Made by a program: the position numbers and the translations under genes. The notes beneath the pieces were generated by a model that was not told where the DNA came from, searched no databases, and saw only the letters and a list, made by a program, of their open reading frames with translations. A stretch of DNA of 59,859 nt, filler included. It is 4 parts of 4 records of this genome, joined end to end, with 100 filler letters (N's around TTAATTAATTAA, not from the genome) between each part and the next. Parts side by side here need not be neighbours in the genome. Positions count along the whole stretch, not along the records: positions 23,828 to 39,113 come from DRR723986_1356; 3 more parts are not named here. One strand, 5' to 3'. Below, piece by piece: positions 1 through 59,859 of the stretch (positions within the stretch are counted from its first letter, which is position 1; every line of letters begins with the position of its first letter).

Positions 1-313
1 CGAAATAGGGGTTGGTGGCGGCGTTGTTGACCAGGATGTCGAGCCGGCCGTGGGTCGCCTTAATATGCTCGAAAATGGCGGCGATCTGGTCCATGTCGCC
101 GATATGGCAGGCAAAGGGTTCGGCGCTGCCGCCTGCGGCGGTAATGGCCTCGGCCACTGCGCGACAGCCCTCGATCTTGCGGCTGGACACGATCACATGG
201 GCACCATGATCGGCCAGCATCCTGGCGATTTCCTCGCCAATTCCGCGACTTGCGCCAGTCACCAGAGCGATGCGGCCGGTCAGGTCGAAAAGCGGATGCG
301 GTTGGATGGTCAT
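1..313 (-). CDS. SDR-family oxidoreductase, 5' part only (runs off window start)
   Basis: Not in the ORF track. Read manually from ATG at 313: MTIQPHPLFDLTGRIALVTGASRGIGEEIA...GRLDILVNNAATNPYF, with TGxxxGIG and NNAA motifs. Confidence 0.9.
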   Translation of the reverse strand, partial: MTIQPHPLFDLTGRIALVTGASRGIGEEIARMLADHGAHVIVSSRKIEGCRAVAEAITAAGGSAEPFACHIGDMDQIAAIFEHIKATHGRLDILVNNAATNPYF

Positions 314-465
314 GTCTGGGCCTCCCTGTTTGCAGATCAGGCTAGACGGCGAAGACGGGAAGGCAAGCGGAAACCGGGCTTTGCGAAGAATGACACCACG
401 GCACAGTTGACATCCGAGCGGGTGGCCCGGATCGTTCGCGCGGATCAAGCGGAAGGAGATACCCG

Positions 466-1692
466 GTGGATTTCGAACCGACGCCGAAAATGCGCGAGAT
501 GCAGGCGCGCCTGACAGAGTTCATGGAGGCGCATATCTACCCGGCGGAAGCCACGTTCGCGCGCCATTTCGAGACCACGGACACGCCCTTTCGGACGCCA
601 GATTTCTATGAGGATCTGAAGGAAAAGGCGCGCGCGGCGGGGCTTTGGAACCTGTTTCGGCCCAAGGCGCATGGCGGCGAGTTGTCGAACCTTGAATATG
701 CGCCGCTGGCCGAGATCATGGGCCGAGTCTGGTGGGCCCCCGAGATCTTCAACTGCAATGCGCCTGATACGGGCAACATGGAAACACTGATGCTCTATGG
801 CTCGGACGCTCAAAAGGCGCGCTGGCTGGAGCCGTTGCTGGCGGGCGAAATCCGGTCCGGATTCGCGATGACAGAGCCTGATGTCGCTTCGTCTGACGCC
901 ACGAACATCCGCACGGAAATTCGTCGCGATGGCAGTGATTACGTGGTGAATGGGCGAAAATGGTACACCACCGGCGGCATGCGCGACAGCTGCGCGGTGT
1001 TCATCGTCATGGGCAAGTCCGACCCCGACAATGCCGATCGCCACAAGCAGCAAAGCATGATCCTTGTGCCGCGCGACGCGCCCGGTCTGAAGATCTTGCG
1101 CCATGTCACGACGTTTGGCTATGCCGATGCGCCCTTTGGCGAGGCGGAGATCGCGTTCGACAATGTGCGGGTGCCTGCCGATCACCTGTTGCTTGGCGAG
1201 GGCAGGGGGTTCGAGATTGCGCAAGGCCGACTTGGGCCGGGACGCATCCACCACTGTATGCGCTTGGTTGGCGCGGCGCAGCGGGCGCTGGAACTGGCGA
1301 TGGACCGGGTCGAGCAACGTGAAACCTTCGGGCGGCGGCTGTCGCAACATCAGTCGGTGCGCGAGGATATCGCCAAAAGCTGGTGCGAGATCGAACAGGC
1401 GCGGCTGTTGACGCTGAAGGCGGCGGCCAAGATCGACCGCGAGGGCGCTAAGGCCGCGAAAGACCTGATTTCCGCGATCAAGATCGTGGCGCCGATGATG
1501 GCGCAGACAGTGATTGACAGGTCGATCCAGATCCACGGTGGAAAGGGGCTGACCCAGGACCTGCCTTTGGCGGAATTGTTCAATTATGCCAGGCAGATAC
1601 GCTTTGCGGATGGGCCCGATCAGGTGCATATGATGGCGCTTGGGCGGCAGTTGGTCAGGGCCCATCACGAGGGTAACAAGGGGCCGGTCTGA
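466..1692 (+). CDS. Acyl-CoA dehydrogenase (ACAD10/11- or LvaC-like)
   Basis: FNCNAPDTGNME, FAMTEPDVASSDA, GRLGPGRIHHCMR and IQIHGGKG motifs. Confidence 0.92.
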   Translation: MDFEPTPKMREMQARLTEFMEAHIYPAEATFARHFETTDTPFRTPDFYEDLKEKARAAGLWNLFRPKAHGGELSNLEYAPLAEIMGRVWWAPEIFNCNAPDTGNMETLMLYGSDAQKARWLEPLLAGEIRSGFAMTEPDVASSDATNIRTEIRRDGSDYVVNGRKWYTTGGMRDSCAVFIVMGKSDPDNADRHKQQSMILVPRDAPGLKILRHVTTFGYADAPFGEAEIAFDNVRVPADHLLLGEGRGFEIAQGRLGPGRIHHCMRLVGAAQRALELAMDRVEQRETFGRRLSQHQSVREDIAKSWCEIEQARLLTLKAAAKIDREGAKAAKDLISAIKIVAPMMAQTVIDRSIQIHGGKGLTQDLPLAELFNYARQIRFADGPDQVHMMALGRQLVRAHHEGNKGPV

Positions 1693-2711
1693 TGGAGGAG
1701 GAAGAGCTTCGGCGGTTAGGCAGCTATCTGGAAACGTATCTGCCGGGGTTTCGCGGGCTGCGCACCGCGCAGAAGTTTTCCGACGGGCAATCCAACCCGA
1801 CCTACAAGCTGCGCGCCGAAAGCGGGGCCTATGTGCTGCGCCGCAAGCCGCCGGGAGAGTTGCTGAAATCGGCCCATGCGGTGGACCGGGAGTATCGGGT
1901 TCTGTCGGCCCTGTCCCGGACCGAAGTGCCGGTTGCCCGCGCCTTGCATCTTTGCACCGACGACGATGTGCTGGGGTCGATGTTCTATGTTATGGAATTT
2001 GTAGAGGGGCGGGTATTCTGGGATCCCGCTTTGCCGGGCATGGAGGCTGCGGAACGATCTGCGATCTACGACCAGATGAACGTGGCGCTGGCCGCGATCC
2101 ATTCGGTTGATCTGGACGCGGTCGGCCTGTCTGATTTCGGCCGTCCCGGCAACTATTACGAGCGTCAATATACGACCTGGCTGCGCCAGTATCGCGCGAC
2201 GGAAACCGGCCGGATTCCGGCGATGGAACGGATTGTCGACTGGCTGGAGGCCAATATGGTGCCCGATGACGGGCGGGTGTCGCTGGTTCATGGCGACTAC
2301 CGGCTGGACAACGTGATGTTCGCGACCGACGGCCCCCGGCTGATTGCGGTCATGGATTGGGAACTGTCGACTCTAGGTCATCCGCTGGCCGATCTGGCCT
2401 ATCAATGCATGTTGTGGCGGATGCCGCCGGGGCCGGTTCTGAGCGGCTTGCAAGGGGTGGATCGGGCCAGTCTGGGACTGCCGACGGAAGAGGATTACGT
2501 GGCACGCTATTGCGACCGGGTTGGGCTGTCCGGAATCGAGAACTGGGAGTTCTACCTTGTGTTTGGCCTGTTCCGCCTGGCGGCCATCGTGCAGGGCGTC
2601 GGATATCGCGGATTGCAGGGCAATGCGTCGTCGGATCGGGCCCTGCAAGTGGGCGCACTGGCCGCGCCACTGGCCGAAAAAGCCTGTGATATCCTGGACG
2701 GGCGGAGTTGA
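1692..2711 (+). CDS. APH-family phosphotransferase (ACAD10/11 kinase-domain-like)
   Basis: GQSNPTY, LRRKPPG, HGDYRLDN and DWELSTLG motifs; translationally coupled to the upstream gene (TGATG). Confidence 0.92.
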   Translation: MEEEELRRLGSYLETYLPGFRGLRTAQKFSDGQSNPTYKLRAESGAYVLRRKPPGELLKSAHAVDREYRVLSALSRTEVPVARALHLCTDDDVLGSMFYVMEFVEGRVFWDPALPGMEAAERSAIYDQMNVALAAIHSVDLDAVGLSDFGRPGNYYERQYTTWLRQYRATETGRIPAMERIVDWLEANMVPDDGRVSLVHGDYRLDNVMFATDGPRLIAVMDWELSTLGHPLADLAYQCMLWRMPPGPVLSGLQGVDRASLGLPTEEDYVARYCDRVGLSGIENWEFYLVFGLFRLAAIVQGVGYRGLQGNASSDRALQVGALAAPLAEKACDILDGRS

Positions 2712-2821
2712 GTCAGCCCCTCTAAGTCGTTGAATTCAGATTCATCATTGGAATCCAGAGAGATGCTGGGCGAGTCTCGAGTCATTCATTAAGAATGACC
2801 GCAACAACCTGATCAAAGCCA

Positions 2822-2861
2822 TGCCCCGCCAGTCCAGGTGACTGACGGGGCAATATTTTTT
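2822..2861. terminator. Probable bidirectional terminator between convergent phosphotransferase and sulfatase genes
   Basis: Hairpin TGCCCCGCCAGTC-caggt-GACTGACGGGGCA followed by AATATTTTTT. Confidence 0.55.
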
Positions 2862-2893
2862 GATCAAACAACCCATGGGCGAGTCGCTATCAT

Positions 2894-4429
2894 TTAACTA
2901 TCTGATTTAGTTACAAAAGGTGGGAAGCGAGTCATCTCTGCCGCGACGGTCCAATCCATATGGTTGCGCACGAACTCGTTCGCGGCGTCGCGTGGTGGTT
3001 GATAGTCCCAACTGACCAGTTTGCCGATCTCCATCGCCCGATGAACCGGGCCACGGCGCCTTTGGCTGGCCAGAATGGCCTCATACAGTGGTTCTTCGGC
3101 CCATTTCTCGGAAATGAATGATTGGAAGTCTGCGACATCTGTCCCAAATGCGGGGTTTTCGGCGAGGTTGTTCCGCTCAAATGGATCATTGGAAACATCA
3201 AACAACTGAGGAGGATCAGCGCGACAGTGAATGTATTTTAACGTGCCGCGGCGGATCATGAAGATCGGATCACTTGCACATTCGGCACAATATTCCCCAA
3301 GCACCTCCCCGCCGTCAGGGTTATCCACAGCCCCCTGAAGCAGCGGCCAGATCGAGCGACCGTCCAGATCCATAGCCGGATCGGGTGCAGTTTGCCCGGT
3401 AGAGGATGCGATATCCATGAAGGTTGGCAGGATATCAAGCAGGCTGACGGGCTCTGCGATGGTCCGGTTTCCAACACCTGGACCGGCAATAATCATTGGG
3501 ATTCGAGCGGAATGCTCGAAGAAGCTCATCTTGTACCAGAGCCCACGTTCGCCAAGCATATCGCCATGATCGGAGGTTACGATGACGATAGTGTTCTCCA
3601 ATTGCCCGGATTCCTCCAGCGCCTTCACGATCTCGCCGACCTTCGAGTCAAAATAGGACGTGTTGGCGTAATAGCCGTGGCGCGCGTTGCGGATGTCTTC
3701 TTCGGTCACTGGCTGTGCATCGGCGCCGATCCCGTGATGCACGCGCAGCGTGTGCGGGTCATCGGTCAGCACGGTCTGCGGCATGTCGATATCGTCGTCG
3801 GAATAGAGGTTCCAGAATTCGGGACGGGGCACATAGGGATCATGCGGGTGGATCAGGCTGACGACCATGGCGAAGGGCTGCGCGCCGCGCATTGCATATT
3901 CCATGATGCGGCGGCGGGCGAGAAAGGTCGCCTCCTCGTCATATTCGATCTGGAAGGTGGTTGCGGCTGGTCCGGCCTCTTTCACCGAATCCATGTTGTG
4001 ATACCACTTGTCGATCCGTTCGTGCGGATTGGTCCAGTCCGGCGTCCAGGCGTGATCGGACGGGTAGACATCGGTTGTCAGGCGCTCTTCGAACCCGTGC
4101 AGTTGATCGGGACCGACGAAGTGCATCTTTCCGGACAGACAGGTGCGATACCCCATCATCCGCAGATAGTGGGCGAAGGTCGGGATCGAGGCCGGGAATT
4201 CTGCTGCGTTGTCATAGGCCCCGATCTTTGACACCAGTTGCCCGGTCATGAAGGACGCGCGCGAGGGCGCGCAGAGGGGCGAATTGCAGTAGGCCGAGTC
4301 GAATCGCGTACCCCTTGCCGCCAACGCATCCATATTGGGCGTCTTTACAACGGGATGGCCGTAGGTGCCCGTAAACTGCGGCGCAAGCTGGTCTGCCATG
4401 ATCAGCACGATATTGGGGGGGCTTTGCAT
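2894..4429 (-). CDS. betC: Choline sulfatase
   Basis: PNIVLIMADQL, sulfatase motif CAPSR, GKMHFVGPDQLHGFEERLTTDVYP, GLWYKMSFFE and C-terminal SWDYQP. Confidence 0.9.
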   Translation of the reverse strand: MQSPPNIVLIMADQLAPQFTGTYGHPVVKTPNMDALAARGTRFDSAYCNSPLCAPSRASFMTGQLVSKIGAYDNAAEFPASIPTFAHYLRMMGYRTCLSGKMHFVGPDQLHGFEERLTTDVYPSDHAWTPDWTNPHERIDKWYHNMDSVKEAGPAATTFQIEYDEEATFLARRRIMEYAMRGAQPFAMVVSLIHPHDPYVPRPEFWNLYSDDDIDMPQTVLTDDPHTLRVHHGIGADAQPVTEEDIRNARHGYYANTSYFDSKVGEIVKALEESGQLENTIVIVTSDHGDMLGERGLWYKMSFFEHSARIPMIIAGPGVGNRTIAEPVSLLDILPTFMDIASSTGQTAPDPAMDLDGRSIWPLLQGAVDNPDGGEVLGEYCAECASDPIFMIRRGTLKYIHCRADPPQLFDVSNDPFERNNLAENPAFGTDVADFQSFISEKWAEEPLYEAILASQRRRGPVHRAMEIGKLVSWDYQPPRDAANEFVRNHMDWTVAAEMTRFPPFVTKSDS

Positions 4430-4935
4430 CTGACGTCCTCTTTATAGTGGGTGGCCCAAGCACAACATCGTGCCAGGAGGGGGCGGTCGGGACCGTGGTG
4501 GCGCCAATGACATTGGAAATCGGACGCGACGCAAGAAAAATACTTTCTTTTGAGGAATGCTTGTCGCAAATCGGCAATCCATGGTCGAATTTGGGTTTTC
4601 GCCCTCGGAAACCCGTGCAAGAGTGACCCCATGGACTCGCTGCACTGGATGCCATCATGCCAGAACTCCGGAACCAAGGTTTCGAAAAACTCGAAAGCAG
4701 GGCAATTGGCTTGCGGAGTTAAGGATCATTGAGGATCATTGTTTCGATCGGGACCCAGGGGGTGCAACTCAGACCACTTGCCGCGCATATCGAAAGCCGT
4801 TTAGCTTAAAACATGGCTTGGACCGTGCGACGAAAGTCCGAAGACAGCTCCTGTTCCGGACCATGCGAACCAACGAAACACAGCTCGAGACTGTGAGAAA
4901 CTCGAAAGAACTATGACAACAGCGGAGAAAGCAAC

Positions 4936-6504
4936 ATGACGAAGACTTCACTTCTTTCGGGCGGTGTGAGCCGCCGTGGCGTGCTGAAAGGTGCGTCTGC
5001 CATTGGCGGTGCGGCTCTGATCGGCCCGATGGGCGCGCGGATGGCCAGTGCGCAGCCGATGCGTGGTGGCACCTTGCGTGTCGCGCAGGCGCATGGCTCT
5101 ACCACTGACTCCATGGATCCGGGTTCGTGGGAAAACGATTTCACCATCCTTCAGGCGCATACGCGCAACAACTATCTGACCGAGATCGCCCCTGACGGCT
5201 CGCTGGTGCCGGAACTGGCGGAAAGCTGGGAAGCGTCTTCGGACGCTGCGACCTGGACCTTCACCATCCGGTCCGGCGTGCAGTTCCATTCCGGCCACAT
5301 CCTGACCGCCGAAGACGTGGTCGCATCGCTGCGCCATCACATGGGCGAGGATTCCACCTCGGCCGCCGCGCCGATCGTGGCGCCGATCACCGATATGCGC
5401 ATCGATGGCATGAACGTCATCTTCACGCTGGCCTCTGGCAACGCTGACTTCCCCTTCGTGCTGGCCGATTATCACCTGCCGATGCTGCCCTCGGCCGATG
5501 GCGCCATTGATCCGATGACCACGGATGGCTGTGGCCCCTACAGGATCGACGAACTGGAATTCGGCGTCGGCGCCAGCTATTCGCGCCACGATGGCTACTG
5601 GAAGTCGGATGCGGCCTATTTCGACGCGGTCGAACAGATCGTGATCCACGATGCGGCGGCCCGCCAGAACGCGCTGATCTCCGGCGAGGTCGACTATATC
5701 GACTCTGCCGATCTCAACACCGTTCACCTGCTTCAGCGCGCGCCCGGCGTGGTGGTTCTGTCGGTCACCGGCACCCAGCATTACGGCCTGCCGATGGACA
5801 CCCGTGCCGCACCCTTCAGCGACAACAACATCCGTCTGGCGCTGAAATACGCTATCGACCGTCAGCAGTTGGTGGACACCATCCTGAATGGCTTCGGCGA
5901 GGTCGGGAACGACCATCCGATCGGCTCTGGCCAGCTCTACTACAACACTGATCTGGAACAGAAGACCTACGATCCGGACCGTGCCCGCTATCACCTGGCG
6001 CAAGCCGGGCTCGAAAGCCTCGACGTGGATATCCACCTGGCCGACGCCGCCTTCGCGGGCGCTGTTGACGCGGGCGTGCTCTACTCCGAAAGCGCGGCGG
6101 GTGCTGGCGTTAACCTGAACGTGGTGCGTGAACCCAACGATGGCTACTGGTCCAACGTCTGGATGCAGCTGCCGTTCTGCGGCACCTATTGGGGCGGTCG
6201 TCCGACCCAGGATCTGATGTTCTCGACCGCCTATGCCGAAGGCGCTCCTTGGAACGAGACCTATTGGAGCCATGAGCGCTTCAATGAACTGCTGGTTGCG
6301 GCCCGTGCCGAACTGAACTCGGATCTGCGTCGCGAGATGTATTTCGAGATGCAGCAGATCTGTTCCGATGAAGGCGGTGCCCTGATCCCGATGTTCGCGG
6401 CTTATGTCGGCGCGCATAGCGATGCGCTGATGCACGGGGAACAGGTTGCGTCCAACTGGCGCAACGACGGGCACCGGATCGCCGAACGCTGGTGGTTTGC
6501 CTGA
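4936..6504 (+). CDS. ABC transporter substrate-binding protein, family 5 (peptide/opine/nickel), Tat-exported
   Basis: Twin-arginine SRRGVLK signal; PELAESWE...WTFTIRSGVQFHSG and GCGPYRI motifs. Confidence 0.92.
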   Translation: MTKTSLLSGGVSRRGVLKGASAIGGAALIGPMGARMASAQPMRGGTLRVAQAHGSTTDSMDPGSWENDFTILQAHTRNNYLTEIAPDGSLVPELAESWEASSDAATWTFTIRSGVQFHSGHILTAEDVVASLRHHMGEDSTSAAAPIVAPITDMRIDGMNVIFTLASGNADFPFVLADYHLPMLPSADGAIDPMTTDGCGPYRIDELEFGVGASYSRHDGYWKSDAAYFDAVEQIVIHDAAARQNALISGEVDYIDSADLNTVHLLQRAPGVVVLSVTGTQHYGLPMDTRAAPFSDNNIRLALKYAIDRQQLVDTILNGFGEVGNDHPIGSGQLYYNTDLEQKTYDPDRARYHLAQAGLESLDVDIHLADAAFAGAVDAGVLYSESAAGAGVNLNVVREPNDGYWSNVWMQLPFCGTYWGGRPTQDLMFSTAYAEGAPWNETYWSHERFNELLVAARAELNSDLRREMYFEMQQICSDEGGALIPMFAAYVGAHSDALMHGEQVASNWRNDGHRIAERWWFA

Positions 6505-6518
6505 TCTGACCCACATCG

Positions 6519-6549
6519 CCCCGGGCCACACTGGCCCGGGGTTCTTTTT
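6519..6549 (+). terminator. Rho-independent terminator or stabilising hairpin after the binding-protein gene
   Basis: CCCCGGGCCA-cac-TGGCCCGGGG followed by TTCTTTTT. Confidence 0.75.
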
Positions 6550-6596
6550 CTGTGACCTTTGGCGCACTGGGGGCAGTGCCGCCTGAAGGGGGATCC

Positions 6597-7553
6597 ATGT
6601 CACATATCTGGAGCATGATCGCAAAGCGCCTGGCCCTTGGCCTGCTGACGCTGTTCATCGTGTCACTGCTGATTTTCGGAGCGACAGAGCTGTTGCCCGG
6701 CGATTTCGCCGAAGAATTTCTTGGTCAGGCCGCCACGCCTGAAACCGTTGCCGCAATCCGGCGCGAGCTGGGGCTCGATCTGCCGATGCACACGCGCTAT
6801 ATCGAATGGCTGACCGGCGTCCTTCAGGGCGATTTCGGGAATTCGCTGTCCAACCGCCGCCCGGTGATCGAACTGATCAGCACCCGGCTTGGCAACACGC
6901 TGTTCCTGGCCTTGTACGCCGCCGCCATCGCGGTGCCGCTGTCGCTGATGCTGGGTATTCTGGCGGCGCTGTTCCGCAACAGCTTTTTCGACCGGTTTTC
7001 AAACGCGTCCGCGCTGACCTCGATTTCCTTCCCGGAATTCTTCGTCGCCTACATCCTGATCTTCTGGCTTGCGGGCCGGGGCGGTATGTTCCCCTCGATG
7101 GCAAGCTTTCGGGGCGATCCGTCGATGATGGAAATGCTGTACCGGACCTTCCTTCCTGCCCTGACCCTGACCCTGGTCGTGACCGCGCATATGATGCGGA
7201 TGACGCGGGCTGCAATCATCAACCTGCTGGCGTCACCTTACATCGAGATGGCGCGGCTGAAGGGGATGAAGCCGATGCGAGTGATCGTCCGCCATGCGCT
7301 GCCCAATGCGCTGGCCCCGATCATCAACGTCATCGCGCTGAACCTTGCCTATCTGATCACCGGTGTGGTCGTGGTCGAGGTGGTTTTCGTCTTCCCCGGT
7401 CTTGGCCAGTTGATGGTCGATAGCGTGGCGGCGCGGGATATGCCTGTGGTGCAGGCGGTCGCGCTGATCTTTGCCGCGGCCTATGTGCTGCTGAACCTGA
7501 CGGCGGATGTGTTGGCGACCTTGTCCAACCCGCGCCTTGTGCATCGTCGTTAA
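6597..7553 (+). CDS. ABC transporter permease (DppB/OppB-like)
   Basis: LPGD...ELGLD...GDFGNS and EAA-like YIEMARLKG; start chosen at ATG 6597 behind GAAGGGGG. Confidence 0.9.
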   Translation: MSHIWSMIAKRLALGLLTLFIVSLLIFGATELLPGDFAEEFLGQAATPETVAAIRRELGLDLPMHTRYIEWLTGVLQGDFGNSLSNRRPVIELISTRLGNTLFLALYAAAIAVPLSLMLGILAALFRNSFFDRFSNASALTSISFPEFFVAYILIFWLAGRGGMFPSMASFRGDPSMMEMLYRTFLPALTLTLVVTAHMMRMTRAAIINLLASPYIEMARLKGMKPMRVIVRHALPNALAPIINVIALNLAYLITGVVVVEVVFVFPGLGQLMVDSVAARDMPVVQAVALIFAAAYVLLNLTADVLATLSNPRLVHRR

Positions 7554-7565
7554 GGGGGGCGGATC

Positions 7566-8489
7566 ATGGGAATTCTAATAGGACTGTTCTGGTTCGTTGC
7601 CGTTATCGCGGCCTGCATGGCGGCGGGCTGGCTGTTTCGGACCATTGCCATCGCCGTCACCCCGAAGGGGGTCAAGAAGGAACTGCGCACCGCGCCGCTT
7701 ACGGCCTCTTTCGGGATGCTGGTCATCATCATCTACATCATCGTGGCCGTCTTCGCCCCACTGATCGCGCCGTTTGCAGAACGCGCGGTCGTGGGAACGG
7801 AATATATGCCATGGGACAGCGTCCATCTGTTGGGCACCGACAATCTGGGGCGCGATATGCTGTCCCGACTGATTTTCGGGGCCCGTAACACGGTCGGGAT
7901 CGCGTTCGCGACGACAATGCTGGCTTTCCTGATCGGATCTATCCTTGGCTTGCTGGCGGCCACGGTCGGTGGCTGGCTGGACCAGGCACTCAGCCGCACG
8001 GTGGACGTGCTCATGGCTATCCCGGCGCTGATCTTTTCGCTGCTGTTGCTGACCATCTTCGGCACCTCGATCCTCACCCTGATCATCGTGATCGCTCTCA
8101 TCGATTCCACTCGGGTGTTCCGACTGGCCCGCTCGGTGGCGCTCAACATCGTGGTGATGGACTATATCGAGGCTGCGAAACTGCGGGGTGAGGGGCTTTG
8201 GCGCCTGATCACACGGGAAATCCTGCCCAATGCCATGGCGCCATTGGTGGCCGAGTTCGGCCTGCGCTTCTGCTTCGTGTTCCTGGCCATTTCCGCGCTC
8301 AGCTTCCTTGGCCTCGGGCTTCAGCCGCCAATGGCGGACTGGGGGTCGATGGTGAAGGAGAACGCCACGCTGATCGCCTTCGGGGACATTACACCGCTGT
8401 TGCCGGCAGGGGCCATCGCGCTGCTGACCGTGTCCGTCAACTTTGTCGTTGACTGGCAGTTGCACCGCGCCAGCGGGTTGAAGGAGTAA
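7566..8489 (+). CDS. ABC transporter permease (DppC/OppC-like)
   Basis: LLGTDNLGRDMLSRL, YIEAAKLRGE and LSFLGLG.QPP..DWG motifs. Confidence 0.9.
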   Translation: MGILIGLFWFVAVIAACMAAGWLFRTIAIAVTPKGVKKELRTAPLTASFGMLVIIIYIIVAVFAPLIAPFAERAVVGTEYMPWDSVHLLGTDNLGRDMLSRLIFGARNTVGIAFATTMLAFLIGSILGLLAATVGGWLDQALSRTVDVLMAIPALIFSLLLLTIFGTSILTLIIVIALIDSTRVFRLARSVALNIVVMDYIEAAKLRGEGLWRLITREILPNAMAPLVAEFGLRFCFVFLAISALSFLGLGLQPPMADWGSMVKENATLIAFGDITPLLPAGAIALLTVSVNFVVDWQLHRASGLKE

Positions 8490-8493
8490 AACG

Positions 8494-10128
8494 ATGACCG
8501 AACAAAGCAACGACAAGCCGGTCCTCCTGACCATGAAGGGGCTGCGCATCGAGGGCCGCGCCGATGAAACCTGGTCCGAGATCGTTCATGGCATCGACCT
8601 GACGCTGCACAAGGGCGAGGTTCTGGGCCTGATCGGGGAGTCCGGGGCTGGCAAGTCCACGGTCGGTCTCGCCGCCATGGGGTTCACCCGCGACGGGTGC
8701 CGGATTTCGGGGGGCGAGATCGTCTTTGACGGGATCGACCTGATGGCCGCATCCGAAGCCACTCGACGCGAGTTGCGCGGCAAGCGCATCGCCTATGTGG
8801 CGCAGTCCGCTGCGGCCAGCTTCAACCCGTCTCACAAGCTGATGGACCAGTATTGCGAAGCACCCGTTCAGCATGGCGTCATGGGCCGGTCCGAGGCTGA
8901 AGGTGACGCGGTTGACCTGTATCGCCGTATGCAGTTGCCGGAACCCGATGTGATCGGATTTCGCTATCCGCATCAGGTGTCTGGCGGGCAATTGCAGCGG
9001 GCGATGACGGCGATGGCGATGGCGTGCCGTCCGGACCTGATCATCTTCGACGAACCCACTACGGCGCTTGACGTGACCACGCAGATCGAGGTTCTGGCCG
9101 CGATCCGCAACATCGTGGAACAGTTCGATACGGCGGCGATCTACATCACCCATGACCTTGCGGTCGTGGCGCAGATGGCCGACCGGATCAAGGTTCTGCT
9201 GAAAGGCGACGAGGTGGAGGAAGCGGACACGCGGTCCATGCTATCTGCCCCGAAAGAGGACTACACCAAGTCGCTTTGGGCCGTGCGCAGCCATGCACGG
9301 GCCGAACAGCCGCCCGTCGCCGCGGGCAAGACACCCGTGGTGTCGGTGCGGAACATCACGGCGGGCTATGGCTCGGTCGATGTGTTGATGAACGTCAATT
9401 TCGATATCCATGAACGGCGCACCGTGGCCGTAGTGGGCGAATCCGGGTCGGGCAAATCGACCACGGCGCGGGTCATCACCGGGTTGTTGCCACCACGTCA
9501 GGGCGAGATCCTGTTCGACGGGGTGGCGTTGCCGCCCGACTATCGCAAGCGCAGCCGTGACCAGTTGCGGCAGGCGCAGATGATTTATCAGATGGCGGAC
9601 ACGGCGCTGAACCCCAAACTGCGCATCCGGGAACTGATCGGGCGTCCGGCACAGATGTATCTGGGCCTTCAGGGCAAGCAGTTGACCGAGCGGATCCGCA
9701 ACCTTCTGGACCTGATCGAACTGGAACCAAACGACTATATCGACCGGCTTCCGTCAGAGCTGTCGGGCGGTCAGAAACAGCGGATCGGCATCGCGCGGGC
9801 ACTGGCGGCGGAACCGAAGTTCATCATCTGCGACGAAGTCACATCGGCGCTCGACCAGCTGGTGGCCGAGGGCATTCTGAAGCTGCTGGACAAGCTTCAG
9901 ACGGAATTCGACCTGGCTTACATGTTCATCACCCACGACCTTGCGACGGTGAAGGCCATCGCGGACGAAGTGGTGGTGATGAAAGAGGGCAGGGTGATCG
10001 AACAGGGGCCAAAGTCCGAGATGTTCCAGCCGCCGCACGACCCATACACGGAACTTCTGCTGTCTTCGGTCCCGGAAATGGACCCCGACTGGTTGACCGA
10101 TCTGCTACAGGAACGAGCCAGTCAGTGA
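8494..10128 (+). CDS. ABC transporter ATP-binding protein with two ATPase domains
   Basis: Two Walker A motifs (GESGAGKS, GESGSGKS) and two signature motifs (SGGQ). Confidence 0.93.
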   Translation: MTEQSNDKPVLLTMKGLRIEGRADETWSEIVHGIDLTLHKGEVLGLIGESGAGKSTVGLAAMGFTRDGCRISGGEIVFDGIDLMAASEATRRELRGKRIAYVAQSAAASFNPSHKLMDQYCEAPVQHGVMGRSEAEGDAVDLYRRMQLPEPDVIGFRYPHQVSGGQLQRAMTAMAMACRPDLIIFDEPTTALDVTTQIEVLAAIRNIVEQFDTAAIYITHDLAVVAQMADRIKVLLKGDEVEEADTRSMLSAPKEDYTKSLWAVRSHARAEQPPVAAGKTPVVSVRNITAGYGSVDVLMNVNFDIHERRTVAVVGESGSGKSTTARVITGLLPPRQGEILFDGVALPPDYRKRSRDQLRQAQMIYQMADTALNPKLRIRELIGRPAQMYLGLQGKQLTERIRNLLDLIELEPNDYIDRLPSELSGGQKQRIGIARALAAEPKFIICDEVTSALDQLVAEGILKLLDKLQTEFDLAYMFITHDLATVKAIADEVVVMKEGRVIEQGPKSEMFQPPHDPYTELLLSSVPEMDPDWLTDLLQERASQ

Positions 10129-10158
10129 ACGCAAACGCCTTGTTTTCCTGGTGATTGG

Positions 10159-10190
10159 CGGCCTGCCCTTGCAAGGGCAGGCCGTTTTTC
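10159..10190 (+). terminator. Rho-independent terminator
   Basis: CGGCCTGCCCTT-gc-AAGGGCAGGCCG followed by TTTTTC. Confidence 0.8.
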
Positions 10191-10307
10191 ATCAACGATG
10201 ATGGCGGAAATCTGCAAATTAAGGTGGAATTCTTTCCATTGCCCATGTGAAATGGGGCTCAGACTTGAAAAGAACCAACCAAGAAAACGACCTCAGGGAG
10301 TGACTTC

Positions 10308-11261
10308 ATGAAATCCGTTCTTCTTTCCGGCCTGTCCGTACTTGCGCTTGCCGGTACTGCCACCGCCGCCGATCTGGGTGACACCGATACGCCGATCCGC
10401 CTGGCCATCAACGAATGGACCGGCCAGCACCTGTCCACGCATGTGGCGGGCCAGATCCTCGAACAGGCGGGCTATACCGTCGAATACGTGACGGCCGGTT
10501 ACTACAACATGTACCCCGCCATCGGAGAGGGCGAGATTCATGCCGCACTGGAAGTGTGGGATTCGAACGTGCCGGAGCTGTATTACGAAACCCTCAATGA
10601 GGGCGGCGTGATGGATATTGGCGATCTTGGCCTCGTGGCGCGTGAGGGCTTCGCCTATCCCGCCCATGTCGAAGAGATCTGCCCCGGCCTGCCCGCATGG
10701 GAAGCGCTGAACGATTGCGCCATGCAGTTCGCCACCGCCGAAACCATCCCGCAGGGCCGTCTGATCGACTATCCGGCGGATTGGGGCACCCCCGGCGCCG
10801 AACGCGCCGCCGGTCTGGAACTGCCGTTCCGCGCCGTGCCCGCCGGGTCCGAAGGGGCGCTGATCGCCGAGCTGCGCGCCTCTACCGAACGCGGCACTCC
10901 GCTGCTCATGGTCTTCTGGCAGCCGCATTGGGCCGTGTCGGCCTATGATCTGCGCTTTGTTGAACTGCCGCCGGGCACCCCGGAATGCTACGAGGACGCT
11001 TCGGTCGGTCCGAACCCTGATGCGACGTCCGATTGCGACTTCCTGCCGACCCGCGTCTTCAAGATCACCTGGTCCGGCTTCGCGGAACAGTGGCCCGCTG
11101 CCGCTGAAATCCTCGGTGCCTACCAGTTCATGACCGAAGACCAGCAACCGATGATGGGCATGGTCGACAATGACGGCATGTCGGTCGAAGAGGTTGCAGC
11201 CGCTTATATCGCTGAAAACGCCGATGCTGTTGCGGCGATAATCGCGGCCGCAACGGAGTAA
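10308..11261 (+). CDS. Glycine betaine/quaternary amine ABC substrate-binding protein (OpuAC/ProX/TmoX-like)
   Basis: Signal peptide; PIRLAINEWTGQ, LEVW, CPGLPAWEALNDC and FWQPHW motifs; precedes ProV/ProW-like genes. Confidence 0.82.
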   Translation: MKSVLLSGLSVLALAGTATAADLGDTDTPIRLAINEWTGQHLSTHVAGQILEQAGYTVEYVTAGYYNMYPAIGEGEIHAALEVWDSNVPELYYETLNEGGVMDIGDLGLVAREGFAYPAHVEEICPGLPAWEALNDCAMQFATAETIPQGRLIDYPADWGTPGAERAAGLELPFRAVPAGSEGALIAELRASTERGTPLLMVFWQPHWAVSAYDLRFVELPPGTPECYEDASVGPNPDATSDCDFLPTRVFKITWSGFAEQWPAAAEILGAYQFMTEDQQPMMGMVDNDGMSVEEVAAAYIAENADAVAAIIAAATE

Positions 11262-11269
11262 TCGGGGGT

Positions 11270-12331
11270 ATGACCGCTTCGGTCCCGACCGGAACTCCGG
11301 CAATCACTGTCGACGGGCTGTGGCAGGTCTTTGGCAGTGATGCCGAAACCAGATTGAAAAACGCGCAGGGGCGGGCCAGTTCCGCCCCTGACGCCGCTGA
11401 CCTTCTGCGCGACGAAGGGCTTATACCCGCCGTGCAGGACGCCAGTTTCGAGGTGCGAGAGGGTGAGCTATTCGTGATCATGGGTCTGTCGGGATCCGGC
11501 AAATCGACCATGATCCGATGCATCTCCCGCCTGGTGGAGCCAACTGCGGGGTCGGTGCTGATCGACGGCGAGGATATCCTGGCCGCCAGTCCCAAACGCC
11601 TGATCGAACTGCGCCGCAAGAAACTGGGCATGGTGTTCCAGCATTTTGGGCTGTTCCCCCATATGACCGTCGCCGACAACGTGGCCTTCCCGCTGAAAAT
11701 GCTGGGGAAATCCAGATCCGAACGGCGTGCCCGTGCGATGGAAGTGATCGAAATGGTTGGCCTGACAGGGCGCGAGGATGCCTATCCGCGCGAATTGTCT
11801 GGTGGCCAGAAACAGCGCGTCGGGATCGCCCGGTCTTTGGCCGCCAATCCCGATATCTGGTTCCTGGACGAGCCGTTCTCGGCGCTTGACCCGCTGATCA
11901 GGCGGCAGTTGCAGGACGAGTTCCTGAAGATTCAGTCGACGCTGAACAAGACCATTGTCTTCATCACCCACGATATCTCTGAGGCGCTGAAACTGGCGGA
12001 CCGCATCGCCATCATGCGTGATGGCAAAATCGTGCAGATCGGAACGCCCGCGCAGATCGTGCTGAACCCGGTCGACGACTATGTGCGAGAGTTTTCGCGC
12101 GATGTGGCCAAGGGTAAGCACGCTTGCCTGGATTCCGTGGTGGAAACCGGCGATGTGCTGCCCGAAATGCCCGACGATCCCAAGTTGCGCATCGACATGA
12201 CATTGGACGAAGCGCTGGCGTCGTGCATGTCGTGCTATCAGCATGTGCCGGTCTGGGATCGCGAGGGCAAGATGGTGGGCTTTGTCCACCCCTCGGCTCT
12301 GGCGGCTGCCCTTCAGGTTGACCCGGCATGA
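11270..12331 (+). CDS. Betaine/proline/choline ABC transporter ATP-binding protein (ProV-like)
   Basis: FVIMGLSGSGKST, LSGGQKQRVGIAR and DEPFSALDPLIRRQLQDE motifs. Confidence 0.92.
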   Translation: MTASVPTGTPAITVDGLWQVFGSDAETRLKNAQGRASSAPDAADLLRDEGLIPAVQDASFEVREGELFVIMGLSGSGKSTMIRCISRLVEPTAGSVLIDGEDILAASPKRLIELRRKKLGMVFQHFGLFPHMTVADNVAFPLKMLGKSRSERRARAMEVIEMVGLTGREDAYPRELSGGQKQRVGIARSLAANPDIWFLDEPFSALDPLIRRQLQDEFLKIQSTLNKTIVFITHDISEALKLADRIAIMRDGKIVQIGTPAQIVLNPVDDYVREFSRDVAKGKHACLDSVVETGDVLPEMPDDPKLRIDMTLDEALASCMSCYQHVPVWDREGKMVGFVHPSALAAALQVDPA

Positions 12332-14394
12332 GCGATATAAGCCTGCCAGCCCCAACCCTCCTCAGCCGCCTGACACCGGGTGCGCGCGCGGCGCTTGTGA
12401 CGCTTCTGGCCGGGGCGCTGTGCCAGCTTATGGAATCTTCAACTGACCTGCTGCCGGTCTGGCCAGAGGCTTGGACCCTGCCGGTGACGGAATGGGTCGG
12501 GAATTCGCTCGATTGGCTGTTCGACATCATCCGTCCGGCAATGCGACTGATCTCTGCCGTGCTGGAATATCCTATGCTCTGGGTGAACTGGGTGCTGGTG
12601 AACACGCCCTGGCCGCTGATCATTGGCGCAACGGTGGCACTTGGCTGGTATGCGGGCGGGCTGTCTTTGGCGCTGATGTCCGCGATCGGGCTCGGCTTCG
12701 TCCTTGCCTCGGGCTACTGGATCGAGGGGATGAACACGCTGGCGCTGGTCTTCGTATCGGTTCCGCTGGCACTGGCGCTCGGGCTGCTGATCGGCATTTG
12801 GTCCAACGAAAGCGCGCGGGCGCGGCCCTGGATCGAGGCGACGCTGGACCTGATGCAGACGGTGCCGACCTTTGCCTATCTGACGCCGCTTCTTCTGCTC
12901 TTCGGGTTTGGCCCGGTGGTGGGCCTGATCGCGTCGGCCATCTATGCCGCCCCGCCAATGGCGCGGAACACGCTTTTGGGCCTGCAACGGGTCGAGGCGG
13001 AAGTGAAAGAGGCTGGCGTCATGTCCGGCGCAACCCGGCTGCAACAGCTTGTGCAGGTGGAAATCCCCGCCGCCGCCACTCAGATCATGATCGGTGTAAA
13101 TCAAGCGCTGATGGCGGCCTTGTCCATGGTGATCATCGCCGCCGTCATCGGCGGGTTTGACGATATCGGCTGGGAAGTGCTGCTGACCATGCGGCAGGCC
13201 AATTTTGGCCAAAGCCTGCTGGCGGGCCTCGTGATCGTGGTCTTTGCAATCATCATCGACCGAATCTCGGCCCGCATGGCCACGTCTCGTGACCGCTTTG
13301 ACGTGCGGATTTCATGGATCATTCTTGCCGTGGCAATCGCCGCTTCGGTCCTTGCCTGGGCGGCGCTGCCTGCCCCCGGTGAAATGGCGATCCTGGCCCC
13401 GACGGTCGAGGCCGTCGACGGGGCACTGTCCAGTTTTACCCGCAGCGCGGGGTCGACGCTGGACAGCATCAAGAATAACGCGATGTTCTATGGGCTGCTG
13501 CCATTGCGCATCGGGCTGGATGGCGCGGTGCTGCCGTTCACATGGGGATTCAGCTGGACGGCGAACATGTCCTATGCGGTCTTTGCGGTGGCGGGCGCGC
13601 TTGGGGTTGCGGTGGCGCTGACCGGGCGCGTGGCCTTTGGGCTGTGCCTGCCGATCATCGCGGGCATCGTGGAAACCGGCGTGTCGGATCTGCCATGGCC
13701 CTTCGTCCTTGTGGGGCTTGGTGCGGTCGCCTGGGTCGCGGGCGGATGGAAGCTGACGCGGCTGGTGGTCATCCTGATGCTTGCCATCGCCATTTCGGGC
13801 CTGTGGCCCCGCGCGATGCTGTCGCTTTACCTGTGTGGTGCGGCGGTCATTGCCTGCGCGGTTCTTGGCGGAGCTTTGGGCCTGCTGTCGGCGGTGTCGA
13901 AACCGGCTTGGGCGGTGATCCGGCCCGTCTGCGACATGCTGCAAACCATTCCGCTGTTCGTCTTCCTGATCCCGGTTCTGATGTTCTTCCAGATCGGCGA
14001 GTTCTCTGCCTTCCTCGCCATCATCGCCTACGCCATCGTGCCGATGATCCGCTATACCCGCCACGGGCTGGTCACCACGCCGCCCGAAATGCTGGAATCG
14101 GCGGTGTCCTCTGGCGCGACCGAATGGCAGATCATGAAAGAGGTGCGCGCGCCCTATGCGGCACCGACGATCCTTTTGGGGCTGAATCAGACCATCCTTT
14201 ATGCTTTCGCCATGCTGGTTATCGCGGCGTTGATCGGCACCACCGGTCTGGGCCAGTCGATCTATATTGCGCTTGGGTCGGGCGATGTGGGGCTTGGCAT
14301 TTCTGCCGGTGCGGCCATGGCCATCCTTGCGTTGATTGCCGACCGCATAGTACAGGGGTTCGCAGAAGAACGGCGGAGGGCCCTCGGCCTATGA
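12328..14394 (+). CDS. ABC transporter permease with two fused ProW-like domains
   Basis: Two repeats, LDLMQTVPTFAYL and CDMLQTIPLFVFL, each followed by an EAA-like loop. Confidence 0.88.
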   Translation: MSDISLPAPTLLSRLTPGARAALVTLLAGALCQLMESSTDLLPVWPEAWTLPVTEWVGNSLDWLFDIIRPAMRLISAVLEYPMLWVNWVLVNTPWPLIIGATVALGWYAGGLSLALMSAIGLGFVLASGYWIEGMNTLALVFVSVPLALALGLLIGIWSNESARARPWIEATLDLMQTVPTFAYLTPLLLLFGFGPVVGLIASAIYAAPPMARNTLLGLQRVEAEVKEAGVMSGATRLQQLVQVEIPAAATQIMIGVNQALMAALSMVIIAAVIGGFDDIGWEVLLTMRQANFGQSLLAGLVIVVFAIIIDRISARMATSRDRFDVRISWIILAVAIAASVLAWAALPAPGEMAILAPTVEAVDGALSSFTRSAGSTLDSIKNNAMFYGLLPLRIGLDGAVLPFTWGFSWTANMSYAVFAVAGALGVAVALTGRVAFGLCLPIIAGIVETGVSDLPWPFVLVGLGAVAWVAGGWKLTRLVVILMLAIAISGLWPRAMLSLYLCGAAVIACAVLGGALGLLSAVSKPAWAVIRPVCDMLQTIPLFVFLIPVLMFFQIGEFSAFLAIIAYAIVPMIRYTRHGLVTTPPEMLESAVSSGATEWQIMKEVRAPYAAPTILLGLNQTILYAFAMLVIAALIGTTGLGQSIYIALGSGDVGLGISAGAAMAILALIADRIVQGFAEERRRALGL

Positions 14395-15395
14395 ACGACG
14401 AGTTCATCCCCAAGGGGGTGGCGCATGTGGATCTGCCCCCGGGGCAGGAAACCGAAGTCATCAGCTTCCTGTTGCTGCCCAAACTATCGTTGCTGGCCTT
14501 CACGTCGGCGATTGAGCCATTGCGGATCGCCAATCAACTGACTGGTCAGAAGCTCTATAGCTGGCAGATGATCACACAGACGGGACTGCCGGTGCGCGCC
14601 TCGAACGGGGTCGAGATCGGCGCAACCTGCGCGATTGCCGATGCCAAGATCAGTGGGCCGCTGTTTGTCTGTTCCGGGGTGGAACCCGATACCGTTGTCA
14701 CCGATCAGGTGGCGGGTCTGGTGCGCAAGCATTGGCGGATGGGCCATCAGGTGGGCGGGCTTTGCACCGGGGCCTATGCGCTGGCGCGGGCGGGTATTCT
14801 GAAGGGCAAGGATTTCACCCTGCATTGGGAAAACATGCCGCCCTTCCGCGAAAGCTTCCCGGATTTGGAACCTCTGGACCAACTCTACGCCATCGACGAT
14901 CGGATCGTGACCTGCGGTGGCGGGTCGTCCGCGACCGACCTGTTCCTGCGGCTGATTTCCGAACGCTTCGGCCCGATCCTGTCCCATTCGGTGCTGAACA
15001 TGTGCCTGCACCCGGTGCATCGGTCCGAGGAAGAGGCGCAGCAATCTTCGCGCGCGGCATCGCTTGGGACGCGCAACCGCAAGCTGTTGCAGATTCTTCG
15101 CTATATGGAAGAAAACATAGAAGAACTCTTTTCGCTCGATGATCTGGCCACCCGGTTCAAGGTCTCGCGTCGGCAAATCGAACGGCTGTTCCTGACCCAT
15201 GTGAAGGCCACGCCCAAACAGTACCTTACCGACCTGCGCCTACGCCGAGGGCGGATGTTGCTGGCGGAGACGGATATGAAAGTGGCCGATATCGCCAGCT
15301 CCTGCGGGTTTGAATCGACCAACCATTTCTCGCGCCGGTTCCGAGAGAAATACGGGGTGTCTCCGCATAAGTTCCAGTCGGCGGGGCGGGGGTAG
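14391..15395 (+). CDS. GlxA/GbdR-family AraC transcriptional regulator
   Basis: True start MNDEFIPKG at ATG 14391 overlapping the upstream stop; AIEPLRIAN, GLCTGAYALA and HWEN (DJ-1-like domain) plus a C-terminal AraC HTH. Confidence 0.9.
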   Translation: MNDEFIPKGVAHVDLPPGQETEVISFLLLPKLSLLAFTSAIEPLRIANQLTGQKLYSWQMITQTGLPVRASNGVEIGATCAIADAKISGPLFVCSGVEPDTVVTDQVAGLVRKHWRMGHQVGGLCTGAYALARAGILKGKDFTLHWENMPPFRESFPDLEPLDQLYAIDDRIVTCGGGSSATDLFLRLISERFGPILSHSVLNMCLHPVHRSEEEAQQSSRAASLGTRNRKLLQILRYMEENIEELFSLDDLATRFKVSRRQIERLFLTHVKATPKQYLTDLRLRRGRMLLAETDMKVADIASSCGFESTNHFSRRFREKYGVSPHKFQSAGRG

Positions 15396-15615
15396 GGCTG
15401 CGCCGCATTCTGTGGCTCGATATCGGTTTCTGACCCGTCGGGATCACGATGGAATGCCTGATCTCGTCGGCATACCGTCCCGGCCTGTTGCCTTCGATAT
15501 CGGCGCGCCCCTGCAAATAACAGTTGATTGGCGTCCGACAGAAGGTCAGGCTGAGCAGAGCAGACATTCCTGCCTGCGAATTACCGGCTTTTGGTAGCCA
15601 CTTCCGGAGATTGCC

Positions 15616-15909
15616 ATGAAACTGCTCCACTCAGCGCTCGCGCTTTGTCTGCTTGCCTTGCCCGTTTCTGCCGAAAGCCACGGCGCACAGCAGGCGACCT
15701 GCTATTTTTCAATTACCGGTGAACCCAATGGGGTCGACTATGGCAACCAGGCCAACGGCGCGGCGTCCGGGACCTGGTATCAGGCCGAGTATTCGGGCGA
15801 TTACGCCTACCTGTTCGTCGTGGACCGGAACGGAGACAACTATTCCTGCCCCGCCAGATTGAACGTGGGGTGCAGCGATTGCCGGCAAGTCAGCCCGGTT
15901 TGGGAATAA
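15616..15909 (+). CDS. Small secreted hypothetical protein with 4 Cys in the mature part
   Basis: GGAGA RBS; signal peptide MKLLHSALALCLLALPVSA; CSDC near the C-terminus. Confidence 0.65.
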   Translation: MKLLHSALALCLLALPVSAESHGAQQATCYFSITGEPNGVDYGNQANGAASGTWYQAEYSGDYAYLFVVDRNGDNYSCPARLNVGCSDCRQVSPVWE

Positions 15910-16004
15910 TCAGTCAGTGCGACCACCAAGGCTGATCCGGGTGCCTTTATCCACGAATGTGTGACCCGGCTTTCGGGGGGAGGGGCGGTCCGGCGGGCTG
16001 ATCC

Positions 16005-16349
16005 CTATCCCGATTTCCGCACCACATCCCAAAGCGACCGTGCCAGCACCAGCGGCACGGTCGGCCCCGTTGCAGCCCCCACCACCAGATCGTCGTCATG
16101 GGCGTCGGATTTGCGCAGGGAACAGCGCCAGTGGCCGTTTGGTTCGGCGGCTTGGCCCGTCAGGTGGATATGCCAGCCGGGCAGGCAGTGGGACAGCAGG
16201 TGCATGACCGCCTCGGTCGGGTCTGACAGCACCTCCGGGTGGGCGGGGGCCTCGGGGAACACACTGCCCGCAGCGGCGCAGATCTCGGCCAGCATGTCTG
16301 CGTCCAGCGACTTGGCGGCGGCAAGGCGGTCGGTCAGGTCTTGGGTCAT
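16005..16349 (-). CDS. Hypothetical protein
   Basis: AGGAG RBS upstream; protein-like composition (LPGWHIHLTG...WRCSLR). Confidence 0.65.
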   Translation of the reverse strand: MTQDLTDRLAAAKSLDADMLAEICAAAGSVFPEAPAHPEVLSDPTEAVMHLLSHCLPGWHIHLTGQAAEPNGHWRCSLRKSDAHDDDLVVGAATGPTVPLVLARSLWDVVRKSG

Positions 16350-16486
16350 TTGCGGCTCCTGTGAACTGTTGCTTCTGTTGTGCCGCGCCCTGCGTCAATC
16401 GACCATGACCTGTATCAAGGAGCCACGCCAAAGACGCGCGTAGCCTGTCGTCAACGGGCCGACCCGGCCCTGACAGGAGGACAGAC

Positions 16487-18877
16487 ATGGCCCGCTACGT
16501 TATCGGATTTGAAGACCTGCACCGCGCCGATGTTGCGCTTGTGGGTGGCAAGAACAGCTCTCTTGGGGAAATGGTACAGGAACTGGCGGGGCAGGGGATC
16601 GCCGTGCCGGGTGGTTTTGCCACCACCTCTGATGCGTTCCGCGCTTTTCTGAAAGCCAACGGGCTGGAAGCGATGATTGCCGAAACTGTAGACCGCTGGC
16701 AGGCGGGCAAGATTACGCTGGCAGAGGCGGGCAGTAGCATCCGCGCGGCAATTGTCTCGGGTGATTGGCCCGAGGAAATCCGGGCGGACATCCTGTCGTC
16801 CTACGCGGCGCTCAGCGAAACGGCGGGCAAGGCGGATGTGGCGGTGGCGGTGCGGTCGTCGGCCACGGCAGAGGATCTGCCCGACGCCAGTTTCGCGGGC
16901 CAGCAGGAAACCTTTCTGAATATCGAGGGCGAGGCCGATCTGCTGACCGCCTGCCGCCGCTGTTTTGCGTCGCTCTTTACCGACCGGGCGATCAGCTACC
17001 GCGAGGTGAAGGGGTTCGATCATATGGCAGTGGCTCTGTCGGTCGGGGTGCAACGCATGGTGCGGGCCGATACGGGCGGATCTGGCGTGATGTTTTCCAT
17101 CGACACGGAGTCCGGCTTCGACAAGATCGTGCTGATCAACGCCGCTTGGGGGCTTGGGGAAAACGTGGTGCAGGGGGCCGTGGACCCCGATGAATACCAG
17201 GTGTTCAAGCCGTTTCTGGACAATGAGGCGCTTTCCCCCATCGTCGGCAAGCGGCGCGGTGCGAAAGAGATCAAGATGATCCTCGGCGGCAAGGGCCCTG
17301 CGCCCGTGCGCAACGTGCCCACATCCAAGGCCGAGCGTCGGGCCTGGGTGCTGAATGACAGCGAAATCCTGTCGCTGGCCCGCATGGCCGCCACCATCGA
17401 ACGCCACTACGGTTGTGCGATGGATATGGAATGGGCGCGCGATGGTGACACGGGCGAGCTGTTCATCGTGCAGGCCCGGCCGGAAACGGTGGAAAGCCAG
17501 CGCAAGGCGGGCGCGTTGCGCAGTTATTCGTTGGACGGTGCGGGCGAGGTTCTGTTGCAGGGGCTCAGCGTTGGCAATGCCGTGGCCACGGGCCGCGTCT
17601 GCCTGATCGAAAGCGTGGCGGATATCGACCGGTTCGTCGATGGCTCCATCCTCGTGACCTCCAATACCGACCCCGACTGGGTGCCGGTCATGAAACGCGC
17701 GGCGGCGATCATCACCGACCATGGCGGGCGCACGTCTCATGCGGCGATTGTCAGCCGGGAACTGGGGGTGCCAGCCATCGTCGGGACCGGCAACGCAACC
17801 CATGTGCTGCATGATCAGCAGGACGTGACGGTCAACTGCGCGGCAGGGGAAGATGGGCTGATCCACGCCGGGATCGCCAAAGTCACGGTCGAAGAACTGG
17901 ACCTGTCCGATCTGCCCGAAACCCGCACCAAGATCATGCTGAACATGGCCAACCCCTCTGCCGCGTTCCGCTGGTGGCGGCTGCCCGCCGACGGGGTGGG
18001 ACTGGCGCGGATGGAGTTCGTGGTGAACAACGCCGTCAAGGTGCATCCCATGGCGCTGATCGAATTTGACAAGGTTGCAGATGCGGGCGAACGCGCTCAG
18101 ATCGAGGCACTGACGGCGGGCTACCCCGACAAGCCGGATTACTTCGTCGATCAACTGGCGCGGGGCCTGTCCCAGATCGCCGCTTTCACGCATCCAAACC
18201 CGGTCATCGTTCGGATGAGCGACTTCAAGACCAATGAATATGCAGAGCTTTTGGGCGGGCGCGCGTTTGAACCCAACGAGGAAAACCCGATGATCGGGTT
18301 CCGGGGCGCGTCGCGCTACACCGACCCGGCCTATAGTCCGGGGTTCGAGCTGGAATGCCAAGCGATCCGGCAGCTGCGCGAAGACATGGGGTTCGACAAC
18401 GTCGCCGTCATGATCCCCTTCTGCCGCACGCCGGATGAGGCGGACAGGGTGCTGGAGGTCATGGGCCGCGCCGGGCTGGAACGGGGCCGCGCCGGGCTTG
18501 AGGTTTTCGTGATGTGCGAGATTCCGGCCAATGTGATCCGGGCGGAGGAGTTTGCCGACCGCTTTGACGGCTTCTCCATCGGCTCCAACGACCTGACACA
18601 GCTAACGCTCGGCGTGGACCGCGACAGCGACCGGCTGGCCAAGCTCTTTGACGAAAGCGACCCGTCGGTTCTGTGGATGATCCGCACGGTGATCGAAAAG
18701 GCCCGCGCGGCGGGGCGCAAGATCGGGCTGTGTGGGCAGGCCCCGTCCAACAACCCGGTTTTCGCACAATTGCTGGTCGATGCGGGGATCGACTCGATTT
18801 CCGTCACGCCCGACAGCTTTGCCGCCGTAAAGGCGCAGGTCGCCAAGGCGGAGGCTATGCAGAAAGGCCCCGATTGA
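16487..18877 (+). CDS. ppsA: Phosphoenolpyruvate synthase
   Basis: VGGKNSSLGEM, VAVRSSATAEDLPDASFAGQQET, phospho-His motif GGRTSHAAI and FSIGSNDLTQL. Confidence 0.96.
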   Translation: MARYVIGFEDLHRADVALVGGKNSSLGEMVQELAGQGIAVPGGFATTSDAFRAFLKANGLEAMIAETVDRWQAGKITLAEAGSSIRAAIVSGDWPEEIRADILSSYAALSETAGKADVAVAVRSSATAEDLPDASFAGQQETFLNIEGEADLLTACRRCFASLFTDRAISYREVKGFDHMAVALSVGVQRMVRADTGGSGVMFSIDTESGFDKIVLINAAWGLGENVVQGAVDPDEYQVFKPFLDNEALSPIVGKRRGAKEIKMILGGKGPAPVRNVPTSKAERRAWVLNDSEILSLARMAATIERHYGCAMDMEWARDGDTGELFIVQARPETVESQRKAGALRSYSLDGAGEVLLQGLSVGNAVATGRVCLIESVADIDRFVDGSILVTSNTDPDWVPVMKRAAAIITDHGGRTSHAAIVSRELGVPAIVGTGNATHVLHDQQDVTVNCAAGEDGLIHAGIAKVTVEELDLSDLPETRTKIMLNMANPSAAFRWWRLPADGVGLARMEFVVNNAVKVHPMALIEFDKVADAGERAQIEALTAGYPDKPDYFVDQLARGLSQIAAFTHPNPVIVRMSDFKTNEYAELLGGRAFEPNEENPMIGFRGASRYTDPAYSPGFELECQAIRQLREDMGFDNVAVMIPFCRTPDEADRVLEVMGRAGLERGRAGLEVFVMCEIPANVIRAEEFADRFDGFSIGSNDLTQLTLGVDRDSDRLAKLFDESDPSVLWMIRTVIEKARAAGRKIGLCGQAPSNNPVFAQLLVDAGIDSISVTPDSFAAVKAQVAKAEAMQKGPD

Positions 18878-18958
18878 GTAGTCTGCGGGGTGGGAGGCAC
18901 CCGGATTTTGCCGGGTGTGCATTTTTCAATACTCGCATTTACGGAGGTCTGACCTGAC

Positions 18959-20116
18959 ATGACCCGATTGCCTTTCGCCCTGACCCTGTCGCTTCTGGCA
19001 AGCACCGCTTTCGCCGGTCCACCGGTTGAACAACCGGCACCAGCCCCCGCCCCAGCCCCGGTGGGGGCAGGCAGCGGGGCGACCGTGTATGATTGCCAGA
19101 TCGCGGGCCGCAACGAACGTTTCGTGATCGCAGGCGGCGCCTTGGCCGAGGGGCCGGGCACGCTGAGTGTGCTGACCGAGGGGGTCTTCGTGGTGTCGCG
19201 CAATGGTGTGACTTACCTGATCGACCCAACCGGCGTTCAGATCGACCAAGGTGTCGACGCGGGCAAGTGGCCCTGCGTGGAAACCGTGGCGGCAGCGCCT
19301 GCTCCGGCACCTGCACCTGCCGTCCCCGATGCCAACCAGATGGCCCGCATTGTGGAGCTTGAGGCCGCGCTGGCCAACATGCAGGCCGGGCTCAGCGCCG
19401 CCAATGGTGAAAGGGACGCGGCGATTGCCGCCCGCGAGGCCGCACTTGTCGCGCTTGGTGAGGCACAGGCCGCCAGTGGCGCGGCTGCAACGGCTGCACA
19501 AACCGCCCTGGCCGAGGCCGCTGCACTTCTGTCCCGTGCTGAAGGTGCCGAGTCCGCTGCCACCACCGCCATTGCCGCACAGGCAAGTGCCGAAGCGCGG
19601 GTCATGGAACTGGAAGCCGCCGCAACGGCTGACGCGGTGGAAATGGCCCAGATGCGGACGTTGCAGGGCCAGATGGCCGAAACGCTTGCAGCGGCAGAGG
19701 CCCGCGTGGCCGAGCTGGAACTGGCCCTCGCGGCCTCCATGGCCGTGCCCGAAGAAGATAATGCGGATACCGGCGACGCCATGAGCGACGAGGCTGACAG
19801 CCCTTCCGAAGACATGTCTGACGATGCTGCCGGGGACATGTCGGACGATGCAGGTGCCCCCGCAGAGGAAATGGCTGACGAGGCTGCGGAAGACATGACT
19901 GATGACGCTGATGCAGCGACTGAAGATATGTCAGAGGATCATGGCGCGATGGAGGAGGGCGGCTTTGACGCCGACGCCGCGCTGATGGCCATCGGGGCCG
20001 CGGAACTCAGCCCGATCTCTCGCGCGGCTTTGACCGCTGCCGTGGAACAGGCCCGCGCCAATCCCGACCTTGTGGCCGAGGTCGTGGCCCGGCTGCAAAA
20101 CGCGCTCGGGGAATGA
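18959..20116 (+). CDS. Secreted hypothetical protein with Pro-Ala linkers, a coiled coil and Asp/Glu/Met-rich repeats
   Basis: GGAGG RBS; signal peptide; (PA)n linkers; Ala-rich heptads; DMSDDA-type repeats. Confidence 0.75.
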   Translation: MTRLPFALTLSLLASTAFAGPPVEQPAPAPAPAPVGAGSGATVYDCQIAGRNERFVIAGGALAEGPGTLSVLTEGVFVVSRNGVTYLIDPTGVQIDQGVDAGKWPCVETVAAAPAPAPAPAVPDANQMARIVELEAALANMQAGLSAANGERDAAIAAREAALVALGEAQAASGAAATAAQTALAEAAALLSRAEGAESAATTAIAAQASAEARVMELEAAATADAVEMAQMRTLQGQMAETLAAAEARVAELELALAASMAVPEEDNADTGDAMSDEADSPSEDMSDDAAGDMSDDAGAPAEEMADEAAEDMTDDADAATEDMSEDHGAMEEGGFDADAALMAIGAAELSPISRAALTAAVEQARANPDLVAEVVARLQNALGE

Positions 20117-20123
20117 TGCAGGT

Positions 20124-20156
20124 CGGGCCGGGGCGCGAAACCCCGGCCCGTCTTTT
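20124..20156 (+). terminator. Terminator between convergent genes
   Basis: CGGGCCGGGG-cgcgaaa-CCCCGGCCCG followed by TCTTTT. Confidence 0.75.
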
Positions 20157-23100
20157 CAGGCTTTGCCGTAGCCGCCCCCACCGGGGGTCTGCATGGTGAA
20201 AACCTCACCGGGCTGCATTTGCGCCTGGTCGTTGCCTTCCAGCAGTTCGACACGCCCGCCGATCCGTTCCACGGTATTGCGGCCACAACGCCCCGGCGCG
20301 CCGCCGGAGGTGCCATGCGGGGGAACGCGCCGATGCGAGGACAGAACCGTCACCGTCATTTCCTCCAGAAACCGCAATCGACGGGTGATGCCATTGCCCC
20401 CCTGCCAGCGGCCAGCGCCACCCGATCCGTGACGGATGGAAAATTCCTCGACCCGGACGGGGAAGCGGGTTTCCAGCACTTCAGGGTCCGTCATGCGGGT
20501 GTTGGTCATGTGGCTGTGAACGGCGCTTGCCCCGTCAAAGCCTGCGCCCGCGCCTGTGCCGCCACAGATGGTTTCATAGTTCTGGAACCGGTCATTGCCG
20601 TAGACGAAATTGTTCATCGTGCCTTGGCTGCCCGCGATCACCCCAAGCGCGCCATAGAGCGCATCGGCGATGGACTGACTGACCTCGGTATTGCCCGAAA
20701 TCACCGCAGCAGGCGGGCGCGGGTTGATCATGCTACCTTCGGGCACGCGGATCTCGATGGGTTTCAGGCAGCCTTCGTTCATCGGGATGTCTGCCCCGAC
20801 AAGCGTGCGGAACACGTAAAGCACCACGGCCCGGCAGATCGACAAGGGCGCGTTGTAGTTCAGCCGGTCCTGATCCGAGGTGCCGGTGAAATCCACCACC
20901 GCGCTGCGGCCCGCGTGGTTGACGGTGATCGCCACCTCGATCTGTGCGCCGCTGTCCATCGGATAGGTAAAGGCGCTGTCCTTCAGAACGTCCAGCACCC
21001 GGCGCACGCTTTCCTCGGCATTGTCCTGCACATGGCCCATATAGGCCTGCACCACCGGCAGGCCGAAATGTCGGGTGATCTTTTGCAGCTCTTTCATGCC
21101 GGTCGCATTGGCCGCAATCTGCGCGGCGAGATCGGCCATGTTCTGGTCGATGTTGCGGCAGGGGTAGCGGCCAGAGGCCAGCAGGGCGCGGGTTTCGGCC
21201 TCTTGCAACTGGCCTTCCTTCACCAGCAGGACATTGTCGATCAGCACACCTTCTTCCTCGATATGGGTGCTGTCGGGCGGGGCCGAACCGGGGGTCTTGC
21301 CGCCGATATCGGCGTGATGCCCGCGAGAGGCGGTGAGGAAGATGATCTTCTCGCCCGCCTCGTCGAAAACGGGGGTGATGACAGTTACATCCGGCAGGTG
21401 GGTGCCGCCATTGAACGGATTGTTCATCATGAAGACGTCGCCGGGGCGGATTTGCCCCGCGTTTTCGCGCAGGACGGTGCGCACGCTTTCGCTCATTGAC
21501 CCCAGATGCACGGGCACATGAGGGGCGTTGGCGACCAGATCGCCATTGCCGTCAAAGATCGCGCAGGAGAAATCGTAACGTTCCTTGATGTTCACAGAAT
21601 AGGCGGTGTTGGCCAGCGTCGCGCCCATCTGGTCGGCGATGGACATGAAGAGGTTGTTGAACACCTCCAGCATCACCGGATCGACGGATGTGCCGATGGC
21701 CTCTTGCCGGTCCAGCGCCACCACCCGGCGCAGGATCAGCGCGCCCCCGGCCAGCCCTTCGGCTTGCCAGCCGGATTCCACCACATTGGTGCCGGTCGGG
21801 TCGACGATGATGGCAGGGCCGGTCAGCGTGTCGCCCGCGCGCAGGCTGGCGCGGACGATCAGCGGAACGTTGCGCCAGCCATCGTCGCAATACATGCGGG
21901 CGCTATCCTGTCCGGCGTGCGTCTCACCTTGCTCGGGTAAAGTGACCGCTTCGCCGGTTTCGCCCACGGCCTCGGCGGTCAGAAGGTCGATGATCAGGCT
22001 GTCATAGTCCGGCACGAAGCCAAAACGCTGCTGATGCGCGGTGTCGAAGCCCTCGCGCATCCCATCTATGGGGCCGAACGGCACTGGCAGGGTCTGGTGT
22101 GACCCCGGCGTGCGGATATGGGCGGTTTCGATCAGGGTGATGCGGTCTGCCGGGATTCCCTGTCGCGCGACCTCATCCCGTGCGTCCGCGCCCACCCTGT
22201 CCAGCGCGGCACGCGCGTCGGCAGCATCCGTCAAAGGCCGCGCCAGTTGATATTCCCGGATCGCCCGGATATCGGCCAGCCCCATGCCGAATGCTGACAG
22301 GACGCCCGCAAAGGGGTGGATATAGATGCTTTCCATTCCCAGCACGTCGGCCACCTGACAGGCATGCTGCCCGCCCGCGCCGCCAAAGCAGTTCATGGTG
22401 TAGCGCGTCACGTCATAGCCACGCTGGACGCTGATCTTCTTGATCGCATTGGCCATGTTTTCCACGGCAATCCGCAGGAAACCTTCGGCCAGTTCTTCGG
22501 GCGTTTTGCGGAGCTCGCCGGTTTCGTCTGCAATCTCGGTGGCCATGTCTTCAAAGGCGGCGCGGGCAGCGGCGACGTCCAGCGGCTCATCCCCGCCGGG
22601 TCCGAAGACAGAGGGGAAGCGGTCAGGCTGGATCTTGCCAAGCACCACGTTGCAATCGGTCACTGCCAGCGGTCCGCCACGCCGGTAAGACGCGGGACCG
22701 GGATTGGCCCCGGCGCTTTCGGGGCCGACCTGCATACGGCCTTGCGCAAAAGACAGGATCGAGCCGCCGCCCGCGGCTACCGTATGAATGCTCATCATCG
22801 GGGCGCGCATGCGGACGCCGGCCACCTCGGTCTCGAAGGACCGCTCATAGTCGCCCGCGTAGTGGCAGACGTCCGTCGATGTGCCGCCCATGTCAAAGCC
22901 AATGAGCTTGTCGAACCCGGCCTCTTCCGCTGTGCGCACCATGCCGACGACGCCGCCCGCAGGCCCCGACAGGATCGCGTCCTTGCCCTGGAAGAGCCTT
23001 GCATCGGTCAGCCCGCCGTTCGATTGCATGAACATCAGCGACCGGCACCCGCCTTTGGCCGCGCCAAGCGCGTCGCTGACCTGCTGCACATAGCGGCGCA

Positions 23101-23727
23101 GAATGGGCGAGAGATAGGCATCGACCACGGTCGTATCGCCGCGCGACACCAGCTTGATCAGCGGGCTGACCTCGTGGGAGAGCGAGACTTGCGTAAACCC
23201 TGCCGCACGGGCCATGTCACCGATCAGACGTTCATGATCGGGAAAGCGATAGCCATGCATCAGCGCCACCGCGACGGAGCGATAGCCATCGGCATAGGCA
23301 TCGCACAGCGCCGCCTCCACCGATGCAGCGTCGAGCGGCACGATCACCTCGCCCTCTGCCGAGACCCGTTCACCCACTTCCACCGCCTCTTCATAGAGCA
23401 GTTCCGGCAGCTCGATCTTCAGATCAAAGAGGCGCGGGCGGTTCTGGTAGCCGATCCTTAGCAGGTCGCGCATCCCTTCGGTGATCAGTAGCAGCGTCCG
23501 GTCGCCCTTGCGTTCCAGCAGGGCGTTGGTGGCCACGGTAGTACCCATCTTGACCGCGTCAATCGCGCCTTGGGGGATGGCGTCGTCAGCGCCAAGCCCC
23601 ATCAGATCACGAATGCCCTGCACGGCGGCATCGCGGTAGCGTTCGGGGTTCTCGGACAGTAGTTTATGCGTGACCAGCCCGCCCTTTGGCGTGCGCGCGA
23701 CGATGTCGGTAAAGGTGCCGCCACGGT
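20156..23727 (-). CDS. oplA: 5-oxoprolinase (fused hydantoinase A/B), start cut off by contig end
   Basis: Frame continues to the gap as ...RGGTFTDIV...[53 protein letters not shown] and TPGGGGYG motifs. Confidence 0.92.
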
Positions 23728-23827
23728 NNNNNNNNNNNNNNNNNNNNNNNNNNNNNNNNNNNNNNNNNNNNTTAATTAATTAANNNNNNNNNNNNNNNNN
23801 NNNNNNNNNNNNNNNNNNNNNNNNNNN
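23728..23827. other. Artificial contig linker
   Basis: 44 N + TTAATTAATTAA (stop codons in all six frames) + 44 N. Confidence 0.98.
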
Positions 23828-23871
23828 GCTCGACCCTGTTTTTGGCTAATATTCGCAGCGGAATATTTCAT
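23828..23871 (-). CDS. Possible 5' end of a gene running into the gap (MKYSAANISQKQGR...)
   Basis: ATG at 23871 preceded by a strong GGAGGAGA RBS; only 14 codons visible. Confidence 0.4.
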
Positions 23872-24220
23872 GATTCTCCTCCAATAGTTATGTGCCTTTT
23901 ATTCAGCCCAGTCCCAACTCACACACCACTCTCCATCGTGCAAGACTTCGGCTTCAACATCTTTGCACCACACTTGAATTGCCCCAATTTGAGACTATGG
24001 GTTCACTCGACAAACTTGATCATTGGTATGGTATACCTGTTTTCACGATACGGCAGCGAACGGACGGCTGATCATAAGGCACTTAGCCTTAGGCGCTACC
24101 CCACCAGGACAATAGACATTTGGTGCAGAGACAAACAAAAATGTCATAAAGCAAGCCGACAGCCCTGGGGCGGCGCTGCAATCAGTATTCAACAGATCCG
24201 CTGCAAGTAAACACTTAAAC

Positions 24221-24251
24221 AAAAAAGCCGGCTCAAATTAATGAACCGGCT
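24221..24251 (-). terminator. Terminator of the paa operon
   Basis: On the minus strand: AGCCGGTTCA-ttaatt-TGAGCCGGCT followed by TTTTT. Confidence 0.75.
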
Positions 24252-24381
24252 CAAAATGTTAATCGCCAAGTCAAATAGCTGCACAATGCAAAATTGAAAG
24301 CTTAAACAAAAAAATTACACAGCAAAGTCATACAGAATGTTAAGCGGAAACACTTAAACAAAAACTCACAGAATTGATTGT

Positions 24382-24870
24382 TTAAGCGACCGGTTTAAAC
24401 TGTTCAAATGCCTGCGAACAATTTTTGCAATAGTGAATCGCGCGGCACAAAGTTGGCCCAAAGGGCGACTGCAGAATCGTGTTGCGACTGCTACACCAGG
24501 GGCATTCAACGTTGGATAATACTTCCAGCGAAATATAACCATCACTGTGCTCAGGCGGCGCCAGTCCTGACTTCTTCAGCATTTCCTTGCCCTTTTCCGT
24601 AACGCGGTTGCTACTCCAGGGCACTTCAAACGTGACTTTAACTTCAACGCTATCGAGCGGCAATTGCTCAACGCGTTCCTTAATGTCTTTTTGAATATAG
24701 TCGAGCGCGGGACAGCCCGAAAAGGTCGGCAAAAAAGTGATATCTGCTTTATTGTCCTGGAGCTTAACTTCGTGAATCATACCCAGATCCACTACGGAAA
24801 CGTATGGAAGCTCGGGGTCCATGACCTCGGTTAAGGCTTGCCAGATATCGTCTTCAGTAATCTGAGGCAT
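24382..24870 (-). CDS. paaD: 1,2-phenylacetyl-CoA epoxidase subunit D
   Basis: VMDPELP..SVVDLG, PTFSGCPA, CPWCSS...FGPTLCRA..YC..C...FEQFK. Confidence 0.93.
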   Translation of the reverse strand: MPQITEDDIWQALTEVMDPELPYVSVVDLGMIHEVKLQDNKADITFLPTFSGCPALDYIQKDIKERVEQLPLDSVEVKVTFEVPWSSNRVTEKGKEMLKKSGLAPPEHSDGYISLEVLSNVECPWCSSRNTILQSPFGPTLCRAIHYCKNCSQAFEQFKPVA

Positions 24871-24883
24871 AAGCGCTCTCTTT

Positions 24884-25657
24884 TTACCATTCCGCTGCAG
24901 GATCGGAGCGCAGGACTTCGCCCATCTCTTCGATCAGCGCAGCCAGGTGTTCGCTGTGATAACCTTTACGGCCACCAAGATGTTTATTGGAAGCGTCGGC
25001 TTCTTTAACATCCGGCATCGTAAGTCCGGCATGTGCAATGGTTGTTTCGATGTGTTCGAGCCATTTTTTGCGCAGGTGCGCTACACCGGGATACACACCG
25101 GCGTCGATTAACTCCTGCTCATGTGAGAGTTCTTCAAACAGGCCGAGTGCCATCGGAAATGTTTCGTTAAGTGCCGACTGCATGCGTGCGCGGCTTTCTT
25201 CAGTGCCTTTGCTGACCTGCGCTACCCAGGTATTGCCGTGCATGATGTGGTATTTGATTTCACCCAGAACTTTGCGTGAGACCTGTGCGAGCGGCTCAAA
25301 GCTGGATTCGGCCATGGCGGCAAATCGCAGATATGAGGCTTGATCAAACAGAAAGTGGCGCATGAGTGAAAATGCATAACCACCAATTGGATATTCAACC
25401 AGGTGGCTACAGCGGTATTCGGCTTCGGGCCGCAGGAATGCGATTGTATCGGGATCCTGCTCGCCAAGGTCGCGGTGCAGGATTTCATAGAGCGCCAGTG
25501 ACTGGCCCATCTGGTCCTGCGACATCGAAGAAAAGGCGATATCCTCTTCGAGCAGCGGCCCTAGCCCGGTCCATTCGGAGTTGCGATGTCCCAGAATTAG
25601 CAGGTCGTCCGCCGTTGCGTACAGCAGGCTTTTAAGCGCGTCGTTACTAGCTGTCAT
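24884..25657 (-). CDS. paaC: 1,2-phenylacetyl-CoA epoxidase subunit C
   Basis: ADDLLILGHRNSEW.G.GP.LEEDIA, EIKYH and GGRKGYHSEHL motifs; start moved to MTASNDAL. Confidence 0.92.
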   Translation of the reverse strand: MTASNDALKSLLYATADDLLILGHRNSEWTGLGPLLEEDIAFSSMSQDQMGQSLALYEILHRDLGEQDPDTIAFLRPEAEYRCSHLVEYPIGGYAFSLMRHFLFDQASYLRFAAMAESSFEPLAQVSRKVLGEIKYHIMHGNTWVAQVSKGTEESRARMQSALNETFPMALGLFEELSHEQELIDAGVYPGVAHLRKKWLEHIETTIAHAGLTMPDVKEADASNKHLGGRKGYHSEHLAALIEEMGEVLRSDPAAEW

Positions 25658-26030
25658 TGTGTCTTTTCTTGAATTGTTCGATGCGATTACGGACTTTATA
25701 GAATCCAGCTTCACGGTATTGTTTCTCCGGAACGGATTCCCACATGTCGGAATGTTCATCACCTACGGTATGGATATCACCCGTGCGGATGACCCAAATG
25801 CTCGTACTTGTGCTGCGCCGGCCATACTGTTCTTTGGCGAAGAGAAACGCCATTTCAGGGCTGGGAGCATGTACGGAGCCGACGTGCGTATGCCGTCCGC
25901 CGCGTTTGGCCTGATGAAACACTTCGTAGGTTTCGAAATAGTCACGACGTTCCAGCGGCTGCATAGCCTGCTCGTCATCTTCGATGTTAAAACGCGTTAC
26001 GCGCGGATCAAGCGACTTAATGGTCGACAT
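25647..26030 (-). CDS. paaB: 1,2-phenylacetyl-CoA epoxidase subunit B
   Basis: YEVFHQ..RG..H.HVGSVHAPSPEMA...AKEQYGRR....SIWV motif, with a ~30-aa N-terminal extension. Confidence 0.9.
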   Translation of the reverse strand: MSTIKSLDPRVTRFNIEDDEQAMQPLERRDYFETYEVFHQAKRGGRHTHVGSVHAPSPEMAFLFAKEQYGRRSTSTSIWVIRTGDIHTVGDEHSDMWESVPEKQYREAGFYKVRNRIEQFKKRHNDS

Positions 26031-26163
26031 CCACCCTTCCACTCGGTTCGATTATGATAGATATTCGCTTAGGGTCTCGAAATAAACTCGGAAATCTTTC
26101 AGCATCTGGAAAACTACCGCAGCCAGGTGTTAACACATTTGGCTGCGGCATATGTTTCAGAGC

Positions 26164-27150
26164 TTAGCTGAGAGGCACTGTGTACTGTGTCTCAGGCCGC
26201 AGGAGGGCGTCACGCACCCACTTGCCGCGTTCTTCGGCCGTGCGGCGTACCGCCAGGCGTTCCTTGTTGCACGGTCCGTCACCACTGATAACGCGTTTGA
26301 ATTCGTTCCAGTCCGGCTCGGTGTATTCCCACTTACGCGTTTCTGGATTCTTGCGCAGGTTTGGATCCGGCAGCGTCAGTTCCAGTTCCCAGATTTTGGG
26401 AACGTACATGTTGAGGAACTGCTGGCGCATTTCATCATTGGAAGCCATTTTGACTTTCCAGCGCATGAGTTTCTCACCGTGGACCGAGGCTTTGTCGGGA
26501 GGTCCAAAGAAGTGCATGATGGGCGGCCACCAGCGCGTGAGGGCGTCCTGCAGAGCTTCACGCTGCTCGGGCGTGCCTGTTGCCAGGTGCACGACGGCGT
26601 CGTAGCCATATTTCAGGTGGAAAGATTCTTCCTGGCAGATGCGTTCGAGGGCGCGGCAGTATGGTGCGTACGACCCCTTGGAGTTTGTTACCTGGTTGAC
26701 AATTGCGCCGGCATCGATGAGCCAGGCAATGACGGCCGTATCGGCCCAGGTTTTGGCCGGATAGTTAAACACGTTGGAGTATTTGGACTTTCCGCTGATC
26801 AGATCGTTGATCATTTCCTCGCGGGATTTGCCAAGTGTTTCGGCAGCATTATAGAGCAGCTGAGCGTGCCCGACTTCATCCTGAACCTTGGCGGCCAATG
26901 CCAATTTGCGGCGGAAACCCGGCGCGCGTGTAATCCAGGTGCCTTCCGGCAGCGCTCCGATAATTTCGGAGTGTGCATGTTGTTCGATCAAACGAACTAA
27001 CTGGCGGCGGTATTCAAACGGCATCCAGTCATGCGGCTCTATCTTTTCTCCGCGGTCAATCCGCGCTTCAAATTCGGCCAGTTTGACTGGATCGTCATCG
27101 TCTTTGTGATCCTGCAACGGCTTATCAAAAATATATCCACCACCGTACAT
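26164..27150 (-). CDS. paaA: 1,2-phenylacetyl-CoA epoxidase subunit A
   Basis: [36 protein letters not shown] and EESFH diiron motifs. Confidence 0.96.
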
Positions 27151-27386
27151 GAAGCACCTCTTTCCAGAATATTATGCGGGATGCTGGCGCACATCCGCGT
27201 AAGGAGAGTTAGCAACTCAAAAAATCGAAGTTAGGCTAAATACGATCATCATGCAATGACATTGTGCTGCGCCGGCCCGGCAAAGCGGCAGCACTTGCTG
27301 AATTCTGCCGGTCAAATAGCGCCTGCCCCGATTCGTCTTGGGCGCGAGCCAAACCCGACAAGCACGCAGCAATACTGGAGCTAAGT

Positions 27387-28199
27387 ATGAATTACGAACT
27401 CGTAGACTTTGAAAAAGACGTCATCTCCGCCAGTTCGGTCAAACCGGTTTTAGTCGATTTCTGGGCCGCCTGGTGCGGGCCCTGTCGCGTTCTGGGGCCG
27501 ACACTTGAGGCTCTGTCCGCAGAACAGTCTGAGCGCTGGACACTTGTTAAGGTCGATACTGAGCAGCATGCGGACATAAGCAGCAAATATGACGTGCGCG
27601 GCATTCCGAATGTAAAACTTTTTGTGGACGGCGAAGTCGTGGACGAATTCACCGGCGCTCTGCCGGAGCGAGCACTGCGTGAGTGGATTGACAAGGCGAT
27701 TCCAAACCCGCTCGACGAGGACGTGCGCCAGGCAGTTGCAATGCTGGCCACCGGTGAGACTTTGGCTGCGCGTGAGAAGCTTCAGGCTGTGCTGGACGCA
27801 GCACCTGGACACATTGGCGCCGCTGCACAGCTGGCCCGCTCGATAGTGCTTGACGACCCCACGGCTGCGCGTGATTTAGTTGCCGAAATCTATGAGAATT
27901 CGGCTGAATTTGAGATTGCCGAAAGCGTGCGCACCCTGGCATCACTGCTGCGTTTCCTGCCCGACGGTGCGGAGCTTTCTGAAGCCGAAGTGCGCGCAGA
28001 TTTCCTGGATGCAATCCGCGCCGTTTACGCCAAAGAGTTTGATGCCGCCATTGAGAAACTGATCGAGGTTGTCCGGCGCGACCGCTATTACGAGGATGAT
28101 GCGGCGCGTAAGATCATCATTGCCCTGTTTAAGCTACTTGGAGAAGACAACCCAATTACTCTGCGCCACCGCCGCAGTTTTGACGGCGCACTGTACTAG
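27387..28199 (+). CDS. Thioredoxin-TPR protein (YbbN/CnoX-like)
   Basis: PVLVDFWAAWCGPCR thioredoxin domain plus helical TPR C-terminus; ATG 27387 behind GGAG. Confidence 0.88.
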   Translation: MNYELVDFEKDVISASSVKPVLVDFWAAWCGPCRVLGPTLEALSAEQSERWTLVKVDTEQHADISSKYDVRGIPNVKLFVDGEVVDEFTGALPERALREWIDKAIPNPLDEDVRQAVAMLATGETLAAREKLQAVLDAAPGHIGAAAQLARSIVLDDPTAARDLVAEIYENSAEFEIAESVRTLASLLRFLPDGAELSEAEVRADFLDAIRAVYAKEFDAAIEKLIEVVRRDRYYEDDAARKIIIALFKLLGEDNPITLRHRRSFDGALY

Positions 28200-28386
28200 A
28201 TCAGAGAGTCTTATGATTTCAGTTAGGGCCGCAATGGAGCGGGAGTATTTAAAGCCTATATAACCGTTATTGCAAAATGTACGCCTCCAAGCGGGTATAA
28301 GCAAACATGAATTGCAATAACGGCTGTAAATGCATCGAACATGCCAGTTGTTGTGCCGTGTCTGAAAATCTGCGAGTTGATTGAGA

Positions 28387-28845
28387 TTATTTACGCAGTG
28401 CGTTGACGATTTCCCACTCACCCGCTGTTACGGGCATAATGCTTAGTCGCTGGCCTTTGCGCAGGAGGAGCATGTCTTCCAAACCTTCGGTGCGTTTGAG
28501 TTCAGCAAGCGTGATTGGGTCGTCGAAACCGGAGTGTTTTTGAACATCAACAACTGACCAGCGAGGATCTTCGCTTTTGCTCTTGGCGTCGAAGTACTTG
28601 CTTTCCGGATCAAACTGCGTGGGATCTGGATAGGCTTCACGGACGATTTTGACGATACCAAAAATGCCGACGGGTTTGATGACGCTGTGGTAGAAAAACG
28701 CCAGGTCACCGATTTTCATGTCGCGCATAAAATTGCGCGCCTGGTAATTGCGAACGCCTTCCCAATGATCACGTTGCTCTTTTTCGGCTAATAGTTCAGG
28801 CCAGCCATAGGTATCGGGATCACTTTTCAACAGCCAGTATTGCAT
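28387..28845 (-). CDS. EVE domain protein
   Basis: YWLLKSDP...WEGVRNYQARNFMRDMKIGDLAFFYHS...RLSIMPV; start at MQYWLL behind GGAG. Confidence 0.92.
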   Translation of the reverse strand: MQYWLLKSDPDTYGWPELLAEKEQRDHWEGVRNYQARNFMRDMKIGDLAFFYHSVIKPVGIFGIVKIVREAYPDPTQFDPESKYFDAKSKSEDPRWSVVDVQKHSGFDDPITLAELKRTEGLEDMLLLRKGQRLSIMPVTAGEWEIVNALRK

Positions 28846-29056
28846 TTGAGGCTCCGCTTTGGGGTTCTTGGGGAGAATCTGGAATCTTGCGTCAGGACGT
28901 GCAAATCTACGGAATTTCGGATTGGGGCCGGCAGTCTGTTTTTTTGGTGCTTTGGCTTGGCTCATGTGGCTTGGAAACAGATGACCAAAACGTTTGCTCT
29001 GTTTGTTGTTTTTCCAATTGTTTCCAAGATGTTTAAATGTTTAGGGTTTTTGAAAG

Positions 29057-29277
29057 CGCACAAATTGCATAAATACAATGACGTGTGCGACCAGTAAACA
29101 TGCGGCTTGAGCCGTTTTTGAAAATTCTGAAAACGAACAATTGGCATAGTCAAAACGAACATAATGCATAAGTAAACGAACATTATGCATAGTTAGCCCG
29201 CACAAAATGCATAGCTAAGGCGCACATTATGCATAGTCAAAACGAACAACAGGCATAAAGGCGCACAGTTTGCATAG
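29057..29277 (+). repeat. Iteron array (putative replication origin)
   Basis: 16-bp core CG(A/C)ACA-N4-GCATA(A/G) starting at 29134, 29156, 29177, 29199, 29221, 29243 and 29262 (spacings 22,21,22,22,22,19), plus an outlying copy at 29057; lies upstream of a Rep_3 gene. Confidence 0.85.
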
Positions 29278-29313
29278 AACCGGGCCTAATTTGTTGGACT
29301 TTTTACCGTTTAT

Positions 29314-29857
29314 CTATGCAAAGTGTTCGTTTAACCACGATTTAGGTACCGTTCATTCGATTTGACTTGACGATCACATGCGATTTGGCGCCAAATCGTG
29401 CCGGATCCGGGAATCGCGCAGTTTCGGGCATGCAAAGTGTTAGGTTTAGCAGGTCAATTTTGGCGTACCTGAGTGCCGTCTTTGCCAGGATTTACACTTT
29501 TTTTGCGGCTATGCTAAAAAAAGTCAGGCTATCCGGCTTATGCCAAATGTTCGGTTTGTAAAATCTGGTGTTGCGGCTGTGTGCTAATGAATTTGGCTGA
29601 ATTACTTGCTGATTTGGCGTTTCAGATTTATGCATTTTGTTCGTTTTAGCTTGAGAGACCTCCCTGCTTGTCCGCACTGTTGTTTCGTTTGAATGTCTTG
29701 ATGTACCCGGCCTGAGGCACTGAACTACTACTGGAATTCGAGAATTTGGGCTTATGCATTTTGTTCGTTTTACGGATTTGCAGCTGCCTGAATAACTGCC
29801 GATGACTATGTACTCCTGAGCCGATGTTAGGGCCCGGCGCCTTATGCATTTTGTTCG
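29314..29857 (-). repeat. Dispersed inverted iteron copies
   Basis: Reverse-complement cores at 29314-29329, 29538-29553, 29628-29643, 29752-29767 and 29842-29857 (last three identical, TTATGCATTTTGTTCG), plus a degenerate copy near 29429. Confidence 0.8.
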
Positions 29858-29923
29858 GAATCTTGTGTTTATGGGCCTTGCCGCACGGCCAGGGCTAAAA
29901 TTATACCTGCCGGAATCGTCAAT

Positions 29924-29950
29924 CCGAACAGATATTATTTGTATGTTCGG
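29924..29950. promoter_or_regulatory. Inverted half-iteron repeat, putative Rep autorepression operator
   Basis: CCGAACA-gatattatttgta-TGTTCGG, 31 bp upstream of the likely rep start. Confidence 0.6.
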
Positions 29951-29981
29951 TTATTGGTTTTGTACAACTTTGGATCCAACA

Positions 29982-31391
29982 GTGGCGCGCAAAAAGAAAG
30001 CGGACGAAGTAGTGGTGAGCACCAGGCAGCGGTCAAAGAGCAAGTCCAAGATTTTGCTCAAGAAACACTCTGCCCTGGTGCAGATGAAGAATGTGCCGAC
30101 GGCCGGTCAGCGCAAGCTGCTGAACACGCTCCTGCAGATTGCGAGCGAACGCCTGCGTGACAACCAGAATACACGCCTGTTTACGACTAATTTCAGTGAG
30201 ATTCGCCACCGCAGTGGTATGCAAAAAGAGACGAACTACCAGCGTGTCAAAGAAGCGTTGGAAGGGCTTGCGAATGTCAACGTCAAATACAACGTGCTCG
30301 ACAAGGACAAGGAAGTTGAATGGGGCGTGTTTGCGCTTGTCTCAGAAGCCAAGGTCCGCTCGGACGGCACAGTCACATTTGCTTTCCCACCTACGATTCA
30401 CGATAACATCCTCTTCCCTTCCATGTTTGCCGTTCTGAATACGGGGATCATCAATGGGCTGCGCAGCAAGTACGCGATTGCGCTGTATGAGCTCCTGCAG
30501 GATTACCGGCGGATCGGTATGGTCACGATGACGATTGATGAGTTTCGTGAGCTGATGGCACTTGAGAGTGAATACACCGAGTTTTCAATGCTGCGGCGGC
30601 GCATAATTGATGCGGCTATCAAAGAGATAAATCGCAAAACCGACATGCGCGTGACCTACGAGTGCATCAAGAGCGGCCGCAAATACACTGACGTGACTTT
30701 CTTTGTTTCCGGTGCAGCCAATCCAAGTGCCGAGGATCTTAGTCTTTTTCAGGGCGTTAGTGAAGAAGCCGGTAAGGTGCCGAATGCGGCGCTGGCGGCG
30801 CGATTGCGGTATTATGGCATTGCCGAGCAGCGCGCGATAGATTATGCACGCTCCAAGTCGGAAGCCGAGCTGACGACGGCGCTCAAGCTTTTTGAAAAAC
30901 GCTACGAACGTGGCGGCGTTGAAAACCCCGCCGGTATGCTGATCTACTTCCTGGAAAATGTTGTGATTGGCAATGCACACAAACACATGCCCGTCAGCCC
31001 GCGGATTCAGACCAGTTCGGATCAGAACAATCAGCAACATGAAGAGACATTGCGTGAGCTGGAGCAGCTCTTCCGCGGCCATTGTGATACAATTGTTGCC
31101 GCACGGGTGGCCAAAGTAGCGGCAGAAGAAATTGAAGATTTTGTAGCGCAGTACGCCGGCAACGACATCGTTCTGGATCAACTCAGGAATGCTGAAGGTG
31201 ATTTTGACCACGAAGTCATCACCCACCACCGCCTGTTTTTGGCGTTTTTGTACTCCAAGTACGTTGATGAAGAAGCCGAGTTTATTCGTTTTGCGCGGTC
31301 ACGTGGTTTTGTTGTGGCCCGCAAAGCCGATGGTTTTGTGATTGTTGGTGCGCAGACAGCCCCTGAAAAACAGCTTTTTGAAGAGAAATAA
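29982..31391 (+). CDS. Rep_3-family (winged-helix) plasmid replication initiator with a long C-terminal extension
   Basis: KKHSALVQM...QRKLLNTLL (WH1) and LRSKYAIALYELLQDY...IDEFRELM...LRRRIIDAAIKEIN (WH2); start placed at GTG 29982 because the upstream in-frame part overlaps iterons. Confidence 0.88.
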   Translation: MARKKKADEVVVSTRQRSKSKSKILLKKHSALVQMKNVPTAGQRKLLNTLLQIASERLRDNQNTRLFTTNFSEIRHRSGMQKETNYQRVKEALEGLANVNVKYNVLDKDKEVEWGVFALVSEAKVRSDGTVTFAFPPTIHDNILFPSMFAVLNTGIINGLRSKYAIALYELLQDYRRIGMVTMTIDEFRELMALESEYTEFSMLRRRIIDAAIKEINRKTDMRVTYECIKSGRKYTDVTFFVSGAANPSAEDLSLFQGVSEEAGKVPNAALAARLRYYGIAEQRAIDYARSKSEAELTTALKLFEKRYERGGVENPAGMLIYFLENVVIGNAHKHMPVSPRIQTSSDQNNQQHEETLRELEQLFRGHCDTIVAARVAKVAAEEIEDFVAQYAGNDIVLDQLRNAEGDFDHEVITHHRLFLAFLYSKYVDEEAEFIRFARSRGFVVARKADGFVIVGAQTAPEKQLFEEK

Positions 31392-31431
31392 GCCGATGGT
31401 TCTGACTGGATCAATCACCCGAGTAGCCGGC

Positions 31432-32600
31432 AATATATAAGTATAAATGTATGTAAATAAAGATGTGGGTCTGTCATGTATGTTTTATACCCTCCCCTAT
31501 TGATTTCATTGACTGTTGGGTGAGCTCTCGATTCTGCGGGAGGTGTTGTGCGCAGCCCTTGAATAAATAAGTATAAAAGTACATACATAAATACTGTAGC
31601 CTGTGTCTGAGTATTTTTGTTTTGTAAGCTCTCCCCTGCTTGTGTTGCTTGTAAGGACTGCCTATACTGGTAACTCTTTAGAATTCACCTTAAGCAGCCG
31701 TGTTATTGCTGCGGTTGTGGGGCCTGCATTGCTGTTTGGCGGTTTAGTCTTGCCGGCTATATAAATGTATAAATAGGGAAGCGGCTAAATGTTTATATGC
31801 ATGCCAGATATTGATGAGGCCTGTTGTCGCCTGGTTTTACGCCTCTGAAGCCTGTGTCTATCTGGTTTTGTGCGGTTTATGATTTACCGGTTTAGCACTT
31901 ACACTGACTCTGATTTGGACTCCAGACAGTACTTCGGGGACATGTTGCTCCGCCTCTAGAACTCACCTTGAAGTTTGCCCTCAAGCGTACTGTGAAGTTT
32001 GAGGGTAAGTCTGCATCTTTCTATGTACCACCTTCCCTACTGCCGAATGAGGCGCACATTTTGGCTGCAACACGGAATATATAAGTATAAATGTATATCA
32101 GTGATTATGCATAAATTGCACTTTATAACCACTGCCTTTACAGCCAACCTTGCGCGATTGGTACTTGCAGCAGCTGAGGCTACGCTTCAATATATAAGTA
32201 TAAATGTGGATATGTATAATTGCCGATTAGTTTTTAATGTTTTGTGGCTACATGTCCTCACTGCTTTCTACGCGTGATTGTTTTCACCCGGCAATAGACT
32301 GCCAGAATTCTTGCATTAATACAGCTTTGTATTCCGACATTCATATGTTTTGCTTTTAATACTGGAATCCGGCTAAATATTCATACAAATAATTGTATAG
32401 ACTGCTAATCATTAAAATGTACTCATGGCTAAACATTCAAAGATAAATCTTCAGATACTGCGGTACATTTATAGTTATGGATGTAGAAACGTTCAAATAT
32501 TCATAGTTAAAAGTGCAAATACGGCAAAACATTCTTATATTTGTGCGTTGGAATGTTCCTATTATTAATAATAAGAACATTTATAAATTTTTATTTTTAT
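31432..32600. repeat. AT-rich non-coding region with dispersed 19-mers and 8-bp repeats, candidate centromere/operator
   Basis: AATATATAAGTATAAATGT exact at 31432, 32076 and 32189, variant at 31562; many A(C/T)ATT(C/T)A(A/T)-like octamers at 32337-32585. Confidence 0.6.
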
Positions 32601-32627
32601 GCATCATCCGAGCAGCAAGAGGACGGC

Positions 32628-33200
32628 ATGAAAATTCTGGTATACAATTTTAAGGGGGGAGTGGGGAAGACTGCCTTTTCACTGGCATATGCTCTCGAAA
32701 AAGACTTCGGCGTCGTGACCAATGACACCTACAGTCCGCTTGAGAAAGTCTTACCCGACGACCGCGTGCTAAAACTGAAGAAAAACGCTTCAGTTCCGAG
32801 CTTTCCGGATGATTACGATATCGTCTTTGATTTTGGTGGTTATATCGACCAGCGCGTCATTGAAGCCGCCAAAATGTCCGACTGGGTCATAATTCCGACT
32901 GCGCCTGACTTCATTGAGTTGCAGGTAACGCTTGAAACGATCAAAGAGGTTGAGCGCCACAACAACAAGATTGTGATTGTGGCCAACAAGCTCGGGAAGG
33001 ACGACCTGGAACACATCCAGGAGGTCATCGGCAAGTTTTTTGACTATCCGATCTTTCCGCTTAAGAACTCACGTCTCTTTGGCAAGATATTCGAAGAACG
33101 CAAGGCCATCTCGGCGATCGCCGGCGAAAACGGCCTGGCGCGTTACACCTACCGGGCGGTAATCAAGCAGTTCAAACAGATTCTCAAGCACATCGGCTAG
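32628..33200 (+). CDS. parA: ParA-family ATPase, short type Ib-like form without an N-terminal HTH
   Basis: MKILVYNFKGGVGKT deviant Walker A, DIVFDFGG Walker B, VIIPT and IVANK motifs; ATG 32628 behind GAGGA. Confidence 0.88.
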   Translation: MKILVYNFKGGVGKTAFSLAYALEKDFGVVTNDTYSPLEKVLPDDRVLKLKKNASVPSFPDDYDIVFDFGGYIDQRVIEAAKMSDWVIIPTAPDFIELQVTLETIKEVERHNNKIVIVANKLGKDDLEHIQEVIGKFFDYPIFPLKNSRLFGKIFEERKAISAIAGENGLARYTYRAVIKQFKQILKHIG

Positions 33201-33279
33201 GTCTGGTCTCGGCGCAGTTCCAATTGTCAGAATCAATCGTCTGAATCACAATCAACAGTAACGGGGAAGGGAAGCTCTC

Positions 33280-33534
33280 ATGGCTAAAAAGAAAATGGAC
33301 CTCTCGAATTTTTCGCTGGATAAAGACACACAGGTGCTCAAATCCGATAAAAAGGACGTCGGCCGGCCAACATTCAAGGATGCCGACACCGAGTACACAA
33401 CGATTACAGCGCACATTCCGGTTGAGACCAAGAAAAAAATGATGCTGGCGCTGGCAACCACATATTACGACCAATACAAAACGCAGGCCGAACTCATCAA
33501 TGATGCGATTCTGGCTTTCATCGAGGGCGAATAA
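33280..33534 (+). CDS. Small ParA partner, probable ribbon-helix-helix DNA-binding protein
   Basis: Directly after parA; basic flexible N-terminus with GRP; alternating strand TITAHIP followed by two helices. Confidence 0.7.
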   Translation: MAKKKMDLSNFSLDKDTQVLKSDKKDVGRPTFKDADTEYTTITAHIPVETKKKMMLALATTYYDQYKTQAELINDAILAFIEGE

Positions 33535-33601
33535 GCGCGCCGCAAACCATAGAACCATTATCCGGCCGGCATCGGCCAGTATCCAGCCGATATCACCAAC
33601 T

Positions 33602-33710
33602 GTCATAACTTTGACGGATTTCAGTCTGTGCCCCGACATCTTATCAGCTCAGTCCACACTTTGACCACTTGCCTGCGGGCTCTTACCGCTAAACCCGTCA
33701 AAACTTTGAC
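33602..33710. repeat. Three copies of a 14-bp quasi-palindrome GTC(A/C)NNACTTTGAC
   Basis: GTCATAACTTTGAC at 33602-33615, GTCCACACTTTGAC at 33652-33665, GTCAAAACTTTGAC at 33697-33710. Confidence 0.7.
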
Positions 33711-33932
33711 ACTTGCCAAACGGCTCTGACAGTCGCCGGAGACCATCGCTGCAGTCAATATTTCCGTCTTGAGCAGCCCCCTGCACAAGGCAAATAATCC
33801 CGATTGGCTGTTGGTGCCGTCGATCTGCAGTTTCCAAAGCCTGCGGCCCGGTTTCATTGGAATCACAAGACATTCATCAAACTCTCTGCATCCACCCAGA
33901 TATGTTCCTGAACCGCAAATTAAGTGTTGGAC

Positions 33933-33986
33933 GCTAAGCCGCACTTAGCTATATTCGCTATTGAGATATTTGAATAATCAATAGCG
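33933..33986. promoter_or_regulatory. Two palindromes directly upstream of imuB, candidate operators
   Basis: GCTAAG-N5-CTTAGC at 33933-33949 and CGCTATTGA-N13-TCAATAGCG at 33956-33986. Confidence 0.45.
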
Positions 33987-33996
33987 GTTTTAAGTC

Positions 33997-35187
33997 GTGC
34001 CGAATGTCATCGAAGAGCGGGAGCCCTCCCGCGATATTATTTGTTTATGGTTTCCCGATTACCCGGCCTGGGTTTGGGCCGACCTGCGTGGTCACGACTC
34101 TGAAATAGCAGTCAGCGAGGATGGTAAAGTCTGCGCTGTTAGTACGGCCCTGCGTCGTCGTGGGCTGCGTGGTGGAGAAACCACGGCGCGTGCGCGCAAT
34201 GAATTCCCACAGGCGGAATTTGTGCTGCGCGAAATCTCTTTAGAGAAATCCATGTGGCGGCGTTTGCTGCCGACCATCAATGCACTGAGCCCCAAGTTGA
34301 GTGCGCCACGGCCGGGGCTGGTCTTCATCGATGCCGAGCGGCCGCAGGCCCTGGCTACCTTCGTCAGCGAATCACATATTCGTGCCGGCCGCGCGCCCTG
34401 GCATACGACGGCGCTGCTGGCGGCCCTGGCGGGCGACATCGGCGAGATTCGGCATGTGAGCGAGGCGGGGCTGAATGACTTCCTGAATGCCAGTCCGCTG
34501 AGTGTTCTGCTGGAACTGGGGCCGGAACTGGGAATTGAAAAGGACATGCTCGAAAAATTACCGCTGTTTGGATTTACCTCACTCGGCGCCCTGCGCCGCC
34601 TTGGTCGCCGCCACCTGCAGGCGCAGTTCGGTCCACCGGGAATTGTCCTGTTTGATCTGCTCAATTCGGTGCGGACACCCAAACCTCTGCCCGACTACCA
34701 TCCACCGGCTGAGATATACCTGCACCGCCGCCTGGAATTTGATGCCTGCGAACCCTGCGAACTCTTGCCACACATGCGCGACCTGTTACAGCAGGCTGCA
34801 CGTGAGCTGGGGGAGCGGCGCAGTGGTCTGGCGACGCTTGAACTTGAACGTGCCGATGGGGAAGTCGTAGCGGCTTCCAAGTTGCTCAAGGAACCAACGC
34901 GTGACGCCGCCAAACTCTTTGGTGTGGTGCGTACGCTACTGCCCGGCCTGCTCAGCGGCATGGCCGTGGACGTTGTAGCCATCCGCCTTGGCAGCCTCAG
35001 CAATGCACAATACGTTCAGGAGCGTCTGCTCGACCGCCGTATCCGCGTTGACGGCGCCGTGGCGCCCGTCCTGCGCCGCTACCCCCAGGGGCTTAAACAG
35101 GCTGAAATTCAAAACCCGGATGCCTACCTGCCCGAAGACGGCATCCGCCTGCAGATATGGCCGCTCAGCGGGCCGGCACGGCAGTGA
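33997..35187 (+). CDS. imuB: ImuB-like catalytically inactive Y-family polymerase
   Basis: IICLWFPDY and VCAVS.A.RRRGLRGG....AR...P fold motifs without catalytic acidic residues; HhH-like FGFTSLGAL; QERLL clamp-like motif; upstream of dnaE2. Confidence 0.8.
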   Translation: MPNVIEEREPSRDIICLWFPDYPAWVWADLRGHDSEIAVSEDGKVCAVSTALRRRGLRGGETTARARNEFPQAEFVLREISLEKSMWRRLLPTINALSPKLSAPRPGLVFIDAERPQALATFVSESHIRAGRAPWHTTALLAALAGDIGEIRHVSEAGLNDFLNASPLSVLLELGPELGIEKDMLEKLPLFGFTSLGALRRLGRRHLQAQFGPPGIVLFDLLNSVRTPKPLPDYHPPAEIYLHRRLEFDACEPCELLPHMRDLLQQAARELGERRSGLATLELERADGEVVAASKLLKEPTRDAAKLFGVVRTLLPGLLSGMAVDVVAIRLGSLSNAQYVQERLLDRRIRVDGAVAPVLRRYPQGLKQAEIQNPDAYLPEDGIRLQIWPLSGPARQ

Positions 35188-35221
35188 TGCAGGACCACAA
35201 ACTTTATTCACGTAATCGACC

Positions 35222-35467
35222 ATGGAGTCTGACATGCGAATGTATCTGGAACCAATAACTGTTGACGGCAATGTGCGCGCGCCACGCCGCTTCTACTGGC
35301 GCAAAAAAATCCTGGAAGTCCGCGAAGTACTCGAACGCTGGGTCTCACAGACCGAGTGGTGGAATCAGGAGGAACGCCGCCTGTATATGCGCGTGCTGAC
35401 GGGGGAGGGGATTGTTGAAGTTTACTGCAGCAGTGACCGCTGGACCTTATCACGCATCATGGACTAG
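35222..35467 (+). CDS. DUF6504 / stand-alone ImuB-C-like small protein
   Basis: PRRFYWR.....V.EVLERW.....WW....R.Y.RV...W.L.RI.D pattern; lies between imuB and dnaE2. Confidence 0.78.
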   Translation: MESDMRMYLEPITVDGNVRAPRRFYWRKKILEVREVLERWVSQTEWWNQEERRLYMRVLTGEGIVEVYCSSDRWTLSRIMD

Positions 35468-35479
35468 GAGAGCGTTACC

Positions 35480-38400
35480 GTGTTTGCATACCTGCATGTC
35501 CGTAGCTGGTTTTCCTTTCTCAACGGCGGCTCTTCACCCGAGGCGCTGGCCGACCGCGCATCGCGCCTGGGCGTCAAGGCGCTGGCGCTGACGGATCGCA
35601 ACGGCGTCTATGGCGTGGCGCGCCTGCACAAGGCCTGCACGCTGCTTGGCATCAAGCCGATTTACGGCACGGAGCTGACGCTGGACGACGGCACGCCGCT
35701 GGTGCTCCTGGCGCGCAGCAATGCGGGGTATACGAATATCTGCCGACTGCTGACGGAAGCACATCAGCGCGACCGCCTCGATCCGCGCCTGTCTCTGGAC
35801 GATCTGTCCGCTTATACGGAGGATCTCTTTTGCCTGAGCGGCGCGCGTGGCAGCCGCCTGCGCAACCTGGTGGAGGAGCGCTCGATGCCTGCAGCGCGCC
35901 AGTTGCTGCGCCGCCTGCAGAAGCTGTTTGGTGAAATGTTCTACGTTGAACTCTGCCACCACGCGCGCCGCGGCGATAGCATGGACAATGCGATTCTCTT
36001 TCGCCTGGCCGCTGACGAAGGCATCGCCCCGGTGGCTTCCGGCGACGTGCATTACGCCACCAACGATGATTATATGCGCTACGATCTACTTACCTGCATT
36101 CGCCTGGGGCAGACCGTTTTTGATTCCCATCGCGAGCGGCCCGTTAATGCCGAGGCCTGCCTGCGCAGCCGCGAGGCCCAGCGTTATCTGATTCCCTACC
36201 ACCAGGCTTTTGACAACGCAGCGCAGATTGCTGAAGCCTGCAATGTTGAGCTGTTTCCCGGCCACGTGGTGCCGCCACACACACAGCTGCCGCCGGGTGT
36301 TAATGACGGCGCGGCCTACCTGCGCAGCCTGTGCCGATCGGCCCTGACGCGCCTGTATCCGCAGGAGCAGGCCCGCCGCCGCGCTGACGCGCTGATGCGT
36401 AAAGAGCTGGAAGTCATCATCGATCTGGAGCTGGAAGAATTTTTTCTGGTAGTGCGCGAAGTCGTGGATGAGGCGCGCCGCCGCAACATCCGCTGTGCCG
36501 GGCGTGGCTCGGCCGCCAACTCAATCGTAGCCTACCTGCTCGGCATTACCGCCGTGGACCCGATACGCCACAAATTGCTCTTTGAGCGTTTCCTGCACCG
36601 CGGCCGCAAGGGCACACCCGATATTGATGTTGACTTCGATTCCGACCGCCGCGATGAGATCATTGCCTGGATGGAAGAGCGCTTCGGCATCGAGCAGACC
36701 GCCATGACCGCCACCCTGATCACCTACCGCCTGCGCTCCGGACTGCGTGACTGCGCCAAGGCGCTCGGCTACCCCCTGCCGCTGATCGACAGGATGTGCA
36801 AAGCCGTGCCGCCGGCGAATGCCGCACAGATACGGATTTATAGCGATCACCTGCAGGAAGTTGCCGGCGCCTCACCACTGCTGGAAACTCTGCTGGACAT
36901 GGTCGAACGTCTGGAAGGCTGCCCGCGTCACCTGGGGCTGCATTCGGGCGGCATGGTCCTCTCACGCATTCCGCTGTATCAGCTGACGCCCGTGCAGGTC
37001 TCGGCCAACGGCGTGAAAGTCGTACAGTTTGACAAGGACGACGTGGAGGCGTTTGGCCTGGTTAAACTGGATGTTCTGGGGCTGCGCATGCTTGCCACGA
37101 TCGGCGAAACCCTTGAAGTCATTGAGCGTCATGAGGGCCAGGCCGCGCCGCTGGACGAAGCACCACTCGACGAGCCGCGCGTCTTTAACCTGATCCGCGC
37201 CGGCAAAACCATCGGCGTCTTCCAGATAGAATCGCAGGGGCAGATGCACCTGCTGGCACAGCACCAGCCCGAAGAATTTAACGACCTGATCAACGAGGTC
37301 GCACTTTTCCGGCCCGGGCCGCTACAGGGTGGAATGGTTAATCCATTCGTTCGCCGCCGCCGCGGCCTGGAGCCGGTCTATTATGAACATCCCGACCTGG
37401 AACCCGTGCTCAAAGACAGCTACGGCGTCATCCTTTTTCAGGAACAGATCCTGGAAATTGCGCACCAGTTTGCCGGGATGAGCCTGGAATCCGCCGACGA
37501 CTTCCGCGCGCTCATGTCCAAATTCCGCGATCCGGGGGAGATGGAGCGCATGCGCAGCGTTTTTGTCGATGGCGCCGTGGCGCGCGGCGTGCCTACCGCC
37601 GTGGCCAACAGCGTTTTTGATAAAGTCTCCAAGTTTGTCGGTTATGGTTTTTGCCGCAGCCACGCCGCCGCTTTTGCCAAAACGGTCTATCAGTCGGCCT
37701 GGCTTAAAGTCTTTTACCCGGCGGCGTATATGGCGGCGTTTATGCAGCACCGCCCCGGCTTTTATCCGCTGCTGACGCTGGAGGAAGAGGCGCGCCGTAT
37801 GGGCGTGGGAATCCTGCTGCCCTGTATCAACCGCAGTGGCGTGCGTTATGATATCGAACGCAGCGCCGCCGATGCTCCCTGGAAAATTCGCAAGCCGCTC
37901 AGCGCTATTAAACACGTGCCGGAGGATGTGGCGCGCGCCGTTGTCCTCGACCGTCTGGACGCGCCGTTTACATCCGTTGAGGACTTTATGGAACGCATCC
38001 GTCCGGACCGCGATGTGGCCGAAGCCCTGGCACGTGGTGGCGCCTTTGACAGCCTGGCCGGTGACGCCCGCCGCGCCCTCTGGCTTGTGGGTGTTTTGCT
38101 GCGCCGCCTGGACCCCGAAACCGATACGACCCCACGTCTTGCACTGGACACACCACTGATTTCCGAGCGCGATGTTCCGCAGCTGGAAAAACTCGACAGC
38201 GGTGAACAGGTCGCCTGGGATTTTGCTACACATGGTGCCGCGCGTGTTCACCCTATGACGCTGATACGGCGTACACTTAACAATCTGGAGGTGCGCCCCA
38301 TCGCTACGGCCTACAGAATGCGCGACCGCAAAAAGTTTCGCAGCGATCCCGACCCGCAATTGTTAACTGCCGGCATTGTAATTCTGCGTCAGCGGCCGCC

Positions 38401-38791
38401 CACGGCGCGCGGGGTGATGTTTGTAACGATTGAGGATGAGAGCGGCTTCATGCAGTGTGTTGTGCTTCCGGAAGTTCAGGAATTGTTAATGCGCACCATC
38501 ACCGGTCCGGCTTTAATCGTGCAGGGGCCGCTGCATATTATGGGTAATTGGCGCGGTCTGGTTGTTGAACATGCCTGGCCATTGCGTTCGGTTGCCGGTG
38601 GGTTTCGTGGACATCCTTCGGCCGCCGGTGGCCAGGATCAGCACGTGCGCCAGGCCGAGTACTCGGAGCACGAACTGCGCGCACTTTCACAGGCAATGCG
38701 CCGCGAATATATGGTTGATGACAGCGGTCGTCTTGTGGTCCAGACCAGTGGCCCGTTGCAGCAGAATGCGGTGACGCGGCGGACGCGTTAA
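35480..38791 (+). CDS. dnaE2: Error-prone DNA polymerase III alpha subunit (DnaE2/ImuC)
   Basis: LHVRSWFSFL.G, GRGSAANS.VAY.LGIT, PDIDVDF, PRHLGLHSGGMV, GYGFCRSHAAAFA and RQRPPTARGVMF.TIEDE motifs. Confidence 0.93.
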   Translation: MFAYLHVRSWFSFLNGGSSPEALADRASRLGVKALALTDRNGVYGVARLHKACTLLGIKPIYGTELTLDDGTPLVLLARSNAGYTNICRLLTEAHQRDRLDPRLSLDDLSAYTEDLFCLSGARGSRLRNLVEERSMPAARQLLRRLQKLFGEMFYVELCHHARRGDSMDNAILFRLAADEGIAPVASGDVHYATNDDYMRYDLLTCIRLGQTVFDSHRERPVNAEACLRSREAQRYLIPYHQAFDNAAQIAEACNVELFPGHVVPPHTQLPPGVNDGAAYLRSLCRSALTRLYPQEQARRRADALMRKELEVIIDLELEEFFLVVREVVDEARRRNIRCAGRGSAANSIVAYLLGITAVDPIRHKLLFERFLHRGRKGTPDIDVDFDSDRRDEIIAWMEERFGIEQTAMTATLITYRLRSGLRDCAKALGYPLPLIDRMCKAVPPANAAQIRIYSDHLQEVAGASPLLETLLDMVERLEGCPRHLGLHSGGMVLSRIPLYQLTPVQVSANGVKVVQFDKDDVEAFGLVKLDVLGLRMLATIGETLEVIERHEGQAAPLDEAPLDEPRVFNLIRAGKTIGVFQIESQGQMHLLAQHQPEEFNDLINEVALFRPGPLQGGMVNPFVRRRRGLEPVYYEHPDLEPVLKDSYGVILFQEQILEIAHQFAGMSLESADDFRALMSKFRDPGEMERMRSVFVDGAVARGVPTAVANSVFDKVSKFVGYGFCRSHAAAFAKTVYQSAWLKVFYPAAYMAAFMQHRPGFYPLLTLEEEARRMGVGILLPCINRSGVRYDIERSAADAPWKIRKPLSAIKHVPEDVARAVVLDRLDAPFTSVEDFMERIRPDRDVAEALARGGAFDSLAGDARRALWLVGVLLRRLDPETDTTPRLALDTPLISERDVPQLEKLDSGEQVAWDFATHGAARVHPMTLIRRTLNNLEVRPIATAYRMRDRKKFRSDPDPQLLTAGIVILRQRPPTARGVMFVTIEDESGFMQCVVLPEVQELLMRTITGPALIVQGPLHIMGNWRGLVVEHAWPLRSVAGGFRGHPSAAGGQDQHVRQAEYSEHELRALSQAMRREYMVDDSGRLVVQTSGPLQQNAVTRRTR

Positions 38792-39113
38792 GTAGTTAAC
38801 AATACATGTTAATCGTTGCGGCGGCATTAAACTACGTTCGGCATGTTAAGTTGGTGGGTTGGCAGTTTACAAGGAGTTGTTCTGGGCTTTGTTTAAGTCA
38901 CCGGTTCGGATGTGGCGCTTTGAGCCCGGCCTTACACTTGCAGTGCCGTCCTGGTCTCAGGCTGGTTGGATTTTCTTGTTTGTCCCGCTCCGCTACGGTG
39001 CCGTATTGTTAATGCTTCGTGAAAATATATGAGAATGCGGCTAGTCCAAAGGCTCAAAACCCCAAAAATTTATGTTTCTATACCCGGTGTGATTTTGATA
39101 GCAGTCGCTCTCA

Positions 39114-39213
39114 NNNNNNNNNNNNNNNNNNNNNNNNNNNNNNNNNNNNNNNNNNNNTTAATTAATTAANNNNNNNNNNNNNNNNNNNNNNNNNNNNNNN
39201 NNNNNNNNNNNNN
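39114..39213. other. Artificial contig linker
   Basis: 44 N + TTAATTAATTAA + 44 N. Confidence 0.98.
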
Positions 39214-39730
39214 CGAGCCTGAGCCAGAACCCGAGCCTGAGCCTGAGCCTGAGCCAGAACCCGAGCCGGAGCCAGACCCAGTTATATTGGCAGAAGCTGG
39301 CGTATATTCTGCACTGCCTCTTGGTGAGTCATTCACGTTAGACGGCTGTGGTTCAACGTTTGAAGACGAGGCTTTTTGTAACCTTGTAGATACTGGTGCC
39401 TTTACCCTGACATGGATTTTGGGTGAAGAGATACTTGGCACAGGACAAACCCTGTTGGTTGAAACAGGAGATGGAACCTCTTTTAACACAGCAAACAATT
39501 ATCAAGTAACTTTACAAGTTCGCTATGACGGAAGCATTGGCAACAACCAGACAGTTAACCTGATTACTGGTGGTAGCTTGTTCCTGCCTGGCGATTTGGT
39601 TTTAACGAGTGTGGATGATGCTCTCGTAAGACTATATACCGTACCTGAACCTTATGGTTTGTTACTCTTGGCTCCAGGACTTGCATTTATGGCCCGTCGC
39701 CAACGAAAGAAACGAAAGCCTGAGGCATAA
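39214..39730 (+). CDS. PEP-CTERM surface protein, C-terminal fragment with an (EP)n linker and a PKD-like domain
   Basis: Frame open from the gap: (EP)10-DPVILAEAG...TLDGCGS...W...YQVTLQV; ends VPEP, hydrophobic helix, RRQRKKRK. Confidence 0.85.
39215..39280 (+). repeat. Hexamer tandem repeat encoding Glu-Pro
   Basis: GAGCCT/GAGCCA/GAACCC units; probably the cause of the contig break. Confidence 0.85.
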
Positions 39731-39766
39731 TCTGCCGGTAGGTTTATACAAATTGCACCTAACAAC

Positions 39767-39800
39767 AAAAAAAGGCCCGAACAGCGTTCGGGCCTTTTTT
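39767..39800. terminator. Bidirectional rho-independent terminator
   Basis: AAAAAAA-GGCCCGAAC-agc-GTTCGGGCC-TTTTTT between convergent genes. Confidence 0.9.
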
Positions 39801-39823
39801 GTTAATATCTAATAGTGCCAGAC

Positions 39824-40225
39824 TTACATTCCGTATTCATCAACACCTGAAGACAAAAGCCGCGCAAGCCCAAGAACCTTCTTCCTAATCCGGGGATCAG
39901 CAATTCGATAATAGGCATCCACAAGTTCTTGGGTTTCTTCCCTGTCAAAAACGGCATCCCCCATGGTCTCGTTAATTGACACATAACCAGGCATTTTTGT
40001 TTCCGCACCCTCAAAAAAGTAAGCGACAGGCACATCAAGTGTATTTGACATTCTGAATAGGCGGCTAGAACCAATACGATTGGTTCCTCGTTCATATTTT
40101 TGGACTTGTTGGAAAGTCACGCCCAATTCATGTCCTAATTGCGTCTGCGATAGACCAAGCATTTTTCTGCGGGCACGTACTCGCTGACCAACATGAATGT
40201 CTATTGGATCTGGACCCGTGGTCAT
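39824..40225 (-). CDS. XRE-family HTH transcriptional regulator
   Basis: PIDIHVGQRVRARR..LGLSQ..LG..LGVTFQQVQKYERGTNR, typical of alphaproteobacteria. Confidence 0.92.
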   Translation of the reverse strand: MTTGPDPIDIHVGQRVRARRKMLGLSQTQLGHELGVTFQQVQKYERGTNRIGSSRLFRMSNTLDVPVAYFFEGAETKMPGYVSINETMGDAVFDREETQELVDAYYRIADPRIRKKVLGLARLLSSGVDEYGM

Positions 40226-40444
40226 AATAGTCTCTCCAAAATTAACTTCCCCGTAAAGTGCATAGAATACTATCTGGAGTATAATTGATGCTCACTCAAC
40301 AAAAAACATACAGTTTTTCTATTAATTTCTTGAACTCGCTGTTTTTTCAGCACTAATTATTTAAAAAAAATCCGCGGAATACCTCTGACATAAATATGTC
40401 ATAACGTAAAAAAACTATAAATTCTATTTTTGCGAATCAATACG

Positions 40445-43102
40445 CTATCGTAATGATTTCTCAACCAATTCTTTTACATCATCACTAAGCTCATTAAGCG
40501 CCTGAAGCGAACCAAGGCTCTTTCGCATTAAGTCTTTACGACCATCATCCAGACGCATCCAACGACCAAGAGGGGCAACCATTCGAGCCGCTGTTTGAGG
40601 ATTCAACTTATCAACTTTAGCTATAACATTTGATAAAAGGTTGTACCCACTACCGTTTTGCGCGTGAAAATTAACTTGGTTCAATAATGCAAAAGTAGAA
40701 ATTAATGACCTAAGTCTGTTTGGATTTTCAATCGTAAATGCCGAATGGTTCATCAACGTTTTAATCTGGTCGACAACATCTCGCTGAGGACTTTGCGCCT
40801 GCACTGCAAACCATTTATCAACAACCAGATCATCATGACGCCATTGGTTGTAAAAAGCCTCTAAAACATCTTCTTTCTCTGCCCAAACGCTGTGACAAAT
40901 GACCGTCAACGCAGCAAGTTGCTCCGTCATATTATGTGCGTCATGATACAGGTTTAACGCACTGGCTTTAGCCTTCTCAACCTGAGAAATTGAATACGCC
41001 ATATAGCCTAGAAGCACATTCCGTAACTTACGGCTTCCCTTAGCTGTCTGCCCTGCCCCTCTCGCGGCCAATGAAAGTGCTTCAAATCGTTCCGCCACTA
41101 ATTGGAAATGAGCCTCAATAAGCTTCGTTTTTAACGAAACAAAAGCCTCATGAATTTCAACCGGCGTTAAAACATCTTGCATTTGGCCAATATATATCTC
41201 GCTAGGTACCGTTATCAACTCAGCAGCAAAAGCAGGATCTAGAGACAAATCACTAATAGTTGCGGCAAATGCGTCAGAAACCAGCAAAAATTTACCCTTG
41301 CCAGCGTCAGAGCTAGCCCAATCAGAATCTATTGACGCCAAGAGATATTCTGCCATCAAGTTTTGTCCAGACTGCCATCGCACAAATGTATCATCGTCGT
41401 ATTTCAATAAATGCGCAGTTTCAGAGTCATTCAAATCATCAACCACTTTAACGGGCGCTGAAAACCCTCGAAGGAGGCTTGGGCAAGCATTTTTTGGCAC
41501 ATTCTTGAACCTGAACTCTTGACGCTGCTGAGATAAGTTCAACAAATAACCGTTAGCGACTTCTGAGATACCTTCTCCTACTTCTGGGCAAAGTTTTGAA
41601 CCATCTTCATCTATCCAACCAACAATGACAGGCATATGAAATGGTTTTTTATCTGGTTGTCCCGGTGTGGCTGCGCACGATTGTTCAACGGCAAGAATGA
41701 TATCATCGCCGTCGAATAGCCGATCAATTTTCAATGTCGGTGTACCAGCCTGAGAGTACCAAAGCCGAAACTGCTTCAAGTCGATTTGCCCCGCTTCTTC
41801 CATGGCAGAAACAAATTGCTCACAAGTGGCCGCCTCGCCGTCATGTCGCTCCAAATAAAGCTTAACACCTTTTATGAAGTTTGATTGCTCCATAAAGCTA
41901 TGCATCATTCGAATAACTTCCGCACCTTTATTATAAACCGTCGTCGTGTAGAAGTTATTGATTTCAATATAACTTTCCGGGCGTATTGGATGCGCGAGTG
42001 GCCCTCCGTCTTCTGGAAACTGAAGCACTCTAAGTAAGCGCACATCATCGATGCGCTTTACCGCTCGCGATGTCATATCGCTGGAAAACTCTTGGTCTCT
42101 GAAAACAGTCAAACCTTCTTTTAAGCTTAACTGAAACCAATCTCGGCAGGTTACCCGGTTTCCTGTCCAGTTATGGAAATACTCATGACCGATAACGCCC
42201 TCAACATGGTCAAAATCACTATCTGTCGCGGTCTTATTGTTCGCTAAAACATATTTGGTGTTAAATATATTAAGACCTTTGTTCTCCATAGCCCCCATAT
42301 TGAAATCAGAAACTGCAACAATGTTGTAAGTATCCAGGTCATACTCCAGCCCAAAAACGTCTTCGTCCCATTTCATGGAATTTTTCAGTGACTGCATGGC
42401 ATAATCACATTTATCCAAGTCTGGCTTTCTTACATATATATTTAGAACAACATCCCGACCGCTGGTGGTTCGGTATGTGTCAGATACGGCACTTAAGTCA
42501 CCAGCAACTAAAGCAAACAAATAGCATGGTTTTGGATGCGGGTCTGACCAGCGGGCATAATGTCGACCACCTTTCAGCCTTCCTTTTGAATGCAAGTTAC
42601 CATTTGACAACAAAACAGGGTAGCGCGCTTCGTCGGCTTCAATTGTAACGTCGTAAACCGCAAGCACGTCGGGTCGGTCCAAAAAGTAAGTTATATGGCG
42701 AAAGCCTTCAGCCTCGCACTGTGTGGTTAAATTCCCACCAGACTTGTAAAGCCCTTCAAGGCGTGTATTTTCCCCAGGCAATAGCTCTGTCACCACTACA
42801 AGTGAAAAAGAGTCTGGAACATTTTTAATAACAAGTGATTCACGGCTTAAGTCATATGAGCCCGCATCTAGACGATCTTGATTCAATGCAACAGAAACAA
42901 GTTTCATATGCGGGCCACCATCAAGCGTTAAATCGGCGTCAGCACTCCCTCGCCTCTCGAACTGGCTAATAGCCGTCAGTAAAACTTTGTCATCAAGAAC
43001 TTGAAAAACCAAATCTACTTTTTTCACAAAAAAAGCCGGCGGTTGATAGTCCGCCAGCCTGATTTCTTGTTTTACTGCCCTTGGGGCTATACGATAATCC
43101 AT
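40445..43102 (-). CDS. pepN: Aminopeptidase N
   Basis: TQCEAEGFR, GAMENKGLNIFN and HEYFHNWTGNRVTCRDWFQLSLKEG motifs. Confidence 0.97.
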   Translation of the reverse strand: MDYRIAPRAVKQEIRLADYQPPAFFVKKVDLVFQVLDDKVLLTAISQFERRGSADADLTLDGGPHMKLVSVALNQDRLDAGSYDLSRESLVIKNVPDSFSLVVVTELLPGENTRLEGLYKSGGNLTTQCEAEGFRHITYFLDRPDVLAVYDVTIEADEARYPVLLSNGNLHSKGRLKGGRHYARWSDPHPKPCYLFALVAGDLSAVSDTYRTTSGRDVVLNIYVRKPDLDKCDYAMQSLKNSMKWDEDVFGLEYDLDTYNIVAVSDFNMGAMENKGLNIFNTKYVLANNKTATDSDFDHVEGVIGHEYFHNWTGNRVTCRDWFQLSLKEGLTVFRDQEFSSDMTSRAVKRIDDVRLLRVLQFPEDGGPLAHPIRPESYIEINNFYTTTVYNKGAEVIRMMHSFMEQSNFIKGVKLYLERHDGEAATCEQFVSAMEEAGQIDLKQFRLWYSQAGTPTLKIDRLFDGDDIILAVEQSCAATPGQPDKKPFHMPVIVGWIDEDGSKLCPEVGEGISEVANGYLLNLSQQRQEFRFKNVPKNACPSLLRGFSAPVKVVDDLNDSETAHLLKYDDDTFVRWQSGQNLMAEYLLASIDSDWASSDAGKGKFLLVSDAFAATISDLSLDPAFAAELITVPSEIYIGQMQDVLTPVEIHEAFVSLKTKLIEAHFQLVAERFEALSLAARGAGQTAKGSRKLRNVLLGYMAYSISQVEKAKASALNLYHDAHNMTEQLAALTVICHSVWAEKEDVLEAFYNQWRHDDLVVDKWFAVQAQSPQRDVVDQIKTLMNHSAFTIENPNRLRSLISTFALLNQVNFHAQNGSGYNLLSNVIAKVDKLNPQTAARMVAPLGRWMRLDDGRKDLMRKSLGSLQALNELSDDVKELVEKSLR

Positions 43103-43105
43103 AAT

Positions 43106-43597
43106 TTATGTTTTCTTTCGGCGCTGTCTGCCAGACTCCGTTGCATAGTCAAGAGGCAGTGCTGTTGTATATTTAATCCGCTCCATCGCAAACGAAGAGC
43201 TTACATCTGTCAACTCTACTTTCTTGATCAACTTCTTGTAGAAATCATCGTAAGCTGCCATGTCTGGCACTACCACGCGCATTAAATAGTCTACATCTCC
43301 GCTCATACGGTATAGCTCGACAACCTCTGAAAACTCGCAGACCATTCTGGCAAATTCGTCAAGCCAATCAAAATTATGTTCATTGGTTTTTATGGCAACA
43401 AACACATCCAGCGGCACATTAACTTTATTGCGGTCAACCAGAGCTACCCGCCGTGTTATGTACCCTTCCTGCTCGAGAATTTGTATTCGCCGCCAACAAG
43501 GTGTTGTCGAAAGACCAACAATTTCTGCCACTTCGGCAGTGCTAAGAGTAGCATCCTTTTGCAATAAACCGAGTATTTTCCGATCAATGTCGTCCAT
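43106..43597 (-). CDS. Lrp/AsnC-family regulator (DecR-like)
   Basis: MDDIDRKIL..LQ.DA...VGLSTTPCWRRI and YRMSGDVDYLMRVVVPD motifs. Confidence 0.92.
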   Translation of the reverse strand: MDDIDRKILGLLQKDATLSTAEVAEIVGLSTTPCWRRIQILEQEGYITRRVALVDRNKVNVPLDVFVAIKTNEHNFDWLDEFARMVCEFSEVVELYRMSGDVDYLMRVVVPDMAAYDDFYKKLIKKVELTDVSSSFAMERIKYTTALPLDYATESGRQRRKKT

Positions 43598-43718
43598 AAT
43601 TCGCCTTTTGAAAGAAGAATAGTTTAATAAATGCTATTTTATTAGCACAAAAAAACGATAACGAAAGTAAAAGAATACGCACTGAATAAACAAATACGCC
43701 TATTGCGCTATACTGTGC

Positions 43719-44384
43719 TCAAACTTTTTTCGTTATCAGGTGGTCAATGGAAATTTTACCCGGTCCAACGAACAAAATACCAATCAAAGCTGCAGCCCAA
43801 ACCATATGGTCATAAAACAAGTTTGGATACACTGTCTGTATCACGAGGCTCATGATCAGTAGGCCAAAAGCGCCAAAACGAGTGCCAATGCCCAGTATCA
43901 GCATTATAGGTAAGATTGTTTCCCCAAGTAGACCTAATTGAGCCGCAAGTTCAGGTGACAAAAACGGCACTTGGTATTCTTCTTCAAAAAGAATTCCCGC
44001 GTTTTCGCTTGCCGTGAAGAAAGCTGAAATATCGGCGCTGATACCTGGCGTAAGCTGCTGTTCAATTTGTTCTGCCAAGCCAGTATCAGGGTACAAATTA
44101 CCTGCAAATTCGGTGAGTTCAGAAATATAATAACCGGCTTCGTCAGTGAGCAATTTTTCAAAAGCAGCATACTTTGTATCGTCATTCAGAATATTGCGCA
44201 CAGCGTCTTGCGCTGCATCCAATTCTAACAATGGATCATAATCTGGTGCCGATGCTTTAGTACGCCCTGATGCATAAAATATCTTGGCAATCCAGGTACG
44301 AAGAAACAACATCAACGCATCCTGCGGTGTTATAATCGTGCTCATTTTACCGAAAATATTCTTAATTGGTTGGCTAATACTCAT
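43719..44384 (-). CDS. DoxX-family membrane protein (BufD-like) with a large internal insertion
   Basis: LFLRTWIAKIFYASGRTK...LFEEEYQVPFLSPELAA...LGIGTRF...GPGKISID; start at MSISQP. Confidence 0.82.
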   Translation of the reverse strand: MSISQPIKNIFGKMSTIITPQDALMLFLRTWIAKIFYASGRTKASAPDYDPLLELDAAQDAVRNILNDDTKYAAFEKLLTDEAGYYISELTEFAGNLYPDTGLAEQIEQQLTPGISADISAFFTASENAGILFEEEYQVPFLSPELAAQLGLLGETILPIMLILGIGTRFGAFGLLIMSLVIQTVYPNLFYDHMVWAAALIGILFVGPGKISIDHLITKKV

Positions 44385-44440
44385 AGTGTGCCCTTTCATC
44401 TGGCAGCTCCATTGGTACCCTCTAAGGGCAACCATCTCGC

Positions 44441-45163
44441 TCATTCCGCGACTAGAATTTTCTTTGAAAACAGGTTTTGTGCAGCTTTAATTTCTTGGGC
44501 TTCATCTAGCTCAACATTGTCATCACCGTTATTGATCGACCTTAAAAGTTGGGCTTCTGCCTCATCCAGGGCCATCAAACTAATCTCGCTGGCGGCCAAC
44601 AAAACGATAACCATTTGCCCACCCTGATCCAGATGAATGGCCTCAGCAGGGATATGGCCCATTGCAGCACTCCAGATGCTCATCAACGGATATTGACTAT
44701 CGATGATTCGAATATTTGCGCTAACAAACATATCCGCATCAGGCGCTGGTTCAGAACAATAGACAACTTCTTGCTCAATCTGCAGCTCATGCATTGACCA
44801 TTCCAACTGAACGATGTCTGACACATATGGCAATTGCTCGCTCACCGAATGCCCTTTAAGGAAATCCGCAAACTCAGCACCGTAACCAGCAAGAGAAGCC
44901 GCAACCGGTGGGTTAGCACTGCAAAACTCTTTTAGGGCTCCGCTGACAAACTCTTTTCCCACAAATGCTTCAAGTGCTGGAAAATGAGCTGATAAACTAC
45001 TGGACAGAGATTCCCGGTAATTATTGCGGTGTATATTCAAGCGATTAACAGGAGGCAAAGCACCCTCTGAAGCCAAACTGCCAACCAGTCTTTCATCAGG
45101 CTCGCCAGTTAGAATTAGTTTCTTAAAATCACTCTGAAACTGATGAAGATCACGCTGCTCCAT
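44441..45163 (-). CDS. DUF2063 RiPP-chaperone partner (BufC/HvfC-like)
   Basis: FQ..F...IL...RLNIHRNNY...L...FP.....VG..F...YG..F.DFL...LPY..D...LEW; overlaps the DUF692 gene end. Confidence 0.85.
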   Translation of the reverse strand: MEQRDLHQFQSDFKKLILTGEPDERLVGSLASEGALPPVNRLNIHRNNYRESLSSSLSAHFPALEAFVGKEFVSGALKEFCSANPPVAASLAGYGAEFADFLKGHSVSEQLPYVSDIVQLEWSMHELQIEQEVVYCSEPAPDADMFVSANIRIIDSQYPLMSIWSAAMGHIPAEAIHLDQGGQMVIVLLAASEISLMALDEAEAQLLRSINNGDDNVELDEAQEIKAAQNLFSKKILVAE

Positions 45164-46034
45164 GAATTGCCTCCGGAACATCAAGTGCATTCATCATTTG
45201 TCGTTGCGCTTTATGCGCCTCACTAATCAAAACCGGCAATGCGGGCAGATTTGAGTCCCACTCAATCAATGTAGGACGCGCTCCAATACGCTTTATTGTT
45301 TGCCGGTATAGAGACCAAACATCGTCCACAACAGAACTGCCATGATCATCAATTCGTATTTCTGCACCATCCACTTGCTTAACAAGATGCCCCGCTAAAT
45401 GTATTTCTCCCACAAAATCACCGGGAATATTGTCTAGGTAAGTATTTGCATCAAAGTCATTATTGCGCGCGGAAACATAAACATTATTAATATCTAACAA
45501 TATACCGCAGCCCGTTTTTTCAGCCAAAAGTGTTAAATATTCTGGCTCGTCTATGTCTGTTTCCTTGAACGCCACATAAGTGGACGGATTTTCAATAAGA
45601 ATTTTACGACCAATAGCATCTTGCATGCGCGATACATTATCAGCAACAACAGCAAGCGTGGCAGTATTCAGCGGCAACGGAAGAAGGTCATTCAAGTAAT
45701 GTCCATCATGAACTGACCAAGCCAAATGTTCAGAAACAAGTTGCGGTTTATACCGCTCAACTACCTGTTTAAATTTTTCGAGGTGTTCTGGGTCTAAGCC
45801 ATCGGCAGACCCCAGTGACATACCCACACCATGAACTGAAAGTGGGTAGCGGTCAGTAATTTCATCTAAAAAACGCATATGATTGCCACCGGCAGTCATA
45901 TAATTTTCTGCGTGCACTTCAAAAAAAGCCAATTCAGGGTGACTTTCTGAAACATCGAGCAAATGTTCAGCCTTAAGGCCTACCCCAACAGGGAATGGGT
46001 TTCCGGAAGGACAAAACGAGTATGAATCAACCAT
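45150..46034 (-). CDS. DUF692 multinuclear non-heme iron-dependent oxidase (MNIO, BufB-like)
   Basis: FFEVHAENYM, HGVGMSLG, SEHLAWS, DLLPLP, IENPSTY, LLDINNVYV, EIHLAGH, IDDH and PTLIEWD motifs. Confidence 0.93.
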   Translation of the reverse strand: MVDSYSFCPSGNPFPVGVGLKAEHLLDVSESHPELAFFEVHAENYMTAGGNHMRFLDEITDRYPLSVHGVGMSLGSADGLDPEHLEKFKQVVERYKPQLVSEHLAWSVHDGHYLNDLLPLPLNTATLAVVADNVSRMQDAIGRKILIENPSTYVAFKETDIDEPEYLTLLAEKTGCGILLDINNVYVSARNNDFDANTYLDNIPGDFVGEIHLAGHLVKQVDGAEIRIDDHGSSVVDDVWSLYRQTIKRIGARPTLIEWDSNLPALPVLISEAHKAQRQMMNALDVPEAIHGAA

Positions 46035-46064
46035 TAATTGCCCTTCCAGAGACTATTATTATTT

Positions 46065-46340
46065 TTACGCTTTCGGCGTTGTAGAGCCACCAGCAATTTT
46101 GTCACACAAACCTTTAGCAACGTAGATCCACTCTGCGCTATCAGCGTCAGTCTTTGCCTGACCAGCGCAGCTATGACCATTTGCTTCACAGTCATTCTTG
46201 CCCTTGGCAACAACGCCGTAGCATTTTTCTTTTTTAGCTTTCTTGTCAGCAGCCATTGCAGTGCCTGAAACAACAGTCATTGCAAATGCAAGTGCACCAG
46301 TGGTGGCAACAGCAGTTTTAGCGATACGATTGAATTTCAT
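46065..46340 (-). CDS. DUF2282 bufferin family-1 precursor (BufA1-like)
   Basis: Signal peptide, then EKCYGV..KGKNDC...HSCAG......W..V.KG.C.KI.GG with four conserved Cys. Confidence 0.9.
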   Translation of the reverse strand: MKFNRIAKTAVATTGALAFAMTVVSGTAMAADKKAKKEKCYGVVAKGKNDCEANGHSCAGQAKTDADSAEWIYVAKGLCDKIAGGSTTPKA

Positions 46341-46655
46341 AACATCTAGTCCTTTTGATAAATATCTTGCCTATTAGCATACGGGAACTTTTTCCCAATT
46401 ATAAAACCCCTTAACTATCTGGGTTTCACGGTTCCATCCGTTGGCAACCATAATACCCAGAACCTTAAAGATTAATAATGATATGCTAATCACGAGTTAG
46501 TGAGTCTCGCATTAAGTTTATTTTATCTATTTATTGCAATAACTTAATATAATAAACACTAGATAGCGACACTGGAAACTTTGGCCAGACATGCTCGCAG
46601 TTCCAAAAATTCAATACACTGTTGACAGTGCCGTGAAGTGAGAAAATTGCTTGTT

Positions 46656-49600
46656 TTATCGACCACTAAAGTCGCTACGATAATCACGCATGAAAGACTG
46701 TAATTTCTCAACGCTGGCTATCTGAGTAGCGATTGCGCCAAGCTCACGACCACTTAGTTCCTGATCACTGGTTAACAGCTCAAATGCATTTGCAAAGTCA
46801 CCTTCGCGCATCTGGCCGCCATACCGACGGCGAAGTTCAATCAACCCTGCTCTATCTTCTGTAAATGTCATCGAAATCGACAATCGAATAAGGTTCAGTC
46901 GCTGCAGTTCTGTTAGGGCTTCATTTCGGCGCCATCCATCTCCCATCAATCGTCTAATAGTTGGCACTAACTGTGTCCAGTTTTTGGAGCCCCAAAACAC
47001 ATCTGCCCTTAATATTTCTGCGTCAGCGCTTCGGTCTTCTTCAATCAAAACTTCAGCTTCTTCAAAACGAGCAAGCTCAATCAAAGCGCGTGCCTCAACA
47101 TTCCGGCGGTTGGCAAGTATGTCCTGCGGCAGGCGTGGTTCGCGCGTTGCCCTAATAATTTCCAAAGCCGCATCAGGTTTACGGTTGAGGATATGAATTT
47201 TTGCCAAATTAGCTGCAATTTGCGCGCGCGCAGCGCCTTCTGTACGAGCTTTAACCTGGTAATCCAACAAATCTGAAGCCCTGTCTAATAAATCTACCGA
47301 TACTAAACGATCTGCAAGACGGCGGATCATCATGTCACCGTCATTACCAAGTGGGGTTAATTCTCTGAATTTGTAATAGAGGCTGATCGCAGAAATTGGA
47401 GTTAATTCTTCAGCCATCCCATCCAAAAACAAGGACCGAAAAACCTGACCCATTTTCAAAGACATTTTCTTGTCGCGAGCCAGTTCAGGATAATAAGAAA
47501 CCCCCTGCCTTAACGTTTCTAGACCAATTTCATATTGTTTGTTTTCAAAATATAAATCAGCCAAATCATTCAATAACAAGCTTTCAAAACGGTCTCCTCT
47601 CCAAGCAAATCTAAGCCGCTCGAGCTGGTCAATTGCAGTAGGCGCATCAATGTCACCGTTTTTAAGGCCAAACTTGGTTCGCGAATAGCGCGCACGGGCT
47701 GCAATCCATCGCTCGCTTGACTCTGTAAGGTCATCAAACTGAGTTTGAGCAATGTCAGTTTGTCCCTGCATTTCAGCGATGCGAGCACTTTGATAAACTG
47801 TCTCAGACAATTGTCCCTCAGTGAGGGTTAAACCGTTCATCAACTCAAGCTCTTCCTGTGCTAACTCCAAGTTTTCGGTTTCAATCGCTGCTCGTATAAC
47901 AGCCAGCTGAAGTTCAGCCCGGTCATATTCATCATACGTACCCATTACGTCTTTACCGCGCCGATAAAACTCAAGTGCGTCCGCATGTTTCCCGCGAGCT
48001 TCCGCAATCATCGCGCGCCAAATTTCCGCATCCTGCTCTGCCGCCAATTCTTGAGAGGCTAGATCCGCAGCAGCCAACTCCAGGCGGCCCTGTTTGAAAT
48101 TGGCCACACCTCGAACCGCACGAAATTCGCCGTTTTTCTCTAACAGTTCATCTTGGTTCAGCATCAACTGTAAAACACCCAGTGCTTCTGCCGCACGGCC
48201 ATGCGCAAGAAAATACCTAGCAAGCTTCCAGCGAACAGCATTAGCGCCTTCTGAATCGACTAACGATAGCTCATACAACAGCCGACTTTTATTTTTCCGG
48301 TATTCCCAAGTTGGGCCAATTCTCCACGACTCAAAGTCAATTAAACGCGCAAATCCAAGCTGCGCATCAGCACCAATACCTGTTGCCCGTGACAAACGAG
48401 ACGCAGACAAAAGGCTGTTGCCAGTAGACCGAATGGCAACACCGTCGCGAAATCGATCAATGGCAACATTGTCAGATAAAGGGCTAATTGCAATGCCTTG
48501 TGCCGTTTCCAAAATCTCTGCGGCGGCATAGCTATATTTTTGCGCTATTCCAGTGCTTTGGCGAAATGTTGGTAAAACAACCAGCATGTCGCCAATATCT
48601 GGGTCCTCAAATTCCACCTTACGGCCAATATCTGAAGCTTGAATAAATATTTGTTGGCCTTGGGCTTGGGCCTCTCTTCGCATTGGCCGAAGCGGAAACC
48701 TTGGCTTCGCTGGTGTATCCTTTAGGCTAATGTGCCACGTGGTCTGGTCTCGTTCGACAACAAAATTTTGATTAGCCCGAATAGCCATACGCAAGATTAA
48801 TGCATCAGGGTCAGAACGCTGCTCCAGGCGCCGGATACGGCGCGAAACCTCGTTACTGCCCGACTTTAGACCTTTGGGGTTCAGCTTAAAAGGCTTGTCA
48901 AAAACCGTCCAAAGCGACCCACCACGTTCAAACACAGCAATGGCTGCTTCTTCAGGCATCAAAAAGCTTATTTTTACACTGGCTTCAAGGTCCGTCGTTT
49001 CAACTGTTACCGTATTTGATGCATCGCCAACAGAGTCCATATCACCAAATTCAATGGCGCTGACCTGTTCACCGGTATCTGCAGATACATCCGTTGGCTC
49101 AGAGGGGCTAAGGCTAACTGCGTTATTTGTTTGAACAGAAGGCTTCTCTTCCAGCGGTTCTCTATCACGCTCGGTATTAGCAACACTGCCGGGCGTTTTA
49201 TCCAATTCAGTTGACCTGCTGGCTCCGCGAGGTTCGCCAATGCGAACAGGCTTAAAATCACCCTCTTGCGCCAAGGCTTGCGCTTCGGCGTTTAATTGGT
49301 CTTCGCCGTTGGCCTCATTTTCGTTACTTGCCTGAGTTTGCGTTGGTTGTTGTGTTGTTGCGTCACCGAGAGGGTCTTGGGCTTTATCTTTCTCCCCTGA
49401 ACCGTTCGCATCTTCAGTAGCCTTTGCAACCGGCGTTGACGCAGCAACAACTTGCTGGGCCCCACGACGCAGAGTGGCAGATGTATCCCCGGCATAGATA
49501 TCCACTATTACAAACCCACCAGACCGAAAATCTCTTGGCGTAATGCCCGGCAATACATCAAATACCAAGTCTGTGCGGCCACCATTCTGCCTAACAGCCA

Positions 49601-49892
49601 CATCACCCACTTTAGTTAGCTGCGTGGCGCTAAAAGCGTCCGTATCAATTGAAAACTGCCCCGCCACAGACAGAGTCAGCAACCTATTTTGTTGAGAAAT
49701 AGAATAATCCACGCCGTCTGGAAGATTTAAAACAAGTCGGCTATAATTAGCTTGTTTAGCAGCTTGCAACGTTAAACTTGTTTGTGCCTGAGCCAAAGCT
49801 GCGCCAGGCAACACAGTAAGAATTACGATACATTGGATGGCAAAAACCATCACACTACATAAAAAAGAGTTTATTGATCGATTAAAAGACAT
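46656..49892 (-). CDS. Large secreted TPR-repeat protein of a flagellar locus
   Basis: Signal-like N-terminus, YSRLV beta domain, low-complexity linker and helical TPR C-half (LERLRFAWRGD, RRLADRLVSVDLL); start overlaps the motB-like stop. Confidence 0.75.
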   Translation of the reverse strand: MSFNRSINSFLCSVMVFAIQCIVILTVLPGAALAQAQTSLTLQAAKQANYSRLVLNLPDGVDYSISQQNRLLTLSVAGQFSIDTDAFSATQLTKVGDVAVRQNGGRTDLVFDVLPGITPRDFRSGGFVIVDIYAGDTSATLRRGAQQVVAASTPVAKATEDANGSGEKDKAQDPLGDATTQQPTQTQASNENEANGEDQLNAEAQALAQEGDFKPVRIGEPRGASRSTELDKTPGSVANTERDREPLEEKPSVQTNNAVSLSPSEPTDVSADTGEQVSAIEFGDMDSVGDASNTVTVETTDLEASVKISFLMPEEAAIAVFERGGSLWTVFDKPFKLNPKGLKSGSNEVSRRIRRLEQRSDPDALILRMAIRANQNFVVERDQTTWHISLKDTPAKPRFPLRPMRREAQAQGQQIFIQASDIGRKVEFEDPDIGDMLVVLPTFRQSTGIAQKYSYAAAEILETAQGIAISPLSDNVAIDRFRDGVAIRSTGNSLLSASRLSRATGIGADAQLGFARLIDFESWRIGPTWEYRKNKSRLLYELSLVDSEGANAVRWKLARYFLAHGRAAEALGVLQLMLNQDELLEKNGEFRAVRGVANFKQGRLELAAADLASQELAAEQDAEIWRAMIAEARGKHADALEFYRRGKDVMGTYDEYDRAELQLAVIRAAIETENLELAQEELELMNGLTLTEGQLSETVYQSARIAEMQGQTDIAQTQFDDLTESSERWIAARARYSRTKFGLKNGDIDAPTAIDQLERLRFAWRGDRFESLLLNDLADLYFENKQYEIGLETLRQGVSYYPELARDKKMSLKMGQVFRSLFLDGMAEELTPISAISLYYKFRELTPLGNDGDMMIRRLADRLVSVDLLDRASDLLDYQVKARTEGAARAQIAANLAKIHILNRKPDAALEIIRATREPRLPQDILANRRNVEARALIELARFEEAEVLIEEDRSADAEILRADVFWGSKNWTQLVPTIRRLMGDGWRRNEALTELQRLNLIRLSISMTFTEDRAGLIELRRRYGGQMREGDFANAFELLTSDQELSGRELGAIATQIASVEKLQSFMRDYRSDFSGR

Positions 49893-50610
49893 CAAACGCG
49901 CCTTTATTTTCACCTTCGGCTAAAATGACAAAATCTATGCGCTCATGAGCATCAAGCTGGCGTACCGTTGGGCGCATTTCACCTTCAACCATGAACTTGC
50001 TATCCCCGTGACCAATGACAGATAGGGGCAACAAGTAGCCAGCATCAACCAATACGCCAGCCACGAGTTGAGCGCGTGTGATAGAAAGTTCCCAGTTCGA
50101 TTTGTATTTACTATCGGACACCGGCAAATCGTTGGCATGGCTTGCAATAATTAACTTATTTTTTATTTGTGCTAGTGAGCCAGAAAATTGAGCTAATGCA
50201 GCCGTTGCACCTGACAAAAATTGAGCTGACTTATTCTCAAAAAGAGAACTCGCCGGAATAGATACGATCACACGGTCCGCTTCACGTCGCACAACAGCTT
50301 GCTTCATCGGAGAAGCTCGGTTTATGTCGCGTGCCACCAAAGCTTTTAGATAATTTAGATTCAATCCGCGTGCACTTACACGAGCAACAGCCTGGTCATT
50401 GTCATAGGAGCGCTGCCTAATGGAACTAGACGTTGGGTCAAACTGGTCCCGCATCGTTTCAACGACTTCTTCCCAACTATCATGGTGAATCGTACTCATG
50501 GAAAAGACCAAAACAAAAAATGTCAGCATCAACGACAGTAAGTCAGCAAAGGTAAGCATCCAACCAGCGTTTGAAGCCTGCACATTCTCGCCTTGTAAAG
50601 ACTTACTCAT
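49882..50610 (-). CDS. motB: MotB-family flagellar motor protein
   Basis: WMLTFADLLSLMLTFFVL transmembrane motif; OmpA-like SNWELSITRA. Confidence 0.8.
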   Translation of the reverse strand: MSKSLQGENVQASNAGWMLTFADLLSLMLTFFVLVFSMSTIHHDSWEEVVETMRDQFDPTSSSIRQRSYDNDQAVARVSARGLNLNYLKALVARDINRASPMKQAVVRREADRVIVSIPASSLFENKSAQFLSGATAALAQFSGSLAQIKNKLIIASHANDLPVSDSKYKSNWELSITRAQLVAGVLVDAGYLLPLSVIGHGDSKFMVEGEMRPTVRQLDAHERIDFVILAEGENKGAFDVF

Positions 50611-50822
50611 TATAGCTGCCTATTCGCTGCATTACGAAACACCAGCAATATCTGGTCTTCTTCCAAAGCGGAAAAGCCGGAAGATATATTGTTAAATGTT
50701 TGGGCCTGCATGTACCGGGCAAATGACCCTGCCCGGCGCACTGCTATTTCTTGTGACCGCGTAAGTTCCCGGTCAACCGTCGGGTTACCGCTACCAAACA
50801 ACAGCGCCACTTCCTGCTTCTG
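50610..50822 (-). CDS. C-terminal fragment of an upstream gene, possibly a degenerate OmpA/MotB-like protein
   Basis: Open frame from the gap, ...EIAVRRAGSFARYM..., with its stop overlapping the motB start. Confidence 0.45.
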   Translation of the reverse strand, partial: QKQEVALLFGSGNPTVDRELTRSQEIAVRRAGSFARYMQAQTFNNISSGFSALEEDQILLVFRNAANRQL

Positions 50823-50922
50823 NNNNNNNNNNNNNNNNNNNNNNNNNNNNNNNNNNNNNNNNNNNNTTAATTAATTAANNNNNNNNNNNNNNNNNNNNNN
50901 NNNNNNNNNNNNNNNNNNNNNN
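50823..50922. other. Artificial contig linker
   Basis: 44 N + TTAATTAATTAA + 44 N. Confidence 0.98.
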
Positions 50923-51637
50923 CAAGGCCATCGTCGGCAAGAACGCCTTCGCCCATGAAAGCGGCATCCATCAGGACGGGATGCTGAAAAGCGCCGATAC
51001 GTTCGAGATCATGCGGCCAGAGGATGTGGGCCTTGCAGGCACCTCTCTGCCGCTTGGCAAGCATTCGGGCCGGGCAGCACTGCGCGCAAAGCTCAAGGAC
51101 CTGGGCTTCGACATGGTCGACAATCAGCTCAATGATCTCTTCGTGCGGTTCAAGGCGCTGGCGGATCGCAAGAAAGAGGTCTTTGATGATGACCTGATTG
51201 CGCTCGTCACCGATGCCGCCGCCGCAGGCGTCGAGGATCATCTGGAACTGAAGTTCCTGCGCGTGATCTGTGGCACCGAAGCGCCCCAGTCCGCAGATAT
51301 CACCCTTCGGGTCGGCGACGCCGACAAACAAGCCACCGCGCAAGGTGACGGCCCGGTCGATGCGGCGTTCAACGCGGTGAAAGCGCTTTATCCGAACGAG
51401 GCGGCGTTGCAGCTCTATCAGGTCAGCGCCGTGACCGAAGGCATGGATGCACAAGCCACCGTGACCGTCCGCATCGAGGAAGACGGGCGCATCGCCACCG
51501 GTCAATCCGCCGACACCGACACCGTGGTCGCCAGCGTCAAGGCCTATGTGAACGCACTCAACCGTCTGATCGTCCGGCGCGAGAAGCTGGGCGAAGGCAG
51601 CGACAAGCGCGAAGTGTCCTACAAGGACGTGAACTGA
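50923..51637 (+). CDS. leuA: 2-isopropylmalate synthase, C-terminal part
   Basis: KAIVGKNAFAHESGIHQDG, LGKHSGRAA, GDGPVDA and regulatory-domain motifs. Confidence 0.95.
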
Positions 51638-51645
51638 TCAAAGTA

Positions 51646-51672
51646 GCGGCCGCCCCACAAAGGCGGCCGTTT
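51646..51672. terminator. Hairpin terminator between convergent genes
   Basis: GCGGCCGCC-ccacaaa-GGCGGCCGT followed by TT. Confidence 0.6.
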
Positions 51673-51673
51673 C

Positions 51674-52735
51674 CTAATCTGGCACCGCGTTCAGATCGCG
51701 CGCCATTTCTTCGATCGCGGCCCAGATCCTGCCCGGCACCATCAGCGGTTTTCCCTGCGCTGCGGCGTGCAAATCCCTTTCCCGCTCTCCCGGCACCTCA
51801 ACCCGCCCGCGCCCTTCCGCCGGGGCCGAGGCGCGAATCTCGGCAAGGATTTCTTCCGCCACCGCCTGCATCGCCGGGGCCTCGTGATAGCGGCGGCAAT
51901 CCAGCGCCAGCACCAGCCAGTTGATCTCGCCTTTCAGAACCGGCCCCAGCATCGCCTCGCCCACCAGTTCCGCGATCAGCGCCAGCCCGTAACCCAAAGG
52001 CCCGCCCTTGGGCAGGATCGCCCCGCCGTTGAAATAATCCTCGGGGTTGCGGGACGGCGCGCCATTGCGGTCGACGATCAGCCCCTCGGGCAGATCCACC
52101 CCGGCGGCCCGCGCGGCATAGATCCAGCCACCCGCCGCCTGCGACGTGGCAATGTCGATCACCACCGGCCCCCTGTCCCCGCCGGGCATCGCAATGCAGA
52201 ACGGGTTGGTCGGCAGCAGCGCCTCTCGCCCGCCATAGGGCGCCACCATGCGCCAGCGTTTGCGGTTGCCGCCGCCAAGCGCGATGGACAGGCAACCGCG
52301 CCGCGCCGCGATCTCTCCAAACGCGCCAAGCCGCCCTGTATGCCCCGCCCCAAGGACACCCACGGCGGAAATTCCGTGATCAAGCGCGGCGTCAGCGGCC
52401 AGTTCGTGCGCCATGCGCATCGCTGGAATGCCGATCCCGCCATGGGCCTGCACTGTCAGCCGCCCGCCACCAAGGCGCAAGACCTCTGGCCGCGCCTTTG
52501 CATCCAGCGTGCCATCCCGCATTTCGCGGGTGTATTGCAGCACCCGCACGATGCCGTGGGATTCGACCCCGCATTGATCCGCCTCGACCAGATGATCGGC
52601 CACTTCCCGGGCAACCGCAGGATCGGCCCCCGCCGCCTCGAACAACCCGCGCGCAACACCCGCCGCCACGACCGGCGCGATGGCGACCCGATCCGCTACA
52701 TTTAGCTTGCCGTGCTTCGCTGACTGATCGGCCAT
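51674..52735 (-). CDS. Ldh_2-family oxidoreductase (malate/L-lactate/sulfolactate dehydrogenase type 2)
   Basis: HLVEAD..GVESHG..R, HTGRLG, VAPYGG....L.TNP, DIATS and VPGERE motifs. Confidence 0.88.
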   Translation of the reverse strand: MADQSAKHGKLNVADRVAIAPVVAAGVARGLFEAAGADPAVAREVADHLVEADQCGVESHGIVRVLQYTREMRDGTLDAKARPEVLRLGGGRLTVQAHGGIGIPAMRMAHELAADAALDHGISAVGVLGAGHTGRLGAFGEIAARRGCLSIALGGGNRKRWRMVAPYGGREALLPTNPFCIAMPGGDRGPVVIDIATSQAAGGWIYAARAAGVDLPEGLIVDRNGAPSRNPEDYFNGGAILPKGGPLGYGLALIAELVGEAMLGPVLKGEINWLVLALDCRRYHEAPAMQAVAEEILAEIRASAPAEGRGRVEVPGERERDLHAAAQGKPLMVPGRIWAAIEEMARDLNAVPD

Positions 52736-52810
52736 GCGCCCGTCCCTCTGACATCTCCGTGCAGGACGGTGGCACAGAGGGCCGGTTTTCGCAGCAGCTT
52801 TTTTGCGTGG

Positions 52811-53809
52811 TCAGGGAAGGATCCGAAGCCGCTGCCCGATCCAGATCCAGACCGGTGCAAAGGCGAAAGTCAGGGCAAAGGTGCCCATCGTCAGCGCTAT
52901 CGGCCCCCACCCGGTCAGCTCGCGCATCGGCAGCAGATAAAGAGGATGGCTGAGATAGATGACCATCGCCATCCGCCGGGGATCGAAGCCCGGCAATGTC
53001 AGGGGCAGATCGCGGACCGAGACAAACAGAACCGGCGTCAGCACAAAGGCCGAAAAGGTCAGGTCATAAAAGCCGTCGGGATCGAGGCTGCGATATTCCA
53101 ATGTGGTTTCCACAATCATCATCGCCAGCGCCAGCAGCAGAAACGCAAAGCGCCGTCGGGGGCCGATCCCGGCCAGCAACCGACCGCGGGCGATCAACAG
53201 CCCAAGCGCGAGAAAGGGAAAGCCGTAGAACAGAAAGTTCCGGGTCAGAACCAGCAGGTCATAGGGGTTCCGCATTGCTGACAGGTCGAGAAAGATGTTC
53301 TCGGCATACTGCACCGTGCCGCCGATGCAGAACAACACCGCCGCCAGCGTCATCAGTGTCCCGTCCGACAGGTTGCGCGCCGCGTATAGCAGGATCATCC
53401 CGCCAACCAGGGCGGGCAGATACCACAGGTGGAAAAAACCGAAGACCAGCGTCATTGCCAGCCGGTACAGGCTGATTTCCTGGTAAAACAGCACGAAGGG
53501 CAGAAAGACCAGGGTCCATCCCAGGTAGACCCGCATCACCCGCCAGACCCAGGGGCCGATACCTCGCGCCATCTGCCGGTCGAAGAAATAGCCCGTGGTC
53601 AGCAGGAAGAACGGCACGATCACCCGAGCGAATCCGTTATTGAAGTAGAAATGCGCCGCCGGGCTGATCGCCTGCAAGCTGGCGCAATGGGCCATGACCA
53701 CCATCAACGCCAGCACCAACCGGGCGGCATCGATACCCCCGTTCCGTATACTTCCCGCCGGACCGGCGGGCGGTGTGTGCAACTCCTGCGACGCAGCCAT
53801 GCCAATCAT
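52811..53809 (-). CDS. Acyltransferase family 3 membrane protein
   Basis: R..GID..R...A.MVV.AH, VPFFL..TGYF, HLWYL and IYLSHP motifs. Confidence 0.85.
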   Translation of the reverse strand: MIGMAASQELHTPPAGPAGSIRNGGIDAARLVLALMVVMAHCASLQAISPAAHFYFNNGFARVIVPFFLLTTGYFFDRQMARGIGPWVWRVMRVYLGWTLVFLPFVLFYQEISLYRLAMTLVFGFFHLWYLPALVGGMILLYAARNLSDGTLMTLAAVLFCIGGTVQYAENIFLDLSAMRNPYDLLVLTRNFLFYGFPFLALGLLIARGRLLAGIGPRRRFAFLLLALAMMIVETTLEYRSLDPDGFYDLTFSAFVLTPVLFVSVRDLPLTLPGFDPRRMAMVIYLSHPLYLLPMRELTGWGPIALTMGTFALTFAFAPVWIWIGQRLRILP

Positions 53810-54043
53810 TTTCCTCGATTTACTCCGCTTAGCTCAAGGTCGGGGTTCAGGCCTATGGCCCAAGTTTGCTTTCATTGTCCCGAAATCTGGAAATAATCGT
53901 GGCCTTCTGCGGACGGTTCCCGGCGGAAATGCGCTGATTTCTTTCAAAGCAAGCCTTTACCTGCCCTGCCCCCCCGGCCTATATCCGTCTCGGTCTGCGG
54001 GACCGATTGCGCCCGAGTCTCTCGCAGGTGCCATAACCCATAA

Positions 54044-55114
<1,071 letters not shown>

Positions 55115-55149
55115 TACGCCGCCACCTGCGGCCCCGATAAAAGGACCAC

Positions 55150-56079
55150 ATGGCCCGAGAGCGTACCGAGAGCAGCCACATCAGACCCGTCCGGCGCCTG
55201 CTGCTGGCGGTCCTGTTTCTGTGCCTTGCGGTTCTGGTGCTGATCTGGCGGATCGACAATCCCCGCGTCGAGCGGCTGCGCAGCGCCATCACCGACCGCA
55301 TCGTGCCCAATCTCGAATGGGTGATGGCCCCGGTCACCGCCTTTGGCAGGATGGTTGACGACTTCCAGTCCTACACCCGGCTTTACCAGCAGAACGAGGA
55401 ACTGCGCCGCGAGTTGCAGCTGATGCGGTCCTGGCGCGAGGCGGCGTTGCAGCTGGAACAGGAAAACGCCCGCCTGCTCGATCTAAATCGCGTTCAGCTT
55501 GACCCGGAACTGACCTATGTCACCGGCCTTGTCCTGACCGACAGCGGCAGCCCGTTTCGCCGCTCGGTCCTGCTGAATGTGGGTGCGCGCGATGGCATTC
55601 TCGATGGATGGGCCACTATGGACGGCCTTGGTGTTGTTGGGCGCATCTCGGGCGTCGGCGAAAACACCGCGCGCGTGGTGCTGCTGACCGATGCCGCCAG
55701 CCGCATTCCGGTGACGGTGATGCCCTCCAGCCAGCAGGCGCTGCTGATGGGTGACAATACCGGCCTGCCGCTGCTGGAGTTTCTGGAAGATATCGAAGAC
55801 GTGTCGCCCGGCGACCGGATCGTCACTTCTGGCGATGGCGGTGTGTTTCCCGCCGGGCTGCTGGTGGGGCATGTGGTCGTGGACCGCGACGGGCGGCTGA
55901 GGGCGCGCCCTTCCGCCGATTTTTCTCGGCTGAACTTCCTGCGCGTGATGCGCAGCCATCCGGGAACCTCGCTGTCCGATCCCGGCGGGCTGATCGGACC
56001 GCCCTGGCCACTGGTCCCTGCCGCTGAACCCCCGGCACAGTCCGAAACCGAGGAAGAGGACGAAACCGCAGATGGCTGA
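55150..56079 (+). CDS. mreC: Rod shape-determining protein MreC
   Basis: Transmembrane helix, coiled coil (ENARL), GVVGRI and GD.IVTSG.GGVFP.GL.VG motifs. Confidence 0.95.
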   Translation: MARERTESSHIRPVRRLLLAVLFLCLAVLVLIWRIDNPRVERLRSAITDRIVPNLEWVMAPVTAFGRMVDDFQSYTRLYQQNEELRRELQLMRSWREAALQLEQENARLLDLNRVQLDPELTYVTGLVLTDSGSPFRRSVLLNVGARDGILDGWATMDGLGVVGRISGVGENTARVVLLTDAASRIPVTVMPSSQQALLMGDNTGLPLLEFLEDIEDVSPGDRIVTSGDGGVFPAGLLVGHVVVDRDGRLRARPSADFSRLNFLRVMRSHPGTSLSDPGGLIGPPWPLVPAAEPPAQSETEEEDETADG

Positions 56080-56605
56080 GGACGAACAAAGCCGGATCTG
56101 GGGCTTCCGGGCGCTTTATGTGCTCTTTGGCCTGGGCGTCATCTTCTACCGGCTGCTTCCGCTGGAAACCGGGTCTCCCGGCCTGCCCGGACCGGATTTC
56201 ATCCTCTGCGTCACGATGGCCTGGGTATTGCGGCAACCAGCGGCAGTTCCGGTCGGCTTGATCCTGTTTCTGATGCTGCTCGGCGATTTTCTGCTGCAAC
56301 GCCCGCCGGGCCTGTGGGCGGCGCTCGCCATTGCTGCGACCGAATACCTTCGCAACCGCCGCGCGGGCATTGCCGAAACCCCGTTTCTGTTTGAATGGGG
56401 GATGGTTGCGGGCGCGATTCTGGCTGTGGTCCTGTCTCAACGGCTGATCCTCTGGGTGCTTCTGGCGGACCAGCCAAGCCTTGGCTTGTCGCTGATGGAA
56501 GGTCTTGCCACGATCGTGATCTACCCGCTTGTCGTGATAGTCTCGAAATTCGCCCTGGGAATGGATAAGTTGCCGGTGGTGGAATCAGAGCCCGGGCGGC
56601 CATGA
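56072..56605 (+). CDS. mreD: Rod shape-determining protein MreD
   Basis: Hydrophobic protein with PD..L.....W..R.P; lies between mreC and mrdA. Confidence 0.88.
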   Translation: MAEDEQSRIWGFRALYVLFGLGVIFYRLLPLETGSPGLPGPDFILCVTMAWVLRQPAAVPVGLILFLMLLGDFLLQRPPGLWAALAIAATEYLRNRRAGIAETPFLFEWGMVAGAILAVVLSQRLILWVLLADQPSLGLSLMEGLATIVIYPLVVIVSKFALGMDKLPVVESEPGRP

Positions 56606-58548
56606 AACGATCCCAGAAAGAAGCCGAGGACAGCGCCCGCAAGATCACGCGGCGCTCTATGATCATGGGTGGCTTCATGCTGCTCACCGGCGGCATTCTG
56701 GCGGCCCGTATGCGCTATCTTCAGGTTGAACGCGCCGATGACTTCCGCCTGCTGGCCGAAGAAAACCGGATTCGCATCGACCTGCTGCCGCCCGCGCGCG
56801 GGCTGATCTATGACCGGAACGGGCGGCTGCTGGCCGATAATGAACAGAATTACACCGTCGTCATGGTCCGCGAAAATGTCGAGAACGTGGACGCCGTGCT
56901 GGACCGGCTGTCGCATATCATCAATATCGACATGGCGTCGCTGGACCGCGCCCGCGAAGACATGATGGCCCGCGCGCCCCATGTGCGCATCACCATCGCA
57001 GATCGCCTAAGCTGGGAAGAATTCGCCTCGGTCGCGGTCAACGCCCCGGCCCTGCCCGGCATCACACCAGAGGTCGGGCTGTCGCGGGTCTATCCGCTTG
57101 GCGCCGATTTCGCCCATGTGGTGGGCTATGTCGGCCCCGTTTCCGACTTTTATCTTCAAAGCACCGGCGACACTGACCCGATCCTGCAAACCCCGGACTT
57201 TCAGGTTGGCCGCTATGCCGTCGAGTCGCGGCTGGAACAGGATCTGCGGGGCGAGGCCGGCAATCTGTGGGTCGAGGTGAATTCGGTCGGCCGTGTGATG
57301 CGTGAGCTGGATCGTGAAGAACCCGTTCCCGGCGACGACCTGCAACTGACCATCGACACCGGCTTGCAGAATTACGCGCAGGCCCGGCTTGGCAACGAAA
57401 GCGCCTCTGCCGTCGTGATGGAAGTCGAAACCGGCGAGGTGCTGGCACTGGCCTCCTCTCCTTCCTACGACCCCAACCTGTTCGTGCGCGGCATCTCGGT
57501 TGCCGATTACAGCAGTCTCACGGAAAACCCATATCGCCCGCTGGCCAGCAAGACTGTGCAGGGCCTCTACCCGCCTGGGTCCACCTTCAAGATGGTTACC
57601 GCGTTGGCGGGGCTGGAGGCCGGGGTGATCGACCCGGAAGAGACGATCAACTGCAACGGCTTCGTGGAACTTGGCACCCGCCGGTTCCACTGCTGGCGTC
57701 GGGGTGGTCACGGCCGGATGAACATGGTCGACGGGCTGTCGCAATCCTGCGACGTATATTATTACGACCTAGCCCAAAGAGTCGGGATCGAGGCCATTGC
57801 CTCAATGGCCCGCCGTCTCGGCCTCGGCATGCGCCACGACTTGCCACTCTCCGGCGTAGCGTCCGGGCTGATCCCCTCTCGGGAATGGAAACTGGCAAAT
57901 CGCGGCAGCGAATGGGTGGTGGGTGACACCCTGAACGCCTCGATCGGCCAGGGCCTTGTGCTCAGTTCACCGCTGGAACTTGCGGTGATGACCAGCCGAC
58001 TGGCCACCGGGCGGCAGATCCTGCCGCAATTGGTGCGGACGATCAACGGGGTCGATCAGCGCGCCGACTCGTTTGCCGAGGTCGACATTCAGGCCGCCCA
58101 TCTTGACGTGATGCGTCAGGGCATGTGGTCGGTCACCAATTTCCGCCGTGGCACCGCCTTCAACGCCCGCGTGACCGAAGAAGGCTACGAAATCGCAGGC
58201 AAAACCGGCACCAGCCAGGTCCGCAATATCACCGCCGCCGAGCGAGAGGCCGGGGTCACCCGCAACGAAGACCTGCCCTGGGATCGGCGCGACCACGCTC
58301 TGTTCGTGGGCTACGCCCCTGCCGACAACCCACGTTATGCGGTCAGCGTCGTGGTGGAGCATGGCGGTGGCGGATCGGCCGTGGCCGCCCCGATTGCTCG
58401 CGATCTGCTGTTGCGCGCCATGTATGGCGAACTGCCGCCGCTTTCTGCCTACCCGGTCGGGCTGCGGCGAGAGATCGAAGAGATGCATGACACCATGGAC
58501 CTCCTGCCGCTGGAGATGCTGCAAAGCACGGGACGGGTCAGGGCATGA
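56602..58548 (+). CDS. mrdA: Penicillin-binding protein 2
   Basis: RGLIYDRNG, YPPGSTFK (SxxK), SCD and KTGT motifs. Confidence 0.96.
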   Translation: MKRSQKEAEDSARKITRRSMIMGGFMLLTGGILAARMRYLQVERADDFRLLAEENRIRIDLLPPARGLIYDRNGRLLADNEQNYTVVMVRENVENVDAVLDRLSHIINIDMASLDRAREDMMARAPHVRITIADRLSWEEFASVAVNAPALPGITPEVGLSRVYPLGADFAHVVGYVGPVSDFYLQSTGDTDPILQTPDFQVGRYAVESRLEQDLRGEAGNLWVEVNSVGRVMRELDREEPVPGDDLQLTIDTGLQNYAQARLGNESASAVVMEVETGEVLALASSPSYDPNLFVRGISVADYSSLTENPYRPLASKTVQGLYPPGSTFKMVTALAGLEAGVIDPEETINCNGFVELGTRRFHCWRRGGHGRMNMVDGLSQSCDVYYYDLAQRVGIEAIASMARRLGLGMRHDLPLSGVASGLIPSREWKLANRGSEWVVGDTLNASIGQGLVLSSPLELAVMTSRLATGRQILPQLVRTINGVDQRADSFAEVDIQAAHLDVMRQGMWSVTNFRRGTAFNARVTEEGYEIAGKTGTSQVRNITAAEREAGVTRNEDLPWDRRDHALFVGYAPADNPRYAVSVVVEHGGGGSAVAAPIARDLLLRAMYGELPPLSAYPVGLRREIEEMHDTMDLLPLEMLQSTGRVRA

Positions 58549-59684
58549 GCTATCTTGAATATACCCAGAAATCGGCCCCCACAGGACTGCGCAAGATACT
58601 GCATCTGAACTGGGCGCTGATCATCCTGCTGGCGGCGGTGGCCTGTGTGGGCTTCCTGATGCTCTATTCCGTGGCGGGCGGGTCGATGCGCCCTTGGGCC
58701 GGCCCCCAGATGCAGCGTTTCACGCTTGGGGTCGTTGCGATGATGATCGTCGCATTCACCCCCATCTGGTTCTGGCGAAACATATCAGCGCTGGCCTACG
58801 GCCTGTCGCTGGTCCTGCTGTTGATGGTGGAGTTCTTCGGCACCGTCGGCATGGGGGCACAGCGTTGGATTGACCTCGGCTTCATGCGGCTGCAACCGTC
58901 GGAACTGACCAAGATAACCGTGGTGATGCTGCTGGCCGCCTATTACGACTGGCTTGATATCCGCAGGGTCTCGCGCCCGCTATACGTGCTGATCCCGGTT
59001 CTGATCATCCTCCTGCCCACCTTCCTGACCTTCATCCAGCCCGACCTCGGCACCGCGGTGCTGATCCTTGTGGGCGGCGCGGCGGTGATGTTCTGCGCGG
59101 GCGTCCACTGGGCCTATTTCGCCGCTGTCATCGCGTCGGCAGCGGGCATCGTCACGGCGGTCTTCGCCTCTCGCGGGACCGCGTGGCAACTGCTGCAAGA
59201 CTACCAGTATCGCCGCATCGACACCTTCCTCGACCCGTCCTCTGACCCGCTTGGCGCGGGCTATCACATCACCCAGAGCCAGATTGCCCTTGGTTCAGGC
59301 GGCTGGACCGGACGCGGCTTCATGCAGGGCACCCAGATCCGGGGCGACTTCCTGCCAGAGGCACAGACCGATTTCATCTTCCCCACCCTGGCCGAGGAGT
59401 TTGGCTTCGTTGGCGCGGCCTCGCTTCTGGGGCTTTACCTGCTGATCCTTCTTTTTTGCATCGTCACTGCTATTCAGACGAAAGATCGCTTCGCCTCGCT
59501 GGTAACGCTTGGGGTAGCGGTGACCTTCTTCCTCTACTTCGCTATCAACATGGCAATGGTCATGGGGCTGGTGCCTGTCGTGGGGGTGCCGCTTCCGCTG
59601 GTCAGCTATGGGGGATCGGCGATGCTTGTGCTCATGGCCGCTTTCGGGTTGGTTCAGTCTGCACATGTGCACCGCCCCCGCTGA
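58545..59684 (+). CDS. rodA: Peptidoglycan glycosyltransferase RodA
   Basis: GAQRWI, LQPSE..K, QPDLGTA, LPEAQTDFIF and PLPLVSYGGS motifs. Confidence 0.96.
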   Translation: MSYLEYTQKSAPTGLRKILHLNWALIILLAAVACVGFLMLYSVAGGSMRPWAGPQMQRFTLGVVAMMIVAFTPIWFWRNISALAYGLSLVLLLMVEFFGTVGMGAQRWIDLGFMRLQPSELTKITVVMLLAAYYDWLDIRRVSRPLYVLIPVLIILLPTFLTFIQPDLGTAVLILVGGAAVMFCAGVHWAYFAAVIASAAGIVTAVFASRGTAWQLLQDYQYRRIDTFLDPSSDPLGAGYHITQSQIALGSGGWTGRGFMQGTQIRGDFLPEAQTDFIFPTLAEEFGFVGAASLLGLYLLILLFCIVTAIQTKDRFASLVTLGVAVTFFLYFAINMAMVMGLVPVVGVPLPLVSYGGSAMLVLMAAFGLVQSAHVHRPR

Positions 59685-59694
59685 AGGATCCCCG

Positions 59695-59859
59695 ATGCTG
59701 ACCATCCTCTTTGCCGCCCGCCCTGACCGTTGGGGCGCATACGAAGCCCCGCTCAACCGCGCCATCGCAGCCGCTGGCCTGTCCGATTTCCGCGTGGTGA
59801 CCAAGGCTGCGCCGGAAGAGGTGGATTACATCGTCTATGCCCCCAACAGCGATGTGCAG
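59695..59859 (+). CDS. Probable glyoxylate/hydroxypyruvate reductase A (2-hydroxyacid dehydrogenase), 5' part
   Basis: MLTILFAARPDRWGAYEAPL...EEVDYIVYAPNS; this position after rodA is usual in Rhodobacteraceae. Confidence 0.65.
   Translation, partial: MLTILFAARPDRWGAYEAPLNRAIAAAGLSDFRVVTKAAPEEVDYIVYAPNSDVQ

Follow-up and report, generated by a model that had tools for sequence, protein, structure and literature searches.

Rep_3 iteron plasmids such as F (RepE), R6K (pi) and pPS10 (RepA) use an initiator with WH1 and WH2 domains, direct repeats (about 22 nt each) in tandem beside rep, extra repeat copies that possibly control copy number, and a pair of inverted half-sites preceding rep. Type Ib partition, represented by ParF/ParG of TP228, relies on a small ParA plus an RHH adaptor. 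Chromids, by the criteria of Harrison et al. 2010 as given in PMC12456017, combine plasmid-type replication and partition genes and host-like nucleotide composition with core genes and conservation across related species; in one survey presented there they average 1.98 Mb, the smallest being 0.04 Mb. For megaplasmids, PMC12456017 gives size thresholds of ≥350 kb (diCenzo and Finan) or ≥100 kb (other authors). Error-prone polymerase cassettes can also be plasmid-borne: PMC8072749 describes an imuA-less arrangement in which a Y-family homologue is followed by a DUF6504/ImuB-C protein of ~80 aa and dnaE2, and PMC4151985 describes imuABC on the symbiotic plasmid of Cupriavidus taiwanensis.

We analyzed a window of 59,859 nt, which consists of four contigs joined by N/TTAATTAATTAA spacers (1-23727, 23828-39113, 39214-50822 and 50923-59859). 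The four contigs are mutually unrelated, and the locus reported here lies within the second (Table 1). The others are compositionally distinct and not syntenic with the relatives described below, indicating that they come from other organisms, and they are therefore unusable as a "host chromosome". Using ORF and profile searches, we found every gene named by the earlier note, on the strand it gave. Its statement that the 15-kb contig has no integrase, transposase, tRNA, relaxase or toxin-antitoxin gene also held: none of these protein domains, nor any T4SS or coupling-protein domain, was found in the 14 window ORFs scanned, a tRNA search of the contig found none, and an Rfam search of it returned no family. 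These results support a plasmid-type origin (iterons, Rep_3, ParA) that is complete and accompanied by cargo resembling chromosomal genes. Specifically, we consider it probable (roughly 0.78) that the contig is part of a circular plasmid of about 80-95 kb, with theta-type replication and low copy number, from a small, vertically inherited lineage in uncultured, probably Bacteroidota-like bacteria.

Table 1. Features of the module contig, in window coordinates.
Feature	Position	Strand	Evidence and remarks
Module contig (DRR723986_1356)	23828..39113		15,286 nt; replicon fragment
paaD, 1,2-phenylacetyl-CoA epoxidase subunit D	24382..24870	-	Zn_ribbon_PaaD, FeS_assembly_P; TIGR02159 168.9 bits vs cut-off 108
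paaC	24884..25762	-	TIGR02158 227 bits vs cut-off 133; start codon uncertain, ORF overlaps paaB
paaB	25647..26042	-	PF06243 84 bits, above Pfam cut-off; NCBIfam 77.5, under 85.45 cut-off
paaA	26164..27150	-	TIGR02156 439 bits vs cut-off 280; begins MYGGG
Thioredoxin + TPR_20 protein	27264..28199	+	Domain matches; likely start ATG 27387
EVE-domain protein	28387..28965	-	PF01878 183 bits
Most AT-rich 50 nt (72% A+T)	29001..29050		Adjoins iterons; candidate DNA-unwinding element
Lone outlying iteron copy	29054..29074	+	Core-match search
Seven tandem iterons	29131..29279	+	19-22-nt spacing; core CG[A/C]ACA-N3-TGCATA; presumed oriV
Six dispersed iterons, opposite orientation	29312..29861	-	Spacing 90-124 nt, upstream of rep; presumed copy-control/handcuffing sites
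Palindrome of two iteron half-sites	29923..29952		CCGAACA-N13-TGTTCGG; presumed Rep operator
rep, Rep_3 initiator (WH1 + WH2)	29982..31391	+	Profile searches and relatives; 469 aa from GTG 29982
AT-rich spacer (40% GC)	31392..32627		Candidate centromere and par operator
parA, ParA/MinD-class ATPase	32628..33200	+	190 aa; deviant Walker A box KGGVGKT; no N-terminal DNA-binding domain
84-aa partner gene	33280..33534	+	Presumed ParG-like centromere-binding protein
imuY/imuB-like Y-family polymerase homologue	33997..35187	+	Weak IMS and IMS_C matches
DUF6504 = stand-alone ImuB-C	35222..35467	+	36 bits
dnaE2, error-prone DNA polymerase	35480..38791	+	Error-prone polymerase model 897 bits, below its cut-off of 939

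Two public metagenome-assembled genomes (MAGs) of 5.6 Mb each, G001 and G002, carry the same module on contigs C31 and C26, respectively. The region from paaD through dnaE2 is collinear in both at 72-83% nucleotide identity (about 76%), and 12 of 12 module proteins are intact in the relatives (67-97% amino acid identity). The G002 contig (78,215 nt) ends in an exact 55-nt terminal overlap and the G001 contig (94,891 nt) in an exact overlap of 127 nt, leaving 78,160 and 94,764 nt after removal. Each contig is a circular permutation of the other, uninterrupted at the point where its counterpart is broken (inside dnaE2 and inside rep). Together with the terminal overlaps, this closes them into circles of about 78.2 kb (G002) and 94.8 kb (G001). 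Each genome has one dnaA match, on a contig other than the circle, and one Rep3_N match; dnaE1 is likewise on another contig. The earlier note had proposed the origin of a secondary chromosome or megaplasmid. Its extrachromosomal nature is borne out by the separation of the circles from the dnaA contigs, but the size is not: the circles make up 1.4-1.7% of their genomes and, being below 100 kb, fall under both megaplasmid thresholds. A megaplasmid or second chromosome is thus not supported, and the replicon is of an ordinary plasmid type, extrachromosomal, sub-100 kb and host-like in composition. The free circular state of the window's own replicon is extrapolated, since its contig is unclosed and its ends have no match on the relatives' circles.

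The replication region resembles those of Rep_3 iteron plasmids in its repeats, operator-like site and initiator. The iteron core CGMACANNNTGCATA has 14 matches with at most one mismatch in the 59,859-nt window, against a chance expectation of 0.52, and 0 of 100 shuffled controls reached this number. Thirteen of the matches fall within 29057-29857 (within 800 nt upstream of rep), and the remaining one, at 26972, is inside paaA; directly repeated sites thus adjoin rep in excess of chance, as in a Rep_3 iteron replicon. The cores of the six inverted iterons lie at 29315, 29429, 29539, 29629, 29753 and 29843, and both relatives show the same arrangement, with one plus seven direct copies and six inverted ones. 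The half-site palindrome, 30 nt before the rep start, is 93% conserved in both relatives, with flanks that cannot be aligned. Unlike in the described plasmids, no conserved DnaA box was found: there is no perfect one near the iterons, and one-mismatch matches are not conserved in position.

The initiator matches Rep3_N (PF01051; 78.3 bits vs a cut-off of 22.4) and Rep3_C (PF21205; 67.1 vs 21.1). Its longest ORF starts at 29844, within an iteron; the relatives' Rep alignments begin at residue 47, which makes the GTG in Table 1 the likely start. Two properties set it apart from known Rep_3 proteins, namely a C-terminal extension of ~180 aa and its sequence distance. When compared with 72,556 PLSDB plasmids, Rep was at most 42% identical to any match, and 0 of 4,194 matching records reached 60%; the best came from plasmids of Geobacter anodireducens (42% identity, 41% coverage) and Pelobacter propionicus (38%). 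At the DNA level, the rep-par module had no match in PLSDB.

The partition genes are organized like parF/parG of TP228, with a small ParA that has a KGGxGKT box and no DNA-binding N-terminus, a small protein encoded directly downstream, and AT-rich repeats upstream of parA as a candidate centromere. The parA product contains the deviant Walker A box (KGGxxK[ST]) of the ParA/MinD class, in which K9, G10, G11, G13, K14 and T15 are invariant across 32 family sequences. The window protein scores under the Pfam cut-offs (25.0 vs 27 and 22.8 vs 25.4); most of its ParA relatives carry PF01656 or PF13614. In the 84-aa partner, a basic N-terminal tail, disordered and bearing a conserved GRPT motif, precedes strand-helix-helix, and the structural model of the protein shows an extended segment and two helices (pLDDT 83-92 across residues 31-84). 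Unlike ParG, it has no Pfam match and no significant sequence match among PDB chains, and its RHH likeness is one of fold: most of the top Foldseek rows were RHH proteins, all weak (E at least 0.64). Weak VapB-type RHH matches were also present in 5 of 30 relatives of this protein. Scattered through the AT-rich spacer are four to five ATATAAGTATAAATGTA-like motifs; inverted copies occur close to parA, and three repeats of 39 nt lie at 32375-32533. All three copies of the module (the window and both relatives) have candidate AT-rich repeats ahead of parA. An ORF at 31999-32277 within the spacer lacks conservation and probably does not represent a gene.

To the right of the partition genes lies a mutagenesis cassette of the already known imuY-imuB-C-dnaE2 type. 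The Y-family gene is weakly matched (IMS_C 22.0 vs a cut-off of 20.7). In gene order, absence of imuA and plasmid location, the cassette agrees with the Deinococcus type as described in PMC8072749, and a similar arrangement is found on the Abditibacteriota plasmid pIAD-21, which also carries the best PLSDB match to DnaE2 (46%). It differs from the Deinococcus type in that DnaE2 is 37% identical to the Deinococcus versions and in that 462 nt of non-coding DNA, rather than lexA, lie directly upstream: no ORF with a LexA domain was found between 33534 and 33997, so the operon is not headed by lexA here. A UmuD/LexA-like S24 peptidase gene is present elsewhere on the relatives' circles. The C. taiwanensis cassette is similarly plasmid-borne and not chromosomal; as described in PMC4151985, it is of the proteobacterial imuA-imuB-dnaE2 type and sits on a large transferable symbiosis plasmid, whereas the one studied here lacks imuA and belongs to a small plasmid in which mobility genes were not detected.

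The phylogenetic signals of the cargo proteins and the host were also assessed. That DnaE2 looks unlike proteobacterial versions, as the earlier note observed, fits the Deinococcus rather than the proteobacterial imuA-imuB type of its cassette. PaaA had been read in the same way; its best plasmid-borne matches are alphaproteobacterial (57% identity), and it is therefore no sign of a non-proteobacterial origin. PaaA is 96-97% identical to its counterparts in the relatives at the amino acid level, while nucleotide identity is about 76%; the corresponding values are 94% for PaaB and 80-81% for PaaD. The only RpoB of G002, one full-length stretch, scored 1372 and 1341 bits against the RNA polymerase chains of Flagellimonas taeanensis and Porphyromonas gingivalis, with the next-best chain at 1148 bits. 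This closeness to Bacteroidota RNA polymerase supports a non-proteobacterial host, as the earlier note had supposed, and the host is probably an uncultured, Bacteroidota-like bacterium. The host assignment rests on MAG binning, and one relative is labeled Hyphomicrobiales, at odds with its RpoB.

We considered whether the replicon could instead be a true but unusually small chromid, that is, an indispensable secondary replicon with genes that the host needs, and regard this as improbable. Several properties would suit a chromid, beginning with the plasmid-type rep and par genes. The composition check suggested previously, when run on the relatives, showed that the circles match their hosts: GC was 0.53-0.55 vs 0.52-0.59 in eight host pieces, and tetranucleotide correlations were 0.93-0.97 with six of these. 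With two they were 0.71-0.82, and these two pieces are also distinct from the rest of the host pieces. Divergence between G001 and G002 is similar for the circle (88.5% identity over 69.1 kb) and the dnaA contig (90.8% over 12.1 kb). Across both circles, 97 ORFs (61 + 36) gave no relaxase, T4SS, coupling-protein or integrase domain, the backbone and cargo are kept with all 12 genes intact in three copies about 24% apart in nucleotide sequence, and in both relatives the circle holds the genome's sole copies of paaA/paaC and dnaE2. A size below 0.1 Mb is also within the range of the survey in PMC12456017, although far below its average. Against a chromid, neither tRNA nor rRNA was found on the circles, and family naming of their scanned ORFs yielded no evident essential gene, whether ribosomal, of the replication core or other, so that the core genes expected of chromids (PMC12456017) went undetected and this part of the earlier proposal is not supported. 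The Mur ligase on the circles is Mpl, a recycling enzyme, and not MurC; Lgt on the G001 circle is an additional paralogue, one of four Lgt matches in that genome; and both paa and the mutasome count as accessory. Moreover, the G001 circle has an extra low-GC block of ~29 kb (27.3-56.8 kb; lowest GC at 25-50 kb) that is absent in G002; it carries genes for RND metal efflux and a fragment of a transposase. The small share of the genome weighs in the same direction, and essentiality is something that sequence cannot reveal.

Less likely again is that the module in the window is an integrated chromosomal island derived from a former plasmid, or part of a far larger replicon than in the relatives. 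The contig has no terminal overlap and is open at both ends, and neither circle has a match to its leftmost 554 nt, beyond paaD, or its rightmost 322 nt, beyond dnaE2, so its neighborhood differs; a divergence of about 24% would leave room for rearrangement. However, the contig lacks an integrase, transposase or tRNA, both relatives are closed circles, and a decaying integrated origin would not be expected to keep, as this one does, an intact and conserved rep, iteron set, operator-like site, parA and partner gene. An assembly chimera of plasmid and chromosome-type genes might have been suspected from the mixed record, with its contigs from other organisms, and from the step in GC along the contig (~0.45-0.50 in the rep-par part, 0.61 in imuY and dnaE2). 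This explanation is effectively refuted: the same gene order and both junctions singled out beforehand, EVE-iteron and par-imuB, recur at 72-83% identity in two independent assemblies with k-mer sizes of 55 and 127, which excludes misassembly. Two other expectations were examined on the closed relatives. Cumulative GC skew gave no clear placement of the origin at the iterons (in G002, minimum at ~2 kb and maximum at ~38 kb, with the iterons at 70.3 kb; in G001, the curve is disturbed by its island). The tendency of genes to point away from the iterons holds on the window contig but not around the circles, where co-orientation was seen for 28 of 63 and 35 of 77 ORFs (minimum length 100 aa).

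Under the favored reading, a vertically inherited low-copy plasmid, the Rep_3 initiator would bind the seven tandem 22-nt iterons as monomers, as suggested by its family, and would melt the adjacent AT-rich DNA. Rep dimers may bind the palindrome and repress their own gene, while the six inverted iterons located between rep and the origin, together with the outlying copy, may titrate or handcuff Rep and so limit copy number. The type Ib pair of ParA ATPase and RHH-like adaptor would segregate the plasmid, the adaptor presumably binding the AT-rich repeats upstream of parA. The lineage appears to be inherited vertically, and we infer that the cargo shared by the three copies (paaABCD, Trx-TPR, EVE and imuY-imuB-C-dnaE2) has been together since before these copies diverged.

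The window of 59,859 nt is not one stretch of a genome: it comprises four contigs with spacers (N/TTAATTAATTAA) between them, and the whole finding lies inside contig 2. Tetranucleotide profiles correlated at r = 0.98 between contigs 1 and 4 and at r = 0.64 between either of these and contig 2, while contig 3 had a signature unlike that of every other contig in the window. The genes of these three contigs are ordinary chromosomal ones, namely choline sulfatase, choline and peptide ABC transporters and PEP synthase on contig 1, leuA and mreB-mreC-mrdA-rodA on contig 4, and a proteobacterial-type pepN, an MNIO bufferin maturase and MotB on contig 3. Contigs 1, 3 and 4 are therefore no stand-in for the chromosome of the finding's host; their different composition and the absence of synteny with the genomes of G001 and G002, two public metagenome-assembled genomes (MAGs) that share the gene order of contig 2, ruled them out in that role. 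At least three compositions occur in the window (GC 0.62-0.63, 0.53 and 0.45); the record is either metagenomic or a bin with contamination. The maturase on contig 3 matched the BufB family (376 bits, cut-off 310) and lies near a 1085-aa ORF with no NCBIfam match, and the same contig starts with a Pro-Glu-coding repeat run. At the non-coding left end of contig 2 a CTTAAACAAAAA-like motif occurs three times; the relatives had no match to this end or to the right end of 322 nt.

Contigs of the window and features located on them (positions along the window)
Feature	Position	Remarks
Contig 1	1-23727	GC 0.621
Contig 2	23828-39113	15,286 nt; GC 0.526
Contig 3	39214-50822	GC 0.448
Contig 4	50923-59859	GC 0.633
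CTTAAACAAAAA-like motifs, three copies	24210-24370	contig 2, left end
Outlying iteron, one copy	~29054	
Tandem iterons, seven copies	29131-29279	19-22-nt spacing
Iterons in opposite orientation, six copies	29312-29861	90-124-nt intervals
Half-site palindrome	29923-29952	CCGAACA-N13-TGTTCGG
Rep C-terminal extension	30842-31391	residues about 290-469
Pro-Glu-coding repeat run	39215-39280	contig 3, start
BufB-family maturase gene	45150-46034 (-)	contig 3
1085-aa ORF	46656-49913 (-)	contig 3

Domain and family matches placed all of the genes named in the earlier note on the strands it had given. The minus strand of contig 2 carries paaD, paaC, paaB and paaA (phenylacetyl-CoA epoxidase) and an EVE-domain gene; the plus strand carries a thioredoxin+TPR_20 gene and, to the right of the iterons, genes for a Rep_3 initiator and a small ParA-like ATPase, followed by an ORF of 84 aa, a gene resembling Y-family polymerases, DUF6504 and dnaE2. 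The initiator matched Rep3_N (78.3 bits) and Rep3_C (67.1 bits), both well over the Pfam cut-offs. The iterons are real: their core, CG[A/C]ACA-N3-TGCATA, had 14 matches across the whole window (at most 1 mismatch) against 0.52 expected, a count reached in 0 of 100 shuffles, and 13 of the 14 fell within 29057-29857. The layout of one plus seven direct and six inverted copies is common to the window copy and both relatives. Scans for tRNAs and protein domains confirmed that contig 2 has no tRNA and no integrase, transposase, relaxase or toxin-antitoxin domain, and no Rfam family was found on it.

The start of the longest rep ORF, at 29844, sits inside the last iteron, and alignment with the relatives begins only at residue 47; for these reasons the start is most likely the GTG at 29982, which would give a protein of 469 aa. 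Just upstream of rep lies a palindrome made of two iteron half-sites that is 93% conserved in the relatives within surroundings that cannot be aligned. Its place and form are those expected of an operator, and it is a candidate site for autoregulation by Rep. Past the WH1-WH2 domains, Rep has a C-terminal extension of ~180 aa that matched no family, is kept in relatives down to about 35% identity and is spanned at 24% identity by the alignments of some Pseudomonas aeruginosa plasmid Reps. Near the iterons there was no perfect DnaA box and none conserved in position, and neither GC skew nor gene orientation gave a clear origin signal around the closed relatives. Since these three gave no signal, the assignment of the origin rests on the anatomy of Rep and iterons and on its conservation.

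We scanned genomes, one for each prokaryote species, for close Reps and found them at two loci, with 78% and 84% identity, on contigs of 78,215 nt (G002:C26) and 94,891 nt (G001:C31). The block from paaD to dnaE2 is collinear between the window contig and both relatives at 72-83% nucleotide identity, and all 12 of its 12 proteins are intact in them (67-97% amino acid identity). PaaA is 96-97% identical to the relatives' proteins over DNA that is only ~76% identical, which indicates that the cargo is under purifying selection.

Misassembly of contig 2 was ruled out, since the junctions between EVE and iterons and between par and imuB, on which the earlier note depended, recur in two independent assemblies. 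Each relative's contig ends in an exact terminal overlap, of 55 nt in G002:C26 and 127 nt in G001:C31, both of them common assembler k-mer lengths, and the two contigs are circular permutations of each other. G002:C26 breaks inside dnaE2, where G001:C31 runs across uninterrupted; G001:C31 breaks inside rep, where G002:C26 crosses; the window contig covers both points. From the overlaps and the permutation it follows that the relatives' contigs are closed circles of 78,160 and 94,764 nt, and because the breaks lie inside genes they cannot be the attachment sites at which an element had integrated. For the window's own copy, a free circular state is an extrapolation from these two.

The genomes of G001 and G002 are ~5.6 Mb each, with one dnaA match apiece, on a contig other than the circle, and one Rep3_N match per genome; replicative dnaE is also off the circle, on another contig. 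With closed circles in the relatives and dnaA elsewhere, the proposal of a separate replicon origin with chromosome-like cargo held. Circle GC was 0.53-0.55, against 0.52-0.59 in eight sampled host pieces. In tetranucleotide signature the circle was close to six of the eight pieces (r = 0.93-0.97) and less so to the other two (r = 0.71-0.82), which are themselves apart from the remaining host pieces. G001 and G002 share 88.5% identity across 69.1 kb of the circle and 90.8% across 12.1 kb of the dnaA contig; since these values are similar, plasmid and host have diverged about equally, as vertical inheritance predicts.

The single RpoB match in G002 (G002:C8 rpoB, sequence piece L060) scored 1372 and 1341 bits against 9n9p_C and 8dkc_C over one full-length stretch, compared with 1148 bits for the next-best chain. 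8DKC is the RNA polymerase of Porphyromonas gingivalis (PMC11685472) and 9N9P comes from a Flagellimonas taeanensis RNA polymerase set (bioRxiv 10.1101/2025.06.10.658880). Both organisms are Bacteroidota, and by this likeness to two solved polymerases the host of the relatives is apparently Bacteroidota-like, subject to MAG binning. The non-proteobacterial host suspected by the earlier note is to that extent supported for the relatives. The public label of G002, ‘uncultured Hyphomicrobiales bacterium’ (L002), is at odds with its only RpoB; either the label or the bin may be in error. The best plasmid-borne matches of PaaA are alphaproteobacterial (57%) and uninformative on the host either way.

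The imuB-like gene, DUF6504 and dnaE2 make up a cassette known from the literature, imuY-imuB-C-dnaE2. On Deinococcus deserti plasmid 1 the order is LexA, Y-family polymerase, an 80-aa ‘DUF6504 family protein’ and DnaE, whereas the present cassette has no preceding lexA. PMC8072749 describes the 80-residue DUF6504 protein of Deinococcus as a stand-alone ImuB-C, and ImuY and DnaE2 as required for UV mutagenesis there. We found no use of the name DUF6504 in the literature; the idea that it is an undescribed mutasome subunit was dropped, as it is the published ImuB-C. It was present in 5 of 201 sampled genomes of G002's phylum. The best PLSDB match of DnaE2 (46%) lies on a 103-kb plasmid of an Abditibacteriota bacterium with a like gene arrangement, followed by Thermus, Thermomicrobium and Deinococcus (36-40%), with the first proteobacterial record at 36%. 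The imuA-less cassette described for Deinococcus is now seen on another plasmid and in another host group.

Besides this block, the circles carry genes for Mpl, a nucleoside transporter, a TonB-dependent receptor, a Mn/Zn ABC transporter, a DnaQ-DinG helicase, a UmuD-like S24 peptidase, DinB_2, a sigma-54 activator, a Ser/Thr kinase-TPR protein, histidine kinases, EutBC, a glycosyltransferase and an ArsS-type radical SAM enzyme. The UmuD-like gene lies at 62,692-63,006 of G002:C26, minus strand (L008:2692-3006; 129 bits, cut-off 110), and with the helicase, DinB_2 and imuY-imuB-C-dnaE2 it forms a concentration of DNA-damage functions on one circle. G001:C31 has an extra low-GC block of ~29 kb (about 27,300-56,800; lowest GC, 0.42-0.47, at 25-50 kb) that is missing from the G002 circle (L010, L011). 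This metal-resistance insertion into the plasmid holds genes for an AcrB-type RND pump fused to an outer-membrane factor, an HlyD adaptor, MerT-HMA, ArsR, a DtxR-type repressor, a di-haem oxidoreductase, an extra Lgt (one among four Lgt matches in that genome) and a DDE transposase fragment. The 97 circle ORFs scanned (61 + 36) held no relaxase, type IV secretion, coupling-protein or integrase domain, and neither circle has a tRNA. In both relative genomes the circle holds the sole copies of paaA/paaC and dnaE2. No paaE reductase or other paa catabolic gene was found near paaABCD (window 24382-27150; G002:C26 and G001:C31), and the epoxidase may have a role other than classical phenylacetate catabolism.

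ParA has 190 aa, beginning MKILVYNFKGGVGKT, and its family (~190-200 aa) has invariant K9, G10, G11, G13, K14 and T15; it matched solved ParA chains weakly (E = 2.6e-4 and 6.8e-3). The 84-aa protein had 40 relatives (E ≤ 1e-3) among 1.84 billion representatives searched, a family with a variable basic N-terminal tail, a near-invariant GRP(T/S) motif and a conserved C-terminal half. Its AlphaFold model has a disordered tail, an extended segment and two helices (pLDDT 83-92 at residues 31-84). The top Foldseek rows were mostly ribbon-helix-helix proteins (PutA DNA-binding domain, NikR, ParD, CopG and the centromere-binding ParB of pCXC100), and because every E was at least 0.64 the modelled similarity is only suggestive of that fold. 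A predicted complex of ParA with this protein scored 0.30 against a mark of 0.34, which weighs neither for binding nor against it. The rep-parA spacer (40% GC) cannot be aligned among the three copies, all of which have 4-6 dispersed AAGTATAAATGTA-like motifs and an inverted copy at the parA start; in the window copy, three 39-nt repeats lie directly upstream of parA. The motifs and repeats are candidate centromere and operator sites. The spacer's 17-nt AT-rich motif has one exact extra copy far from the origin, at a syntenic site on both circles (G002:C26 58,900 / G001:C31 81,780, minus strand), against a background of 1 match, with 3 mismatches, in the 154 kb of chromosome sampled; this copy could be another site for partition or for a regulator.

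The earlier note had taken the module for the origin of a chromid, megaplasmid or secondary chromosome. The last two are wrong in scale: the plasmid measures roughly 80-95 kb, and the relatives' circles are smaller than both megaplasmid thresholds (350 kb or 100 kb) quoted in PMC12456017. The chromid criteria quoted there are three: replication and partition of plasmid type, a composition like that of the host, and core genes. The relatives have the first two, and no core gene was found on their circles; chromid status is a minority possibility. The replicon is best called a plasmid of <100 kb in which no mobility genes were detected, whose composition resembles the host's and which is apparently inherited vertically.

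This plasmid lineage has three known members at present. None of the 4,194 PLSDB records that matched its Rep exceeds 42% identity, and the rep-par DNA had no PLSDB match. A metagenome scan with the Rep alignment gave 25 loci, all at ≤39% identity, and no further close member; among the genomes around G002, 8 of 41 had some Rep_3 match, with >40% identity in G001 and G002 only.

The replicon type is well known, and neither a new kind of replicon nor a new mechanism is involved. A more far-reaching reading, which we think unlikely, is that of a domesticated mini-replicon of <100 kb that would have lost every mobility function, taken on host composition and co-diverged at about genus level with an uncultured Bacteroidota-like lineage, as sole carrier of that lineage's SOS mutasome (imuY-imuB-C-dnaE2 with the umuD-like, dinG-like and DinB_2 genes) and of paaABCD. 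If true, it would be an incipient chromid, of a size for which hardly any chromids are known, and a separate copy-controlled replicon for error-prone repair could itself be the selected trait. As a plasmid of <100 kb, it offers a cleanly closed representative of a Rep_3/iteron lineage whose host is uncultured and apparently Bacteroidota-like, with a complete origin architecture kept across three diverged copies and a Rep this distant from PLSDB, of use for metagenome plasmid typing and possibly as a vector backbone. It shows that a small plasmid can come a long way towards the composition of a chromosome and towards vertical inheritance and still fall short of the definition of a chromid.
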